The position numbers and the translations under genes are program-made. Positions 1-64,000 of a stretch of 64,000 bases of DNA are shown here, in pieces; the stretch's first letter is position 1, and each line of letters starts with the position of its first letter. The stretch lies in contig CAYXKF010000002.1 in the NCBI GenBank assembly GCA_964464735.1, positions 3,833-67,832 of the forward strand, in the 5' to 3' direction. The DNA comes from an uncultured Candidatus Saccharibacteria bacterium (GTDB lineage Bacteria; Patescibacteriota; Minisyncoccia; Phycocordibacterales; UBA1006). The notes under the pieces were generated by a model. It was not told the origin of the DNA and searched no databases. It worked only from the letters and a program-made list of their open reading frames with translations.

Positions 1-99
1 CTTAAGAAAGACAGCAAGCGATACTCCCGCTATTCCCCCGCCTGATATAAGAATCTTTTTGTTTTCCATGAATGTATCGAAAATCTAACATGCAAGTGC

Positions 100-429
100 T
101 TACTCGAGCTCTTTTGAAACTATAGCAATATATGTACCGGCAATCCCCCACAACACGGGTGACCAAAAGGTAATGCCAAGAAAGTCAGACTGAAGATACG
201 CCCACGCGCCAGCATGAGTACCTGCTATATCACAAATGGTACCAAACAAACCAATCCATATAAATATCTTAAGTAACTTTTTTGACTTATGGCGTGCAAT
301 CATCACTGCACTTAAGGCAAACAACAGTATGGCAAGAATCAGTGAATGCGTATACAAAAGAAACACCAAACTAAGTGCGATAACACAAAAAAGAGAATCT
401 ATTATCGTTTTCGTAAATGCTTTTTTCAT
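100..429 (-). CDS. small integral membrane protein (3-4 predicted TM helices), function unknown
   Basis: 109-aa ORF made almost entirely of hydrophobic segments; no recognisable motif. Confidence 0.4.
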   Translation of the reverse strand: MKKAFTKTIIDSLFCVIALSLVFLLYTHSLILAILLFALSAVMIARHKSKKLLKIFIWIGLFGTICDIAGTHAGAWAYLQSDFLGITFWSPVLWGIAGTYIAIVSKELE

Positions 430-432
430 ACA

Positions 433-885
433 TTAATTGGTGATGTTAACTAACCCTTTCATTTGAGGATACAGGTCATCATGATACGCAAAAGGTCCTG
501 CTTTTTTAAACGTAAATGTATACGATTGGCCGGGTTCTAATGTTTTTGTACCAGCATATCCTAAGGTATCGGCAGTAACCTTGTGGGTCACTGTGTCATT
601 ATTTGTCCACATTACTTTTTGACCAGCTTTAATAGTTACTTCGGTTGGAGCAAACCCAGCGCTTGTGATACTGATTTTTGCATTAACAACTTCAGGTACT
701 GGCTTAGGCACAACCGGCGCAGAATCTGTAGGTTTTGTAGTAGGAGTCTCTGTCACCACAAGGGCAGGTTCTTCAACTAAAACTTGCGGCTGTGCTTTTT
801 TCTTAAGCACAACAATGCCGACAACAATAAGCGCGGCTAACACTACAAGCGAAATACCTATGATAAGATGTTTTTTCATATACAA
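433..885 (-). CDS. membrane-anchored cupredoxin-fold (plastocyanin/amicyanin-like) protein that lacks the Cys copper ligand
   Basis: N-terminal TM helix and a Pro/Thr-rich linker, then a C-terminal ~90-aa region with the amicyanin-like pattern 'IKAGQKVMWTNNDTVTHKV...GQSYTFTF..GPFAYHDDLYPQMKGLV'. The expected C-x2-H-x2-M ligands read D..Y..M instead. Confidence 0.5.
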   Translation of the reverse strand: MYMKKHLIIGISLVVLAALIVVGIVVLKKKAQPQVLVEEPALVVTETPTTKPTDSAPVVPKPVPEVVNAKISITSAGFAPTEVTIKAGQKVMWTNNDTVTHKVTADTLGYAGTKTLEPGQSYTFTFKKAGPFAYHDDLYPQMKGLVNITN

Positions 886-896
886 GATTTTTTACA

Positions 897-1301
897 TTAA
901 GCAGAAACAGATTTACCAAGAAGCAGTGCATACACCTTGCGGTTTTGCCAAAGGAAGTAAATATTAATCAACAGTAATACATTTCCCATGATCGCACCCG
1001 CAGCAAACAATCCGCCATCAAGGAACGCATGAAATAAGACGATGTTCAGCGTAATCGGCAAAATCAAAAGTGCAACCAAAGCCATCCGATTCATGATGGT
1101 CAAAATAATCGAAGCCGCAAACACCAACGCCATGGTATACATGACGTATTTTGTGACGTACAGCATGCTAATAAAATCGAAGGCGATCGCTGTGCTATAC
1201 ATATCTGCAGTCGGTTGAGGAAATATCCCCAGCACACCAAGAATAGGCGTGATAATAAGAAGGCACAGGACTACTCGTAAGATGATGTTGATTATTTTCA
1301 T
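897..1301 (-). CDS. integral membrane protein (4 TM), function unknown
   Basis: 134-aa hydrophobic ORF, 4 nt from the upstream gene on the same strand. Confidence 0.4.
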   Translation of the reverse strand: MKIINIILRVVLCLLIITPILGVLGIFPQPTADMYSTAIAFDFISMLYVTKYVMYTMALVFAASIILTIMNRMALVALLILPITLNIVLFHAFLDGGLFAAGAIMGNVLLLINIYFLWQNRKVYALLLGKSVSA

Positions 1302-1347
1302 ATCTAAAAGTATATCATAAACAAGAAAAACTTTTCCGGCACGGTGA

Positions 1348-1776
1348 TTATTTCTTGTCCGAAGATTCTATCACCCATTCAATGCCGTACTTGTCCCGAA
1401 ACATGCCAAAATACGTACCCCAAGGACTGTCGCCCATCGGACCTTCAATCTTTCCACCTACTGAGAGCCCATTGAATAACCTCTCTGCCTCTTCCCTGCT
1501 TTTTGCACTGACTAGGATTTTGCTTCGGTTTTCGTTTTCATTTACCTGACCCATGAACGACGGCACGTCATTTGCGGCAAGCATGCTACCGTTGCCGATT
1601 GGAAGCGCAATCATCATTAGCTTGTTTGCTTCAGTATCGGGTACCTGAAATTCGGGACTTGCAAGATCTTTGAAACGGACCATTTTTGTAAATTCGCCGC
1701 CAAATACTGATTTATAAAACGTAAACGCTTCTTCGGCATTGCCGTTAAAGTTAATCCAAGGATTTATTGTTGCCAT
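1348..1776 (-). CDS. PhnB/VOC (glyoxalase-fold, 3-demethylubiquinone-9 3-methyltransferase-like) family protein
   Basis: 142 aa; 'NPWINFNGNAEEAFTFYKSVFGG...' start and 'WGTYFGMFRDKYGIEW' end are typical of the PhnB-like VOC family. Confidence 0.6.
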   Translation of the reverse strand: MATINPWINFNGNAEEAFTFYKSVFGGEFTKMVRFKDLASPEFQVPDTEANKLMMIALPIGNGSMLAANDVPSFMGQVNENENRSKILVSAKSREEAERLFNGLSVGGKIEGPMGDSPWGTYFGMFRDKYGIEWVIESSDKK

Positions 1777-1957
1777 AGCTTAACGATATCAAATAGCAAC
1801 AGCTTGGTAAAGTTTCTCTTTAACAAAGATTAATTTAGAAACCAAAATTTCCGCTCTGATACAAGGTGCACTAACATCAATATTCGCATAGGGCTTTGGA
1901 ATATATATTACGCTCTTGTTGTAAGTAGAACCCTGATTCGATATACTTTCCCTACCT

Positions 1958-2422
1958 ATGACACTTGATTCAATGATACTTATAAACGCAATAGGATTAT
2001 TCTTTTTCATCGCCGGATTCGTGATTGGACTTGGTGCAGTAACCGTAATAGACATCCATGGATTCCTCGGGCGCACATCTTCGTATTGGACCGAGGCAAC
2101 TACTCGCACACACAAAGTCACCAAGCCGTTAATATGGGCAGGTATTATTCTTGCCATAATTGGTGGATGTATTTACTACCAAGGCGAAAGCTTTTGGGGT
2201 ATTCCGCTTGTCCACACCATTATTGCGCTTGTCCTCATCATCAACGGATGCTTCTTGTCTTTTGTTGTAAGCCCATTCATGCTAAAACGCGAACACCAGG
2301 GTCGTTCTAGTGAACTTATTCCACACGCATGGCAAATAAAAATCATGGCAAGTCTTATTGTATCTGATATTGGCTGGTGGGGCGGATTAGTTTTGCTTGT
2401 AGTGTACATAGTAAGTAAATAG
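1958..2422 (+). CDS. integral membrane protein (4-5 TM), function unknown
   Basis: One of the few plus-strand ORFs; hydrophobic; followed by a rho-independent terminator. Confidence 0.4.
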   Translation: MTLDSMILINAIGLFFFIAGFVIGLGAVTVIDIHGFLGRTSSYWTEATTRTHKVTKPLIWAGIILAIIGGCIYYQGESFWGIPLVHTIIALVLIINGCFLSFVVSPFMLKREHQGRSSELIPHAWQIKIMASLIVSDIGWWGGLVLLVVYIVSK

Positions 2423-2425
2423 CAA

Positions 2426-2448
2426 AAAGCGCCGCATGGCGTTTTTTG
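2426..2448 (+). terminator. rho-independent terminator
   Basis: gcgcc-gcat-ggcgt hairpin followed by TTTTTT, directly after the 1958..2422 stop. Confidence 0.55.
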
Positions 2449-2556
2449 TATAAGGTTTTTAGGGTCTAATGGAGAAATTGTTTTAGTGTACAAAATTAAC
2501 AACCAAAGTTTGATTAACAAAGGCTGGGATATATACCGGCTTTTTTGTACTTAAAA

Positions 2557-3093
2557 TTAATAGAGCTCAGGGTGCTCGAGCTGGACCATTGCCATGATAA
2601 TGGCATATCTTGTTTGATCTTCTCGGGGCATTCTTCCTTTGGTAAGTATACCAACAATACCGCCTGGCAGACTCCCCGCCTTTTCATGCTCAGTAAGTCC
2701 ACTTTTCTTAAAAGCCTGACTTCCATCCATTCCATTCAAAATTAACTGGGTGACCTTCCGAGGCCATTCAAAAGCAGGAGAAAGACCCAGGGCAATATTT
2801 CTTCCATCATAAATTGCACAAGCGGCTGTTTCTAAAAAACCACTTTTCGAACCAGGAACCCCGATAAGTCCGCTTTCAATACCAAAACTATAATCAGCAT
2901 TATCAAAAGCTTGTTTTGCCCGTTCTATTGCCCCCTCGACCACCTCTTGTATATTTTTAGGATGACCAAATTGTTCAATCTTTACATCTACACCAAAGAC
3001 TTCTGCATCTGGGAAAATCCCAGGGTACATTTTTACCGCATCTTTTACCGATTCTATTTTGGTAATATTTTGTGAGCCAACATTTATTTTCAT
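2557..3093 (-). CDS. inosine/xanthosine triphosphatase (non-canonical NTPase, YjjX/DUF84 family)
   Basis: 178 aa; N-terminal 'KINVGSQN..K' and overall length/composition match the YjjX-type NTPase family. Confidence 0.6.
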   Translation of the reverse strand: MKINVGSQNITKIESVKDAVKMYPGIFPDAEVFGVDVKIEQFGHPKNIQEVVEGAIERAKQAFDNADYSFGIESGLIGVPGSKSGFLETAACAIYDGRNIALGLSPAFEWPRKVTQLILNGMDGSQAFKKSGLTEHEKAGSLPGGIVGILTKGRMPREDQTRYAIIMAMVQLEHPELY

Positions 3094-3114
3094 AGATACT
3101 TATTTTACTTTAAT

Positions 3115-3648
3115 TTATGAATACGAGTGACTAACAATACATTTTACGGCATCCAAAAGTGTTTCTGCTGTATAAGTCGCTTGCTTAGCAACAACCGGAA
3201 TATTTGCAGTTTTTACAAGTATAGTTTTTGCTCCAGCGTTAATTCCCGCATTCACGTCCGATTCGCGATCACCTACCATATAAATATTGGCAAGATTAAG
3301 ATTAAATTCCTCTGCTGCATCTAAAATCATCTTAGGTTTTGGCTTTCGGCAAATACAGTTATCATTTGGCCCATGTGGGCACATAAACGTTTTTAAAATT
3401 TTTATCCCACTTGGTGCAAGCATTTCTAAAACTTTATTATTGATGCGATAAAAATCATTAACGGTTATTCTTCCCTCGGATATTCCGGCCTGATTCGTAA
3501 CAATAATAACCGCAAAATCATGATCGGCAAGATATTTTAATGCTTCGATGCTGTCAGGAAAAAGCTCGATCTTCTCTTCGGTATCAACCCGCTCATCAGG
3601 CGGATCAACAATAATGGTACCATCGCGATCAAGTAAGACTACTTTCAT
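3115..3648 (-). CDS. HAD-IIIA phosphatase, GmhB-like (D,D-heptose 1,7-bisphosphate / histidinol-phosphate phosphatase family)
   Basis: 'LLDRDGTI' HAD motif I, 'VTNQ' motif II and the Zn-binding 'CPHGPNDNCICRKPKP' signature of GmhB. The ORF track extends to 3831, but the ATG at 3648 (MKVVLLDRDG) is the plausible start. Confidence 0.65.
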   Translation of the reverse strand: MKVVLLDRDGTIIVDPPDERVDTEEKIELFPDSIEALKYLADHDFAVIIVTNQAGISEGRITVNDFYRINNKVLEMLAPSGIKILKTFMCPHGPNDNCICRKPKPKMILDAAEEFNLNLANIYMVGDRESDVNAGINAGAKTILVKTANIPVVAKQATYTAETLLDAVKCIVSHSYS

Positions 3649-3735
3649 GGCGATAGTATAACAGATTTTTATCTTACCCCGAACGCTGAATGAATTTCGA
3701 AAAGCTATTATCAGTGAAAATGCTATAATTCCGAG

Positions 3736-4302
3736 ATGAAAGAAATTATCGGGGGCATCGCCACCGTACTCACATTTGTTGCCTATATTCCATACTACCG
3801 AGACATACTTAAGGGTAAAACCCGCCCGCATGTTTATAGCTGGTCATTGTGGGGACTTTTAACAATCTTGATAGTTGCCCTTCAAATCAAAGGTGGCGCA
3901 GGACCCGCCACCTGGGTAACAGCCGCCGCGGGTTTGCTTTGTATTGGAGTGGTTATTTTGAGCCTTAAAAACGGTAAAAGAGATATTACCTACTCTGATA
4001 CAATCACAGCCATTTTATCATTAATAGCCATTGGATTTTGGGTAATAGCTAAACAACCTGTCATTTCAATTATTTTGGTAGTCATTGCTGACATATTAGC
4101 ATTCTTTCCGACAGTGCGTAAGTCATGGAATCAGCCCCATACGGAAACGGTATCGCTATATGCAACAAACGCACTTCGTTTTGCTTTAGCAATTCTTGCA
4201 GTTGAACACTACAGCATTCTTTCCACTCTCTGGATTGCAGTATGGGCTGCAGCAAATGGATTATTTTCGATTATGCTGGTTATAAGACGTAAATATAAGT
4301 AA
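3736..4302 (+). CDS. integral membrane protein (6 TM), function unknown
   Basis: 188-aa hydrophobic ORF. Confidence 0.4.
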   Translation: MKEIIGGIATVLTFVAYIPYYRDILKGKTRPHVYSWSLWGLLTILIVALQIKGGAGPATWVTAAAGLLCIGVVILSLKNGKRDITYSDTITAILSLIAIGFWVIAKQPVISIILVVIADILAFFPTVRKSWNQPHTETVSLYATNALRFALAILAVEHYSILSTLWIAVWAAANGLFSIMLVIRRKYK

Positions 4303-4377
4303 ACCTCAAAAAATGTCCCCGTAGGGTACTTCTAGAATCGGTAAACAGTATTCTCGAACTGGAGAAAGCCTTACTGC

Positions 4378-4408
4378 AAAAGAAAAAGAGAGCACTTTCG
4401 TGCTCTCT
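4378..4408 (-). terminator. rho-independent terminator (serves minus-strand gene 4476..5207; hairpin is symmetric)
   Basis: Perfect gagagcac-tttc-gtgctctc hairpin at 4388..4407 with an A-run on the plus strand, which is a T-run on the minus strand. Confidence 0.5.
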
Positions 4409-4475
4409 CATCCTATAGTGCTCGGGATCGTTGAACGTGTTAGAGCCTGGTTGATTCAAAATGAAATATTCTTAC

Positions 4476-5207
4476 CTAATCTGGAAGACCGGCAAGATCA
4501 TTTTCACTTGCAGCTATAACTAAAAAAATAAGTTTCCCATAGAAGACATAAACCCAGACAGACTGCATTGTCTCTGTATTAGCGTACCCATACGAATAGA
4601 CATTTTGATGATCAAAATTCCATCGTAATGTTTCTTGTATCTCTTTTGGTATTAAATCAATTCTCTCATAAAAAGCATGTTTCATTATAAAATCGTCTGG
4701 CATTTTTTGCTTGAACGTGTAAAAAAATAGACACTTTGTATATTTCTGTATAATCCTGTGGTAAATCTTCCAATCATCTTCAGATATATGTAAGAGCGCT
4801 TTTGGAATACGGGTTCCATCTTGATAAGTTATGTAAGCTGGAGCCATCTTTTTTAAAAGGTTTGCTGCTTTACCAGGAGCTTTCTCCATAGATCTTTTTA
4901 TTTTTCCTTTTAGAATATTGTCAGGGATGGAAGATTCTTCGCCAGAGGAGAGCGTTATCAAAAAGGTTCTAAAAAGTTCCTCATGGTGAGAATAGCTTTG
5001 GTTACAGGTTCTACATGTTGGAACAATAATTAGATCTTCGGTTCTGCCCTTAAAATAATCATCTGGAAATAAGTTTCGAGACACTGCGTGTTCTCGTGTA
5101 ATATTTTCAGTAGAAAGGCAAAATATACATCTTTTTTCTTGCTCTTCATTTGAAAATCCCATTTTATGAATATACAGCATTATGAGATTAAAGTCAGCGT
5201 TTTTCAA
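4476..5207 (-). CDS. HNH-endonuclease-domain protein (N-terminal CxxC..EH..CxxCN module plus a C-terminal domain of unknown function)
   Basis: 'CIFCLSTENITREHAVSRNLFP...PTCRTCNQSYSHH' resembles an HNH/zinc-finger nuclease motif. It lies immediately next to the tRNA-Asn 3' end. Confidence 0.45.
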   Translation of the reverse strand: MKNADFNLIMLYIHKMGFSNEEQEKRCIFCLSTENITREHAVSRNLFPDDYFKGRTEDLIIVPTCRTCNQSYSHHEELFRTFLITLSSGEESSIPDNILKGKIKRSMEKAPGKAANLLKKMAPAYITYQDGTRIPKALLHISEDDWKIYHRIIQKYTKCLFFYTFKQKMPDDFIMKHAFYERIDLIPKEIQETLRWNFDHQNVYSYGYANTETMQSVWVYVFYGKLIFLVIAASENDLAGLPD

Positions 5208-5366
5208 TTTGGCTCGAACCTAAGTAAAATATATAAAAACCATATTTATCAAGCCTTCTTACGAAAGCAAGGTTTTTACTCAAGAATAGATTTTTCTCCG
5301 CTCGAACCTAAAAAGCGGCTTGCCCTTAAAGAACAAAACACCACTTTCGTGGCGTCTGTTCCTTCT

Positions 5367-5441
5367 TGGCTCCGGGAGCAGGATTCGAACCTGCGACCAA
5401 TCGCTTAACAGGCGACTGCTCTACCGCTGAGCTATCCCGGA
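5367..5441 (-). tRNA. tRNA-Asn (anticodon GTT), genome-encoded CCA
   Basis: Folded by hand into a 75-nt cloverleaf: acceptor tccggga/tcccgga, D-stem gctc/gagc, anticodon stem gtcgc/gcgat with loop cTGTTaa, T-arm gcagg-ttcgaat-cctgc, discriminator g, then CCA. Confidence 0.85.
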
Positions 5442-5512
5442 ATATCTAAACTTACAAGGCCCATCTTGTAGGATGAGCCTTGCTAATATAGCAAAATCTT
5501 AAGATAAATCAA

Positions 5513-5740
5513 TTACTTGCGACCCTTGGCATATGCCGCATTTAAGGCAACACATTCGGGGGTTTTATCTTGTACCTGGCAGCGCAATTTATGCACTTCG
5601 GCCTCTAGGCTTTGGGCATATTCTCCCCCGCCGCCCAATTTATCAAACAGGTACAAAAAGCACAGCGACCCGACAATCAGGACGGTAAAGTAAATAAACG
5701 GGCGCAGGGCTCTCCAAATCATATATATCCAGTATAGCAA
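5513..5740 (-). CDS. small membrane-anchored protein, function unknown
   Basis: 75 aa, one N-terminal TM, a Gly4 stretch, and a C-terminal region with two Cys. Confidence 0.3.
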   Translation of the reverse strand: MLYWIYMIWRALRPFIYFTVLIVGSLCFLYLFDKLGGGGEYAQSLEAEVHKLRCQVQDKTPECVALNAAYAKGRK

Positions 5741-5767
5741 AACCGCCGGCTTTATAAAGCGGCGGTT
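5741..5767 (-). terminator. putative terminator hairpin downstream of ndk
   Basis: aaccgccg-(11 nt loop)-cggcggtt 8-bp stem just 3' of the ndk stop; weak T-run. Confidence 0.35.
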
Positions 5768-5778
5768 GTTGCAAGTAA

Positions 5779-6363
5779 TTACATGTCGATACCAAAGCGT
5801 TTGTATTCGAAGGTCTTGATGTCCCCGAACCAGTGCTTGATTTCGTGCGCCGCTTCTTCGGCAGTTTCAGAACAGTGTACGATGTTCATAACCGCGCGCT
5901 TTTCTTTGTTGGCCATTGCAGGCGAATCGATTGAAAAGTCTCCACGGATGGTTCCCACTTCGGCCAAGTATGGCATGGTTGGACCGGCAATCTTGCGTAC
6001 CACATCTACGGCATGGACACCTTGCACTACCATCTTTACCAACGGTGCAGATGTCATGTAGTCGATAAGCCACTTGCGGATTTCGGGACCGATCTTTGCT
6101 GCGTCAGTTGTGCCAAAGTCAGCTTGTGCATCGTATCCATATTTTTCGTAGGTCGAAAGCGTCTTGTTTCCTAAACGAGTAATCCATTCTTCACTTTTTG
6201 GATAGTGGTCGTTAATCTGATCGAATGATGGCTGAAACATTTCAAGCGCAACGATCTTAAGATCGCGTTGTTCAAGTCGTTTGATCACTTCGCCAGTCAG
6301 GCCTTTCATGACGCCGTCAGGCTTAAGCATTACATATGTTTTTTCTTCTTTCGGGTTGTACAT
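5779..6363 (-). CDS. ndk: nucleoside diphosphate kinase
   Basis: 'VMLKPDGV' nucleotide-binding start and the catalytic 'NIVHCSETAEEAAHEIKHWFG' (NxxHgSDS-type) motif. The ATG at 6363 is chosen over the longer ORF start. Confidence 0.85.
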   Translation of the reverse strand: MYNPKEEKTYVMLKPDGVMKGLTGEVIKRLEQRDLKIVALEMFQPSFDQINDHYPKSEEWITRLGNKTLSTYEKYGYDAQADFGTTDAAKIGPEIRKWLIDYMTSAPLVKMVVQGVHAVDVVRKIAGPTMPYLAEVGTIRGDFSIDSPAMANKEKRAVMNIVHCSETAEEAAHEIKHWFGDIKTFEYKRFGIDM

Positions 6364-6486
6364 ATCTATATAGTTGATTGTTGAATAATGACGCAATACT
6401 AACAGATGAGACAAAAAAAGCAACGAAAAAGCCTCCTATTTTCAGGAAGCCTCTCATTTTGACCTTTGATCGCTCATTATTACACT

Positions 6487-6717
6487 TTAGATGTTTTCAG
6501 CCCAGCTGAACCATCTTTTTGTGCGGCTATAGAGAAAATCTGTCGGTATTGGTAAATACTGGACTGTAGTGCTTACCAGAATTACCGCAAATCCTCCCAT
6601 AGCATTTTCAACCGTTGCTCCAGCAAACATACAGATAAAGCATGCTCCGATAATTGCCAGAATAGAGTTGACCCTTAGAGCGAACCATAAACAGGTCCAT
6701 TGATCCTTTGTATTCAT
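6487..6717 (-). CDS. small membrane protein (2 TM), function unknown
   Basis: 76-aa hydrophobic ORF. Confidence 0.3.
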   Translation of the reverse strand: MNTKDQWTCLWFALRVNSILAIIGACFICMFAGATVENAMGGFAVILVSTTVQYLPIPTDFLYSRTKRWFSWAENI

Positions 6718-6822
6718 AACCTAAGTTTTGAAAAATGATACCTTATTTATCAGAAAAGTCAATATTCTCAAACCCAAACAAAAACCGGCGAAAGCCGGTT
6801 TTTGTGTTTGAATATAAATAGA

Positions 6823-7293
6823 TTACCAAGCAAGGTGAGCAAACGCTTTGTTGGCATCTGCCATCTTGTGCGTATCCTCTTTCTTCTTTACCGCATTTCC
6901 TTCGTTCTTGCTTGCAAGAACAATTTCCTCGGCAAGACGCTCTGCCATTTTTGTTCCCTTTTTGCCGCGGGCTTCGCCAACGATCCATCGAAGGGCCAAG
7001 ATTGTTCGTCGGTCTGGGCGAACTTCGCGCGGAATCTGATAGTTCGAACCACCAACTCGGCGTGATCGCACCTCCATGGTCGGAGCAGCATTCTTCATCG
7101 CAAGATCAAATACTTCAAGTGGATCCTGGTTGCCGGTTTTTTCCTTGATCAGTTCAAAGGCATCGTAAACAATTGTCTGTGCAACCGTCTTTTTACCTGA
7201 CCACATGACGTAGTTCATCAGGCGAGATACTTTTTCCGAACCGTATTTCTGGTCGGCTACTACTATATTTTTTCGTTTGATTGGTCGTCGCAT
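6823..7293 (-). CDS. rpsG: 30S ribosomal protein S7
   Basis: Full-length S7 similarity; sits directly after rpsL. Confidence 0.9.
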
Positions 7294-7298
7294 ATAAA

Positions 7299-7709
7299 TT
7301 ATTTAGGTCGCTTGGTACCGTAGCGAGATCGGGCCTGTCGGCGCTTAGCAACACCTTGGGTATCAAGGCGTCCACGTACTACCGTGTAACGTACTCCAGT
7401 AAGGTCCTTAACGCGACCACCACGGATGATAACTACCGAGTGTTCCTGAAGGTTGTGTCCTTCACCAGGAATGTAAGCAGTTACTTCCATGCGGTTGGTC
7501 AAACGTACGCGGGCAATTTTTCGAAGCGCCGAGTTAGGCTTTTTAGGAGTCGTAGTCGTTACCTTAGTACATACGCCGCGCTTAAATGGAGATGCGTATG
7601 AAGTCGGCTTGTTTTCAAGCGCATTGAAACCGCGCGACAAAGCCACCGCTTTACTTTTGCGGGTTACCTTTTTTCGATTGCGGCGCACTAATTGGTTCAA
7701 TGTTGGCAT
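7299..7709 (-). CDS. rpsL: 30S ribosomal protein S12
   Basis: Near-identical to the canonical S12 core '[28 protein letters not shown]...[26 protein letters not shown]'. Confidence 0.95.
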
Positions 7710-7748
7710 AGGTGATAGATTACTTATTTTATCGTATTTAGCAAGGGC

Positions 7749-8288
7749 TTATTTTTTAAACGGAACACCAAGGTATTCGTAGAACATCTGCCCTTCTTTT
7801 TTTGATCCGGCGGTCGACACCAATGTAACAGCAAGGCTAAATACATCACGGACGTCTTCGTTTGCCGTTTCAGGGAAAATCGTATGCTCGCGGACACCGA
7901 ACGTCAGGTTACCAATGTTATCAACCGAGTCCTTTGAAAGACCGCGAAAGTCCTTAGTTCGAGGAAGCGCAATGTGGATTAGTTTATCCAAAAAGTCACG
8001 CATGCGTTCACCACGAAGTGTCACATACTGCCCTACGGCGTCACCAGTGCGGATCTTAAATCCTGCGATTGATTTTTTAGCAGCAGTAGCCGAAGGCTTT
8101 TGGCCGGTAATTTTAGCCAAACGTTCTGCAACGTGCTTTTGAAATTCACGGTCAACCTTAGCGCGCTTACCCGTACCGACGCTGATGACAATTTTTTGCA
8201 ATCGAGGAGCCGCAAGCTTATTAGTGTAGCCGCCTTGGTCTTTCAGAGCCTGATATGCATTATCCAGTTTTTGCTTCATCGTTTCCAT
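7749..8288 (-). CDS. rplE: 50S ribosomal protein L5
   Basis: L5 signature '..LTFGVREHTIFPE..' and length. Confidence 0.85.
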   Translation of the reverse strand: METMKQKLDNAYQALKDQGGYTNKLAAPRLQKIVISVGTGKRAKVDREFQKHVAERLAKITGQKPSATAAKKSIAGFKIRTGDAVGQYVTLRGERMRDFLDKLIHIALPRTKDFRGLSKDSVDNIGNLTFGVREHTIFPETANEDVRDVFSLAVTLVSTAGSKKEGQMFYEYLGVPFKK

Positions 8289-8289
8289 A

Positions 8290-8607
8290 TTACTTTATTT
8301 CTTGTCCTGAACGCTTAGTAATGCGCATCTTTTTTCCAGATACTTGCTTAAAACCAACACGCGAATGCTTGCCTGTTTTGCTGTCGACAATCATGACGTT
8401 TGATGCATGAATCGGGGTAGCCATATCGATAAGTTGCGGCTTTGCACCCTTGATGTTTGCACGCTTCTTTTTTGAAACAACACGGACACCTTCGACGATA
8501 ACCATGTTAGCATCACGAAGTACGCGTACTACGCTTCCCTTCTTTCCCTTATCTGCACCGGTCATAACCATGACGGTATCTCCTTTTTTGATCTTCAGTG
8601 ATTTCAT
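8290..8607 (-). CDS. rplX: 50S ribosomal protein L24
   Basis: KOW motif 'KIKKGDTVMVMTGADKGKKGSV'. Confidence 0.85.
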   Translation of the reverse strand: MKSLKIKKGDTVMVMTGADKGKKGSVVRVLRDANMVIVEGVRVVSKKKRANIKGAKPQLIDMATPIHASNVMIVDSKTGKHSRVGFKQVSGKKMRITKRSGQEIK

Positions 8608-8610
8608 ATA

Positions 8611-8979
8611 TTAAATAACTTCGGGTGCAAGTGATGCGATTTTCTGGAATCCTTTTTCAGCAAGTTCGCGTGGAATGGGGCCAAAGATACGTCCACCCTT
8701 AGGCTCTTTACCTTTTTCCAAAATAACGACTGCGTTTTCGTCGAAGCGAATGTACGAACCGTCCTTGCGGCGAAATGCTGTCTTTTGGCGTACAATAACT
8801 CCGCGAACAACGTCCTTCTTTTTAACTGCCTTGCGAGGTTCTGCAACCTTGATCGAAAGAACCACAATATCACCAAGCTGCGCGTAGCGGCGCTTTGACG
8901 CACCAAGCACTTTAAACACACGCCCGTGCTTTGCACCAGTGTTATCTGCAATTAAGATGTTTGAGCCTTCTTGAATCAT
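8611..8979 (-). CDS. rplN: 50S ribosomal protein L14
   Basis: '[17 protein letters not shown]' and overall L14 similarity. Confidence 0.9.
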
Positions 8980-8983
8980 ATAA

Positions 8984-9253
8984 TTATGCGGTTGCTACGA
9001 TATACGACTTGTCTTTTGAAATCGGGCGGCATGCCTTAATTTTAACGGCAGTACCAGGCATGATGTTCGCAGCATCGTCGGCATGTACTTTAAATTTCTT
9101 ACTAACGGTGTAGTACTTTCCGTATCGAGGGTGCTTGATAAAACGATCAATCTTAACGATCAATGTTTTTTGCATCTTGTTTGAAACAACGACACCTGAA
9201 ATCAGTTTCGCTTTTGCCTCGGTCTTTGGTTTTGCGGTAATGGTTTTTTTCAT
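8984..9253 (-). CDS. rpsQ: 30S ribosomal protein S17
   Basis: 89 aa, S17-like, positioned between L29 and L14. Confidence 0.8.
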
Positions 9254-9262
9254 AAATAGTGA

Positions 9263-9439
9263 TTATGCGGCCTTTTTCAAAGCGGTCTGTATTCTACTGA
9301 TTGTCGTGCGAAGCGCAAGCTTTTTAGTCGTATCCTTTTCGGTCATCGAAAATCGCATATCGCGAAGTTCGGCGCTTTTTTCGGCATATAGCTTAACAAG
9401 TTCTTCTTTGGTCTTTTTAGCGATATCAGGGTATTTCAT
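9263..9439 (-). CDS. rpmC: 50S ribosomal protein L29
   Basis: Not in the ORF track because it is under 60 aa. Manual translation of the minus strand gives MKYPDIAKKTKEELVKLYAEKSAELRDMRFSMTEKDTTKKLALRTTISRIQTALKKAA, which is L29-like and sits between rplP and rpsQ. Confidence 0.75.
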   Translation of the reverse strand: MKYPDIAKKTKEELVKLYAEKSAELRDMRFSMTEKDTTKKLALRTTISRIQTALKKAA

Positions 9440-9443
9440 ATAA

Positions 9444-9872
9444 TTAAATGGTGATCTCGCGTGATACGACTGATACCTTTACTGGAAGTTTTGCTCCTGC
9501 CTTGCGAAGTGCTTCACGTGCGATCGCTTCGGTAACGTTATCAACTTCAAACAACAATCGCCCTGGCTTTACTTCAAAGCAAAAACCTTTCGGGTCTCCT
9601 TTACCTGAACCCATGGGAGTTTCGGCACCCTTTTGGGTAACTGGTCGGTCAGGAAAGACGCGAATCCAGTAGGTTCCGTTTTTACCAAGAGTTCGAGAAA
9701 CAACCTTGCGGGCAGCTTCAATTTGGTTTGAGGTAATGCGTGAACCAGTTGTTGCTTTTAGACCAAACGAACCATACGAAAGTTTCATGCCGCGGGTTTC
9801 GACAGTTTTCTTTGACTCATTGCGTCGGGCAGATTGCCATTTTCGATGTTTTACCTTCTTTGGAAACAACAT
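9444..9872 (-). CDS. rplP: 50S ribosomal protein L16
   Basis: 'MLFPKKVKHRKWQ...' and full-length L16 similarity. Confidence 0.9.
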   Translation of the reverse strand: MLFPKKVKHRKWQSARRNESKKTVETRGMKLSYGSFGLKATTGSRITSNQIEAARKVVSRTLGKNGTYWIRVFPDRPVTQKGAETPMGSGKGDPKGFCFEVKPGRLLFEVDNVTEAIAREALRKAGAKLPVKVSVVSREITI

Positions 9873-9877
9873 AAGCC

Positions 9878-10552
9878 TTATTTATTGTTGCGCATCTCGT
9901 TTTCAAGCGAGTCGCCCTTGTAAATCCAAACCTTGATACCAATGTCGCCATAGGTCATGTGTGCCTTGTCAGTCGCGTAATCAATATCGGCGCGCATAAA
10001 CTGAAGCGGGATCCCGCCAAGCTTAAGCTCTTCTGAGCGTGCCATATCGGCACCGCCAAGACGACCAGTCATGTACAATTTAACACCCTTTACGCCACGA
10101 ACAGCCATAACTTTTTCGGCAGTCTGCTTCATCACAGGACGAAACGGCATGCGCTTTTCAAGAGCTTCAGCGATCATGTGCGCGACGATCTTTGCATTTG
10201 ATTCAGGTTCTGGAACATCAAGAATATCAATCTTAAGGTCTTGTGGAACTGGAATATCATGCTTCTTCATGAAAGCAAGGATGTCTTTTTTAAGTGCGTT
10301 TGCACCATCGCCACTGCGGCCAATGATCATACCTGGTCGAGAAGTCTTAATAAGGATACGTGTTGACTTTTGGTTGCGTTCGAATTCGATATCAGCAACA
10401 TAGTTTGCACGAAGCTTTTTTTCAAGGTATTCGCGCAATAAAACATCGCCTTTTAATAGGTCGTTGTACTTTTTACCTTTAGCAAACCATCGTGACTTCC
10501 AGTCGCGAAGGATGATAAGGCGTGCTGCATATGGATGGACAATCTTTGACAT
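9878..10552 (-). CDS. rpsC: 30S ribosomal protein S3
   Basis: KH-domain S3 similarity; 224 aa. Confidence 0.9.
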   Translation of the reverse strand: MSKIVHPYAARLIILRDWKSRWFAKGKKYNDLLKGDVLLREYLEKKLRANYVADIEFERNQKSTRILIKTSRPGMIIGRSGDGANALKKDILAFMKKHDIPVPQDLKIDILDVPEPESNAKIVAHMIAEALEKRMPFRPVMKQTAEKVMAVRGVKGVKLYMTGRLGGADMARSEELKLGGIPLQFMRADIDYATDKAHMTYGDIGIKVWIYKGDSLENEMRNNK

Positions 10553-10557
10553 AAAAA

Positions 10558-10992
10558 TTATTTAGCTGCTTTTTTAGTTCGCTTAGCAGGAGCCTTAGGG
10601 GCTGCCTCTTTTTTCGACGCGGTAACGGCTTTTACTGCCTTTGCCTTTGAAACCTTAGTGCCTTCGCGGACATCAGCAAGTACGACATGCACTTGCGCTG
10701 TTCGCTTGTTGATACGCGAAGCAGATCCGCGTGCGCGAGGCATAATGCGCTTCATGACAATTCCTTTGTTTACGGTAATTGACTTAACGACAAGCATATC
10801 AACTGGAACGCCTTGGTTATGCGAAGCATTTGCCGCAGCCGAATGAATCAGCTTGGCAATCGGATCGCTTGCACGCTTAACAGTAAAGCCTAATGCAATC
10901 AATGCATCAGGAACACGCTTACCCTTAACGGTATTTGCAACAACGCGGACTTTGCGTGGTGATTGTCGGTAGTTTTTAAGAAAAGCTTCCAT
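10558..10992 (-). CDS. rplV: 50S ribosomal protein L22 (with Lys/Ala-rich C-terminal tail)
   Basis: L22 core plus a 25-aa basic tail. Confidence 0.85.
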   Translation of the reverse strand: MEAFLKNYRQSPRKVRVVANTVKGKRVPDALIALGFTVKRASDPIAKLIHSAAANASHNQGVPVDMLVVKSITVNKGIVMKRIMPRARGSASRINKRTAQVHVVLADVREGTKVSKAKAVKAVTASKKEAAPKAPAKRTKKAAK

Positions 10993-11001
10993 ATATCAAT
11001 A

Positions 11002-11358
11002 TTATTTCTTAGCTGCGGCCTTAGGGTCGGCAGTTGCGGCTTTGGCAGCCTTAGCTGCTGCAATGTCAGCTTCCTTGGCTTTTTGGTCGATATCTTTTTG
11101 CATCTTACCTCCGTGTCGGTGGAAAGTCTTAGTTGGAGCGAATTCACCCAGGCGGTGACCGATCATGTCTTCGGTAACTAAAACAGGAATGTGCTTTTTA
11201 CCGTTATAAACGCCAAAAGTAAAACCAACCATTTCAGGGCTGATTTGGCACGCGCGGTACCACGTCTTAATAACCCCCGTTTCTTGAGGCTTTTTGCCGG
11301 CGATCTTCTTTAGAAGTCGGGCAAGAATGTATGGTCCTTTGTATAGTGAGCGTGTCAT
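11002..11358 (-). CDS. rpsS: 30S ribosomal protein S19 (with Lys/Ala-rich C-terminal extension)
   Basis: '[10 protein letters not shown]...[13 protein letters not shown]' S19 core; ATG at 11358 chosen. Confidence 0.85.
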
Positions 11359-11473
11359 ATCTTTTTGCAATAAAAAGAGCTCGGTAATGAGCTACGAGCG
11401 CTATACTATATCAACGACCCTTAAATGTCAAATACTGCTTAGTTTTCCGACGCTTGCCAAAAAAGCTTATATT

Positions 11474-12358
11474 TTACTTGCTACGTATGGCGTTTTTGCC
11501 ATCCAGGGCATATACGATGGTTCCGTCGGTTTGGGTCGAAATTGGCGTAATACCAAGTGCCTTCACAAAAGAGATAATTTCGGGTGCCGGATGATTATAT
11601 TTATTACCCCGCCCCGCCGACACAATGGCAACATCAGGCGACACTGCACGCAAAAACTCGACCGAACTGGATGTTTTTGACCCATGGTGGCCAAGTTTTA
11701 AAACATCAGCATCGACAACTGAAGGCTGGTACAGCGAAACTATTTGATGTTCATTTTGCCGCGACGCATCGCCGGTAAGCATGACTGAAGAATTACCATA
11801 CACCAGCTTTGCAACGATCGAATGCTCGTTGGTATCAGAAAATGCAGTGTCAATAAATGGATGCAGGATATCTAAATAAATTCCGCGCTGGTCATCAAGT
11901 ATCACGCGCATGCCCGCAAGCGCTTCAAGCTGTTCTTCAGTATCAAGTTCGGCAATTAAACTTGTCCAAGCACCCGAATCCCCTTTAATATTGCCTGGCT
12001 CCATAAAACGCTTGACCTTATAGTCGCGTAACACATCAACTAGGCCCGCGATATGATCACTATCAGGATGCGTTGCAATAACTAAATCGATCGAATGGTC
12101 AAAAAGCGGCATAGTGCCCCTCAGTCGTTGCAAGACCGATGCGTCAGGAACGCCATCAATTAAAATTTGCACTCCATTAGGTGCTTCGATAAATATTGCA
12201 TCGCCCTGCCCTATGTCAAAAAACGACACAGAGAGCATGTCGGATGAATTAAGTTTTTGATGCATACCAAAAGCAGCAATGCATGCGACTAGGGTAAAAA
12301 TAAAAAGAACAATCAGCGAACCGAACAGGACAAATGTTGTATTTATGACGCGAGCCAT
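11474..12358 (-). CDS. membrane-anchored MBL-fold metallo-hydrolase, ComEC C-terminal (beta-lactamase-like) domain homolog encoded as a stand-alone gene
   Basis: N-terminal TM anchor followed by the ComEC-type MBL motifs 'FFDIGQGDAIFIE', 'HPDSDHIAG' and 'LKLGHHGSKTSSS'. Confidence 0.7.
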   Translation of the reverse strand: MARVINTTFVLFGSLIVLFIFTLVACIAAFGMHQKLNSSDMLSVSFFDIGQGDAIFIEAPNGVQILIDGVPDASVLQRLRGTMPLFDHSIDLVIATHPDSDHIAGLVDVLRDYKVKRFMEPGNIKGDSGAWTSLIAELDTEEQLEALAGMRVILDDQRGIYLDILHPFIDTAFSDTNEHSIVAKLVYGNSSVMLTGDASRQNEHQIVSLYQPSVVDADVLKLGHHGSKTSSSVEFLRAVSPDVAIVSAGRGNKYNHPAPEIISFVKALGITPISTQTDGTIVYALDGKNAIRSK

Positions 12359-12918
12359 TCTTTGTATGCGGTGATAATTTTCTCTACGACCGTATCAAGA
12401 TTGTTTTCAGAAAGACCGGTATCAATCACAAGATCATATTGCGAAATGTCGCTCATATCGACATCATATAGATTCTTATACCGCTGCGTATCACGCTCAA
12501 GACGGCTGATTATTTTTGCCTTCAATTCTTGAGGAGTCTCGATACGATCTTCACTTTGCGAACGCAGTGGGTCGTTTTTCATACTTTCAAGAATACGTCC
12601 AACTGCAATATTAGGATCAAGATCAAGATATACCTTAAACGAATCAGGAATCCAAAAAAAGCCCAAACGCGAATCAAGTACTAACTTTTCTTCGTTGCCA
12701 CAATCACGAACCATCTGGTCGGTCTCGCGATCAGCCTCGGGGTGCGTTTCGGCGTAGACCATATATTCGGCAATTCCCATATTATGGCGCAATGCTCCGG
12801 CGCGCTGAAAGTCTCCAGATGATTTGTGAGTATATCCAAGCAGTGCAGCAATACGTTTTCCGGCACTACTTTTGCCGCTTCCATTCTTGCCATTGATGGT
12901 AATAATGGTTTTTTTCAT
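12343..12918 (-). CDS. cmk: cytidylate (CMP/dCMP) kinase, short archaeal-like type
   Basis: P-loop 'ITINGKNGSGKSS' and NMP-kinase architecture; 191 aa; overlaps the next gene by 16 nt. Confidence 0.65.
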   Translation of the reverse strand: MKKTIITINGKNGSGKSSAGKRIAALLGYTHKSSGDFQRAGALRHNMGIAEYMVYAETHPEADRETDQMVRDCGNEEKLVLDSRLGFFWIPDSFKVYLDLDPNIAVGRILESMKNDPLRSQSEDRIETPQELKAKIISRLERDTQRYKNLYDVDMSDISQYDLVIDTGLSENNLDTVVEKIITAYKEWLAS

Positions 12919-13089
12919 ATGGCGCGAGTATACCGTATTTTGTGATACAATGCATTATTATCCATTTATTTCATATATTGGTATTACTATTTTGAGAAGT
13001 TTTCAGCTGGTAACAGGTTGTCACTTAGCAAAACTCAAAAGTTATGTTCTGAAAACTGCGAGAAATAGTAATGCAAACTCAACACCATT

Positions 13090-13671
13090 ATGATAACCGA
13101 AAAAACATTTTCATTCCCTTCCGACCTAAAAGGCATCTCACAAGAAACCATGGCCGAGCATCTAAAGCTCTATGCTGGTTATGTAAAACACGCAAATTTA
13201 GCATTGGCGCATATTGAAGAATTAAGTAAAGATGTTGAAAAAAATACCTACGAAATTGGCGAACTGTCACGCCGCTTTAGTTTTGAATACAATGGCATCA
13301 AGAACCACGAATATTATTTTGAGCAGCTTGAAAACGGTGCACACCCACTTACTACTGGCAGCGCACTTGAAATAAAGATCAATAACCAGTGGGGATCCTT
13401 CGACCAATGGCTTACCGCATTTAAACTTTTGACAAAAACCCGCGGTATCGGCTGGGCAGTTTTGTATTACGATAGAGACCGCGACATGCTTTTTAACGTC
13501 TGGGTCGACGAACAGCATCTGGGTCACCTAAATAGTTGCCAATTTATTTTTGGTATCGATATGTGGGAACATTCGTACGTAAAAGATTACCTTCCCAGCG
13601 GCAAGGCAAAATATATTGATGAATACATCGAACAAGTAAATTGGGGTGTTGTTGAAAAACGAATGGCGTAA
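13090..13671 (+). CDS. Fe/Mn superoxide dismutase family protein (divergent)
   Basis: The C-terminal 'GIDMWEHSYVKDY' matches the SOD 'D-x-WEH-x-Y-Y' metal-ligand motif, and the mid-protein 'NHEYYF' matches the 'NH-x-F/Y-W' His ligand motif. The N-terminal His pair is only partly conserved. Confidence 0.55.
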   Translation: MITEKTFSFPSDLKGISQETMAEHLKLYAGYVKHANLALAHIEELSKDVEKNTYEIGELSRRFSFEYNGIKNHEYYFEQLENGAHPLTTGSALEIKINNQWGSFDQWLTAFKLLTKTRGIGWAVLYYDRDRDMLFNVWVDEQHLGHLNSCQFIFGIDMWEHSYVKDYLPSGKAKYIDEYIEQVNWGVVEKRMA

Positions 13672-13672
13672 C

Positions 13673-13703
13673 AAAAAAGCCGGACCTATGGTCCGGCTTT
13701 TTT
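13673..13703. terminator. bidirectional rho-independent terminator between convergent genes
   Basis: aaaaaa-gccggacc-tat-ggtccggc-tttttt; overlaps the stop codon of the minus-strand gene. Confidence 0.7.
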
Positions 13704-14496
13704 AATGCTCATGCGGTGGACGCGTATGGCGCTTGACCCACATTGCCAAATGAATGACATAGATCGAAAGGAATATCAGTGCGACCGTAAGGACAATAAT
13801 TGCAATCAGCGCGAACTTGGTAAACGATATCAGCATCGCCATTTGCGTTACCAACTGCTGGAATGCCAGTTCAGTCGGTGTTGGGCCTTGTGGTATTTGT
13901 ACGACGGGGACAGTAAAGACACCTTCGCTCTCGGTTACAACCGGCTTTGTTTCTTCAACCGGTGTCGGCTTAGATGGCACAATAACCGCAGGCTTTAATG
14001 TGTAAGTTCCGGTACCATAGGTGCGCAATACATCGCTTCCGGTTCCATCGTTTGCCAATACTGCACCGCTCGTGAACGCCAATTCGGCAGTTCCTGTTTT
14101 TTTAACCCTAAAGGTAACTTTAAAAAGTTCGCCGCTGTTTCCCTGAAAACCACCAATTGCTACTCCTTCAAAGTTAATGACACCGTCAGACGTACGCACT
14201 GTTGGGCCCGCCGCGCCGGGTGGAAGCCACTGGTCGATGATCGAATTTGATTTTGATGACGAGACATATTCAAGCATCTCGCGCGGATAACGGATCGTGC
14301 CTGAAAAGGCATTTACTGACGCATCAGTACTTGAAGTAACAACCGAGACCGTAAACGTCTTTCCTACCTCGAAACTTCCTGATGACGGCGAAAAACCAAG
14401 CGATGCCGCAAAGGCGCTGCCTGGAAACAACAACACCGCTGCAACAAATCCAGCTGCGATTACTGACGATGAAAGAATGTTACGAAAGATTTTCAT
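13702..14496 (-). CDS. cohesin-like domain surface protein with signal peptide and C-terminal TM anchor
   Basis: Signal peptide (..GSAFA-ASL). A ~140-aa region follows the cohesin beta-sandwich spacing pattern (G.F.VG.TFTV.V....VNA..G.I.YP.E.LE ... GELFKVTFRVKKTGTAELAF). A Pro/Thr linker and C-terminal TM with a basic tail complete the protein. Confidence 0.55.
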   Translation of the reverse strand: MKIFRNILSSSVIAAGFVAAVLLFPGSAFAASLGFSPSSGSFEVGKTFTVSVVTSSTDASVNAFSGTIRYPREMLEYVSSSKSNSIIDQWLPPGAAGPTVRTSDGVINFEGVAIGGFQGNSGELFKVTFRVKKTGTAELAFTSGAVLANDGTGSDVLRTYGTGTYTLKPAVIVPSKPTPVEETKPVVTESEGVFTVPVVQIPQGPTPTELAFQQLVTQMAMLISFTKFALIAIIVLTVALIFLSIYVIHLAMWVKRHTRPPHEH

Positions 14497-15394
14497 GACG
14501 CTTCAGTGCTTTTCGTATTATCGCATAGGCGAACACGATTGCAACGGTAGCGAGCAACGCGATAACCGCAAACGATCGAATGCGAATTGCATTTGGAAGT
14601 TTGGTTTTAGTAACGGTCTGATTACCCGCTTGGTCGACTGCTTTTACCAACACCGAAAATGCACTATATGGCTGACGAAGTTTGTATGGACTTGTTGCGA
14701 CACGCCACGTAAGCAGATTTTCTTTTACTTCGAAGTGTTCGATGCCCGAACCCTGATCAGAGGCGTCAAACAAAACCGTAAGATGCCCATCAAAAAGATT
14801 TTCATCTTGCACTATGATCGGCATCATCATAACTGGCTGCACAGTATCATTGATTGCATATTCTTTAGGCACCAACTTTGCATCTGCGCGTATCGGAAAT
14901 GCAGCCATGCGCACAGTGGCAGCACTTCCAGCACCATCGTGCACCAACAACTGTGCATCCTTGATTTCAATCATTCCCGCGCCGGCGTTGGTTGCCTTAA
15001 GGATAAGCCGAACTACACGGCCCGGAAGAATATTTTTTGGCGACCGCGGATCAATGAGACCCGAAAACCCGCCAGGGACAATGCCTGAAAGCCTTACTGC
15101 ATTTCCCGACACACTGGCGCGTGAAATCCATGTAGGAACAATCGAATCATTATCAAGCGACCGTACAAAAGTAAAATTCTGAGGGATCGAAACTGCAAGC
15201 GAAATTGCATTAATATTTTGATTTTCAGGATCAAGCATGACATCAACAGCGAACTCTTGGCCAATGTGCACAGCTTGGGTATTTGACTGCAAAAAAAGTT
15301 CGGCCGCATGCACCCCCGGTGCTGCGAAAAACAGCGCAGCAATAACAAGCGTCATAAAAATGTATGCAGAAATTTTTATAAGGGTATGATTCAT
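14480..15394 (-). CDS. cohesin-like domain surface protein with signal anchor and C-terminal TM anchor
   Basis: After 'MNHTLIKISAYIFMTLVIAALFFAAPGVHA' the region 'HIGQEFAVDVMLDP..NINAISLAVSIP..FTFV ... GRVVRLILKATNAGAGMIEIKDAQLL' is cohesin-like. There is a C-terminal TM and KRHENLS tail. ATG at 15394 chosen over the longer ORF. Confidence 0.5.
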   Translation of the reverse strand: MNHTLIKISAYIFMTLVIAALFFAAPGVHAAELFLQSNTQAVHIGQEFAVDVMLDPENQNINAISLAVSIPQNFTFVRSLDNDSIVPTWISRASVSGNAVRLSGIVPGGFSGLIDPRSPKNILPGRVVRLILKATNAGAGMIEIKDAQLLVHDGAGSAATVRMAAFPIRADAKLVPKEYAINDTVQPVMMMPIIVQDENLFDGHLTVLFDASDQGSGIEHFEVKENLLTWRVATSPYKLRQPYSAFSVLVKAVDQAGNQTVTKTKLPNAIRIRSFAVIALLATVAIVFAYAIIRKALKRHENLS

Positions 15395-15398
15395 ATAA

Positions 15399-16298
15399 TT
15401 ATCCGGTCCAATAATATGCAAGGATCGAGAAATCAACCAGCGAAACACTGCCATTGTGATTAAGGTCGATATGCGCCGGCACACCTGGTTTATTGTACCA
15501 AAATGCCATGATTGAAAAATCGACAATATTCACCCTCCCGTCGCAATTAAGGTCGCCAACAAGCGCGGCGCATGAATCAAGAGGGAGTGTTTCGGTTCCT
15601 ACATTAAATTGTACGATTTTTCCGTACGGGCTTACCTCAGCCGGCAGTACCGTTTTTGATTTCGTCTCGTGTCCACCCACCTCAAGCGGTGAAGTATCAA
15701 GCGTCAGCAAATAAGCACCTGACGTGTCGGTAGGGACCGAATGGAATGTCTCGATGGCCGAATGCACCGAGATCACGACGCTTTGGTTCGGGACGCTTTG
15801 ACCAAAAATAGTCAGGTTATCGCCTTGTTTGACCGTCGACTTATCAACTGCAATGGTTGGCGATAAAAATATCCCCGAAACGTCGGTGGTAACATTACTG
15901 GTTACCATGATCGAGAATGAGATACTTTCAGAATTGCGACCATTGGCATCAGTACTGTATACCGAAAAATTGTAATTATGTTCGGATAAATCAGAAAGCG
16001 TCACGTCAAAATGCGCATCGGGTCCACTAATTGTGGTAATTGCAACTTGACCGTTTTTTAAGATGCTTACTTTTGAAAAAGGATACGCACGGCCAGAAAA
16101 ATTCACGCTGGCGTTCCCACCCGAACCTTGGCCCGCACCTCCCCCTCCTCCTCCGCCACCGCCCCCACCTCCGGATCCAGGGCTATTTACCTGCGCAGAA
16201 ATTGAAAGGTTTTGCAAATCAGTAATGGCCAAGGTGCCGTGTGCGTACACGAAAGTGCCTATCACCAGAAGCGTAGTAAGAAAAAATACCGGCTTCAT
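15399..16298 (-). CDS. secreted protein with 14-residue poly-Gly tract, Ig-like middle region and C-terminal type-I dockerin domain
   Basis: Signal peptide. G14 is encoded by a (GGN)14 repeat. The C-terminus has two canonical Ca-binding dockerin loops, 'DLNCDGRVNIVD' and 'DLNHNGSVSLVD', each followed by 'FSI.A..W'. Confidence 0.7.
   Translation of the reverse strand: MKPVFFLTTLLVIGTFVYAHGTLAITDLQNLSISAQVNSPGSGGGGGGGGGGGGAGQGSGGNASVNFSGRAYPFSKVSILKNGQVAITTISGPDAHFDVTLSDLSEHNYNFSVYSTDANGRNSESISFSIMVTSNVTTDVSGIFLSPTIAVDKSTVKQGDNLTIFGQSVPNQSVVISVHSAIETFHSVPTDTSGAYLLTLDTSPLEVGGHETKSKTVLPAEVSPYGKIVQFNVGTETLPLDSCAALVGDLNCDGRVNIVDFSIMAFWYNKPGVPAHIDLNHNGSVSLVDFSILAYYWTG
16140..16185. repeat. simple sequence repeat (GGN)14 / C-rich homopolymeric tract inside the dockerin-protein gene
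   Basis: cctccccctcctcctccgccaccgcccccacctcc on the plus strand. Confidence 0.8.
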
Positions 16299-16307
16299 AA
16301 TAGTGCC

Positions 16308-17327
16308 TTACACTTGAGGCGGAAGATCGCCCGACTGCATCAAAGATTGTCGTGCCTGATTGATCACCCAGCGATTATAACGCCTAATGAGTGTTCGCAA
16401 GATCGTAAACAAAAGAACGATTGCAATAATAAGCACAAGCAATAATTGCCATGGGAAAACATACACCGCGGTATGTGCGGTCAGTTCACCCTGCACTTCG
16501 CTATACGTTACCAAAAGTTTTGCGCTATATCGCCCAAATGCAAAATGCTTCCACTGGTAGCCAACCGTGTTAAAAAATCCGGTAGTTGATGCTTCGCGTG
16601 CATGCTTTTTGCTATCCCATGCAACTTCAAATTTGCGAATGGTGCCAAGCGGCAACACATTTCCTTGTCCTGGGTTTGCATCAAGTTTTTGCGAAGTGAT
16701 GCCAATCATATTTTTTACGGTAATTGTCCCAGTTGGGCTTATGCGGTCACTTCCGCCATTTTGGAAACGGTAGGTAAAGTTAACTGGAAGCGAAGTGTAC
16801 AAACGCTTTTCAGGTTTAAAATCAAGCAGCGATGCACCTTCGGCAATCTCGCCATTAACGCGAAGCAGCACCAGCGTACCTACTTTATAGCCAATCGAAA
16901 CTTGTCCATTATTTTGCGCTTCTGGCGCAGTCGTGCTTAAAAAAACGCCGGCGAAGTATCCTCCAGCACGCGCGTCGGCCGGTACTGGAATCACGATGCG
17001 CACCACTTGCTGCTCGCCCGCGGCAAGCGAAATACTGGTCGGTGCTTGGATCCACGATGCAAGGCCGGTCGTACTTTCGACAAAGTTTGGAGTGCCCGAT
17101 TCGCCCTGCGCCTCAAAGTTCGCCGTTGAAAAATAAAATGTCGCCGGAGCATCTTGGTCGTTGTATATCAACATGTCCCCTGTCACCACAGTGCCTGGGT
17201 CGCCAGCGACCTCGATCTTGCTTGATGTCGTTAATGCCTTAGCCGCGTACGGAAAAAATACGCACAGCATAAGCAAAGCGACAAGAATAGTTATTGCGTA
17301 TCGATATCGATAAGTCATGCTAAGCAT
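16308..17327 (-). CDS. cell-surface protein with signal peptide and C-terminal TM anchor plus basic tail (CscA/DUF916-like topology)
   Basis: N-terminal hydrophobic signal, a ~270-aa extracytoplasmic region, then a TM 'WQLLLVLIIAIVLLFTIL' followed by RTLIRRYNRW. The topology matches the membrane-anchoring partner of WxL-type surface complexes. Confidence 0.4.
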   Translation of the reverse strand: MLSMTYRYRYAITILVALLMLCVFFPYAAKALTTSSKIEVAGDPGTVVTGDMLIYNDQDAPATFYFSTANFEAQGESGTPNFVESTTGLASWIQAPTSISLAAGEQQVVRIVIPVPADARAGGYFAGVFLSTTAPEAQNNGQVSIGYKVGTLVLLRVNGEIAEGASLLDFKPEKRLYTSLPVNFTYRFQNGGSDRISPTGTITVKNMIGITSQKLDANPGQGNVLPLGTIRKFEVAWDSKKHAREASTTGFFNTVGYQWKHFAFGRYSAKLLVTYSEVQGELTAHTAVYVFPWQLLLVLIIAIVLLFTILRTLIRRYNRWVINQARQSLMQSGDLPPQV

Positions 17328-17336
17328 GGAATGCTA

Positions 17337-18392
17337 TTAAAAGTTTGCCGTCGCGACGTACGTAAGGGCTGCGGTATAACTTCCGGCTTCGGTCGTTGGT
17401 GCAATATTGGCAATATAGTGAAGCGAATAAGTTGACGTACCGGTTGCACTTGAACCGGTTGCAAACGTTGCTGCAGTGCTGGCATTGGCATCATAACCAA
17501 AGGCTGGTGTCGCGTTGTCAGAATAGGTTGCATCAATTGAGGCACCGGTACCACCTGATACCGTCGCATAAATACCAAATTGTTCGCTGCCTGTTGTTGA
17601 AGCCGCAGGGGTTGAACCGTTAGCAGTAATGGTATTAAGCCCCGAGGTAAGCGTCGCGCCTTGGACAGTAATAGTATATCCCGAAGCACCGTTGGTTGCT
17701 ACGCCAAGGGTATGTGCAACAGTATCTGAACCGGTACCATTAGTGTCGCCTGTCGCATAGCGCGCAGCAGATGTTGAAAGCGTACCAAACCCAATCGAGT
17801 TATCCGAAATAGTAAATGTCAGTGTTTGTCCAACCGTTGCCGAAACCGCAACCACGTCATCGTCGACAATTGTTGTTGTGATTGTTCCAGAATCAGCAAA
17901 CGTACCGCCGCCAATGGTCACCGTATAACTTCCGGCAGTCGTTGGATTAGTAATTTGCTGGTCGCCAGTTGCGCCTTGCGTTGCATTAGTACCAATTTTA
18001 ATGCGCACCACCGAACCAGCGGCAATCGCGACGTTGCCGTTAGTAAACGTAATGACCGTCGATGATGTGCGCACTACACCCCATGTTGCACCCGACGGCG
18101 ACGCAGCAAGCGCCAACTGTACGCCATCATCAAGCAAATCAATATCAGTATCATCAAGTGCTCCGGGGATCGAATAGTCTGACTGAAAAGTAAGCACCAT
18201 GGTTTGCCCCGACGTAAGGCCGGTTGGTGTCGTAAAGGTAATATCGTGGTCTGAAAGCGTATTTTTTTTAACTGTTGACATCGTATCAGAAAGCGATGTT
18301 AGCGAAGCTGCGCTTACAAACGAAAACGGATACAACAAAATACTTGCAAAGATTGCAACTGCCGAGATTTTTTTAAACATGGTGTAGATCAT
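17337..18392 (-). CDS. secreted Thr/Gly/Ser-rich surface protein sharing a ~170-aa C-terminal domain with the adjacent giant protein
   Basis: Signal peptide. The C-terminal 'TLTFTISDNSIGFGTLS...SGYTITVQGATLTSG.NTI...GSEQFG...IANIAPTTEAGSYTA.LTYV.TANF' is nearly collinear with the last 170 aa of ORF 18487..24681. Confidence 0.6.
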   Translation of the reverse strand: MIYTMFKKISAVAIFASILLYPFSFVSAASLTSLSDTMSTVKKNTLSDHDITFTTPTGLTSGQTMVLTFQSDYSIPGALDDTDIDLLDDGVQLALAASPSGATWGVVRTSSTVITFTNGNVAIAAGSVVRIKIGTNATQGATGDQQITNPTTAGSYTVTIGGGTFADSGTITTTIVDDDVVAVSATVGQTLTFTISDNSIGFGTLSTSAARYATGDTNGTGSDTVAHTLGVATNGASGYTITVQGATLTSGLNTITANGSTPAASTTGSEQFGIYATVSGGTGASIDATYSDNATPAFGYDANASTAATFATGSSATGTSTYSLHYIANIAPTTEAGSYTAALTYVATANF

Positions 18393-18486
18393 AGTGTTAC
18401 ATGCGCATACGCGCTGTGCTTTTTACAGAATACTTGCTTTATTCTTTCTTGTCATCTTTTTTATGGGGATAACGCGTGAACAAAAA

Positions 18487-21400
18487 TTAAAAGTTTGCCG
18501 TAACTGTATAAATAATGTTTGTTGTGTATGTTCCAGCTTCGGTGGTAGGTGCAATGTTGGCGATTGAACGGGCAGAATACGTTGTTGTCGCCCCATCCCC
18601 GCTTGCGGCACTTGCAATCGCACTTGGTGTTGTTGCATTGGCGGCGTACGCAAAACCCGATGCTGCGTATGGAGACAAGACTGCACCTATTCCTCCCGAT
18701 GCCGTAAAGCGAAAACCGAATTGTTCGCTACCGGTCGACGAAGCGGTGTTTGTCCCACCAATTGCATTAATAGTATTACTTCCCGACGTCAGCGTCGCAC
18801 CTCGAATGCTTAATGTGTACCCGGATGTTGCGTTGGTTGCGACACTAATAGTATGCGCTTCGGTTTCAGAACTTGCACCACTAGTATCCCCCGTTGCAAA
18901 ACGGGCAGTCGAAGATGAAAGAGTTCCAAAGCCAATCGAATTATCCGAGATCGAAAACGACAATGTTTGCGCACTTGCAAACACCCAACACGAGTCGTTG
19001 TTACCCGAATTAATTGAGTTTGTTGTATTGATTGTAATGGCCCCAACTTCACATCCGCCGTCTTGCACGTCTGCATAATCAACCGACGCGGTGCCGGTTG
19101 GATTAAACTGCCACTTGGTTCCGCTTGAAACCGAGCGCAGTCGGATGCGGTTACCCGCGCTTCCGGCAACGGTAAATAAATTTGTTACTGCATAAATAGG
19201 CACTCCTGAAACGGCAAATTGAACTTCTTTGGCAGCGGTATGTGTAATAGTTAGGTTATAGAATGTTGTTGAACCTGTTACTACGGCAGTTGTGGCACTA
19301 TTAAGAATCACAGTCGAGGTTCCTTGCGTAAAAGTGCCAGCATTCGTCCAGTTGCCAGCAACCGTAATCGTTGATGCATTGGCCGTCAGCGTTGCCCCCG
19401 ACTGAATATCAATTGCACCCGCATTAAGGGCATAGTTCGTTGCGGTAGTAGTAAGCGTGTTGGCGGCAATACTTACGGTTCCTGTTGCTGTCGTCGTACC
19501 ATTTAAAGATTTTGTACCACTGGCTCCTGATATGGTTAATCCAACATATGAGATCGTACTGTCGACATTCTGAGTTGTACCGTTATACTCAACCACCGAT
19601 CCTGCGCCCATCGTTCGAGTTTCGAAGCTTTGATACGTGCCTGTAAAGTTCGCTGCACCTGCCCGCAAGGTGGCATTAGTCACTGTAAGAGTGTTAGTCC
19701 CATTTCCAATAAACGAGGACGTGGCAGCGTTTAGTATGCCGTTGGTAACAGTAAGATCATGGTTTACCGTTAAGTTACCTGCACCTGGGGTTTTAATCCC
19801 TGTTCCTGACGAAATAACATCATAAAAAACTCCTTGGATGTTTCCATCCCCGTTGCCCGAAAATGTAACCTCGGATGTTCCCGGATTCATAACCCCGTTC
19901 GAGTTTTTAAGAAAGATGTTTCCACTTGTACCAGTAACATTTATATTTGAGTCGTTAAGCGTCATAATCGCACTTGCCGTGTTTGCAATTAATACCTTTC
20001 CTACGCTCAAAGCATAGTTATTATTTGTTGTATCAAACGTACCGAGCGTAACCGTCAGGGTTCCTGCAGGGTCAATAGTTGTCGAGCCCTCTAATACATA
20101 GGTTTCAGAAGTGTTATTAAGTGTCAAGTTATAGTATGTAACATCATCTGAAATCGTGGTATTACCAGAAGCATTGTTTCCCATAAGCGTAACAGTCGAT
20201 GTGCCGCGGTCGAATGTGCCGGCGTTGGTAAGTACCGTACCCGTCGTACCATTAAGGGTAACACTCGATGAGCTTGCACTAAAAGTTCCACTTGCTCCAA
20301 TATCAAGTCGACCGAATGCACAGGCCTGCCCGCCGGTTGCAAGCGTTCCGTTACTGACGGAAAGTACATTAGAAACTGTCAGGGTGATACCAGCCGTTTT
20401 TGTTCCTGTACCTGATAGAGTCAAATTATAGAAAGTAATGGTAGTACCTGAAGTCAGTATCTGAACATCACCATTTCCAACAATATCAACGGTTGAGGAT
20501 CCGGCAGTAAATATGGCAGCAACCGGCTTGGTAATATAGATTCCCGATGTTGCAGTCAATGTAATCGTTGATCCGCGGGCATTCACAATAGCTGAAGCAC
20601 TGTTTGCCCAAACTATTTTCCCTACCGAAAGTGCGTAATTGTTGGTTGTGGTATCAAGAGTCCCTGCACTAATAGTAAGCGTACCACCGGCATTTCCTGT
20701 AGTTGCCCCTTCAAGCTCGTATGTTTCAGAACTATTATTGATAGTAAGGTTATAATACGGTATATCTTTATTTATAATGGTATTACCTGATCCATTATTT
20801 CCCGTATAGGTAGTAGTAGATGTTCCCATATTAAATGTTCCAGCAGTGGATAATACAGGATCACCACTAGTCCCTGAAAGGGTTAACGTGGACGCATTCA
20901 AGGTTAATGTTCCCCCAGATTGCACATCAATAATTCCTGCGGCTAATCCGAAGTTTGACGCGGTCGTGCTGAGTGTTCCGTTAGTGAGAGAAAAAGTATT
21001 CGATACTGTTGTCGCAGCCCCTAGCGTTTTAGTTCCTGTACCCGATATGGTCATATTATAAAACGTCGGCGGAGTGTTGGTCGTCAACGCGGCATCGCCG
21101 TTTCCGCTGAAATTTACAGTCGAGGTACCCGCAGTTACCGTCGAAGATGAACCTTTGGTAAAAAGCGTTCCGGATGTTGCGGTAATATTAATCGTTGATG
21201 CGTTAAACAGCATGATGGCACTTGCGCTGTTGGCTGTGATAATTTTACCTGTTGTGAGTGTATAGTTGGAACTTGTTGTATCAAGTGTTCCCAAAGATAC
21301 GGTCAATGTTCCCGCGGCATTCACCGTCGTTGCACCTTCAAGTACGAATGTTTCAGAGGTGTTGTTAACCGTAAGGTTATAATACGGAATTCCCTGACTT

Positions 21401-24400
21401 ATAATCGTGTTCCCTGATGCATTGTTCGCCGTATAGGATACGGTCGACGTTCCCATGTTTAATGTTCCTGCCGTCGAATCAACCGGATCACCGTCAGTGG
21501 TTGTAAACCCGATAGCAGACGCGTTTGCCGTAAATGTTCCTCCTGATTGCACATCAAGGTTTCCAACTGAAAGGCTAAGATTGCTGGCACTCGTACTAAA
21601 CGTACCATTGGTAATCGAAAGCGTTCCCGCGGCATTCAGTGTCAGCGCAAGACCAAGCGTTTTGGTTCCGGTTCCAGACGATGTCATGTTATAGAATGTT
21701 GGCGACGAGGTAGCGTTTATGGTCGCGTCTCCGTTACCAGTAAGCGCAACGGTTGATGTTCCGGCGTTGAAAACAGCACTTGATGCTTTTGTAAATAACG
21801 TTACCCCTGTCCCAGTGAGGTTAATTGTCGAAGCATTGGCCGTTAAAATACACCCCGAGTTATTAGATGCTAAGTTAATTCTTCCCGCGTTGAGCGTATA
21901 GTTACTGTTTGTCGTATCCAGAGTACCCAAGGTAATCGTAAGCACCCCGGCGGCGTTGATCGTCGTTGTCCCGTTGAGTACGAATGTTTCAGAGGTGTTG
22001 TTAACCGTAAGGTTATAATACGAGACGTTGCTTGGTATCGTCGTGTTTCCTGCCGCATTGTTTCCTGTAAGCGCAATCGTTGATGTTCCCGCCGTAAACA
22101 TGCCGCCAGCCGTAAGTGTAAGTGGTGTTCCAGTTGTACCGGTAAGGGTGATCGTAGAAGCGTTTGCAGTAAGTGTTCCCGTTGATCCGATGGTAAGCGT
22201 CGTGCCTGTAAGTGAGCGCGATGTACCGTTTGAAGTATTTAATATACCGTTTACCGTAATTGTTCCCAGCGCCGGAGAGTTCACGTTCATCGTTACGGTA
22301 TCGGTCGCAAGAATCGTGATGTTGTCCCCCGCCGCAGGAACGCCACCCGTACCTGCACATCCGCTCCAGGTTGCACCGGTGTTCCATGAACCACCACCCG
22401 TTCCGTTTGTCGTACACGTCGCGTCGGACGCAACTTGCCATTCGCGCGCTTCGTGAAAAATATCTTCGCCGTCTTCAAAAAATGTCAGCGGTCCTAGTAA
22501 GTAAAACTCAGGGCTTACGTCAGGCGCGTCAAAATAGTACCCTAAAACGGTTTCAACACCCGCTTCAAGCGAAACATTCCACGTAATTTTTTGCACACCG
22601 TATTCGTAATCAACTGATTCATATGCCTGGCTATGCTGCGGTTGCGTAATGTCAAAACTTTCCGGAACAATCTCAACGACTTCGCCCTCCCAATCAGTTT
22701 CCGAAGTAACATACAGTGTTACTGGGTATGGCGCGCCAGGATAAATGCGCGACGGCCCGGTACGGCGTACATCGAATTTTGGACGTGATGCAATTTTAAA
22801 ATAATCGGTAATCGATTTCTCACCGTTGTCGGTCATCGCAGTTAGATGCATAGAATACGTGCCGACCGCACTTGGCAAATTAAGATGCGCATAGTAATCG
22901 GGTGTCATGATAACGTTATCAATCTGACAGTCAGTGTTTTTTACAATTGTCCCATTGTCAGTTGAAAGTGATTGGTTATAGCCACCAGGACCAGTAACCC
23001 TAAGTGTAAGGTCAGCATTACAAATAGTATGACCATTGTCATCAAGGACACCCATCTGCAAGTATGCATTATCGCCCGGCACATATATCGATTTACTGGT
23101 GTTGATCGAAAGAACCCCCCACGTGAAATCCTGTTCGGAAATAATGATCATCTGCGGCGTCATCAAAGACACCTTAAGCGTATAGCGCCCGGGCTTAAAT
23201 GCCCGTTCGGGTTGATGGATTGTAATTTTTTGTTTTTCGACGCCGTTTTCGACAATAGTTTCGACCGTTACAACAATATCAGTCACGTTACCGTCACGAT
23301 CAAGCACGACAGCTTCGACCGTTTGGGGTTCGTCGGCTTCGACAACTGGCACATCTAAAGTCGAGACGATTTCTTCGGTGATTGCGGCCGTAGCATCAGT
23401 AAGTGTTTCGACAATCGGCGCAATAACTTCGGCAGCTTGTTCAACAATTGGGCTTGGCGTTTCAGCATCAAGCGTCGGCACGATTTCTGATTCGGGTGCC
23501 AACACTCCAGTAATATCCAAAATTACCTCGGCTTTATTTTCAGCAACCAACTCGGTCACTTGTTCAATTGAAAGTTTTGGATCCTCGACAATAAATGTCG
23601 GCAAAGCATTAGGTGCAAAATCAGTGTCACCGTCGACGATCGAAAGCGATTCGTCGGTAATCATGACGGTCGGCACAACTGCGGGATCTTCGGCTTTATG
23701 ATATTGCGCTTCGATACTTACGCTCTCTAGATACGCCGTTAATTTTTCTGGAGCTTCGTCGGCAATAGTAATTGCAATGCGCAGTTGCGAAACATCAGCC
23801 CACGTTGAAACATCAGGATCAGTGATTTCAAAACGCGCATTGTGCCAATCACTGGTGCTAATATCTGCAAGCGCTTTCCATGTCTCGCCGTCAACCGAAT
23901 ACACGATTTTTGCAAGTGGTGCATCCGTCGCAATATCCGCGTCATTTATTTCGCCATTTGTTTCAGCTTCTTCGGCATACACTTTTGCAATCAGTGAATC
24001 AAAAAATTGCATTGCGGTCGATTCGCCATCATCAGTCGACGTATCAGAATCTTCGGAAGAAGATTCAGAAACTTGCGACTCGTTTTCAACCAGCTCGTCA
24101 TGTGATTCTTCTTCCTGTACGGCTGTCTCTTCAACAACATTTTCTTGCTCTTCGACAATAGGCTCGTTTTGATCTTCGTCTGGTAGTGGAGCCAGTGTTT
24201 GTTCTTCAACCGAAGATTCACCTGAAATCTCTGGGTCGTCCTGACTTTCAGGCGCCTCATTGTCTTGTGTTTGATTATCGGTTGGCGATGATACTTTCCA
24301 GCGAAGCGTCAAAAAGAATTTTTCAGGCGAAACGCCTTCGGGTATTTCGCCATTAAAGTCGCGACATGTCATTTCGTTCCCTGCTTTTCCTTCGGCGCTG

Positions 24401-24681
24401 TTTTCGGACGTAATAGCACCTTCATCATCCGGATCCCCGACCGCACGATCGGCATTGTTCCACGAGCCAATACAAGTATCCGGGCGAAAGACGACAATAT
24501 CAGCACGCGTATTATGAAAAGGACTTAATACAAAAAGCGCAATGATGGTTACAGCCGTCAGTATAATTTTTGATGCATGCCAAAAACCACGAGGCAACGC
24601 GCTGACATGGTCACGAATTGGTTGTAAAGATGCGGTTGATTTTACAGGCAACATACGCACGCGATCCCAAAAGCGCATCAT
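18487..24681 (-). CDS. giant (2064 aa) surface protein
   Basis: Direct reading of the translation shows an N-terminal signal anchor and then an acidic Glu/Asp-rich segment. The central part carries at least four tandem ~210-aa repeats (YYNLTVNNTSETFVL.G.TT.NAAG.LT..LGTLDTT..NY.L..G...). These are rich in T/G/N/S and look like beta-helix adhesin repeats. The C-terminus is a domain shared with the adjacent 351-aa protein. Confidence 0.65.
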   Translation of the reverse strand: MMRFWDRVRMLPVKSTASLQPIRDHVSALPRGFWHASKIILTAVTIIALFVLSPFHNTRADIVVFRPDTCIGSWNNADRAVGDPDDEGAITSENSAEGKAGNEMTCRDFNGEIPEGVSPEKFFLTLRWKVSSPTDNQTQDNEAPESQDDPEISGESSVEEQTLAPLPDEDQNEPIVEEQENVVEETAVQEEESHDELVENESQVSESSSEDSDTSTDDGESTAMQFFDSLIAKVYAEEAETNGEINDADIATDAPLAKIVYSVDGETWKALADISTSDWHNARFEITDPDVSTWADVSQLRIAITIADEAPEKLTAYLESVSIEAQYHKAEDPAVVPTVMITDESLSIVDGDTDFAPNALPTFIVEDPKLSIEQVTELVAENKAEVILDITGVLAPESEIVPTLDAETPSPIVEQAAEVIAPIVETLTDATAAITEEIVSTLDVPVVEADEPQTVEAVVLDRDGNVTDIVVTVETIVENGVEKQKITIHQPERAFKPGRYTLKVSLMTPQMIIISEQDFTWGVLSINTSKSIYVPGDNAYLQMGVLDDNGHTICNADLTLRVTGPGGYNQSLSTDNGTIVKNTDCQIDNVIMTPDYYAHLNLPSAVGTYSMHLTAMTDNGEKSITDYFKIASRPKFDVRRTGPSRIYPGAPYPVTLYVTSETDWEGEVVEIVPESFDITQPQHSQAYESVDYEYGVQKITWNVSLEAGVETVLGYYFDAPDVSPEFYLLGPLTFFEDGEDIFHEAREWQVASDATCTTNGTGGGSWNTGATWSGCAGTGGVPAAGDNITILATDTVTMNVNSPALGTITVNGILNTSNGTSRSLTGTTLTIGSTGTLTANASTITLTGTTGTPLTLTAGGMFTAGTSTIALTGNNAAGNTTIPSNVSYYNLTVNNTSETFVLNGTTTINAAGVLTITLGTLDTTNSNYTLNAGRINLASNNSGCILTANASTINLTGTGVTLFTKASSAVFNAGTSTVALTGNGDATINATSSPTFYNMTSSGTGTKTLGLALTLNAAGTLSITNGTFSTSASNLSLSVGNLDVQSGGTFTANASAIGFTTTDGDPVDSTAGTLNMGTSTVSYTANNASGNTIISQGIPYYNLTVNNTSETFVLEGATTVNAAGTLTVSLGTLDTTSSNYTLTTGKIITANSASAIMLFNASTINITATSGTLFTKGSSSTVTAGTSTVNFSGNGDAALTTNTPPTFYNMTISGTGTKTLGAATTVSNTFSLTNGTLSTTASNFGLAAGIIDVQSGGTLTLNASTLTLSGTSGDPVLSTAGTFNMGTSTTTYTGNNGSGNTIINKDIPYYNLTINNSSETYELEGATTGNAGGTLTISAGTLDTTTNNYALSVGKIVWANSASAIVNARGSTITLTATSGIYITKPVAAIFTAGSSTVDIVGNGDVQILTSGTTITFYNLTLSGTGTKTAGITLTVSNVLSVSNGTLATGGQACAFGRLDIGASGTFSASSSSVTLNGTTGTVLTNAGTFDRGTSTVTLMGNNASGNTTISDDVTYYNLTLNNTSETYVLEGSTTIDPAGTLTVTLGTFDTTNNNYALSVGKVLIANTASAIMTLNDSNINVTGTSGNIFLKNSNGVMNPGTSEVTFSGNGDGNIQGVFYDVISSGTGIKTPGAGNLTVNHDLTVTNGILNAATSSFIGNGTNTLTVTNATLRAGAANFTGTYQSFETRTMGAGSVVEYNGTTQNVDSTISYVGLTISGASGTKSLNGTTTATGTVSIAANTLTTTATNYALNAGAIDIQSGATLTANASTITVAGNWTNAGTFTQGTSTVILNSATTAVVTGSTTFYNLTITHTAAKEVQFAVSGVPIYAVTNLFTVAGSAGNRIRLRSVSSGTKWQFNPTGTASVDYADVQDGGCEVGAITINTTNSINSGNNDSCWVFASAQTLSFSISDNSIGFGTLSSSTARFATGDTSGASSETEAHTISVATNATSGYTLSIRGATLTSGSNTINAIGGTNTASSTGSEQFGFRFTASGGIGAVLSPYAASGFAYAANATTPSAIASAASGDGATTTYSARSIANIAPTTEAGTYTTNIIYTVTANF
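19600..22400. repeat. intragenic tandem DNA repeats (~630-bp period, at least 4 copies, long stretches identical) inside the giant surface-protein gene
   Basis: For example 'gaatgtttcagaggtgttgttaaccgtaaggttataatacg' recurs at about 21346 and 21976, and related copies appear near 20110 and 20745. Confidence 0.7.
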
Positions 24682-24714
24682 GCCCCCAGTATAGCAAATT
24701 AAGCAAAAAATTCC

Positions 24715-26202
24715 TTAGACAATCATCTTTCTAAACGATACGCACAGCAAACAATAAATTGCGATCATACTAACTAATGAAAGCGAGAAATTTATAGTCG
24801 AAAATGGCAAAGCGCTAATAAAATGGGCAATGCTTATGATGTACCCGATCGCAATCTTAAAAGGTAAGGCAATGACAAAACCGATTGCATACGAGAAAAG
24901 CGCAACCGGCACAAGCAACGCACTAAGTGCCATAACAATAGGAACAAACGGCACGACCAAAAGATTTGCGATAAGCCCATAAATCGCAAACGTGCCAAAC
25001 TGGTACATACTGTAGGGATACACAAAAAGCGATACTGCCGCAGTTATCGCAAGCGTCTCGCGAAGGATAAATTTTTCTGGGACGCGCGAGAAAAGATTTT
25101 CAAAGTAATCGCTTCCCAAAACCATTCCCAAAGTTGCCAAAAAAGATAAATGAAACGACACATCATAAAGCAGTATTGCCGGATTAATTGACGCCATAAT
25201 AATTGCCGAAAAGCACAGCGCCCTAAATCCAAGCGCTGGATTCCCCCGCTCTTTTACCAAGTACGCTAGTGCCGCCATAATGACTGCGCGCAATAGCGGC
25301 GGATCGCTTCCTAGAAAAAATAATATCGCTGCAAACAGCAGCGTGTGTGCTAAAAATTTTACGAAGCGATTACGGATAATTGAAAATAGCGGCAACAAGA
25401 TGATAAGCATGATGGTTACATTTGATCCCGAAAGCACCATAATGTGCGACAACCCTGCGGTGCGAAATGTATTTTCAAGCATGTTAGGTATATGTGCTTT
25501 TTCGCCATATACAATACCTGCAGCAATTGCGGCATTAGCCGGCTGTAGATAACTACGGTACGTATTCCAAAATAATTCGCGCACTTTGTTTCGGACACGA
25601 TACAATCCACGCGCGCTTTCGCTGGCAACAATGCGTGCGGACTGCATCGTGCAGCACACACCTTTTGCTAAAAGATAATCAGCAAATGTCGTATCCGAAT
25701 CACCAAGCTTTGTTTGCTTAGGCGCAAGCAATATTCCAGCAACTGAAACGGTGCTGCCTTGTGTTACTGAAGGAGTTATTGAAACTATTACCCGCGCACG
25801 AAAATGTTTTTGCAGCTTTTCACAATACGTCGAATCGTTTGAACATATAGTTCGAAAGCGCATATCAAATTGATAGCCACCAAACTGTGTTTCTGAAACA
25901 TCGGTCACTACAATTCCTTGTATAACCGACTTTTCGTATCGGCGCATAAATTCTGTCGACATATCCGAGGAACGCATAACACCCAATGAAGCGACCAACC
26001 CGACTGCAAAGGCAAAAAATATCCAGCCGATCCAACTTATTTTTGCTGTCGCACGAAAACGAATACACCAAACAATAAGCGCACTAATTACAGAAAAAAT
26101 TGCAAGCCAAAGCAGCAATTTAAAAGGCACCTGCGGCACATGCCACAAAAGGGCTCCTGCAAGCCAACTGCTTATGCATGCAATAAACCAATACCGTGGC
26201 AT
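24715..26202 (-). CDS. comEC: ComEC/Rec2 DNA-internalisation channel protein, membrane part only (DUF4131 plus competence domain, no MBL domain)
   Basis: 495 aa, 10 or more TM. ComEC-like segments are 'GIVVTDVSETQFGGYQF..RARVI', 'AIAAGIVYGEKAHIP.....FRTAGLSHIMVLSGSNVTIM' and 'LAYLVKERGNPALGFRAL'. The protein ends without a beta-lactamase-fold domain. Confidence 0.7.
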   Translation of the reverse strand: MPRYWFIACISSWLAGALLWHVPQVPFKLLLWLAIFSVISALIVWCIRFRATAKISWIGWIFFAFAVGLVASLGVMRSSDMSTEFMRRYEKSVIQGIVVTDVSETQFGGYQFDMRFRTICSNDSTYCEKLQKHFRARVIVSITPSVTQGSTVSVAGILLAPKQTKLGDSDTTFADYLLAKGVCCTMQSARIVASESARGLYRVRNKVRELFWNTYRSYLQPANAAIAAGIVYGEKAHIPNMLENTFRTAGLSHIMVLSGSNVTIMLIILLPLFSIIRNRFVKFLAHTLLFAAILFFLGSDPPLLRAVIMAALAYLVKERGNPALGFRALCFSAIIMASINPAILLYDVSFHLSFLATLGMVLGSDYFENLFSRVPEKFILRETLAITAAVSLFVYPYSMYQFGTFAIYGLIANLLVVPFVPIVMALSALLVPVALFSYAIGFVIALPFKIAIGYIISIAHFISALPFSTINFSLSLVSMIAIYCLLCVSFRKMIV

Positions 26203-26359
26203 AATTTACAAGGAACCTTCGGCTCCAAAATATTTTCCGAAGTCCGAAGCTTGTCTAAGCGAAGCGAGTTCTGCAGGACTGAGGAAAATGTTTTGGGGCC
26301 GAAGCTATCCGAGCGAAAGCGAGTTCTGAAGGATCGTGAAAAATATAAAGGATGCGAAG
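26203..26359. repeat. intergenic region with imperfect ~35-nt direct repeats and ccgaag motifs, upstream of the comEC-led operon
   Basis: 'aagcgaagcgagttctgcaggactgaggaaaatgtt' and 'gagcgaaagcgagttctgaaggatcgtgaaaaatata', plus 'ccgaagtccgaagc' and 'gccgaagctatccgag'. Confidence 0.5.
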
Positions 26360-27085
26360 CTATTGTTTTTCTTGAAATTCTTCCATAATACTTTTTTCTT
26401 CTTCTGCCGAAAATACTTTTTTATATTTTGCCGCTTTGCCGTGCACACGCGCTTTTGTTTCGTCCCAGGTTTTATGTGTCATGATTTTTCCATCAACCAA
26501 ACTGACATAGCTGTAAGCGACTTTCTTTTCCGTAGCACTGGATGGCTTGGCTGGTCTAATATTAGTCGGCACATCCATAAATGTGTCGATTATTTTTGCA
26601 TAATCGGAAAACGAATATTGTTTCGAGAATTTTTTTTTCGAATCGGCCGCAACTGTCGCAAGCTCGTCTACCCGTTCGTTCATCGAGACCCCACTATGGC
26701 CCGATACACGCTTAACATCGCATTTCACACTTTGCATAAGTGCAAAACATTTTTTCCAAAGTTCAAGATTTTGAATAGATTCACCCGTTTGAGTCTTCCA
26801 TCCTTTCTTGATCCAGCCGAAAATCCACATGGTCATCCCCTGCGCAACATACGCCGAATCGGTATATAAAGTCATGTGTGAAATATTTTTTTTATGAGCA
26901 TGGCGCAGGGCTTCGACAACAGCTGTAAGTTCCATTGCATTATTAGTTGTCTTGGTGTCAAAACCAGCGGTTTCATACACGACTTGATTATCGGTATCGA
27001 TCAAGGCAAAACCCCACCCTCCTGGGCCTGGATTTCCCCGCGACGCACCGTCAGTAAATGCAACAACTCCTTCGTGTAATTTCAT
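26360..27085 (-). CDS. rnhA: ribonuclease HI with a C-terminal hybrid-binding-domain-like (Cauli_VI / RNase H1 N-terminal-type) module
   Basis: RNase H fold with DEDD residues ('AFTDGASRGNPGPGGWG', 'MELTAV', 'LYTDSAYV', 'HSGVSMNERVDELA'). The C-terminal 'VAYSYVSLVDGKIMTHKTWDETKARVHGKAAKYKKVFSAEEEKSIMEEF' matches the HBD consensus (Y.V..G...GIY..W.E....V.G...A.YKKF...EEA). Confidence 0.7.
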   Translation of the reverse strand: MKLHEGVVAFTDGASRGNPGPGGWGFALIDTDNQVVYETAGFDTKTTNNAMELTAVVEALRHAHKKNISHMTLYTDSAYVAQGMTMWIFGWIKKGWKTQTGESIQNLELWKKCFALMQSVKCDVKRVSGHSGVSMNERVDELATVAADSKKKFSKQYSFSDYAKIIDTFMDVPTNIRPAKPSSATEKKVAYSYVSLVDGKIMTHKTWDETKARVHGKAAKYKKVFSAEEEKSIMEEFQEKQ

Positions 27086-27519
27086 ATATGTGATTCCCTC
27101 TGCTTAAGAGTTTCATTAGCCAAAACTCCGCCAATAATCTCTATCGGTGATTTTGTTGCATATTTTGCCAGCTCTTTTGCTTTTATCGGGAGCGATGCGG
27201 TGGGTTCAGTTTCAGCTCCATAATATACTCGAGGGATTTTTGCCTTAACAAGCGCAGATAAGCAGGTTGCGCATGGTTCAGATGTTGTATAAAAAGTAAC
27301 ATCAGAAAGTGAAAGAGAGTTTCGCATTTTGCAAAGTCCTCGGATGCAATTAATTTCACCGTGAGCAGTCGGATCCATATATTCTTGTACGCGATCGTGG
27401 TCGCGCCAAACAATCTCTCCTTTCTCAGAGACTGCAATTGCGCCAAATGGAGCATTCCCTTCTTTAACTGCAATCTCAGCCTCTTTTAATGCTTCTCGCA
27501 TGTAATCTTCGTGGTTCAT
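27082..27519 (-). CDS. CMP/dCMP-type zinc deaminase (TadA / nucleoside deaminase family)
   Basis: 'HGEINCI' (H-x-E) and 'PCATC' zinc-binding motifs; 145 aa; 4-nt overlap with rnhA. Confidence 0.6.
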   Translation of the reverse strand: MNHEDYMREALKEAEIAVKEGNAPFGAIAVSEKGEIVWRDHDRVQEYMDPTAHGEINCIRGLCKMRNSLSLSDVTFYTTSEPCATCLSALVKAKIPRVYYGAETEPTASLPIKAKELAKYATKSPIEIIGGVLANETLKQRESHI

Positions 27520-27531
27520 ACCGATACTATA

Positions 27532-28062
27532 TCACTCTTTAAAAAATTTAGACTTTAAAAACTGACCGAAGTCCCATAACTCTTGTTGCCGCTGAGAAAG
27601 TTTAACAATCAGATCTTCTTTTTCACTTTCTGTCAGTTCTTTGTTCACTAATCGCATATCAATCTCTTTACTCACATTCGATACGATGAATTGATCACCC
27701 TCCATATCCTGAGCCCTCAGTTTGATATATTCTTCAGTGGGTCTATTTTTATAAAACTCAGTCAAAAAAGCTTCGGTGCGGGAATATATCGAAGCAATAT
27801 CTTCTTTCTGATTTTCTGATGAAATAAGTATCCAAGGATATGGAGTATCTCCCGTACCGCGTTGTTGCACTGCATGACCGGCGTTCGAGGCAATAGTAGG
27901 TATGCCGTTTACATTAAAAGCCACGATTACCTCTTTCAGTTCCTCATTATCAATAGGCAAGCCATCTTCCATGGTTCCACCCAAGAGATTCATTTGGTTT
28001 TCCCACAGCTTCTGCTTTTGGGATTTTTCAAACTTATTAAGTTCAGGGTTCTTTGGAAACAT
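27532..28062 (-). CDS. hypothetical cytoplasmic protein
   Basis: 176-aa ORF in an operon with recJ, tadA-like and rnhA; no motif recognised. Confidence 0.35.
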   Translation of the reverse strand: MFPKNPELNKFEKSQKQKLWENQMNLLGGTMEDGLPIDNEELKEVIVAFNVNGIPTIASNAGHAVQQRGTGDTPYPWILISSENQKEDIASIYSRTEAFLTEFYKNRPTEEYIKLRAQDMEGDQFIVSNVSKEIDMRLVNKELTESEKEDLIVKLSQRQQELWDFGQFLKSKFFKE

Positions 28063-28064
28063 GC

Positions 28065-29768
28065 CTATGTAATAATATCATCTATCCGCACAAAATGCCC
28101 CCCGCCATTATAGGTATCCTTTTCGATCGTACCAACAATCACCATCGTCTGCCCGGCTTTTAATGAATCTTTTTCATAGGGCGCATAAAATGATACGGCG
28201 CGAAAGGTCTTTCCCGACTGATCCGATGCGATTATTTCAAGGTGGGTTTTGGTTTTTCCAAACCACTTAATATCTTTTATTAAGGCATTCGCAAAAGCAA
28301 AGATTGGCTTCTCATTCTCCATTCCAAACGGACGAAGTGGATCCAGAAATTCTATAATTGATGGTATCAAATCAAATTCTTCGATTGAATCGCACACCTG
28401 ATGCGTTTCTTCGTGTGCTTTTTTATCTTTCAATGAAAGATTCTGGAATGCTTCGACCAAGTCGCCAATTTTTGACGCACTGGTCGAAAAGCCCCCTGCC
28501 CCATGGTGACCGCCGTATTGGTCAAGGACTCCTTCTGGAATCATCGACAAAATATCAAGAACGCTTTCACCGTCATACGCACGGCATGAGGCGCGAATCG
28601 TATCCCCTTCGGTAGTCCACACACAGGTAGTCTTGTGATACCGATCGACCAGCGCAGACGCGACTAATCCAATAACGCCCGAGTGCCACGCATGATTGCC
28701 GATTAAAATAACATCGCCCAATTCGCGCTTGTCTAAATCTTTTTTTGCCTCTTTGGTAATCTGCGCGGTCAATTGTTTGCGCTCGTCATTTTTCGCATCC
28801 ATACGCGCGGCATATATTTTTGCATCGCGTTCAGTTGTTGCGGTAAGCAAATGGTACGCACCAATGGCGTCGCCCATGCGTGATGCGGCGTTTAACGTTG
28901 GCGCGATCGAAAAACCAATATCATCTTCGGTTACCTCGCCAAGGCGAATGCGCTTTAAGGCAAATAACGCGCGCAAGCCCGGGCGTTTTGTTTTGTTTAA
29001 CACCTTGATACCAAAATGCACCAGTGTGCGATTTTCTTTGACCAAGGGCACCATGTCGGCAATGGTTGCAACCGCAACGACATCAAGCGACCATTTTTCG
29101 AACCCATCGGGTAAATCTTTCACTAATTCGGAATTCATTTTGCGCAATGTGATGATCAGCGCGCGGACAAACTGATATGCAACACCCGCGCCGCAAATCA
29201 TCGGGTCGGCATAGTTCCCCAATTTTGGATGCACCACCGCATGCGCATCAGGTAACGTTTCGCCCATTTCATGGTGATCGGTCACGATGATAACGTGGCC
29301 ATTTTTTCGCAAACACGCAATCCCGTCATGAGACCGTACACCAACATCAACAGTAATTACCAAGGCATCCTTGCTCCAATCAGTAATCGTCTGGCATACC
29401 CGTGTCGAAACTCCGTACCCATCTTGCGCGCGGTCAGGAAAAAAGACCTTGTATTTTTTATACCCAACTGCAGTTAAAAAATCAGTAATCACGGTTGCAG
29501 CCGAAACACCGTCGGCATCATAGTCGGCATAAATGGCGATGCTTCGTTCTTCGCGAAGTGCGTCGATAAAACGCTCAACGCCACTTTGCATTCCTTCCAT
29601 CGAAAACGGATCAGCCAAGGTGTCGTATCCAACAGCTAAAAACGCTTCGATCAGTTCGAGCGTATGCAGGGCACGGCTGGCAAAAACCTTAAGCTGCCAA
29701 GGTAAATACTTTTTGCGCAGTTCGTCTTGTTGTATTGCCGAGTCGTCGACATGGATTATGGCGTTCAT
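28065..29768 (-). CDS. recJ: single-stranded-DNA-specific exonuclease RecJ
   Basis: DHH motifs 'IYADYDADGVSA' and 'VIIVTDHHE', DHHA1-like region, 567 aa. Confidence 0.8.
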   Translation of the reverse strand: MNAIIHVDDSAIQQDELRKKYLPWQLKVFASRALHTLELIEAFLAVGYDTLADPFSMEGMQSGVERFIDALREERSIAIYADYDADGVSAATVITDFLTAVGYKKYKVFFPDRAQDGYGVSTRVCQTITDWSKDALVITVDVGVRSHDGIACLRKNGHVIIVTDHHEMGETLPDAHAVVHPKLGNYADPMICGAGVAYQFVRALIITLRKMNSELVKDLPDGFEKWSLDVVAVATIADMVPLVKENRTLVHFGIKVLNKTKRPGLRALFALKRIRLGEVTEDDIGFSIAPTLNAASRMGDAIGAYHLLTATTERDAKIYAARMDAKNDERKQLTAQITKEAKKDLDKRELGDVILIGNHAWHSGVIGLVASALVDRYHKTTCVWTTEGDTIRASCRAYDGESVLDILSMIPEGVLDQYGGHHGAGGFSTSASKIGDLVEAFQNLSLKDKKAHEETHQVCDSIEEFDLIPSIIEFLDPLRPFGMENEKPIFAFANALIKDIKWFGKTKTHLEIIASDQSGKTFRAVSFYAPYEKDSLKAGQTMVIVGTIEKDTYNGGGHFVRIDDIIT

Positions 29769-29806
29769 GATTGTCTACTATAGCATAGGCATGCTAGTAT
29801 CTGGAT

Positions 29807-30166
29807 ATGGACAATTGCGTGTTTTGTAAAATAGTAAAAAAAGAAATTCCCGCCCATATTGTGTACGAAGATGCTGATTTTATGGCATTTTTGGACATTC
29901 ACCCCCAATCACCAGGCCATGTACAAGTAATTCCTAAAAATCACATTCGCTGGGTTTGGGATCATCAAAACATTGCAGCGTACTACCAGCTGGTGCAAAA
30001 AATTGCACTTGCACAACGAAAAGCATTTGATACCGAATGGATCTTAAGCAAAGTCGTCGGCAACGAGGTTCCGCATGCGCATGTCTGGGTGTTTCCGTCA
30101 AACCAAGCACAAGGTAATCCGACCGATTTTGAAACAAATGCAGCCAAAATAAAAGCCACTCTGTAA
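29807..30166 (+). CDS. HIT (histidine triad) family nucleotide hydrolase
   Basis: 'CVFCKI' zinc motif and HIT motif 'HAHVWVFP'. Confidence 0.8.
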
Positions 30167-30203
30167 AAAACAGAGCGGCTAATTTAGTACTAGCTGGCAC
30201 AAA

Positions 30204-30749
30204 TTACTTTTTCCCTTGTTTCTTCTTATTAATATTCCAACGAACTCTTATTTGATATATTTCCAATCTTTTTCTTTCAGCTTGAATCTTGTTAATTACC
30301 GAGGCATCGATAGACGGATTATCAAGCAAAGCGTTAAAAAGGTCATCGGGCTTTTGTGCATGTTTTTCAAATTGTCTGTAGATATATAATCTTTCTTTTA
30401 CATCTACAGCAATGTTCTTTAGCTCATATAGTTTTAACTTTTTAAGCAGTTTTATGGGAACTATGTTAAATGGCTCAAACATTAGAATCACCCTGATGCG
30501 AACCATAAGGTCCTGTATAATCTTGTCCTTATATCTTAGATGCCTATTATATTGTATTACTTGGCCTGAATCTGTATCAATTAGGTGCATTCCTAACGTT
30601 TGATGTAGATTTTTATTTGAATCTGATTCTCCATCACCTGCAGTATCCTGCTCGAGAAAATCATTAATAAGTACCAACATTCCCCATAATCTCGCAAAGG
30701 ATATTCGACTTAGATTGCCCCAAAAAATTATTTTATTGCTTTTTTTCAT
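30204..30749 (-). CDS. hypothetical Lys-rich protein
   Basis: 181-aa ORF; coiled-coil-like basic C-terminus; no recognisable domain. Confidence 0.3.
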   Translation of the reverse strand: MKKSNKIIFWGNLSRISFARLWGMLVLINDFLEQDTAGDGESDSNKNLHQTLGMHLIDTDSGQVIQYNRHLRYKDKIIQDLMVRIRVILMFEPFNIVPIKLLKKLKLYELKNIAVDVKERLYIYRQFEKHAQKPDDLFNALLDNPSIDASVINKIQAERKRLEIYQIRVRWNINKKKQGKK

Positions 30750-30854
30750 TTTGTTTCAGTTTAGAAAAACAATAACACATATACAATGAATGTCAATACC
30801 ATGCAGAACAAAAGAAAAACACCCTTTCGGGTGCTTTTCATGAGTGAAAAAAGA

Positions 30855-31247
30855 TTACTTGATCTCAACCTTTCCACCTGCTGCTTCAATTTTAGCCTTG
30901 ATAGCATCAGCTTCTTCTTTCTTAACACCTTCCTTAAGTTTAGCAGGAAGTGCTTCAACAAGGTCTTTAGCTTCTTTAAGGCCAAGACCAAGAAGCTCCT
31001 TAACTTCCTTCATCACCGGAATCTTCGCGCCACCATCGGCAACAAGCATAACAGTGAATTCAGTTTGAGCCTCGGCAGCTGGTGCCCCTGCTCCTGCACC
31101 GGCTACAGCAACCGCTGCAGCTGATACGCCAAACTTAGCTTCGAATACTTTTACTAATTCGTTCAAATCAAGAACTGACATTTGTTCGATTTCTGAAACG
31201 ATCTTTGAGAACTTCTCAGGTACGACTACGTTGTTTTCTTCTGACAT
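30855..31247 (-). CDS. rplL: 50S ribosomal protein L7/L12
   Basis: Ala-rich hinge plus the C-terminal '[33 protein letters not shown]'. Confidence 0.9.
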
Positions 31248-31271
31248 AATGTTAGTGGTTAAAACCGATAA

Positions 31272-31757
31272 TTAAGCTCCTTTCTTTTCTGCGATCTGGC
31301 CCAATGCGATAACGAATGACTGGATCGGAGAATTGATAACGTTGACGAACATGCCGCGGAGTACGGGCATATCCGGAATAGTTGCAAGCGCGGTGATATC
31401 TGCTGCAGACTTTAACTGTCCTTCGAAAATACCTCCAGCCAATGCAATATTGTCCTTGTGGGTCTTTTGAAACTCAAAGACTTCACGGATCGGCGCAAGA
31501 ACGTCAGTTCCATACGCGATCGCAATATTGCCATCAAGGCCTGATACCGTAAAACCTGCTGCCTGAAGACCACGGTACAACAAAGTCTTTTTCAAGACCA
31601 AGTAACCAATACCTTTTGACGCAAGATTTTTGCGCAATTCGGTAGTAGCACCGCTATCCAAGTTCTTAAACTGCACAAACGTAAGTGTTTTTGCTTCTTT
31701 AAGAATATCAGCAAGCTTGCCGGTAATAGCACGCTTTTTCTCTTTTGTTACTGCCAT
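31272..31757 (-). CDS. rplJ: 50S ribosomal protein L10
   Basis: L10 similarity, immediately upstream of rplL. Confidence 0.85.
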   Translation of the reverse strand: MAVTKEKKRAITGKLADILKEAKTLTFVQFKNLDSGATTELRKNLASKGIGYLVLKKTLLYRGLQAAGFTVSGLDGNIAIAYGTDVLAPIREVFEFQKTHKDNIALAGGIFEGQLKSAADITALATIPDMPVLRGMFVNVINSPIQSFVIALGQIAEKKGA

Positions 31758-31886
31758 AAGAGAAAATACTGTTTATGAATGATTAAAGAACGACCTTTTA
31801 ATTCTAGGAAAGAGCTTCGGTAAGCTGTAATTTCAAGGGCTTACGCCCGCTTACTGTCTTTAGCCTAGTACCCAGTACTTTACTGA
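31758..31886 (-). promoter_or_regulatory. possible L10 leader (autoregulatory mRNA leader) upstream of rplJ
   Basis: 129-nt untranslated gap with GC-rich paired segments (gggcttacgcccgc); the call rests on position only. Confidence 0.25.
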
Positions 31887-32138
31887 TTATTTGATTAAAG
31901 TCAACTCCTTACCTGTCTTATGTTTATAGAGTTGCATAATATACTGAAGCTGCTCAGTAATATCCAAAAACTCCCGCTCTTCGTCGTCATCAAGCTCGCG
32001 ATCAGTAGAAAGCTGTTCAAGGTCGCCCTTAAGAAGTTGAGCTCTGATAAACAAATCTTCAGCATCCCATGAATCGTATGACTGATTAAGATTATTAAGC
32101 ACCTTTTCAAATTTAAATTGAGGGCCTTTGAAATTCAT
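31887..32138 (-). CDS. small acidic hypothetical protein
   Basis: 83 aa, D/E-rich, helical. Confidence 0.3.
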   Translation of the reverse strand: MNFKGPQFKFEKVLNNLNQSYDSWDAEDLFIRAQLLKGDLEQLSTDRELDDDEEREFLDITEQLQYIMQLYKHKTGKELTLIK

Positions 32139-32139
32139 A

Positions 32140-32577
32140 CTACATGTCCATTTTTTCGATGCGTCGTTCGTGCCGCCCGCCTTCGAACTGAGTATTTAAA
32201 AATAATTGAACTGCTTCTTTTGCCTCGTCTCCGTTAACAAAACCCGCCCCAAGCGAAAGAATGTTTGCATCATTATGCATACGGGCAAGTTTTACAATCT
32301 CAAGGTTGCCACCATAATATTCGATTGCTCGAACCCCATCAAAACGGTTTGCGATCATTGCTTCTCCTTCACCTGATTTGCCCAAGATGATACCACACGA
32401 GTCAGCGTCAATTTGAACCGCCTCTGCGACTGGTTTTATAAAATCAGGATAATCATCAGTCTCGTCATATTTAAAAGCACCCTTGTCGATTATGTCATGC
32501 CCAAGACCACTTAAATATTCTTTAAGCTTTTCTTTTAATTCAAATCCAGCATGATCGGTTCCTAAGTAGATTTTCAT
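32140..32577 (-). CDS. rpiB: ribose-5-phosphate isomerase B
   Basis: RpiB/LacAB signature 'KIYLGTDHAGFELKE...CGIILGKSGEGEAMIANR'; ATG at 32577. Confidence 0.8.
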   Translation of the reverse strand: MKIYLGTDHAGFELKEKLKEYLSGLGHDIIDKGAFKYDETDDYPDFIKPVAEAVQIDADSCGIILGKSGEGEAMIANRFDGVRAIEYYGGNLEIVKLARMHNDANILSLGAGFVNGDEAKEAVQLFLNTQFEGGRHERRIEKMDM

Positions 32578-32578
32578 A

Positions 32579-32884
32579 TTATTTTCCATCATCACCCTTA
32601 GCAATAATACGCTTCTCAAATCCCCCGCGCTTTTCGCGTTTTTGTGCTTGAACCAAAAGTACGTCTGAAAATTCAGGAAGCTTCTTCAATGCATCAACGA
32701 CTTCCAGAATATCAGCCAGCTCCTCGACATTTTTGTCAGCCAAGAATTCCTGAATTTCCTCACCAAGTTTTGTTATAAGAGCTTCCTTGTACTCTAAGTC
32801 GTCAGCAATCCGCTTTTCGTACGGAATATTTTTACTATCAAGCATTTCAGGAATCTTGTCGCGAACTAACTTTTCGTATTTCAT
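32579..32884 (-). CDS. MazG-like / phosphoribosyl-ATP-pyrophosphohydrolase-like nucleotide pyrophosphatase
   Basis: ~100-aa all-alpha protein with the 'EELADILEVVDAL' acidic helix typical of the MazG/HisE fold. Confidence 0.5.
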   Translation of the reverse strand: MKYEKLVRDKIPEMLDSKNIPYEKRIADDLEYKEALITKLGEEIQEFLADKNVEELADILEVVDALKKLPEFSDVLLVQAQKREKRGGFEKRIIAKGDDGK

Positions 32885-33915
32885 ACATGCTGCCCGGTCT
32901 TGATAACATGGTCAACCAACGTTCGCGTGTACCCCATCTCGTTGTCATACCATGCCAACACTTTTACCAGGTCCCCGTCGATTACCCGCGTCATTTCAAG
33001 ATCAGCAATAGATGCAAATTCACTTCCCAAAATATCAGATGACACTAACGGCTCTGCAGTTACGCCAAACAACTTACCCCAACGCGTACTTTTTGCCGCA
33101 TCTTTTAAAATCTGATTTACCTCGTCAACGGTTGTTTTTCGTTTTGCCACAAACGTTACGTCAACAATCGATCCGGCCGGCACGGGAACCCGCAATGAAA
33201 TGCCATCGAATTTTCCTGTAAGCGATGGGTACGCCTTAGTAACCGCAATTGCTGCACCGGTTGAACTTGGCACAATGTTTTGTGCGGCCGCGCGTCCTTC
33301 ACGCAAATCTTTTTTACTTGGACCGTCCACCAACGCCTGCGAAGCAGTGTATCCATGGGTAGTCGAGAGTATTGCTTTTTGAATCCCAATCGCGTCGTCC
33401 AAAATGCCAATCAGTGGGCTTGCCGCATTGGTAGTGCATGATGCATTACTGGTGATATCACAGGTGCCAAACTTTTCTTCATTTACTCCAAGCAAAATAG
33501 TTTCGCCATGCACCAGCGCGCCCGCTTCACCTTCTTTTGCCGGAGCGGTAATAACCACTTTTTTCGCGCCGCAATCAATGTGGAATTTTGCCTTGTCGTA
33601 TGATGTAAATAATCCGGTTGATTCGACAACGACATCGACATTTAATTCTTTCCACGGCAATTTGGTTGTATCTTTTTCTGACACAAATCGAACGGGATGC
33701 CCTCCAATAATAATGTGCGTGCCGTCGTTTGTAACATCGTACTTCCAAGTTCGATATACCGTATCGTATTTTAAAAGATACGAAAGCGATTCGATCGTAC
33801 CCAAATCGTTTACTGCAACGACATCAATCTCTGGACGTTCCCAAGCAAGTTTTAAAAACGCACGGCCGATACGGCCAAACCCATTAATCGCAACGCGGAT
33901 TTTTTTAGATTCCAT
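32881..33915 (-). CDS. gap: glyceraldehyde-3-phosphate dehydrogenase (type I)
   Basis: 'INGFGRIGR' Rossmann motif and active-site 'ASCTTNA'. Confidence 0.9.
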   Translation of the reverse strand: MESKKIRVAINGFGRIGRAFLKLAWERPEIDVVAVNDLGTIESLSYLLKYDTVYRTWKYDVTNDGTHIIIGGHPVRFVSEKDTTKLPWKELNVDVVVESTGLFTSYDKAKFHIDCGAKKVVITAPAKEGEAGALVHGETILLGVNEEKFGTCDITSNASCTTNAASPLIGILDDAIGIQKAILSTTHGYTASQALVDGPSKKDLREGRAAAQNIVPSSTGAAIAVTKAYPSLTGKFDGISLRVPVPAGSIVDVTFVAKRKTTVDEVNQILKDAAKSTRWGKLFGVTAEPLVSSDILGSEFASIADLEMTRVIDGDLVKVLAWYDNEMGYTRTLVDHVIKTGQHV

Positions 33916-33983
33916 ATATCATTATTATACCAACTTTCGCGCATACAAAAAAGCCGCCTTATTAAGCAGCGGCTTTTCTACAT

Positions 33984-34412
33984 TTACCCTACTGTAGTTC
34001 TTCCGTCACAAAAGTGACAACTAAATGATGAGCCAGGAAGTATCCCCTCATCTACATGATAGGTACATGACACAGTACCTTTCCCTTTTTTGCAAATAAC
34101 GCATTGGTGTGGACCATCCTTAATATGCAAACTTAAGAAGAATGGTTTTTGGCAAGTATTGCAATACATTTTTTCCTTGCCTGCAGCACGGATTTTGGCT
34201 ATTTCAACATGTAAGTCATAAAATTTATAATCCCTACCGCCACAGTTAGGGCATGCCGCACAATCTGTGCCGCTTACCAGGAGATTATCCCAGATTTCTT
34301 TCCCTGTCTTAGGGTCAATCTTGGGATCATTATCCTCAATAGGATCATCCAGAAAAACAACATACAGTAAAGTAATGCTCAAATTTTTTCTCATACAAGT
34401 GGATTTTTGCAA
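33984..34412 (-). CDS. Cys-rich small secreted protein (multiple CxxC pairs, zinc-ribbon-like)
   Basis: Signal-like N-terminus; CAACPNCGG, CNTC, CVIC and CHFC motifs. Confidence 0.35.
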   Translation of the reverse strand: MQKSTCMRKNLSITLLYVVFLDDPIEDNDPKIDPKTGKEIWDNLLVSGTDCAACPNCGGRDYKFYDLHVEIAKIRAAGKEKMYCNTCQKPFFLSLHIKDGPHQCVICKKGKGTVSCTYHVDEGILPGSSFSCHFCDGRTTVG

Positions 34413-34456
34413 ATACTACACTTAAGTATCCTTTTGTCAATTACCCCCTTTACCGT

Positions 34457-37201
34457 CTAGTAACCTGCCTTCTTGTATTTAGCCATAACTTCAGATTCGA
34501 CTTCATCACGCGGACGACCGTACTTAAGGTATGATAACTGCTTGATGTTCTCGACTTGCTCTTTGTTTGATGGCGGATAGTTTTCGGTAACCATATTAAA
34601 CGGTTTTACCGGCTGGCCGCCTGCCAGCATCGACAAATACGCATTGCGGTTATCCAACTTGGTGATATCTTCCCAACTAAACGTCGGCTTCACGCGCGGT
34701 TCAAGCGCTTTTGCATCTTCGGAACTGATGCGAAAGATCGCCATTGAGCCCACGTTACCCAATACCGCGTCGCGGATGTTGTCTTTAAGCTGCGCCATAA
34801 ACTGGTGCGCCATGTTAATCGACAGACGATATTTGCGGGCTTCAGACAAGATGCTTGAGATTGCTGGTGTTGTCACGTTTTGAAACTCGTCGATATACAA
34901 GAAAAAGTCTTCGAACTTTTTACCGTAACTGTCTACGCGCGAAAGCGCGGCCATTTGGATTTTTCCGACGATCACCATACCAATTAAGTTTGCATTGAGT
35001 TCACCTAGGCGGCCCTTAGAAAGATTTACCAAAAGGATCTTTTTATTGTCCATTACTTCGCGCATATTAAAGGCAGATTTTTCCTGCAGCACAACCGGAC
35101 GCATGATTTCGTTTGAAATAAATGGGTCAAACTTTGATGAAATGTACGGCACAAAGTTCGACAGCGATTGTTCGCCCGAGGTTTCCTCGGCGCTTTTCCA
35201 AAATTGGTGCACGATCGGGTTGGTACAGTGCGACAATTTCATATCGCGAAATTCTTTTTCGGCAATCACGCGTGTGATTTCAAGCAGTGTGCAGCCCGAT
35301 TCAGGATGCGACATAACCGCCATTGCGGCATTTTTAAAGTACTGCTGAAACATCGCGCCTCCCTGCTGCTCCATGTTAAACAACTGATTAAAGATACCCA
35401 TCAGCTCGTCGATGACCAGCGATTTTTGTTCGGGACGGTCGGCATCAAATTCAAGCATGTTTAAGCCAATCGGCCGCGGCGTGTAGGCCGGGTCAAAGTA
35501 AATGACATCATCCATACGCTCGGGCGGAATAAACGACAAGATGGTTTGAATGTCAGTACCGTGTGGGTCGATGTAACACACCCCATGCCCGGCTTTAATA
35601 TCTTGCGCGATCATGTTCATAAAGATACCCGTCTTACCAGTACCAGTTTGACCTATTACATAAAAGTGGCGCATGCGGTCTTCGGGCGCAAAGTGAATTT
35701 TGGTAACTTTGTTTTGGTACACGTTTTCGCCCAAAATAATCCCTTGGTCGGATAGTTCGATCGGCGGCGGCGCAACTGCAGCCTTTGACTGTTTAAGTTC
35801 GGCTTGGTCTTCGACCGTTGCCGGAAAGTGAAACAATGTTGCCAGTTCTTTAAAATTTAATGTAAGCCGTTCGCGGCGGTTGTATAGCCGGTATGAAAAG
35901 CTGTGCAAAAAGTCCTGCAGTCCCGATTTGCTTGGCTCGGTAAAATGCAGCCCCGTTGATGTTGTGTCGGTAAACTGGTTAAAGGCCGACTTCATGTCAT
36001 CCAAAATTTGCCGCGCTCGCGCTTCGGTTTGCGCTGATGCAACAATGCGCACGTGTGATTCGATAATGGTCGATTTTAACTTCTCACTGATGCTGGTAAC
36101 GTAATCTTGGTGCGCTTCGGGTTTTTCTTTTTTACTGTCGTCAAACAAGATCGAACCGACGTCGGACAAAAACTGGGTATGCAATTGGGTTACGTATGCA
36201 ATTGCCTTTTTAAGCTTTTTGCCTTTTTTAACTTCGTCCAAAATCTGACCATATTCTTTAATCAAAGTCTGCCCGACCGGCATTACAACAAACTGTATTG
36301 CGGCACCTTCGCCCTTTTTCTCGATCTTCGAAAACGCGTTCAAAAGCACATGCAATGGGTCATGCTCGATATGGTCATATGTCTTAAGTTGCAGCACGTC
36401 GGATACCGTTGCCTGCGCATACGCCCCGACCGATGCGCCGCCTTCGCAAAAAATATTATAGTCATCAAACACTTCTGTGATTTTTACGTCGTGATACAAC
36501 GCATTCACCTGCTTTTCAAAAAGACTGACCTTATGGTTTGGCACGCATGCATAAAACACAATGTGCGGTGAACTATTAGCCATTGCAATTTCAAGGGTAA
36601 AATAATTACGGTCCCGATTGTTCGCATCGCCCGCCACCGCAAGCATGCCGGCATAAAATTGCTCCATCAATTGGATCAATTCTTTATAGCCTTGCTTTTT
36701 GTCTTCGCTTGGGCGAGGCAGCGTCACTTCGAACAAACGCATATCGATTGCCTTGTATAATTCTTGACTTGGTGAAAGCCCTGGCAGCTTATGCTGCGAG
36801 ACTAGGTATTCTGACAAAAAGCGCTGAAAGTCGTCATCAAGGTGCGGATCTTGCATGTGTGTCACCACTTCAAGCGCACTTTTGACACCATGTTCCATCA
36901 TGATGCCGTACAGTTCGCCAATGCGATCGTCGTGCGTTTCAGGCGACAACCGAAGCGTCAGGCTGTGTTCTTCGACGGGCATGCTTTTATGCAGCGCATC
37001 AAGCACTTCGGCTTTTTTTGCCGACTTGTATGACTTAATAAGTTCAAGCGCCATTTTATTTTCTTCGTCCTGGGTCGGCTCGCGATGCTCGACTTTAGTA
37101 AAGTCTTCATGCTTTTTTACCATTTGTGTTCGCAAAAATTCCAGCTCGTCAGCCGGAGACTTTGGCTTTTCGGGCATCCCCGCTTTTGAAGGGTTAAACA
37201 T
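34457..37201 (-). CDS. large soluble P-loop NTPase of the VirB4/VirD4/HerA (DUF87, FtsK-HerA superfamily) type
   Basis: Walker A 'VIGQTGTGKTG' at about residue 505, Walker B 'FFLYIDEFQN' at about residue 765, then 'NMAHQF'. There are no TM segments and a ~450-aa non-ATPase N-terminal region. Confidence 0.55.
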   Translation of the reverse strand: MFNPSKAGMPEKPKSPADELEFLRTQMVKKHEDFTKVEHREPTQDEENKMALELIKSYKSAKKAEVLDALHKSMPVEEHSLTLRLSPETHDDRIGELYGIMMEHGVKSALEVVTHMQDPHLDDDFQRFLSEYLVSQHKLPGLSPSQELYKAIDMRLFEVTLPRPSEDKKQGYKELIQLMEQFYAGMLAVAGDANNRDRNYFTLEIAMANSSPHIVFYACVPNHKVSLFEKQVNALYHDVKITEVFDDYNIFCEGGASVGAYAQATVSDVLQLKTYDHIEHDPLHVLLNAFSKIEKKGEGAAIQFVVMPVGQTLIKEYGQILDEVKKGKKLKKAIAYVTQLHTQFLSDVGSILFDDSKKEKPEAHQDYVTSISEKLKSTIIESHVRIVASAQTEARARQILDDMKSAFNQFTDTTSTGLHFTEPSKSGLQDFLHSFSYRLYNRRERLTLNFKELATLFHFPATVEDQAELKQSKAAVAPPPIELSDQGIILGENVYQNKVTKIHFAPEDRMRHFYVIGQTGTGKTGIFMNMIAQDIKAGHGVCYIDPHGTDIQTILSFIPPERMDDVIYFDPAYTPRPIGLNMLEFDADRPEQKSLVIDELMGIFNQLFNMEQQGGAMFQQYFKNAAMAVMSHPESGCTLLEITRVIAEKEFRDMKLSHCTNPIVHQFWKSAEETSGEQSLSNFVPYISSKFDPFISNEIMRPVVLQEKSAFNMREVMDNKKILLVNLSKGRLGELNANLIGMVIVGKIQMAALSRVDSYGKKFEDFFLYIDEFQNVTTPAISSILSEARKYRLSINMAHQFMAQLKDNIRDAVLGNVGSMAIFRISSEDAKALEPRVKPTFSWEDITKLDNRNAYLSMLAGGQPVKPFNMVTENYPPSNKEQVENIKQLSYLKYGRPRDEVESEVMAKYKKAGY

Positions 37202-37294
37202 GCTGCCATTATATCACGATAAAATAAAAATCGCTGAAATATTCATAACAAAACCCGCACCGAGGTGCGGGTTTTGAAAGTAGAATGATACTTA

Positions 37295-39214
37295 TTATTG
37301 AGTCATCATCTTTGCCTTTGACTTAGGACCAAAGACACCGTCGCCTACAAGGCCGTTCTTGGTTTGCCATTCGATCAAAGCAGACTTTGTCGCTTGTCCA
37401 AATGATCCGTCAGCTCCACCATGGGCAGTAATATTTGCCGCAGCTGCTGCTGAAACATGGGTTAGCAAGAAGTTTTGCAAAGCTTTAACATCCATTCCCT
37501 TTGCACCAAGCTTTAGAACAACTGCAGTAATTGCGCTAATTGCATTGCTTGTTGCAGGCATAACTACCGGAGTAGTTGGAGTTGTAGGAGTAGGTGTTAC
37601 CGGAGTAGCTGGCTTTGGCTTAGGCTTTGATGAACCACCACCGCTTGAGCTTCCACCACCTGAACCACCGCCGCCTGTGTGCTTAGCAACCGATGCAGTA
37701 ACTGCAACCTGTGCATCTGTTGCCGCAGTTCGGTCGGTAAAGGCTACTTGCTTGGTAGTGAATCCTGCTTTTTCAATGAACAATCGGGCATCAACGTCAG
37801 ATAGCAAGGTTGGGCAGTAATAGACTCCTGATGATCCGTCTTCGGTACATGTTGCACCAACCGAATCAGCCGCCGCACCAGTGTATACGCTAGCACCAGA
37901 CAATGCTGCGCTGTCGTATGCACGGGTAACTGTTGCCTTTACTGCGTAGGTAAGACCCTTTGCAGATGCAGTTGCTCCTGCCGCCGTTGCGGTAGTCTTA
38001 GCTGCGTTTGCACCAAGGTTAATGACTGTCTGTCCCGAAGCCGAAGTAGATACGTCAGAAAAACCAGTGTTGGTTGATGCTGAATTTTGGTATCCATCTT
38101 CATTAAGGACCAATGCTGCGTTTGATGCGGCAACTGCCCAGTATGCGTTTTCAGATGAAGTTACTGTTGCAGCAGTTCCGTTGTAAGTCTTAGTATCAAG
38201 ATCAGAAGCTGTAAAGCTTGTTCCTAATTCGTCCGCTACGGCAACTTTAAGCTGGAACAAAATACCTGACACCGTTATGTCGCCTTGAGCAGTCGTACCG
38301 TCAGTGCGGTCTGTAGTGTCACCTGTCGTGTTAGTAACGTATCCTGCCTTGGTAATCGAAACGTCGTTTGCAACGCCGTCTTGCGCTACTGGAACGGCAC
38401 AGTAGTAAATTCCAGTCGATCCACTTTCAGTACATGAAGTCGGGCCTGAACCTGCTGTAACGGTTGCGCCAGTTAGGGCGCCACTGTCACCTTCGCGAGT
38501 TGCAGTAACTTTTTGACCAAACACCAAACCTTTAGCAGTAACGCTTGAACCTGCAGCAACTGCGGTTGTTCGAGCAGCGTTTGCTCCTAAGGTAATCACA
38601 GTCTGCCCTGAAGCTGAAGTAGATACGTCAGAAAAACCAGTGTTTGTCGTACCCGAGTTCAGGTATCCTCCTTCGTTAAGCACCAACGCTGCGCTTGTAG
38701 CATTAGTTGCCCAGTACGCGTTGTTAGTTGCATTTAACGTAACTGCGCCACCGTTAAAGGTTGCAGTATCCAAACCTGATGCTGTAAATGACGAACCAAG
38801 CTCGTTTGCAACGACCACCTTAAGCTGGAACGGAATGTTGCTAACGGTATAAGTGTTTACGGTTTCATCCGCACCGGTGTTATAAGTGAATGCAGCAGTC
38901 GATGTTGTTGTAACATACCCTGTTGCAGTTACACGGATATCGACGGTTTCGCCGTTACCGCAGTTTGCTCCACCTGGAGGTGTTGCAGTCACCGAACCAC
39001 TAGTTGTTGTTCCAAGCGTGGTGTATGTACCGCCGGCACATTGGATTGCAACAGTTGACCCGTTTGGAACGTTGCCGTTATCGCTTTCGCGATGCGCAAC
39101 GATCGTCATGTCACCGTTTGCCGCAAACGCGCCGTGCGCGCCGACAAACAAAGAAACCAAAGCAGCAAGGACGGCAAAAAATGCCAGCTTGCTTTTATTA
39201 AAAGTAAGAACCAT
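37295..39214 (-). CDS. secreted protein with two ~130-aa tandem repeats, Gly/Ser and Pro/Thr linker and C-terminal peptidoglycan-binding (PG_binding_1-like) domain
   Basis: Signal peptide (..GAHGAFA-ANG). Repeats 'FQLKVVVANELGSSFTASGLDT...' and 'FQLKVAVADELGTSFTASDLDT...'. The C-terminal 'KGMDVKALQNFL......GSFGQATKSALIEWQTKNGLVGDGVFGPKS' is PG_binding_1-like. Confidence 0.6.
   Translation of the reverse strand: MVLTFNKSKLAFFAVLAALVSLFVGAHGAFAANGDMTIVAHRESDNGNVPNGSTVAIQCAGGTYTTLGTTTSGSVTATPPGGANCGNGETVDIRVTATGYVTTTSTAAFTYNTGADETVNTYTVSNIPFQLKVVVANELGSSFTASGLDTATFNGGAVTLNATNNAYWATNATSAALVLNEGGYLNSGTTNTGFSDVSTSASGQTVITLGANAARTTAVAAGSSVTAKGLVFGQKVTATREGDSGALTGATVTAGSGPTSCTESGSTGIYYCAVPVAQDGVANDVSITKAGYVTNTTGDTTDRTDGTTAQGDITVSGILFQLKVAVADELGTSFTASDLDTKTYNGTAATVTSSENAYWAVAASNAALVLNEDGYQNSASTNTGFSDVSTSASGQTVINLGANAAKTTATAAGATASAKGLTYAVKATVTRAYDSAALSGASVYTGAAADSVGATCTEDGSSGVYYCPTLLSDVDARLFIEKAGFTTKQVAFTDRTAATDAQVAVTASVAKHTGGGGSGGGSSSGGGSSKPKPKPATPVTPTPTTPTTPVVMPATSNAISAITAVVLKLGAKGMDVKALQNFLLTHVSAAAAANITAHGGADGSFGQATKSALIEWQTKNGLVGDGVFGPKSKAKMMTQ
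37830..38790. repeat. intragenic tandem DNA repeat (~570-bp period, 2 copies)
   Basis: 'gtagatacgtcagaaaaaccagtgtt' recurs at about 38049 and about 38618, with flanking homology. Confidence 0.6.
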
Positions 39215-39411
39215 ATAATAATAAAAAAAACTAATAAAAAATGTCGCGACTTTTACCATCGCCATTGTATGCTTTTACTTTTACATACACAATTTTTTTC
39301 TGGGGAAAACTAACAAAAAATCTTCGCAGTAATGTGCGAAGATTTTTATTTATTAAAACTTTAAACGCCATTACCAAACGACATGTCGTTTTAATATTTA
39401 CATAGAATAAA

Positions 39412-39816
39412 TTATAGCCACCTATCTACCCCACCGTGATGCGAACAAGTACCTTGTCGACTGTGACTAAAACTGTAAGTTCCATCACGACACTCCGCAC
39501 TAGCGCCAGCAGGAACTGATGGTGCATATGCCGGCGAATGCACACGATTTCCATAGGTATTTGTATAATAGTTATTATTCGACAGAGGAACTGAGATAGG
39601 CTCTCTACGCGCAGAACTTGGCGCCGATACAGACGTTGATGTCACTCCACTCCGAATTTCTTGCGCCTGAGGAGTAGTCAAAACATTAGTCTTAGTTGTC
39701 GATACAGGTTGCGAACTTCTATCAAGTGCACTGACAACGAAAGCTACACCAAACATTACAATTGGAATAACAATCCAATTGCGCTCAATCCAATTATCTT
39801 TATTATCGTTTTGCAT
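39412..39816 (-). CDS. membrane-anchored DUF3761-like protein
   Basis: N-terminal TM, an S/T-rich linker, and a C-terminal 'ECRDGTYSFSHSRQGTCSHHGGVDRWL' matching the C.DGT.S.S....G.CSHHGGV signature. Confidence 0.5.
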   Translation of the reverse strand: MQNDNKDNWIERNWIVIPIVMFGVAFVVSALDRSSQPVSTTKTNVLTTPQAQEIRSGVTSTSVSAPSSARREPISVPLSNNNYYTNTYGNRVHSPAYAPSVPAGASAECRDGTYSFSHSRQGTCSHHGGVDRWL

Positions 39817-40327
39817 ACATGAATATGTTAACTAGACCAGATAAATAAATAATGAAGAAGCTTAATAACTTAGGTAATTATAATGATAAACCTAAATGCA
39901 AAGGCTGAGTCCTTATAGACTCTATCTGCTATATAGCTGCAGCAAAGATATACTAGGCTATCAATATCGCAATCACAATCCATTTATACCACTACACCTT
40001 CTTATGGACTACGATTGTTTCGCAATTTTTATCCCAGATAGTTGCACCCTTCTTTTCAAGATCATTTTTGCTGAGCACATCCATGCCATATTCACAAATG
40101 GCACACCCATTCCATATCTCCAAGCCATACAGTAACGCTTCTTTCAAGCGTAATAACAGGATCCATATTCTTACCCTTCTTGCTTGCTAGTTACACGAAT
40201 GTTGAAAAGATACTTTCCTGGGGTTGCGCCAACCGAGGGGAGCTCATCAAAATTATACAGTTATATGTTCATGCTAATATTCACATATATGCAACCTGTT
40301 TAAAAGGGTTTGTCTTTACTATATAAA

Positions 40328-40357
40328 ATAAAAACCGCCCCTTTCGGGGCGGTTTTT
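40328..40357. terminator. rho-independent terminator (bidirectional shape) 3' of gene 40401..42422
   Basis: aaaaaa-ccgcccc-tttc-ggggcgg-ttttt. Confidence 0.7.
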
Positions 40358-40400
40358 ATAGAGATCCATGACAGATCTAACTCATCTAAATACCTAAATA

Positions 40401-42422
40401 TTAGGCAGCAAGAAGAGTGATAGAAGCAGTCTTGAATTCTGGTTCATCAGGTACAAGGTATGAAGTTGTACCGTTAGCGTCAGTTAACGCGTAACCGATG
40501 TTTTCAAGAGTAACTTGAGCTGATGAGTCAGCAGAAGCGGTTGCAATTACTTCAAGAGTAAATTCTGCAGTGTCGCCTTCGCGGATTTCCCAGCCGTTTG
40601 TTCCTTCATCGTAGTCTCCATCTGTAGCTGACAATGTTCCAACAGTGCTGTTAGAAGTAGAGTTGGTGATGCTGTAGCTTGTAGATGTAGTTGCGTATGT
40701 ACCGTCGTTATCTTCAACAGGTGTCGAGTTGTCAATAAAGACATCGTCACCGAATGCAGTAACTTCGAATACAATAATGAATGTACCCTGGTCGAATTCG
40801 CTCGCATCATCAGCTACGAATGTTCGTTCAGCTGACTTCTCGATACCAACAACAGAGATACCTACAGACGCGATAGTCTGAGTTTTAGCTGAAGCTGATC
40901 CATCAATAGTACCAATATCATCACCTGATTCAGCATCTTCTACATCGCTTGATGTAACGTTTGCTTCAGCAAGGACTGTTGCACCATTGTTGTAAACAGC
41001 TGTGCTGCCCTGTGACTTGAACTTGACCTTAACTTCAAATTCCATTTCTTCTCCGGCCTCAATTACGACTTCGTCGTCTTCAAGATCTTCGAATGTGAAT
41101 GTTGCAGTTTCAGTAGTTGCACAGTCTGAAAGACCAGTTGTACCACCGCATGAACCTACTTCGTAGTCACCATTGTAAGTAGTGCCGTCAACAACAAGTT
41201 CTACCTCGTCGATGATATCAGCACCTGTAGCTGTTCCAGCTGCAGCACCGTCAGTGAAAGTCAAAGTAATGTCCACTGGGAAGTCAGTTACCATGATGTC
41301 ACCACCATCCTCATCAGCTGATGCAGTGAAGACTGCTACGGTGTGAGTTGATGATGAGCTTGCCTTTACTTCTAGAGTTCCAGTTTCAGGGCTGTCATCG
41401 CTTTCGCTAACTTCGAATTCTGAGTCACCGCCAGCTTCTTCAATAGTGAATTCAGCTGTGTCAGATGAACCAGTTTCTTCTAGGAAGCCATCAGCATCTT
41501 CGTATCGGATACCGTCAGCGTCACCAAGTTCATTCTCGAATGAGATTGCCCATGATTCGCCGTCGTCAGCACCGTCAACTGATGATGCGACTTCTGCAAC
41601 AACCGTAACTTCTGCATCTTCATCCTCATCTACTTGCCAGTCAAGGCCAGAGAATCGGACTCGGTATACATCGTTAGTGTCGTTAAGTTCATCCCAGTCT
41701 GACTTTGAGTCAGTATCCATTGAGGCGATTTCGTCGCCGTCAACCATTAGAGAAACTGAGTCAAAGACGTTCCAAGGTCGGTCTTCGTCGTTTCCTCCAG
41801 CTGCTTCAAATACAACGTCAATGCGGTTAACAAGGACATCACCATCTTCTGCAGTGAATTCTAGGACACCAAGTTCAGCTTCTGACTGTCCTTCTTCAAG
41901 GTCAGTATCATCAGCGTCGCTTACGTCGATGTTTTCAATTGAGCCTTCACCTGAAAGACCAGTTGAAGAACCACCATTTGAACCACCTGTTGAAGGAGCA
42001 ATTGCGCAGCTAGCAAATGTAGGAGCAACCGGAGTTACCTGTACATAGCCAGTTGGGCAGTTACCTTGTGAAGGTGTTGAAGGCATTGTTGCCAATGCGC
42101 TAGTAAGTGCAGCAGCAGTAGCTGGGCCGGCTGAACCGTCAACAGCTAGTGCATGTGTTGATTGGAACCATTTAACTGCAGCCGTGGTCATAGGACCAAA
42201 CGAGCCGTCAGTTGAAAGTGCAGGAGTGTAACCTGCTTGATTAAGTGCAGTTTGAAGGGCAGAAACAGCAGCGCTCTTCTGACCAGCCTTAAGCACGTAA
42301 CCAGGGTAAGTGTAAGTAGCAGCGTTAGCAGCGAAGGCAAAGCCCAAAACTGCAGCTGAAGCTACAAGCACTACAACCGCTTTAGTTAAAGTGTTTGTTA
42401 AATTCATAACAATTGTTATCAA
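40401..42422 (-). CDS. secreted protein with N-terminal peptidoglycan-binding domain and long, highly acidic (Asp/Glu/Thr/Ser-rich) region
   Basis: Signal peptide, then 'LKAGQKSAAVSALQTALNQAGY.....DGSFGPMTTAAVKWFQ' (PG_binding_1-like), then ~500 aa of D/E/T/S-rich beta-rich sequence. Confidence 0.55.
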   Translation of the reverse strand: MITIVMNLTNTLTKAVVVLVASAAVLGFAFAANAATYTYPGYVLKAGQKSAAVSALQTALNQAGYTPALSTDGSFGPMTTAAVKWFQSTHALAVDGSAGPATAAALTSALATMPSTPSQGNCPTGYVQVTPVAPTFASCAIAPSTGGSNGGSSTGLSGEGSIENIDVSDADDTDLEEGQSEAELGVLEFTAEDGDVLVNRIDVVFEAAGGNDEDRPWNVFDSVSLMVDGDEIASMDTDSKSDWDELNDTNDVYRVRFSGLDWQVDEDEDAEVTVVAEVASSVDGADDGESWAISFENELGDADGIRYEDADGFLEETGSSDTAEFTIEEAGGDSEFEVSESDDSPETGTLEVKASSSSTHTVAVFTASADEDGGDIMVTDFPVDITLTFTDGAAAGTATGADIIDEVELVVDGTTYNGDYEVGSCGGTTGLSDCATTETATFTFEDLEDDEVVIEAGEEMEFEVKVKFKSQGSTAVYNNGATVLAEANVTSSDVEDAESGDDIGTIDGSASAKTQTIASVGISVVGIEKSAERTFVADDASEFDQGTFIIVFEVTAFGDDVFIDNSTPVEDNDGTYATTSTSYSITNSTSNSTVGTLSATDGDYDEGTNGWEIREGDTAEFTLEVIATASADSSAQVTLENIGYALTDANGTTSYLVPDEPEFKTASITLLAA

Positions 42423-42892
42423 TGCAATGTCACCGTTTTATGTGTATGCATAATTACGCGTAAATTTATAATGTGCATACAAACGGCTTATTGCGTCCTC
42501 TCACACGTTCATGATTGTGACGAGCAATCATTATTGTCGAACGTGCTCGACCAAAGCGCGCAACTTTTTAGGTTATGCGATCAGGCCGAGCTCGTTAAAA
42601 CATCGTGTAAGAATTCTTATAATTTTTTGTCCGCCATTTTCATGACGAGACGTGATAAGATTTCTTCACTATTTGATTTACAATGATCAGGATTACAACC
42701 AAAACAGAACCTTTTTCGGAACTGCCGGTCATTGTAGCATCCTCTAAAAAAGAGTGCAACCATAAAGCGAATAACCGCTTACGACCGGCGTCTACTTGTT
42801 ATTGACGGCACACTGGTAAAAATCTTACACGCGCCAAAATACGCGGGCATATACTATATATTGTATGTTTTGGAATTCAAAAAGACACTAGT

Positions 42893-43777
42893 TTAGGCGA
42901 TGCGGACGATGCGGTATGTACTCCACCGCTTGTTCCCCTCTCGGACGATTTGTCCTTTTTGGATAAGATCCATTAAATCGCGCTGGATGGTCTTTTCACT
43001 CACTCCTTTAATTTCGGACACAATGTCGGTTATATTGATAGAATGCTTTTTTTGCATCAACGAAAGTATGCTTTGTTGGCGATCACTTGCAGGTCGTGCA
43101 ACTGAAACATTAAACGACATTGTTGGATTTTTTACGGATTGGATGTCTTTTTGAATAGGCGCAGCTTCGGGATTCCTTGTAGGTGTTTTAGGCAGCGACA
43201 TGTCGTTTTGAGAAACTGACTGCAGTGGCTTTTGAGGCGCAGCTGGCGGCACCGAGTTTACTTTTGCCGGTTTGGTTTCAAGAAGCACTTTAGGAAGTGA
43301 AAAATACGCAACGTGATCGGGTACATACGGAGCACTTTCTGACTGCATAGTATGCAGCGCATATTGGGTAACTGTAGTGCGCATGTCAACAAGGGTTTGT
43401 ACCAATACCGCGCGGTTCATCATGGTAATGTAACCAACCAGCGAAGCCGTTTCGATTTGAGCAATAAGCTTATCGACATAAACGACAGACTGCATAAAAA
43501 TCTTACCACACGAAAGCGGATCAATAATGTCTTTTACAAACAGCAAATCAAACAAATCGGTCGATGTCTTTTTAACCCCATAGTGCATTGGATCTTCGAC
43601 AGGAATAAACTTGGCAACCATATAAATGGCGCTTTGGATTTTCTTTGTCTTTTCGGCAATATTCTGCAGTATGTCGTTTTGCGTAATGTCCCTTAAAGGC
43701 TTTTCAAACGAAAAAAGAGTGTCGTTTACCTGGGCATCTTTTGGTTGGGTCGGGGCGACAAAGTTGTCGTTTTCCAT
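42893..43777 (-). CDS. DNA-binding protein with C-terminal DeoR-type winged-HTH
   Basis: The C-terminal 'RQQSILSLMQKKHSINITDIVSEIKGVSEKTIQRDLMDLIQKGQIVREG' matches the HTH_DeoR pattern; the N-terminal 230 aa are unassigned. Confidence 0.45.
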   Translation of the reverse strand: MENDNFVAPTQPKDAQVNDTLFSFEKPLRDITQNDILQNIAEKTKKIQSAIYMVAKFIPVEDPMHYGVKKTSTDLFDLLFVKDIIDPLSCGKIFMQSVVYVDKLIAQIETASLVGYITMMNRAVLVQTLVDMRTTVTQYALHTMQSESAPYVPDHVAYFSLPKVLLETKPAKVNSVPPAAPQKPLQSVSQNDMSLPKTPTRNPEAAPIQKDIQSVKNPTMSFNVSVARPASDRQQSILSLMQKKHSINITDIVSEIKGVSEKTIQRDLMDLIQKGQIVREGNKRWSTYRIVRIA

Positions 43778-44114
43778 ATAGGGTTGAGTATAGTCATGAC
43801 GTTTATTTTTGCAAGAGTCGTTTATATTCTATTTCACATCCTTTACCCAGACTTAAGGTATTTAATACCACTTTTTGCCTTGCCCATTTTGAAGACACAA
43901 GTCCTCACTATTCATTATTCGCTTAAGCGAATCACGAGAAAGGCTCTACGCTCGGTCGGGCTAAAGCCCGCCCTGCGCGAGTCTTTAAAAGGGCAAAGGC
44001 GGGATAATTTTCAGAGATTATAAACTTTGTTTTTTTGGTAAATTTTTATGCATCATCATGTTATGAATTAGACACATTGGTGTGGTACAATAGCCCTCAT
44101 AACACCAAAAAATC

Positions 44115-46334
44115 ATGGATGACATCAAAAAGAAAAAAATCAAAATCGTGCACCGCGATGACGCCGTCGAAGTGATTGTTCATCGCCGCACGCAAGACAT
44201 TATTGTCGGCATTATTTTATTATTCATAACGCTTGGATTCGCATTAGGCGCCGCCGGACAAGCCGGCGCGTTCGGTTCGTTTTTATATCACCGCGTTGCC
44301 GAAACCTTGCTTGGGTTCGCCGCAATATTACTTCCGCTAGGCTCGCTTGGATTGGGCATCTTTTTTTTAAGAAAAGAAAAACAAATTCCTGCAGGCAAGA
44401 TCGCCATGATGGGAGTCTTTGGATTGGCAACTGTAACCATGTTGGCAATCGCGTTCCCCGCGCATCAATTTAGCGTATCAGCCGGAGGAGGCGGAATCAT
44501 CGGTGCGTTCTTAAGCGCACCGCTGGTGAATTTTTTTGGCTTATACTTGGCGATCATATTGATCATTTTAATTTTGATCGGGTCGTTCGGATTGATGTTC
44601 TTGCGCCACGACATTCCTACCTTATTAGCCAACCTGTTAAGTGCAATCAAAAATATCGGCAAAAAGCACGCACGTATCGAAGCGGTTGAAGAAGACGGGA
44701 ACGAAGAAGTGGCAGAAGAAAAGCCTGAGCCTAAAAAAGCCGCAAAAGTGTCCGCTGCCGAAGAATCAACCGAAAGCGACGAACTGACCATCAACAGCTT
44801 TGATGCCAAAAAGAAAACTGCCGGCAAAAAGCCAGTTAATTTTGGCAGCGCAGCGCTTCCTCCCCTTTCACTTTTGGTGCAAACCCAAGAGAAACCCGAA
44901 TTCGGCGACATTAAGGCAACAGCAAACTTGATTCAGCGCACACTGTCGAATTTTGGTATTAACGTCGACATGGACGAAGTATCAGTTGGCCCAACCGTTA
45001 CGCGCTATGCGCTGAAGCCTGCCGAAGGCGTAAAACTTTCGCGCATCGAAGCGCTTGAGCAAGACCTGGCCTTGGCACTTGCCGCCCATCCGCTACGCAT
45101 CGAAGCGCCGATTCCAGGACGCAGCTTGGTTGGTATTGAAGTTCCCAATAAAGGAAAGGCAACAATTCGCATCGCTTCCCTCTTATCTGATGAAGGCTTT
45201 GCAAACCCTAAATTCCAGCTTCCGGTTGCATTAGGTAAAGGCGTTACCGGTAAGTCGCATTTTGCCAATATAGCCAAGATGCCTCACCTTTTGATTGCGG
45301 GCGCAACCGGTTCGGGTAAATCGGTTACGGTGCACAACATGATTATCTCGTTACTGTATAAGCATACGCCAGAAAGCCTGCGATTTATCTTTGTCGACCC
45401 AAAACGTGTCGAGCTTACCTTGTACGACAAGATTCCCCACCTCCTGACTCCGGTTATCAAAGATCCTAAAAAAGCAATTTTGGCACTACGCTGGGCAGGA
45501 AAAGAGATGGAACGTCGCTATGACATACTTGAACACAATGCAGTGCGCGACATTCATTCATATAACGAAAAGATCGTTAAGCCAGCATACGAAACCGCGC
45601 CAAAAGATATCGATGAATCAACCCTGCCCGAAAAGCTTCCTTATATTGTGGTCATTATCGACGAATTGGCCGACATCATGCAGGCGTATCCGCGCGAACT
45701 TGAAGCTGCGATTGTACGCTTGGCACAAATGTCTCGCGCCGTTGGTATTCACCTTATTCTTAGTACCCAGCGCCCTTCGGTAAACGTTATTACCGGACTT
45801 ATTAAGGCAAACATCCCTGCCCGATTAGCACTGCAAGTATCGTCGCAAATTGACTCGCGCACCATTTTGGACGCAACCGGCGCCGAGTCCCTTTTGGGAG
45901 CCGGCGACATGCTCTACATTGACGGTGAAATGGCCAAGCCGACCCGCATTCAATGTGCATTTATTTCGGAAGATGAAGTAAAAAAGGTAGTGCAGTATCT
46001 GCGCAAAAATACCGAAGAAGTGTACGACGAACTTGATTTGGGTGATGGCCCCGCAACGGCCGATAAAACTATTTTTGAAGTCGGCTTGGGCGGCGATGCC
46101 GACGATGACATGTACGAAGAAGCAAAGCGCGTCGTGATCGAGGCCGGCAAGGCATCCACCAGCTACATTCAGCGAAAATTGCGTGTCGGATACTCGCGTG
46201 CAGCACGCCTCATGGATTTGCTTGAAGAAAAAGGTGTCATCGGCCCCGCCGATGGCGCAAAACCGCGCGAAGTATTAGTTGCCGGCGCGGCAAAGCCATC
46301 AAACGAGCCCGAAACAGAAGAAACCAATGAGTAG
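44115..46334 (+). CDS. ftsK: DNA translocase FtsK
   Basis: 4-5 N-terminal TM, an acidic/basic linker, motor domain with 'AGATGSGKSV' and 'VVIIDELAD', and a gamma domain 'SYIQRKLRVGYSRAARLMDLLEEKGVIGP'. Confidence 0.9.
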   Translation: MDDIKKKKIKIVHRDDAVEVIVHRRTQDIIVGIILLFITLGFALGAAGQAGAFGSFLYHRVAETLLGFAAILLPLGSLGLGIFFLRKEKQIPAGKIAMMGVFGLATVTMLAIAFPAHQFSVSAGGGGIIGAFLSAPLVNFFGLYLAIILIILILIGSFGLMFLRHDIPTLLANLLSAIKNIGKKHARIEAVEEDGNEEVAEEKPEPKKAAKVSAAEESTESDELTINSFDAKKKTAGKKPVNFGSAALPPLSLLVQTQEKPEFGDIKATANLIQRTLSNFGINVDMDEVSVGPTVTRYALKPAEGVKLSRIEALEQDLALALAAHPLRIEAPIPGRSLVGIEVPNKGKATIRIASLLSDEGFANPKFQLPVALGKGVTGKSHFANIAKMPHLLIAGATGSGKSVTVHNMIISLLYKHTPESLRFIFVDPKRVELTLYDKIPHLLTPVIKDPKKAILALRWAGKEMERRYDILEHNAVRDIHSYNEKIVKPAYETAPKDIDESTLPEKLPYIVVIIDELADIMQAYPRELEAAIVRLAQMSRAVGIHLILSTQRPSVNVITGLIKANIPARLALQVSSQIDSRTILDATGAESLLGAGDMLYIDGEMAKPTRIQCAFISEDEVKKVVQYLRKNTEEVYDELDLGDGPATADKTIFEVGLGGDADDDMYEEAKRVVIEAGKASTSYIQRKLRVGYSRAARLMDLLEEKGVIGPADGAKPREVLVAGAAKPSNEPETEETNE

Positions 46335-46776
46335 CACCTTCCCCATCGCCAAATATATTATTGCCACGGTAATCGTCATTGCGTTTGGATACGCGCTGTT
46401 TGCAACACATACGTTGTGGCGTGGACCGGTATTTGTATATTTGCTTCCGCGCGACAAAACGGTAACTGATGAAAAAACCACCACAGTCGAAGGCCATGCG
46501 CGGCGCGCGCAAACGATCACGATTAACGGCTATACAGTTACCCAAGATCTTGAAGGTTATTTTGCCGAAGAATTTGCGCTACTGGACGGTGAAAACCGCT
46601 TTACCGTAACGCTTACTGACAAGTTTAACCACATCAAAACTCGCGAAATACGGGTTATTAAACAAAAGGAGCCTGAGCCTGAAATGACAGTGCCCGAGCC
46701 GACAGAAACCCTTGCACCACAAGCAGAAAACAAGGTTTTGGGAGTTAGCGACGACACTTTAAATGTGGTACGATAA
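46327..46776 (+). CDS. membrane-anchored hypothetical protein (overlaps ftsK stop by 8 nt)
   Basis: ATG at 46327, then the TM 'YIIATVIVIAFGYALFA'. Confidence 0.4.
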   Translation: MSSTFPIAKYIIATVIVIAFGYALFATHTLWRGPVFVYLLPRDKTVTDEKTTTVEGHARRAQTITINGYTVTQDLEGYFAEEFALLDGENRFTVTLTDKFNHIKTREIRVIKQKEPEPEMTVPEPTETLAPQAENKVLGVSDDTLNVVR

Positions 46777-46803
46777 GATATTATCCGTAATTTAAGAACA
46801 TGT

Positions 46804-47907
46804 ATGGCAAAAGCAAAAAAAGAACCGAAAGAGAAAGAATCGACCGATAAGAAATCAGGAAAACTCTCAGAACTTTCAAGCACGATTAAGATGATCCAAA
46901 CCAAATTTGGCGAAGGATCAATCATGAACTTGGGCGAAGCGCCTAAAGTGAACGTGGGCATCATCCATACCGGTTCGATCGGATTGGACCATGCGCTGGG
47001 AATCGGCGGCTATCCGCGCGGGCGCATCATCGAAATTTTTGGACCAGAATCGTCAGGTAAAACTACATTGACCTTGCACGCAATCGCCGAAGCGCAAAAA
47101 GCGGGCGGCATCTGCGCGTTTATCGACGCCGAACACGCAATGGATCCCGAATACGCAAAAAAGCTTGGCGTTAAAATTGACGAGCTTTTGATCTCGCAAC
47201 CCGACACCGGTGAACAAGCGCTTGAAATTGTCGAAAGCTTGGTTCGTTCGGGTAAAATTGACCTAGTAGTGGTGGATAGTGTTGCCGCATTGACGCCAAA
47301 GGATGAAATCGAGGGCGAAATGGGCCAGGCACAAATGGGCAAGCAAGCGCGCCTTATGTCACAGGCACTGCGCAAATTGACTGCCATTGTTGCAAAGTCA
47401 AAGACGATGATCATTTTCATCAACCAAATTCGTATGCAAATCGGCGTGATGTTTGGTAACCCTGAAACAACGACCGGCGGTAAGGCGCTAAAGTTCTATA
47501 CCTCGGTACGCATCGACATTCGCAAGACAGCACAGATTAAAAAAGGCGAAGAAGTGGTTGGATCACGCACACGTGTAAAGATCGTCAAGAACAAGGTGGC
47601 TCCCCCATTTCGTCAAACCGACTTTGATATTTTGTACGGCGAAGGCATTTCACTTGAGGGCGAATTGCTGGCATTAGGAGAAAAGTTTAAAGTGATTACC
47701 AAATCAGGCGGCGCGGTGTTTACCTACGTTCCTAAAAATGGCACCGAAGAGGTAAAGCTTGGCCGCGGATATGATGCTGCCCGCACGTTCCTTCGCGATA
47801 ATAAGCAAGTTAAAAACGCGCTCATGAAAGACATTCGCGGCGCAATGGAAAACGAAGAAGTAACTGATGGTGTCAGCGACCCAGACGAAGCAAACGAGCC
47901 AGAATAA
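46804..47907 (+). CDS. recA: recombinase RecA
   Basis: '[25 protein letters not shown]' and full-length RecA similarity with an acidic C-tail. Confidence 0.95.
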
Positions 47908-47943
47908 ATCCTTCCTACTTGTCTTAATATCAAGATTAGCATC

Positions 47944-47978
47944 AAAGCAAAACCGGACATAGTGTCCGGTTTTGCTTT
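47944..47978. terminator. bidirectional rho-independent terminator between recA and efp
   Basis: aaagcaaaaccggac-atag-gtccggttttgcttt. Confidence 0.75.
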
Positions 47979-48020
47979 ATCGATAACTTTTGTATTCGCG
48001 TTCGAGGTTCGATATTTTAC

Positions 48021-48611
48021 TTATGCCTTATTTGCGCGTTCAACATATTCGCCTGTTTCGGTGTTTACGACAACCGTATCACCAACATTGATGAACATTG
48101 GAACGGTTACTTTGGCGCCGGTTTCAAGTGTTACCAATTTGTTGCTTCCCGTTGCGCTGTCACCCTTAAAGTTCGGTGGCGCTTCGGTTACACTGAGCTC
48201 AACCTTGTTTGGAAACTTAATACCAACATATTTCTCTTCGTCATCAGCGTTGGTAAAGATAGTCGCCGCAACTGGGGTCTTTTCTTTTAAGTATTTGATC
48301 TGCTCGCCCACGACCTCATGATCAAGAGTAAAGCGGTTTTTTGGATTCGCTTCTTCAGAAAACCACAGTTCTCCATTTTTTGGGTTCGTGTATAAAAACA
48401 CGACCATGCGCTCCATCAAATCAGCCTCGTTTACTTTGTCAGATACCTGAAACGAATGTTCCATAACTGACCCAGTAAATAAGTTACGCAGCTTGGTCTG
48501 GTTAACCGGCTTGCGCTGCTGTTTGCGAAATACCCATGAATCTAATACTTCGTATGGCTGGCCTTCGAACAAGATTACCTTGCGCGGCTTGATTTCGTTA
48601 TATTCCAACAT
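48021..48611 (-). CDS. efp: elongation factor P
   Basis: EF-P N-terminal KOW-like and two OB domains; 196 aa. Confidence 0.85.
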   Translation of the reverse strand: MLEYNEIKPRKVILFEGQPYEVLDSWVFRKQQRKPVNQTKLRNLFTGSVMEHSFQVSDKVNEADLMERMVVFLYTNPKNGELWFSEEANPKNRFTLDHEVVGEQIKYLKEKTPVAATIFTNADDEEKYVGIKFPNKVELSVTEAPPNFKGDSATGSNKLVTLETGAKVTVPMFINVGDTVVVNTETGEYVERANKA

Positions 48612-48623
48612 ACGTCAGTTTAA

Positions 48624-48836
48624 TTATGCTTCGATGTACGCAAGCAATCCCATAAAGCGTGCGCGCTTAATGGCAAGTGCCAGCGCGCGTTGTTTTTTGC
48701 TTGAAACTCCGCTTCGCTTGCGAGGCATGATTTTGCCGGTTGGCGAAAGGAACTTGCGCAGCAATTCGATATCCTTGAAATCGACGTGCTTGATGTTGTT
48801 TGTCTTAAAGTAGCATTGTGCTCCTGCTTTGTTCAT
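48624..48836 (-). CDS. rpsR: 30S ribosomal protein S18
   Basis: 'YFKTNNIKHVDFKDIELLRKFLSPTGKIMPRKRSGVSSKKQRALALAIKRARFMGLL'. Confidence 0.9.
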   Translation of the reverse strand: MNKAGAQCYFKTNNIKHVDFKDIELLRKFLSPTGKIMPRKRSGVSSKKQRALALAIKRARFMGLLAYIEA

Positions 48837-48848
48837 AGTTAATTATAG

Positions 48849-49304
48849 TTAAAATGGAATGTCTTCCGGATTAATGTCCTCGTCTGGGTATTCGATCGTT
48901 TCGACTTCGTCAGATTGCGCTTTTGGTTTTGAAGCCGAAGCAGATCCTGATGAAGCGCCGCCTTCGCCTGGGCCACGAGTGTTTCCAAATTGAACGCTCT
49001 CGGCAATGATTTCGGTGCGATATTTTTTAGAACCGTCCTGGGCATCCCAGCTGCGGGTCGTAATACGCCCTTCAATCAATACATTGCTTCCTTTTTTAAG
49101 AAACCTTGCCGAGCTGTCAGCCTGCGGTCCGTACACCACAATGTTGTGATATTCGGTCTGCTCTTTGCGCTCGCCAGTTTTTGCATCCTTCCAGTAGCGG
49201 TTTGTCGCCAAACTAAAATTCGTTACTTTGGTTCCTGATGGAAGCGACTTAAGTTCTGGGTCGCGGGTAAGGTTTCCGATCAAATACACTTTGTTAAGAT
49301 ACAT
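48849..49304 (-). CDS. ssb: single-stranded DNA-binding protein
   Basis: OB-fold 'NKVYLIGNLTRDPELK' and an acidic 'DIPF' C-terminus. Confidence 0.9.
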   Translation of the reverse strand: MYLNKVYLIGNLTRDPELKSLPSGTKVTNFSLATNRYWKDAKTGERKEQTEYHNIVVYGPQADSSARFLKKGSNVLIEGRITTRSWDAQDGSKKYRTEIIAESVQFGNTRGPGEGGASSGSASASKPKAQSDEVETIEYPDEDINPEDIPF

Positions 49305-49324
49305 ACGAGGTTTAGAGTGAATTA

Positions 49325-49822
49325 CTATTCAATGTTGGCAAGCTCGTCGATCTGCTTGTCAACGGTTTGGATGTCGATCGGCTTTGCCTCTTCGGTCGCC
49401 GTCTCTCCTCCTTCAATTGTATCACGAGCCTTGCTTGGGCGCGATGATGGCGCACGACGAGGCTTTTTTTGTGCACGCGTATCTTCGCGGACAGTCGTGA
49501 TCGAAAGGTAGCGAAGTACCGCCGCATGCGCATCAAAGGCAGCGTTAATTGCCGCAATGCGATCAGGTGTTACATCAAACTTGATCCATCCAAAATACCC
49601 TTGGGTAAAGGTCTTCGGAACATTGTCGATCACTTTGCGCATTGGGTAGGCCAATGTCATTAACCGTGCAGCTTCTTCCATAATTGGAAGACCTGTTTGG
49701 TCGGTAATAATTTTTCGAAGCGCATCAGTGGCTTGCACTGATTCTTCTTCTGAAAGCGTCGGAAGTAGCAAATAACTGACTTCGTAGACGCGCGGGTCTT
49801 TATACTGTACTTCTTGTGACAT
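49325..49822 (-). CDS. rpsF: 30S ribosomal protein S6 (with C-terminal extension)
   Basis: 'YEVSYLL.P' S6 start; first gene of the rpsF-ssb-rpsR unit. Confidence 0.8.
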   Translation of the reverse strand: MSQEVQYKDPRVYEVSYLLLPTLSEEESVQATDALRKIITDQTGLPIMEEAARLMTLAYPMRKVIDNVPKTFTQGYFGWIKFDVTPDRIAAINAAFDAHAAVLRYLSITTVREDTRAQKKPRRAPSSRPSKARDTIEGGETATEEAKPIDIQTVDKQIDELANIE

Positions 49823-49953
49823 AGTACGTTTTAGTGTGAGTTACCCCACATTATGATTAATTCCCCTGCTGCGGCGCAAGAATACGACGCACTGGACTAA
49901 TGGCAGAGGTATCAAGGATATTACTGAAAAATGGCAATTTGTCAAAGGCCGTT

Positions 49954-50829
49954 TTAATTAAAAATCTTGGCAAAGTCGACACCAAAAAATCGTTTATTTG
50001 TTTCAAGAATTTTAAGGGCTAATGTATCAGGATCTTCCCCCCGGACCCTTGCGATATGCTCGACAATATATCGGACATACGATGGTTCGTTTCGTTTGCC
50101 GCGATGCGGAGCCGGAGTTAGGTATGGACAGTCAGTTTCGACCATAAACTTATCAGCTGGAACCCATTTTATGACTTCGTCATATTGAGATGCAAATGTA
50201 ACAATCCCCGTAAACGAAATTGTGCAGCCAAGTTCAATAAATTTTTTGGCAGTTTCAAGTGAGCCAGTAAAACAATGCACATTTGCGCGCAAATCTGGAT
50301 ACGTAATTTTATATTCAGCAAGGATTTTTATGACATCCTCGTATGCATTTTGCGTATCCTTTGTTGGTCGCACATGCAGCATCAATGGCAAATTATGCAT
50401 CAATGCAAAATCAAGTTGATCGCGGAATATTTTTTCTTGCACTACGCAGGTTGTATCCTCAACGCGATAATAATCTAATCCGCACTCACCGACCGCAATT
50501 ACTTTTGACGTCAATATTTTTTCGTATTGGGCCGCGTCAAAAACTTCGGCACGCGAAACAAATTCGTCTCCACCCTCGCCGATCTCGGCTTCATCATGAT
50601 GGCATTTTGCCGTATGGATCGGATGCAGTCCAATGCAGCTAAATACATGCGGATATTTTTGTGCAAGCTCGATTGTTTTTCTTGAAGTATCCAACTGCGT
50701 CCCGACATTAATAAGCGCAACGTTTTGTTCGCGAGCGCGCTGCAATACCGCATCATAATCGTCGGCAAAAACCGCAAAGTTCACATGCGCATGAATATCA
50801 ACAACCGGGATTTTAGGATCCATATCCAA
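49954..50829 (-). CDS. TatD-family metal-dependent deoxyribonuclease/hydrolase
   Basis: 'VVDIHAHV' and His/Asp/Glu spacing of the TatD fold. Confidence 0.65.
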   Translation of the reverse strand: MDMDPKIPVVDIHAHVNFAVFADDYDAVLQRAREQNVALINVGTQLDTSRKTIELAQKYPHVFSCIGLHPIHTAKCHHDEAEIGEGGDEFVSRAEVFDAAQYEKILTSKVIAVGECGLDYYRVEDTTCVVQEKIFRDQLDFALMHNLPLMLHVRPTKDTQNAYEDVIKILAEYKITYPDLRANVHCFTGSLETAKKFIELGCTISFTGIVTFASQYDEVIKWVPADKFMVETDCPYLTPAPHRGKRNEPSYVRYIVEHIARVRGEDPDTLALKILETNKRFFGVDFAKIFN

Positions 50830-50999
50830 ATATCATAGCATGATGTTCACATATTCCGAAAATATCCCCGTACAGCCTTTTCCAAGGGCTCGCCGGAAGG
50901 GCTTGGCCCTGAGGCAAACGATTTTTGCCAGTAGGAAAATATTCGGGTCCTTGGAAAAGGTTGTATAAAAACTGTCCCTTGGATTTTACTCCCCCCTAG

Positions 51000-51581
51000 A
51001 TGCTATACTATCGACATATGAACGACTTTTTAAAACACTTTCCAGCCTATCTTACCCGCACCATATTAGTAATTTGTTTTTTGGTGCTGGTAACCACTTT
51101 TACCACTCGGTTATTCCAACTTGTATTTCATAAACCTGAATACAACGCGTTTTGCCCCGATAGCCTATATTCAAAACAATACACAAACGAAGCAAACTGC
51201 ATTGCCGACGGCGGACAATGGTCGCCATACGCAGTAGCACCAATGCAAGTTGACGAAGTACGTCCTGCAAAGGACGCTGTGACGGGATCATGCAACATTA
51301 CCTATACCTGCAACAAGCAATACGAAGAAGCAAACAAAATATTTGAACGAAACATGTTTATCGCGACCGTCGCGATTGGACTTGCACTACTACTGATCAG
51401 CACGTTTATCGCGATGCGCTTACTATCAATTGCCCTTATGGTTTCGGGCGGATTCATTGCCATCTTTGGTGCGCTGCGCTATTTTGGCAACGTACCCGAA
51501 CTGGTGCGCGTCATCTTCTTAGGAATTGGCATCGCAATTTTAGTTTACATTATCGTCAAACGGCAAAACAAGGCTGATTAG
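51000..51581 (+). CDS. integral membrane protein with Cys-containing extracytoplasmic loop, function unknown
   Basis: 193 aa; 1 + 3 TM. Confidence 0.35.
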   Translation: MLYYRHMNDFLKHFPAYLTRTILVICFLVLVTTFTTRLFQLVFHKPEYNAFCPDSLYSKQYTNEANCIADGGQWSPYAVAPMQVDEVRPAKDAVTGSCNITYTCNKQYEEANKIFERNMFIATVAIGLALLLISTFIAMRLLSIALMVSGGFIAIFGALRYFGNVPELVRVIFLGIGIAILVYIIVKRQNKAD

Positions 51582-53191
51582 TTTTTTCGAAGCGTAATAG
51601 TAAAGGTTGAACCTTGTGCCAAACCAGGCGAGGTTACAGTAACGGTACCTCCATGCATTTCAATTACCTGTTTTACCAAATACAATCCTAATCCCGACCC
51701 CCCGCTTGCCTTTTTACCCGCTTCGCCACGTACAAATTTTGCAAACAATTTTGGCAATTCTGCCGATGGGATACCTGCACCAGTATCCGAAATAGCAATC
51801 GTGATTGTCGACATATCATCATGCAGCGAAACCTTAACCGACCCGACTGGCGTATATTTGATCGCATTATCAACCAAATTGATGATGGCTTGTTGAAGTT
51901 TTGTTTCGTCGCCCATATACGTTAACGGATGAGCAGTTGGGGCAATGTCAGAAATAAGCGCAAGACCCTTATGAGTTGCAACAATGGCAAACTCGTCAAC
52001 CACCTTGCGCACCAATTTTTCAATATCAATGGCCGTTTTATTAAGCGCTAACTTACCTTGATCGATCTTTGAGGTATCAAGCAAATCACCGACTACACGA
52101 ATAAGATCATTAACTGTTGTACCAATATGATACAAGGTCTTTGCCTGCAAGTCGGTCAGATTTTGCACGCCGGCATCCTGCACCGCTTCGACTCCCCATT
52201 TAATTGACGTAAGAGGGCTTCGCAACTGGTGAGTCGCAAGCGATAAAAATTCGTTTTTCTGTTGGTTTAAGTCAGCCAACCGCACGTTAAGATCCTCAAT
52301 ATTTTTTTGATGCGCATGTTCGCGGCCGACCTGCTTGGCCAACGTATATGCAATTAACAGCGCCAACAGCAGTGTTATGGCATTAAGGATATAACCGGTC
52401 GTATCACGGATAAACAAAAATTGCGACGCCACCAGAATAATAAACGAAAAGACGCCGACCTGTATGCCGTATTCGCTAATCTTAAATAAGTTGCCGCGCA
52501 CAATCACAAACAAAATCATCAAAAGCGATATTGGAAGTGCAAACAATCCATACAATCCGATTTCGTAAATGCCGGTTAATGAAGAAATATGGTCGGTGAT
52601 TGAAAAGACCGCCAAAAATGTGACCAGTGACAAAGCTACCATGGCAATCTGGGCACGCTCGACATGTTTAGTTACAAATAACTTGATCGCACCGACAACT
52701 ACCCACAATACTGTCAGTATTTCGACGGTAAATTTGTAATAGGTTAACAGCGCACCGTTTGCGACTTCGCAATATGCGTACGACAATTCGCCAACTGACA
52801 AACCCATGATATTTATTACAAACGGAACCATCGCGACAATACCTAACCCCCAAGCAAGTTTTTTTGATCCTCCAACTTCAGAGGTCAGCGTATTGAAAAA
52901 GTATACCGCCGCCAAGCAAAACAAGACATTAATAAAATCCAAAAGTGACCATATAGCATATACCGCAATATAGTCAGGCATCACCCAAAGCAGCAGGTCG
53001 CCCAACAGCCACAGTGAAAATAAAAATCCGAACCATGAGAACACTCGGATGCGCGGCGCTGATCCTTTAACCAGCGCAAAGATGATGATCAATAGTGTCA
53101 GTGCCAATGGAACCAGGTGCGTATAATACGCGACCGTATGGTAAGCAGCGGTCGTTGCAGTACACGTATTGATCAAAAATTGCATGGGCAT
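51578..53191 (-). CDS. sensor histidine kinase (multi-TM sensor region, HisKA + HATPase_c)
   Basis: About 7 TM N-terminal, H-box 'LATHQLRSPLTSI', N-box 'LVDNAIKYT', G-boxes 'ISDTGAGIP' and 'GGSGLGL'. Confidence 0.85.
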   Translation of the reverse strand: MPMQFLINTCTATTAAYHTVAYYTHLVPLALTLLIIIFALVKGSAPRIRVFSWFGFLFSLWLLGDLLLWVMPDYIAVYAIWSLLDFINVLFCLAAVYFFNTLTSEVGGSKKLAWGLGIVAMVPFVINIMGLSVGELSYAYCEVANGALLTYYKFTVEILTVLWVVVGAIKLFVTKHVERAQIAMVALSLVTFLAVFSITDHISSLTGIYEIGLYGLFALPISLLMILFVIVRGNLFKISEYGIQVGVFSFIILVASQFLFIRDTTGYILNAITLLLALLIAYTLAKQVGREHAHQKNIEDLNVRLADLNQQKNEFLSLATHQLRSPLTSIKWGVEAVQDAGVQNLTDLQAKTLYHIGTTVNDLIRVVGDLLDTSKIDQGKLALNKTAIDIEKLVRKVVDEFAIVATHKGLALISDIAPTAHPLTYMGDETKLQQAIINLVDNAIKYTPVGSVKVSLHDDMSTITIAISDTGAGIPSAELPKLFAKFVRGEAGKKASGGSGLGLYLVKQVIEMHGGTVTVTSPGLAQGSTFTITLRKN

Positions 53192-53194
53192 ATA

Positions 53195-54022
53195 TTATAC
53201 CGTATCAGGCATTAAAAAGTTTCCTTCGGGATAGTAATACCAAAAATGATCCGCTGCATCTTCGGCAGGCAGCAATCGGACAATAAGGGGCTTAAGGCCA
53301 AATTCGGCCTGGACTTCGGTGAACGCTGGCAAAAATACGTTGTCGATGAACGGGCGCTCGACCGCATCTTCGGGGGTAAATGTTTCAACCAGTACGCCAA
53401 AACAAATAAACAGCGCCAAGAATTTTTTGTAATACAACTGCGCGCTGTCTCCCCAATCGGCAAAAACTGCGCTGGCATCAAACAGCGACGGCGCAAATTC
53501 GGGATACAACCGCAAAAATATCTTGTGATGAAAATCAATCAACGTTTTACCATCGATCGTATGCACATCACGGATCAACTTGCCGTTTGAAGCATTAAAG
53601 TCAATGATCGTATGATGTTCAATTTTTTCGCCGCCATTTTTACCTGTACCACAATAGACATGGCATTTGCCCAGCATATGCTTGGCAGGATTATTGCTGG
53701 TAAACTTGTCGTCAAAATATTCAAAAAATACCGGTCGCATTGAAGCGTTTTGGGTAAACGAAATAAAGCGACTATTTTCAAAGTTAGGCGTTGCAACGTG
53801 CCGAAACGAAACGCCGACCGGTTCGTGCAATATGTACGGGATCTTTGAGAGCGTATCAAGCCCGATGTATTCAGTAACGCGTTTTTTAAGTTCGGTATCC
53901 AAGTAGCGTTTTCGCACTTCGGTAACCGCATCCTCGACTTGCGTATACACTTCTGCGTCAAATGCTGATAGCGAATCAGGGGACATATGTATTATAGTTG
54001 GCACTCGCCTGCTTCGACGCAT
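53195..54022 (-). CDS. hypothetical cytoplasmic protein
   Basis: 275-aa ORF; no motif recognised. Confidence 0.3.
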   Translation of the reverse strand: MRRSRRVPTIIHMSPDSLSAFDAEVYTQVEDAVTEVRKRYLDTELKKRVTEYIGLDTLSKIPYILHEPVGVSFRHVATPNFENSRFISFTQNASMRPVFFEYFDDKFTSNNPAKHMLGKCHVYCGTGKNGGEKIEHHTIIDFNASNGKLIRDVHTIDGKTLIDFHHKIFLRLYPEFAPSLFDASAVFADWGDSAQLYYKKFLALFICFGVLVETFTPEDAVERPFIDNVFLPAFTEVQAEFGLKPLIVRLLPAEDAADHFWYYYPEGNFLMPDTV

Positions 54023-54276
54023 CGCGCAAACATTTTTCCGTCGATTGTTTCGTTGCGAACCAGCGCCCTTTCACCTTCGATGCATCCGATCAGTTGAGTA
54101 TATATATCGTCGCAATCAATTACTTCACACGGATTCGTAAGCATGCACGGTGTCGGTACCGTAACCAAAAAATCCTTATGGACACCAAAGCGTACCAACG
54201 CACCGATGACAGCCACAACAAGCAACGTTGCAGTAAATACGATAAATAATGACCCGTTCGAAGGAGTGCCTTCCAT
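53992..54276 (-). CDS. small membrane-anchored Cys-rich protein
   Basis: 94 aa; one TM; 7 Cys in the C-terminal half. Confidence 0.3.
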   Translation of the reverse strand: MEGTPSNGSLFIVFTATLLVVAVIGALVRFGVHKDFLVTVPTPCMLTNPCEVIDCDDIYTQLIGCIEGERALVRNETIDGKMFARCVEAGECQL

Positions 54277-54299
54277 AGGGTAAGTATACCACCTTAGGA

Positions 54300-55220
54300 T
54301 TATAAAAGCAGGTAAGTTCCGACGATTAAAAGTATTGCGCCGATGATTTTAAGGGCAATATGCCGGCGGGTTTTTTCGACAGTAAAATACTTAGGCGCAA
54401 AGTATGCCATCGGGATCGTCATTAAATAGACAATAAGAGGTTGGTATCCTTCGATGCTGGTAACAAGGGCAACGGGGGCCATAAGGATGGCAAGAAATTT
54501 AAGCGCATTTCCGGCAATAGTCGCAAGCTCGCTTCCAAAATTTATGATAAAAAGCGCGCTCCCCTTTTGATACAACATCCCAAAAAAATCTTTGCGAAAT
54601 TTGGGAACAATAAACAATAGCGACGCGACAATTCCTGAACCAATATGGCTTACGCCAAGCGTAGCTAAAAAGTGCGCACTAGTGCCCGATCCTTTTTTAA
54701 AAATGATATCTGCCAACACTAAAAGTAAGCTTGCTAAAACCATCCCACGGATCATCTTCCACGGAATATGGTGCGTTTTAGTTTCTTCATGGTAATGCAC
54801 CGAGAAAAATAACGCGCCAGCAAGAATAACAACGATTCCTAAAACCTGCAAAAGGGTCAGTACTTCACCCAAAATAAGAAATCCTCCTATGTATCCAAAG
54901 ACAGGCATCAACAAAAACCAGGCGGTCACGCTTGAAGCTTCAGCATGGAGCAATGCATTAAGATAAAACCAAATTGCAACCACCTGAAGAGCACCCGAGG
55001 CAACAAGTAAAAGGAGCGATGACCCCGAAAGCGTTGCAATATTAACAGCTTGAATTGCGACAATAATACCGCCCACAATAAACAAACATGGGCCGGTAAA
55101 CATAAGCAGTGCTTCGTTTGACGATTCGCCCGCCTTAAATTTTTTTACTAAATACTGATCGGCCAAGTTAACCGCCGCCCAGATAATATGTGCACTCATT
55201 GCAACAAGAAACCAGCTCAT
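54300..55220 (-). CDS. EamA/DMT-superfamily transporter
   Basis: 306 aa, 10 TM, duplicated EamA-like halves. Confidence 0.55.
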   Translation of the reverse strand: MSWFLVAMSAHIIWAAVNLADQYLVKKFKAGESSNEALLMFTGPCLFIVGGIIVAIQAVNIATLSGSSLLLLVASGALQVVAIWFYLNALLHAEASSVTAWFLLMPVFGYIGGFLILGEVLTLLQVLGIVVILAGALFFSVHYHEETKTHHIPWKMIRGMVLASLLLVLADIIFKKGSGTSAHFLATLGVSHIGSGIVASLLFIVPKFRKDFFGMLYQKGSALFIINFGSELATIAGNALKFLAILMAPVALVTSIEGYQPLIVYLMTIPMAYFAPKYFTVEKTRRHIALKIIGAILLIVGTYLLL

Positions 55221-55222
55221 AG

Positions 55223-56692
55223 TTATTCTTTACGCAAGAAAAGTGGCGTTTCGGGTTTTTTGCTTTCTTTAATCAATGCTTTTAATTTCGCATTGGTCTC
55301 GGGCATTAAAGGATTTAGCATTCTGGCGATGGTATAGAGTTCGATGACAAGTTCCGAGATCAGCGTTTTTCCGGCTTCAAGATCAATCTTTACTAATTTA
55401 AACGGTTCAGTTGATTGGATTTTTTTATCAAGCGACTGCGCGGCTTCCCAGACAAAGTTTGTTGCACCAGCGATATCAAATGCATTCAAGCGGTCAAAAA
55501 ATTCTTGCGGGATTGACTGCTCGGGGATCGATGGACATGCGTCAAGGTATTTTTCAGACAAAGCCAAAATGCGTGATGCAAGATTCCCTAACCCGTTTGC
55601 CAAGTGAGCATTATATGCGGCCTTAAAACGATCGATGGTAAACGGACTGTCTTCGAAATTCCCCACTTCTTTTGCCAAAAACAATCGCAGTGCATCAGTG
55701 CCATATTCAGCGACAATATCTGACGGGTTCACAACATTACCCAATGTCTTTGACATTTTTACTCCACCATCGGCCGTAATGTAACCATTGATGATAATTT
55801 GCTTTGAATTAGGCACGCCTGCTGCCATAAGCATCGCTTGCCACATAGCGCTTTGAAAGCGCAAATTGCCCTTGCCGCAGTATTGGATCGGATTTCCGCC
55901 AAGCCAGTATTTTTGAAACTTTTCACTTTTAACCAAAGCGTCAACGGTTTCAATGCCATCGTCAGCCAATGTTGATATGTAGTTAACCAGCGCGTCAAAC
56001 CATACATACATGACATGATCAGAATCGTTAGGAACAATAATTCCCCACGGCATTTTTGTCTTTAACCGCGAGATCGAAAAATCCTCAAGACCGCGCGCTA
56101 CAAACGATTTAATTTCGTTAAAGCGAAAATCCGGCACGACAAAGTTTGGATTTGCTTCGTATAAATCAAGGAGTTTTTGCTGGAATACCGAATACTTGAA
56201 AAAGTAATTCTCTTCATCGATAAGTTCAAGTTGCTTGCCGGGGTGTTCAGGACACTGCCCGTCAACCAAGTCAGAGTCGGTTTTTTCTTCCTCACACCCA
56301 ACGCAATATTTTGCTTGATAGGTTTTTTTGTAAATGTACCCGCCATCAAAGCAGCGCATCCAAAAATCCTGGGCGATTTTTTCGTGCCGTGCATCGGTGG
56401 TGCGAATAAAATGCACGTCGTCGATCATGCCAAAAATATGAACCGAATTCTTAAACTCTTCGAAACTTTGATCGACAAATGCCTGGGGTTCTATCCCCTT
56501 TTCTTTCGCCTTTTCAAAGATCTTCATGCCGTGTTCGTCAGTGCCGGTATTAAAGTATACATCAAAACCCTGCAATAACTTTGCACGCGCAATAATGTCG
56601 GCACGAATGAATTCAAGCGCATGGCCCATATGCAGTTGGGCGTTCACATACGGCAGTGTTGTCGTAATATACTGTACTTTTTTGTCTTCCAT
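55223..56692 (-). CDS. metG: methionine--tRNA ligase
   Basis: 'PYVNAQLHMGHA' HIGH motif, zinc knuckle 'CVGCEE...CPEH', 'KMSKTLGN' KMSKS motif. Confidence 0.9.
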   Translation of the reverse strand: MEDKKVQYITTTLPYVNAQLHMGHALEFIRADIIARAKLLQGFDVYFNTGTDEHGMKIFEKAKEKGIEPQAFVDQSFEEFKNSVHIFGMIDDVHFIRTTDARHEKIAQDFWMRCFDGGYIYKKTYQAKYCVGCEEEKTDSDLVDGQCPEHPGKQLELIDEENYFFKYSVFQQKLLDLYEANPNFVVPDFRFNEIKSFVARGLEDFSISRLKTKMPWGIIVPNDSDHVMYVWFDALVNYISTLADDGIETVDALVKSEKFQKYWLGGNPIQYCGKGNLRFQSAMWQAMLMAAGVPNSKQIIINGYITADGGVKMSKTLGNVVNPSDIVAEYGTDALRLFLAKEVGNFEDSPFTIDRFKAAYNAHLANGLGNLASRILALSEKYLDACPSIPEQSIPQEFFDRLNAFDIAGATNFVWEAAQSLDKKIQSTEPFKLVKIDLEAGKTLISELVIELYTIARMLNPLMPETNAKLKALIKESKKPETPLFLRKE

Positions 56693-56695
56693 ACA

Positions 56696-57763
56696 TTAGG
56701 CGCTGTGCATTGGTTCGCGTTCACGCTTTTCAAGCATCAGCATTTGCTGGCGGTCATATTCGTTCATGCATTCAATAATAATGATACAAGCAGGTAATGC
56801 CAAAACAAGGCCAAAAAATCCAAGCAGCGTCACGCCGATGACCGCCGAGATAAGCACGATAAGCGACGGTACGCCCGTAACGCTTTTCATAATAACCGGC
56901 TGCAGCACGTAATTTTCAAGCTGCTGCAATAATGTATAGTATCCCATCACTAAAAGCCCTAATGTCACGCCGCCGCCGAGCGTTGCCACGACTGCAGCCG
57001 GAATAGTGGCGATAACGATACCGTACGGGATCAGGCTAAAGACCAAGGCGGTAATCGAAAGCAACAGCGCATAGGGTACACCCATGATCAACAAGCCAAT
57101 GTATGTTGCGATTGCCAAAATAGTTGCCGACAGTAATTGGCCGCGAAACCAGGCCATGATGCGCACCTTTGATCGTTTCCAAATCCCCAGCACACGCTCT
57201 TCATACGTATGCGGCGCTAAGATCATTAAAAACTGGTCGACGCTTTTATGCTGGATCGAAAAGTAGAATGACATCACAACCAAAAGACCAAAGTTTAAGA
57301 TACCGCCGAAAATCTGACTAAACGAACTGACGATCCCTTGAGTTGTAAGCGATGAACGAATGCTGGTGATAACTTGCAGCGGCGCATCGTTATGCAGCAG
57401 CGACGATTTAACAGCCGAAATGTTTTCAAAAACCGCACCCAAACTTGAAAGAAAATCATTTTGCGGAAACAGCTGCGCGATCGAAATTAATTCCTCGATA
57501 AAGATTGGTATCAAAAGATACAACAAGCCGATCAAAATACCAAAACCAGCAACATATACCAAAATCACTCCGACTATCCGCGGAATCTTAATGCGCTCGA
57601 GCTTAAGCACGGCAGCTTCGACAAATACCGAGATCAACAGCGCGACCGCGATCAGCAAAAAAACACCGCGCAGCTGCCACGCCATGTACGCAAGCGCAGC
57701 AACAATGGCCGCATAAACGAAAGTGCGGGGGCGGATGTCAAAGACGGTCTGGATGCGTTCCAT
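56696..57763 (-). CDS. AI-2E (PerM/UPF0118) family transporter
   Basis: 355 aa, 7-8 TM with a large central loop. Confidence 0.5.
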   Translation of the reverse strand: MERIQTVFDIRPRTFVYAAIVAALAYMAWQLRGVFLLIAVALLISVFVEAAVLKLERIKIPRIVGVILVYVAGFGILIGLLYLLIPIFIEELISIAQLFPQNDFLSSLGAVFENISAVKSSLLHNDAPLQVITSIRSSLTTQGIVSSFSQIFGGILNFGLLVVMSFYFSIQHKSVDQFLMILAPHTYEERVLGIWKRSKVRIMAWFRGQLLSATILAIATYIGLLIMGVPYALLLSITALVFSLIPYGIVIATIPAAVVATLGGGVTLGLLVMGYYTLLQQLENYVLQPVIMKSVTGVPSLIVLISAVIGVTLLGFFGLVLALPACIIIIECMNEYDRQQMLMLEKREREPMHSA

Positions 57764-57802
57764 GCAGCCAGTGTAGCATAAAAATATTCAGATAAAAGGG
57801 TT

Positions 57803-59071
57803 TTACGCGCTGATGATTTTTGACAGTACATCGGCATCGCTAAAGCGCCCAATCATGGCCACGTTGGCACGGCTTGGCATAAAAATCGCCTTGGCTACCT
57901 TTTGCACCTGTCGTGCAGTCATTTTTTGGATCATCTTTTCACGTTCTTTAGGCGAAAGTAGTTTTGATTTTACAATCTCACTAAAGCCATAAAAATCAGC
58001 CCATGCATCAGTAGTTTCCAGGCCCAGGTACATATTGCCGATAAGATATTCTTTTACTTTTTTCAGTTCGTCGTCGGTCATTGGTTCGTTTACCAGTCGC
58101 ATGCATTCTTCATGTATTGCTGCCACAGTCTCGACGACACGGTCATTTGCGACACCGACGCCGATTTTTAAAATCCCATGGTCGGTATAGGTATCGTTAT
58201 AGGCGTAGACATAGTAGCCCAATCCCATCCGCTCGCGGATACGGTCAAAAAGCCGACTTGACATCCCCCCACCCAAGACCGTTGCCATAAATGACGCAGC
58301 GAACGACTGCGCATGCTTTTTCTTAAACGTGCGGTATCCCAACATAATGTGCGTTTGGTCAGTTTCTTTAAACACTGCACGCACGGCAGGCGCAGTTTGC
58401 GAATCGTCAACGGCAGGCTTTGGGTGTTTTTTTGAAGTAGCTATCGGCGCAAACGCTTTTTGGATATCGCGCACCGTTTTTGCGGCAGGCATATTCCCCG
58501 CCACCACGACGAGCGTTCCGGCCGCAACGTAGTGTTCGTTATGGTATTGCTTGATCATGTCCTGCGAAATCATGCGAATATTCTCGCGCGTTCCCAAGAT
58601 CATTTTGCCCGCCGGCTGTTCGCCGTAGACTAGTTGCATTAAAATATCATCAACCTTTTTCTGCGGATGGTCTTCGTACATGTTGATCTCGTCTAAAATG
58701 ACGCCGCGCTCGCGGTTAAGTTCGTCTTGCGGAAATGTCGAGTGCAAGTAAATGTCCGAAATAATCTCGACTATTTTTTCGTAATGTTTAGTCGCACCCT
58801 TGATATAGTAACCAGTATATTCGTGGCCAGTAAACGCGTTGTACTGCACACCAAGCGCATCAAGTTCATGCGTAATATGCTGCGGCGTCGGGCGCTTGGT
58901 TGTTCCCTTAAAACACATGTGTTCCAAAAAGTGCGAGATGCCGTTATTTTCGGGAACCTCGTACTTTGACCCAGCCGCGACAAGTACCATGACGGTTACT
59001 GTTTGAGCGTCTTTGATGGGAACGGTCAGAATGCGCAATTTGTTTTTAAGTGTCTTAAGATTGTATCTCAT
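57803..59071 (-). CDS. M16-family zinc peptidase (insulinase-like)
   Basis: Inverted zinc motif 'HFLEHMCFKGT' and an M16 inactive C-terminal half. Confidence 0.8.
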   Translation of the reverse strand: MRYNLKTLKNKLRILTVPIKDAQTVTVMVLVAAGSKYEVPENNGISHFLEHMCFKGTTKRPTPQHITHELDALGVQYNAFTGHEYTGYYIKGATKHYEKIVEIISDIYLHSTFPQDELNRERGVILDEINMYEDHPQKKVDDILMQLVYGEQPAGKMILGTRENIRMISQDMIKQYHNEHYVAAGTLVVVAGNMPAAKTVRDIQKAFAPIATSKKHPKPAVDDSQTAPAVRAVFKETDQTHIMLGYRTFKKKHAQSFAASFMATVLGGGMSSRLFDRIRERMGLGYYVYAYNDTYTDHGILKIGVGVANDRVVETVAAIHEECMRLVNEPMTDDELKKVKEYLIGNMYLGLETTDAWADFYGFSEIVKSKLLSPKEREKMIQKMTARQVQKVAKAIFMPSRANVAMIGRFSDADVLSKIISA

Positions 59072-59195
59072 GTTGGCAATTGTACACGAAATATTTTCCG
59101 CTTCAATTTGAGTGAAGAGATATTGACAATTTCTATAGTATATATTATTGTTTTATAGAATTTTCACACTAAACCACATTTAAAACATAAGCGTT

Positions 59196-60290
59196 ATGAA
59201 ACAACTTAAAACCCTAATCGTGTTTGCCATATCGGCACTTTTCTTTTTTACCGCACAGGCTCAAGCCCCACAAAAAATGAACTACCAAACCGTAGTACGT
59301 GACGCTGCTGGCAATGAACTTTCAAACACTGCCATTAATATTCAATTTATTATCCACGACAGCGTACCAGCAGGTCCTACTGCTTTTAGTGAAACCCAAT
59401 ATGGTCTTACCACTAATCAGTTAGGACTATTAAATACCCAGATCGGCCGCAATAGCGGAAACCTTGCTGCCGTAAATTGGGGTAAGGGCGAAAAATATTT
59501 ACAGGTAAAAGTTGATATAAATAACAACGGTACTTTTATTGATATGGGCACAACCCAACTAATAAGTGTGGCGTATGCTTTGTATGCAGCCAATAGTCCA
59601 CCTGGCGCAACTGGTCCAACCGGACCAATAGGAGCCCAAGGCATTGTCGGCCCAACTGGACCTATCGGTTCAGGAGGCGGAGCGACTGGTGCAACGGGGG
59701 CCACAGGAGCTGATGGTGTTGGCATCGCTGGTATTACATATGCAAACGGAGCTTTATCAATTACCCTCACCAATGGAATAATAAATTCTTTTCCCATTAC
59801 AGGCATTGTTGGACCAACTGGTCCTCCAGGAATTCCTGGCCCAACTGGACCAACCGGCAATACAGGCCCTAAAGGTGAAGGAATGGACTCTGTTGTCCAT
59901 GAATTTACTCCTGCCGAAATGCAGCAGTTGGCCTTAGGTAATGGAATAGACCTACTTCCTGCCCTACCAGATAGCGGCAAATATTTTATCATCGGTGCCT
60001 TTGTTAAAATTGAAGGCGGGCAAATTCCTTTCTTGCCATTCTATGCACCTGCATATGGATGGAAACTCGGAGCTGGTCCTGACGCTCAAAACAATTACAC
60101 GTTTTACAGCGGCGAATTCGCAGACGGAAATGCACCTGAAAAACATATTGACCTAACCCAAAATAGCAATACCGGCGCCTGTACAGACCCCGGTCAAGCT
60201 ATGAGATTCTGGATTAGCTACTTCAACCCAGGAAATTTTACTGGAAAAATAAAAGTAAAAGTATATTACAGAGCTTCTGCAAAGATGTAA
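59196..60290 (+). CDS. secreted collagen-like (Gly-X-Y triplet repeat) protein with globular N- and C-terminal domains
   Basis: Signal peptide 'AISALFFFTAQAQA-PQ'. Two G-X-Y runs (PPGATGPTGPIGAQGIVGPTGPIGSGGGATGATGATGADGVGIAG; GIVGPTGPPGIPGPTGPTGNTGPKGEG). Confidence 0.7.
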   Translation: MKQLKTLIVFAISALFFFTAQAQAPQKMNYQTVVRDAAGNELSNTAINIQFIIHDSVPAGPTAFSETQYGLTTNQLGLLNTQIGRNSGNLAAVNWGKGEKYLQVKVDINNNGTFIDMGTTQLISVAYALYAANSPPGATGPTGPIGAQGIVGPTGPIGSGGGATGATGATGADGVGIAGITYANGALSITLTNGIINSFPITGIVGPTGPPGIPGPTGPTGNTGPKGEGMDSVVHEFTPAEMQQLALGNGIDLLPALPDSGKYFIIGAFVKIEGGQIPFLPFYAPAYGWKLGAGPDAQNNYTFYSGEFADGNAPEKHIDLTQNSNTGACTDPGQAMRFWISYFNPGNFTGKIKVKVYYRASAKM

Positions 60291-60311
60291 CATTTTGAAT
60301 TAATGAAAACG

Positions 60312-60343
60312 AAAAGCCTCGCGCAAAGCGAGGCTTTTTTGTT
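60312..60343 (+). terminator. rho-independent terminator
   Basis: aagcctcgc-gcaaa-gcgaggctt followed by ttttttgttt. Confidence 0.75.
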
Positions 60344-60364
60344 TATAAATTTTAGACGTAAAGA

Positions 60365-62314
60365 TTATTTCTGCAGTTCAGAAATAGTGATCGGCCCAAC
60401 GACTCCGTCTACTTTTATATTGCGCGATAATTGAAACGCCTTTGTTGCAGCATCGGTCATGCGGCCAAAGATGCTGTCTTCAACTAAACCGGCTTTCATT
60501 TTGCAGTTAAGGATTTTTTGAAGTACCAAAACCCCCGCACCACGGTCTCCTATTTTTGTAAGTTTGCCCTGCAATTCGGCAACACCAGCCGGACAGGTTT
60601 CTTGTGTCGAAGGAGTCTGAACTACCGGCGTTGGCGTTACGCCTGTTGCATAGGTACAGCGCGATGGGTCGTCCCGGCCACTGTCGTCGTAATTAGTCGC
60701 ACGCGGATCATGGCAACGACGCGCTACCCCTCCACCCGAGCTACCACCCGAGCGCGGTGGCGTTGGTGAACTTTCGGATACATCAGTAACTGTAATAGTA
60801 AAATCTTCGTCGTACGTACCCGCAGAACCATCGGTTACGCGAACACAAATGCCATAGCTTGTTTTGGTTTCGTAGTCTAAAGCAGTTGCTGTTTTTAAAC
60901 TGGTTCCCGTAATACTAAACGAAGCATCGTCCGCACCTGGTGTAGTACAAGCAAGGCTAAATGTTGCACTATCGCCCACATCAGCATCAGTTGCTGACAA
61001 AGTTCCTACCGTTGAACCTGATGCCTGATCTTCGGCAATGCTTGATGCTGAAAGTTCAATATCGGTCGGATCCGCGTTTACCGGAGCAAGATTAAATACC
61101 ATAACACGGTTGTTCCCTTCATCGCTTACGAACAAGTAATCATTGTTAGTGTCATAGGCAACCCCCTCCATACTTGAAGCAAATCCTTTCTGGCTTGGCA
61201 GTACTGTAAATCCGCCACGGCCATCGCTTACCAATGTTCCACCATAGTTTCCATCTTGCGAGGTAAAATTTGGCTGACCTAATACTGCAATGGCATTTTC
61301 ACCATCGGTAATACCATTAGAAAGGTCGAATGCCACTACACGAATATTGCCGTCCTCTGACACAAACAACCGCTCATTGTTGGGGTCCCAAGATACATCC
61401 TGGGGATAGTTAAGACTGTTTTGATCAGTAGCCAAACTGTCCGAACTAAAATCAGGTTGCCCCAAAACATGGATTGCACTTTCATTGTTGGTTACCGCTG
61501 CAATATCAAAAACCAGCACGCGATGCGCGCCGTTTGCATCGGCTACATACAAAAGACTATTCAATTCATCAACTGCGACACCAAGCGGATCGCCTACAGT
61601 ATTAGCGTCAATCGGCAAATCGATTCCGTCAGTGAAGTTCGCCTGGCCAAGCACATGCGCAGCATCCATGCCGTTGGTGATTCCCGCCGAAAGGTCATAT
61701 ACCATGATGCGGGCAGCCGCCTGATCGGCGACATATAAAAAATCTGTGCCCACGTCATACGCAACATCACGCGGACTGTTCAATGTATCTTGATCTACTG
61801 TCGCCGTACTTGAAGTATAATCTTCTTGCCCTAACACATGAATTGCGTTTTCGCCGTTTGTGATCGAAGCGACGTCAAATACCAGGACACGGTTCCCATT
61901 GTAATCAGCAGCAAACAAGTAATTATGATTAGGATCGTACGCCAATCCGTATACGCTAGAGAACTTATCTTGCGCGACCGCACGTGAATCATCTGTCATG
62001 GTTGCTTGTCCCAACACAGCCGAAGCGCTCATCCCGTTTGTAATACCTCCTGAAACGTTAAAAACCAAAATACGGCCGCTTGCCGAGTCGGCAACAAACA
62101 ACCGATCGTGATCAGCATCATAAGCAACACCTTGTGGGTTTCCACCAAGTTTGCTTGCTGTTGTCGAAGCCGAATTTGTTTCAAAGTCCGGCTGGCCCAA
62201 TACAAACGCAGCATCCATGCCGCTTGAAAGATTTTCGGCAAACACTGGAACCACAAATAGCGCAACCAACGTGATAATCGTTATATATTTTAATGTGCTA
62301 AAAAATCGTTTCAT
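60365..62314 (-). CDS. secreted protein: NHL-repeat beta-propeller + cadherin-like domain + C-terminal peptidoglycan-binding domain
   Basis: Signal peptide; six 'LF/YVAD...R(V/I)(L/M)VF(D/N)' NHL blades; 'LSATDADVGDSATFSL'; C-terminal 'GVLVLQKILNCKMKAGLVEDSIFGRMTDAATKAFQ' PG_binding_1-like. ATG at 62314 chosen. Confidence 0.6.
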   Translation of the reverse strand: MKRFFSTLKYITIITLVALFVVPVFAENLSSGMDAAFVLGQPDFETNSASTTASKLGGNPQGVAYDADHDRLFVADSASGRILVFNVSGGITNGMSASAVLGQATMTDDSRAVAQDKFSSVYGLAYDPNHNYLFAADYNGNRVLVFDVASITNGENAIHVLGQEDYTSSTATVDQDTLNSPRDVAYDVGTDFLYVADQAAARIMVYDLSAGITNGMDAAHVLGQANFTDGIDLPIDANTVGDPLGVAVDELNSLLYVADANGAHRVLVFDIAAVTNNESAIHVLGQPDFSSDSLATDQNSLNYPQDVSWDPNNERLFVSEDGNIRVVAFDLSNGITDGENAIAVLGQPNFTSQDGNYGGTLVSDGRGGFTVLPSQKGFASSMEGVAYDTNNDYLFVSDEGNNRVMVFNLAPVNADPTDIELSASSIAEDQASGSTVGTLSATDADVGDSATFSLACTTPGADDASFSITGTSLKTATALDYETKTSYGICVRVTDGSAGTYDEDFTITVTDVSESSPTPPRSGGSSGGGVARRCHDPRATNYDDSGRDDPSRCTYATGVTPTPVVQTPSTQETCPAGVAELQGKLTKIGDRGAGVLVLQKILNCKMKAGLVEDSIFGRMTDAATKAFQLSRNIKVDGVVGPITISELQK

Positions 62315-62369
62315 ACGAACCGAGTATAGCATCTTAGGATGGTTTTTCAAAAGGTATTAAAAAAAGTTA

Positions 62370-62930
62370 CTAGGCTGATTGCTCCATTATAAGCATGTCG
62401 TACCCCTTCTTTGTTTCATGCTCTTTTAAAACACCGAGTGAAAATAAAAACTCTTCCAGTTCAATGCGTACCACGTTTTCATCTTCAGATGACATCTTTT
62501 CAACTTCAATAAATTCTCCAAGCCCTTCAATATGATCGATACAGATTTCAAAATTCTGATAGTGCCCTACCTGACGCGTCTTCTTTAGACGATTGGCCTG
62601 CTGGTACCCCATCACCATAAGCGCCTGCATCATCGCATTACCATTATCAATTGCGGTTTCATATTCGGTTTTAGTAAGTTCGTTGCCCATCTGCATTTTT
62701 ACTGTAAACAAAAAAGTACCGTCGTTTTTCTCACGGATGCGGATGAAATATTCGTTTTTTAAGTAGTTAGCATACGGAGCAACCACTTTTGCAAATACTG
62801 TATCAGTTTGAATAACTGGCTCTGAAAATTCACACCCCAGTTCGGCAAGTTTTTGTAAAACTGCTGGTTTGTTTTTTAAGTATGCTTTTATTTCGATTTC
62901 TTTCATAATCATTTTTGATGCTTGATCCAA
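62370..62930 (-). CDS. CYTH-domain protein (triphosphate tunnel metalloenzyme / class IV adenylate cyclase-like)
   Basis: N-terminal 'EIEIKAYL' ExExK signature; 180-aa size; the start may be the internal ATG at about 62906-62912. Confidence 0.6.
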   Translation of the reverse strand: MDQASKMIMKEIEIKAYLKNKPAVLQKLAELGCEFSEPVIQTDTVFAKVVAPYANYLKNEYFIRIREKNDGTFLFTVKMQMGNELTKTEYETAIDNGNAMMQALMVMGYQQANRLKKTRQVGHYQNFEICIDHIEGLGEFIEVEKMSSEDENVVRIELEEFLFSLGVLKEHETKKGYDMLIMEQSA

Positions 62931-63172
62931 AAGTTTTTTACAAACTTCAAGGTAAATGTCGAGATTAAAAATCCAATTGCCGGCACCAGCGCATTAATAA
63001 ACGGATGTGGCAGGTGTGCCACCAGAAAGAAAAGCACTACGACAACATAGGTAATCACCGAAAGCCACACCTTTCGCGCAAGGCTTATCTCCCACGCTTT
63101 ATCAAGTTCGACACGAGCATTGCGAGCCTTGATCTCGGCTAATTCTTTTTGCAGAGACTCAAACTCGCTCAT
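62909..63172 (-). CDS. small membrane protein (2 TM) with N-terminal coiled-coil
   Basis: 87 aa. Confidence 0.3.
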   Translation of the reverse strand: MSEFESLQKELAEIKARNARVELDKAWEISLARKVWLSVITYVVVVLFFLVAHLPHPFINALVPAIGFLISTFTLKFVKNFWIKHQK

Positions 63173-63173
63173 A

Positions 63174-64000
63174 CTATTTTACTTTCTGAATCAGATCAGA
63201 AATTTTTACACGTTCTTGCTCGCCGCTATCGCGATGGCGGATAGTTACCGTATCAACGAGTTCTGGATTTTCGCCCAATGTATCAAAATCTACAACAATA
63301 CAATAAGGAGTACCAATTTCATCTTGCCGTCGGTAGCGCTTGCCGATGTTTCCGTTGTCATCAAATTCGCATGTTACATGCTTGCGAAGTTCTTCGTAGA
63401 CAGACCGTGCTTTGGCAACCAGTTCGGGCTTATTTTTTAACAGCGGAAAGACCGCGCATTTAATAGGCGCAATGCTTGGGTGCAGTTTCAAAAATACGCG
63501 CGTTTCGCCGTCGGCGGCTGCCTCTTCGGTATAGGCGTGATCCAAAAACATAAGCATCGTTCGCGCCAATCCGGCTGACGTTTCGACAATGTGCGGAACA
63601 AAACGCTCTTTGGTGTCTTGATCAAAATAATCAAGCGCAACACCCGAGAATTTTGCATGCTGCGATAAATCCCAATCACCTCGCGCATGAAAACCTTCGA
63701 CTTCGTCGAATTTTCCCAGCGATTCAAAATGATATTTGATGTCGTAGGCTTCGGTCGCATAGTGCGCAAGCTTATCGTGCTTTGACCACTGCAGTTTTTC
63801 GGCTGGAATGCCATGGTCTAAATACCATTGATAGCGGTAGTCTTGCCACATCTTGTAGAGTACGCTTGTTTGCGATGGATGATGAAAATACTGCATTTCC
63901 ATTTGTTCAAATTCGCGAGTACGAAAGATGAATTGGCGCGCTGCAATTTCGTTTCGAAACGCCTTACCAACCTGCGCGATACCAAATGGCAACGACGGAT
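63174..64000 (-). CDS. glyQS: glycine--tRNA ligase (alpha2 GlyQS type), C-terminal part; 5' end lies beyond the window
   Basis: 'PFGIAQVGKAFRNEIAARQFIFRTREFEQMEMQYF' class-II motif 2/3 region and a C-terminal anticodon-binding domain. The reading frame is still open at position 64000. Confidence 0.8.
   Translation of the reverse strand, partial: PSLPFGIAQVGKAFRNEIAARQFIFRTREFEQMEMQYFHHPSQTSVLYKMWQDYRYQWYLDHGIPAEKLQWSKHDKLAHYATEAYDIKYHFESLGKFDEVEGFHARGDWDLSQHAKFSGVALDYFDQDTKERFVPHIVETSAGLARTMLMFLDHAYTEEAAADGETRVFLKLHPSIAPIKCAVFPLLKNKPELVAKARSVYEELRKHVTCEFDDNGNIGKRYRRQDEIGTPYCIVVDFDTLGENPELVDTVTIRHRDSGEQERVKISDLIQKVK

Follow-up and report, generated by a model that had tools for sequence, protein, structure and literature searches.

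Patescibacteria account for a large part of the diversity of bacteria; they lack nucleotide synthesis and need a type IV secretion system (T4SS) for epibiotic growth. Chromosomal ATPases resembling VirB4 or the coupling proteins (T4CPs) act in import without a relaxase in the archaeal Ced system and in ComB-type import T4SS, and the T4SS loci of Gram-positive bacteria often contain wall hydrolases. In the Patescibacteria, 5,713 homologues of the VirD4-type T4CP have been counted in 2,918 of 3,035 genomes, with only 148 of them near virB4 (PMC12102498). VirB4-based T4SS were found in 2,417 genomes, the patescibacterial virB4 sits near dnaA/dnaN, and relaxases are almost absent (PMC12102498). 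Unlinked T4CP homologues have thus already been published for this group, and the ATPase described here is another of that kind: a well-conserved patescibacterial protein, related to T4SS coupling proteins and encoded by a stand-alone, housekeeping-style chromosomal gene.

The gene and its two Walker motifs lie as follows in the window, by which we mean the whole 64-kb stretch of DNA that was analysed.

34457..37201, minus strand: complete gene of a DUF8128/T4CP-type ATPase, 914 aa, uninterrupted (ORF list and translation)
35627..35653, minus strand: Walker A, GQTGTGKTG, residues 517-525, invariant in the alignment
34877..34900, minus strand: Walker B, LYIDEFQN, residues 768-775, in an hhhhDE context (FFLYIDEF)

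An identical protein (P0001) is present in NCBI. The earlier note had described a soluble protein with Walker A in its middle, and the translation agrees: no transmembrane (TM) helix is predicted in the 914-aa ATPase (maximum 19-residue Kyte-Doolittle mean of 1.44). The Walker B motif named there is also present, but its distance from Walker A is 251 aa instead of the ~260 aa given. It is followed by SEARKYRLS...AHQ, the T4CP 'RK...Q' motif, and its surroundings align with TrwB LFIDEL...GRKAGLRVVAGLQ. The RecA-like P-loop NBD contains Walker A, Walker B, and RK...Q and is structurally nearest to T4CPs, and all catalytic residues (G517, Q518, T519, G520, G522, K523, D771, E772, R789, K790, and Q800) are conserved without exception in 30 homologues.

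The profile and fold matches all fall within T4CP, VirB4, or HerA-type ATPases, which upholds the earlier assignment to this group; KAP and ABC families, named as the competing outcome, gave no profile or fold match. Among the Pfam profiles proposed for comparison, TraG-D_C (24.9 bits, cut-off 22) and TrwB_AAD_bind (23.5, cut-off 20.5) produced short partial matches barely above their cut-offs, whereas DUF87 stayed below its own (21.0 against 23.2) and CagE_TrbE_VirB, like AAA_10 and TraC_F_IV, had no match at E<=0.01. The T4SS-DNA_transf profile is matched by homologues of the ATPase. Scores with the NCBIfam models for TraD, CD1115 VirD4-like, and TrbC were 20-35 bits against cut-offs of 250-800, FtsK_SpoIIIE had no match in the 914-aa protein, and a PDB search with the single sequence returned marginal matches only.

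The label PF26449 (DUF8128) covers the N-terminal part of P0001 and of nearly all of the 120 homologues listed; the assignment is taken from precomputed Pfam results, and the local Pfam scan reported no such match. No paper came up in a literature search for 'DUF8128'. The family is large and slowly evolving in the Patescibacteria, with >1,400 close homologues (about 907-921 aa long) and a presence in 590 or more species genomes. Median identity is 64.9% for the ATPase, compared with 64.6% for Map, 69.7% for SecY, and 55.4% for Adk, so that it changes at roughly the slow rate of map or secY. In Paceibacteria, the gene has core-gene character and behaves much as an essential housekeeping gene would.

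Of 75 related genomes, 71 have map upstream of the gene in the same orientation (<=400 bp away in 45 of these), and 68 of 73 have ndk downstream of it, again in that orientation (within 2.5 kb in 64). The gene usually belongs to a ribosomal/housekeeping block where the spc cluster (spc/secY/adk/map) ends, the ancestral position being between adk/pyrH-like/map and (CYTH)/ndk/RNase J. Relocation away from map-ndk is confined to a small clade, which comprises the window and its 92%-identical relative L003. In ~80 loci, no T4SS component occurs among the conserved neighbours and no adjoining relaxase, nickase, or Replic_Relax partner is conserved in Patescibacteria; VirB3/VirB6/VirB8-type genes are absent from beside the gene both there and in the window, where no T4SS component is linked to it either. 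Since no T4SS gene is linked in these loci, it is ancestry that would argue for a T4SS partnership.

This ancestry can be traced in distant homologues on plasmids and phages. The closest one outside the CPR is from Streptomyces (sp. BHT-5-2 p1), with 25.8% identity over residues 151-897 and one TM helix; the gene order there is PrgI(VirB3) - VirB4 - homologue - Replic_Relax - NlpC/P60+SLT. On Bacillus plasmids of the pGIAK1 type, the gene of a homologue immediately precedes a Replic_Relax gene, conjugal-transfer genes, and a TcpF-type VirB4. Both hold the place of the T4CP next to a Replic_Relax relaxase within conjugative clusters. Plasmid pLS20 was considered as a prototype and rejected, its VirD4 being a classical T4CP (786 aa, two TM helices). 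Among phages, the 906-aa gp27.4 of SPO1 is a homologue whose gene lies beside those for a partition protein and for gp27.3 (Replic_Relax; 'replication initiation by nicking'); gp32 of the phage-plasmid 0105phi7-2 adjoins ParA and RepB primase. PHROG 5156 matches residues 153-909 of the ATPase (E 1e-81); as the scan of IMG/VR viral contigs gave a single weak match (32% identity), this stems from relatives in Bacillus phages, not from CPR phages. The family probably traces back to membrane-anchored coupling proteins encoded on Gram-positive conjugative elements.

The protein is divided into the following parts.

36752..37201, minus strand: N-terminal all-helical module, residues 1-150 (AlphaFold secondary structure and invariant columns)
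35792..36745, minus strand: residues ~153-470, alpha/beta core of DUF8128; its fold resembles that of the VirB4 N-terminal domain
34592..35764, minus strand: P-loop ATPase domain of the T4CP / VirB4 / HerA clade, residues ~480-870
35042..35434, minus strand: residues ~590-720, a purely helical stretch inserted between the two Walker motifs (in the model, helices H592-608 through H713-718)

The AlphaFold model is of moderate confidence (pLDDT 72, pTM 0.48). Its long N-terminal half does have the VirB4-like character first suggested for it, in the form of a fold that resembles the VirB4 N-terminal domain. In a profile-profile comparison with a TcpF-type VirB4 alignment, the two were collinear, but not significantly so (hhalign 5% for the family, 0.9% for the N domain alone), so the kinship of DUF8128 with the VirB4 N domain is one of fold. 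DUF8128 would be a docking domain of VirB4-like structure; the insertion between the Walker motifs, for which the model predicts helices only, lies where T4CPs have their all-alpha domain. The helical module carries the invariant motifs PExHD (87-91) and NPHxDDDFHR (118-127). Some patescibacterial orthologues of ~800 aa carry a single TM helix at the N-terminus (KD19 2.6-3.2 at residues 3-19) and lack this module, which replaces the single TM helix in the 914-aa protein; at a locus of the TM form, a separate upstream ORF matches the module (E 1.6e-5).

We propose, as a reading for which the case is evenly balanced, that the ATPase is a substrate receptor and translocase of the T4CP lineage that docks onto the chromosomally encoded patescibacterial T4SS and moves macromolecular cargo. 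This proposal draws on the intact invariant motifs, the T4CP-type profile matches, and the plasmid homologues in the T4CP slot, as well as on the TM-anchored ~800-aa orthologues, the core-gene character, and the published unlinked T4CP homologues (PMC12102498). The protein would be a cytoplasmic member of the FtsK/HerA superfamily, in the VirD4/TrwB/DotL lineage, presumably forming a hexameric ring; its three parts are the 150-residue helical module, the VirB4-NTD-like DUF8128 domain, and a motor of T4CP type that holds the all-alpha insertion. Ancestrally, the subfamily probably had a single TM anchor and supplied the coupling protein of Gram-positive conjugative T4SS clusters, encoded next to a Replic_Relax relaxase. 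In the class Paceibacteria it would have become a vertically inherited core gene and lost its linkage to relaxase and T4SS genes, and in the lineage of the window the TM anchor would have been lost too. The ancestral function of an ATP-driven substrate receptor/translocase has most likely been retained, with the N domain docking on a T4SS encoded elsewhere in the genome; the cargo could be nucleic acid or protein. Against coupling stands a Tn-seq result for Ca. Southlakia epibionticum ML1, in which a T4CP homologue, which may or may not be a DUF8128 protein, was reported to be non-essential and the T4SS is essential (PMC12102498). The absence of linked T4SS components, the missing TM anchor, the low scores on curated T4CP models, and the moderate model confidence were also counted against it, as was the non-significant profile comparison of DUF8128 with the VirB4 N domain.

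We regard as unlikely, though deserving of serious thought, the reading that the ATPase is an exapted cytoplasmic DNA translocase that has given up its secretion channel and handles the chromosome of its own cell (replication, segregation, repair, or recombination). The authors of PMC12102498 do not rule out exaptation of the patescibacterial T4CP. The core gene lies within the ribosomal spc/secY/adk/map block, as such a role would suggest, but a complete FtsK is already encoded in the genome. Likewise, the 914-aa form has no TM helix, yet other Patescibacteria orthologues keep a membrane anchor, which points to a membrane-associated job. The phage homologues offer a parallel, with gp27.4 beside nicking and partition genes in SPO1, a lytic phage with no T4SS, and gp32 beside ParA and RepB primase in 0105phi7-2; however, no nickase or Replic_Relax partner is conserved beside the patescibacterial gene. 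Furthermore, the N domain matches the fold of the VirB4 type, which is a channel-docking domain in R388 TrwK, to our knowledge the only solved example.

A rather improbable variant of the T4SS-coupling proposal is that a domesticated, relaxase-less T4CP acts as a cytoplasmic motor/receptor that pulls host RNA or DNA in via the T4SS and so supplies nucleotides. The ancestral position of the gene would suit such an import-and-salvage module. For a cultivated Minisyncoccota parasite, the route of host RNA uptake has been left open (2026 preprint, 10.64898/2026.06.21.733656).

The earlier note had also joined the ATPase, a Cys-rich secreted protein, large peptidoglycan (PG)-binding proteins, and ftsK into a possible remnant or minimal form of a type-IV-like apparatus for secretion or DNA transfer at this locus. 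The ATPase is indeed of T4SS type and cell-wall-binding proteins adjoin it: the 656-aa and 673-aa ORFs have PG_binding_1 and N-terminal hydrophobic segments, as described, and ftsK is nearby (44115-46334). However, the following signals were found between the ATPase gene and the upstream PG-binding gene.

37249..37276, minus strand: intrinsic-terminator-type hairpin, directly 3' of the stop of the upstream 656-aa gene
37208..37216, minus strand: extended -10 box TGATATAAT, read from the sequence, its end 6 nt ahead of the ATG at 37201

The hairpin has a 12-bp stem (dG -21.9 kcal/mol, z -6.5; on folding, 0/200 shuffles were as stable) and was missed by a consensus terminator scan because its T-run belongs to the stem. 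As the -10 box is so close to the ATG, with no Shine-Dalgarno ahead of it, the transcript is probably leaderless or near-leaderless; the same -10/ATG layout precedes GAPDH in the window and in L003. The predicted terminator and the gene's own putative promoter would insulate it from the PG-binding gene. The neighbourhood itself is limited to the window and L003, the map-ndk setting being found elsewhere, and even L003 has no homologue of the 656-aa protein and a 673-aa counterpart of 48% identity. The neighbouring 142-aa ORF is Cys-rich as claimed (11 Cys, CxxC pairs) but shows no sign of secretion, with no signal-peptide-like segment (maximum KD 0.82), and it sits inside a ~520-bp lineage-specific insertion that is missing from L003, the closest relative. 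PG_binding_1 proteins are dispersed in the window (e.g., 60365-62350), with no hydrolase domain match among the PG-binding proteins, and ftsK is canonical (4TM, alpha, motor, and gamma domains) and separate from the ATPase. VirB4, VirB6, VirB8, and relaxase genes were not found within the 64-kb window. Together, the synteny, the terminator and promoter, the Cys-rich insertion, and the canonical ftsK contradict such an apparatus, which we consider highly improbable.

A HerA/DptH/MADS-type defence ATPase, that is, an anti-phage or DNA-modification-dependent restriction motor (PADLOC mad8, DptH), is scarcely credible and was rejected on genomic context, with no nuclease, Sir2, or methylase partner adjoining in any locus, a single slow-evolving core gene in a housekeeping context that is the opposite of defence-island behaviour, a VirB4-like N domain in place of a HAS barrel, and DUF87 below cut-off.

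The 914-aa protein thus provides a clean example of the ubiquitous unlinked T4CP homologues of Patescibacteria, in a family with both TM-anchored and soluble versions. It reveals no new kind of system, and it turns DUF8128 into a testable hypothesis of T4SS docking with nucleic-acid or protein cargo.

Compared with HerA, the ATPase has a VirB4-like N domain and no conserved NurA/effector partner. Resemblance to the archaeal Ced system is limited to weak NCBIfam matches around Walker A (CedD, E 2.4e-5; CedB, E 7e-4; 23 bits against a cut-off of 600), and no CedA-like membrane partner adjoins the gene. With VirB4 / TrwK / TcpF it shares the VirB4-type N-terminal fold but neither an AAA_10 nor a CagE_TrbE_VirB match, and plasmids with a homologue of the ATPase also encode a separate, genuine VirB4. 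Homology to the Streptomyces, Bacillus, and SPO1 proteins extends from about residue 150 to the C-terminus (22-26% identity); unlike the ATPase, these are found on mobile elements or phages, always beside a Replic_Relax gene, and lack the conserved 150-aa helical module. The TM helix is present in the Streptomyces homologue and absent from those of Bacillus and SPO1, as from the 914-aa protein. Finally, in contrast to the T4CPs (VirD4 / TrwB / TraD / DotL), the ATPase lacks an N-terminal TM domain, scores far under the NCBIfam equivalog cut-offs, and is encoded by a chromosomal core gene with no relaxase or linked T4SS genes, and it carries an additional domain of ~320 residues with a VirB4-NTD-like fold, preceded by the 150-residue helical module.

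Translation of the minus strand at 34457-37201 gives one uninterrupted ORF, which carries both Walker motifs that the earlier note had read in it. Walker B is canonical, at a spacing from Walker A of 251 residues instead of the 260 or so first estimated. No TM helix is predicted, in agreement with the note, because the highest Kyte-Doolittle mean over 19 residues is 1.44. The protein is laid out as follows, its domains being those of an AlphaFold model:

34457-37201, minus strand: the ATPase ORF, 914 aa
residues 1-150: helical N-terminal module
residues about 153-470: alpha/beta domain
residues 517-525: Walker A, GQTGTGKTG
residues 592-718: all-helical insertion of the P-loop domain
residues 768-775: Walker B, LYIDEFQN, inside FFLYIDEF (hhhhDE)

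In a 30-homologue alignment, column identity averages 75% and the catalytic positions (G517-K523, D771, E772, and the SEARKY...AHQ block) are all invariant. The proposed VirB4/VirD4/HerA-type identity was borne out by profile searches, in which only T4SS-type ATPase families were matched: TraG-D_C (24.9 bits) and TrwB_AAD_bind (23.5 bits) in Pfam and, all far under their cut-offs, TraD, the CD1115 VirD4-like family, CedD, CedB, and TrbC in NCBIfam. DUF87 (21.0 bits) was under its cut-off, and the KAP and ABC families, which the note had named as refuting, were absent from the Pfam and NCBIfam matches. Among 5.8 billion proteins searched, more than 1,400 homologues came up. The best 120 of these show 55-58% identity, have lengths of 904-937 aa (apart from one 878-aa fragment), and belong to Patescibacteria (Paceibacteria, Nomurabacteria, Minisyncoccia); they carry the precomputed Pfam annotation PF26449 (DUF8128), and one of the names that PGAP gives them is [quoted passage not shown] Among species-representative genomes, at least 590 contain a relative, the closest being 92% identical (locus L003). 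The gene belongs, as a typical representative, to a known, uncharacterised family, the DUF8128 patescibacterial T4CP homologues.

Unlinked T4CP homologues are already known in this group: 5,713 of the VirD4 type were counted in 2,918 Patescibacteria genomes, and just 148 of these homologues lay close to virB4 (Quinonero-Coronel et al., 2025; PMC12102498). According to the same study, 2,417 of 3,035 genomes have a VirB4-based T4SS that falls inside the monoderm MPF-FATA class and is typically located near dnaA/dnaN, with relaxases almost absent; its authors also note that Ca. S. epibionticum does not require its T4CP homologue, and they considered exaptation of patescibacterial T4CPs possible. 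The T4SS was reported to be essential, and neither a coupling protein nor a relaxase could be recognised in its cluster (Wang et al., 2023; PMC10633639).

The AlphaFold model, for which the 30-sequence alignment served as input, is of moderate confidence (pLDDT 72, pTM 0.48). Against the PDB, Foldseek places full-length TrwK/VirB4 at the top (E 1e-9, 780-920 aligned columns), followed by DotL, Cag-beta, TrwB, and HerA. The apparent kinship of DUF8128 with the VirB4 N domain is purely structural, since the profile-profile alignment of the family with TcpF-type VirB4 is collinear and not significant. By sequence, T4CPs are the nearest match to the motor: a profile run against PDB sequences retrieved DotL (E 0.003) and TrwB (E 0.03), in alignments covering Walker A and, weakly, a DEL...RK...Q segment. 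The best-supported reading is that the protein is a T4CP-lineage ATPase, probably forming a ring, which would still act as substrate receptor or translocase at the chromosomal T4SS and might dock there via its VirB4-like N domain.

The earlier note had also proposed that the ATPase and its neighbours are a possible remnant or minimal form of a type-IV-like secretion or DNA-transfer apparatus. These neighbours, and other genes of the window, are:

33984-34412, minus strand: Cys-rich ORF, 142 aa, within an insertion of about 520 bp (33916-34456)
37295-39265, 40401-42422, and 60365-62350: three large secreted proteins with an N- or C-terminal PG_binding_1 domain
44115-46334: ftsK, encoding a full FtsK
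46804-47907: RecA
49954-50829: TatD DNase

The PG_binding_1 domain in the 656-aa and 673-aa ORFs and the nearby ftsK are as described, but the Cys-rich ORF, said to be secreted, has no signal-peptide-like segment. It contains four CxxC pairs, is zinc-ribbon-like, and weakly matches zf-FPG_IleRS. Its insertion, which brings a promoter-like site (TTGACA-16-TAGTAT) and a terminator-like hairpin of its own, resembles a small gene cassette acquired recently; it is absent from L003, where the GAPDH start codon comes only 22 bp after the stop of the ATPase gene. In the three PG_binding_1 proteins, one of which joins NHL, cadherin, and beta-propeller repeats, no hydrolase domain can be recognised, and they diverge fast (48% identity or no homologue in L003). 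Directly 3' of the 656-aa gene stop lies a 12-bp hairpin (dG -21.9 kcal/mol, z -6.5), and a TGATATAAT box (37208-37216) ends 6 nt upstream of the ATPase ATG. This box and the lack of a Shine-Dalgarno sequence before the ATPase gene imply a putative independent transcript of leaderless type. The GAPDH gene likewise has no Shine-Dalgarno sequence, and TATAAT boxes end only 6-8 nt before the ATG of both genes (window 37208-37216 and 33916-33945; L003 ~10715-10735), which suggests that this organism may use leaderless mRNAs. A local apparatus is not supported, because the gene would have its own transcript, the Cys-rich insertion is missing from L003, PG_binding_1 also occurs at 60365-62350, and the window contains no VirB6-like polytopic protein. 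The note was right on the family and wrong on the locus.

Elsewhere in the window, 18487-29768 holds a DNA uptake and processing run: a 2,064-aa secreted giant protein (G8 domain), ComEC, RNase H, a dCMP/cytidine deaminase, and RecJ. With RecA and the TatD DNase further along, this run fits a nucleic-acid-scavenging lifestyle.

In relatives, the gene order is ...L15-secY-adk-(pyrH-like kinase)-map-ATPase-(CYTH)-ndk-...-RNase J. On the same strand, map is upstream in 71 of 75 loci (45 of these within 400 bp) and ndk downstream in 68 of 73 (64 within 2.5 kb). No T4SS component or relaxase is found among the 25 commonest neighbour clusters. Median identity to one reference in the same genomes, at loci picked by ATPase similarity to the window protein, is 64.9% for the ATPase, close to Map (64.6%) and RNase J (62.3%) and slightly under SecY (69.7%); Adk has 55.4%. 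Viral contigs gave one weak match only. The gene carries the signature of a vertically inherited core gene. This housekeeping context favours the main rival reading, exaptation to a purely cytoplasmic DNA transaction. That the ATPase imports nucleic acid from the host, in a coupling with the nucleotide-salvage genes on either side (adk, pyrH-like, ndk, RNase J), is improbable; a cultivated member takes up host RNA by a mechanism termed unresolved (2026 preprint, 10.64898/2026.06.21.733656).

In the window and in L003, the gene has been relocated; in the window it is flanked by variable surface proteins and GAPDH-rpiB-L10-L7/L12. The secY-adk-map-ATPase-ndk block, which some 70 related genomes keep, has been disrupted in this lineage: ndk (5779-6423) lies beside a rearranged ribosomal cluster (5779-8288; L5 directly followed by S12, S7, then ndk), and map was not found in the window.

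A profile of the N-terminal half matched 1,932 cluster representatives. Among these, full-length proteins of ~790-840 aa (e.g., in Wolfebacteria) have one strongly hydrophobic N-terminal helix (KD19 2.6-3.2) and align to the window protein, at 40% identity, from residue 166 on; the 150-residue helical module therefore stands where the others have a membrane anchor. Such retained anchors argue against a purely cytoplasmic role. Three of four TM-form loci have a small unannotated ORF (131-162 aa) directly upstream of the ATPase gene:

L087, 5602-5997: motif seen by eye; profile E 0.17
L089, 6479-6967: no convincing profile match (E 0.047)
L090, 6574-6999: helical-module profile E 1.6e-5

The L090 match, the sole significant one, spans the conserved ...KG..NA....NP...D..H..L motif, in which two of the three ORFs (L087, L090) end and which corresponds to residues ~90-133 of the window protein. 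This limited evidence suggests a possible fission/fusion relationship. Under the T4CP-lineage reading, the TM form would have kept its anchor and the window form would carry a fused helical partner module instead. In Wolfebacteria (L087, 9268-14379), the TM-anchored orthologue lies ~1 kb from comFC (Pribosyltran plus zinc ribbon) and a type IV pilus cluster, pilM-pilO-pilB, competence-type machinery seen in this one clade only.

The ancestral role is seen in homologues from beyond Patescibacteria. Residues 153-909 match PHROG 5156 (E 1e-81), and in SPO1-like Bacillus phages the homologue gp27.4 (906 aa) is directly upstream of gp27.3, a Replic_Relax protein annotated "replication initiation by nicking," with a partition protein nearby. 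In the lytic phage SPO1 itself (L083, 5572-9109), this conjugation-type pair of T4CP-like protein and nickase sits within the replication module, a second point in favour of exaptation. On a 27-kb Bacillus subtilis plasmid, an 885-aa homologue is followed by a Replic_Relax gene, conjugal-transfer genes, and a TcpF-type VirB4, a layout described for pGIAK1 (PMC3756968). The closest non-CPR homologue is encoded on Streptomyces sp. BHT-5-2 p1, is 25.8% identical across residues 151-897, and has a single TM helix; the gene order there is polytopic membrane protein, PrgI (VirB3), VirB4, the homologue itself, Replic_Relax, and NlpC/P60+SLT hydrolase. This cluster is a textbook Gram-positive conjugative T4SS, in which the homologue fills the coupling-protein slot. 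To the description of DUF8128 ATPases, the analysis adds a fold assignment, the map-X-ndk synteny, the dichotomy of TM and soluble forms, and the link to the single-TM coupling proteins of Replic_Relax-type conjugative elements.
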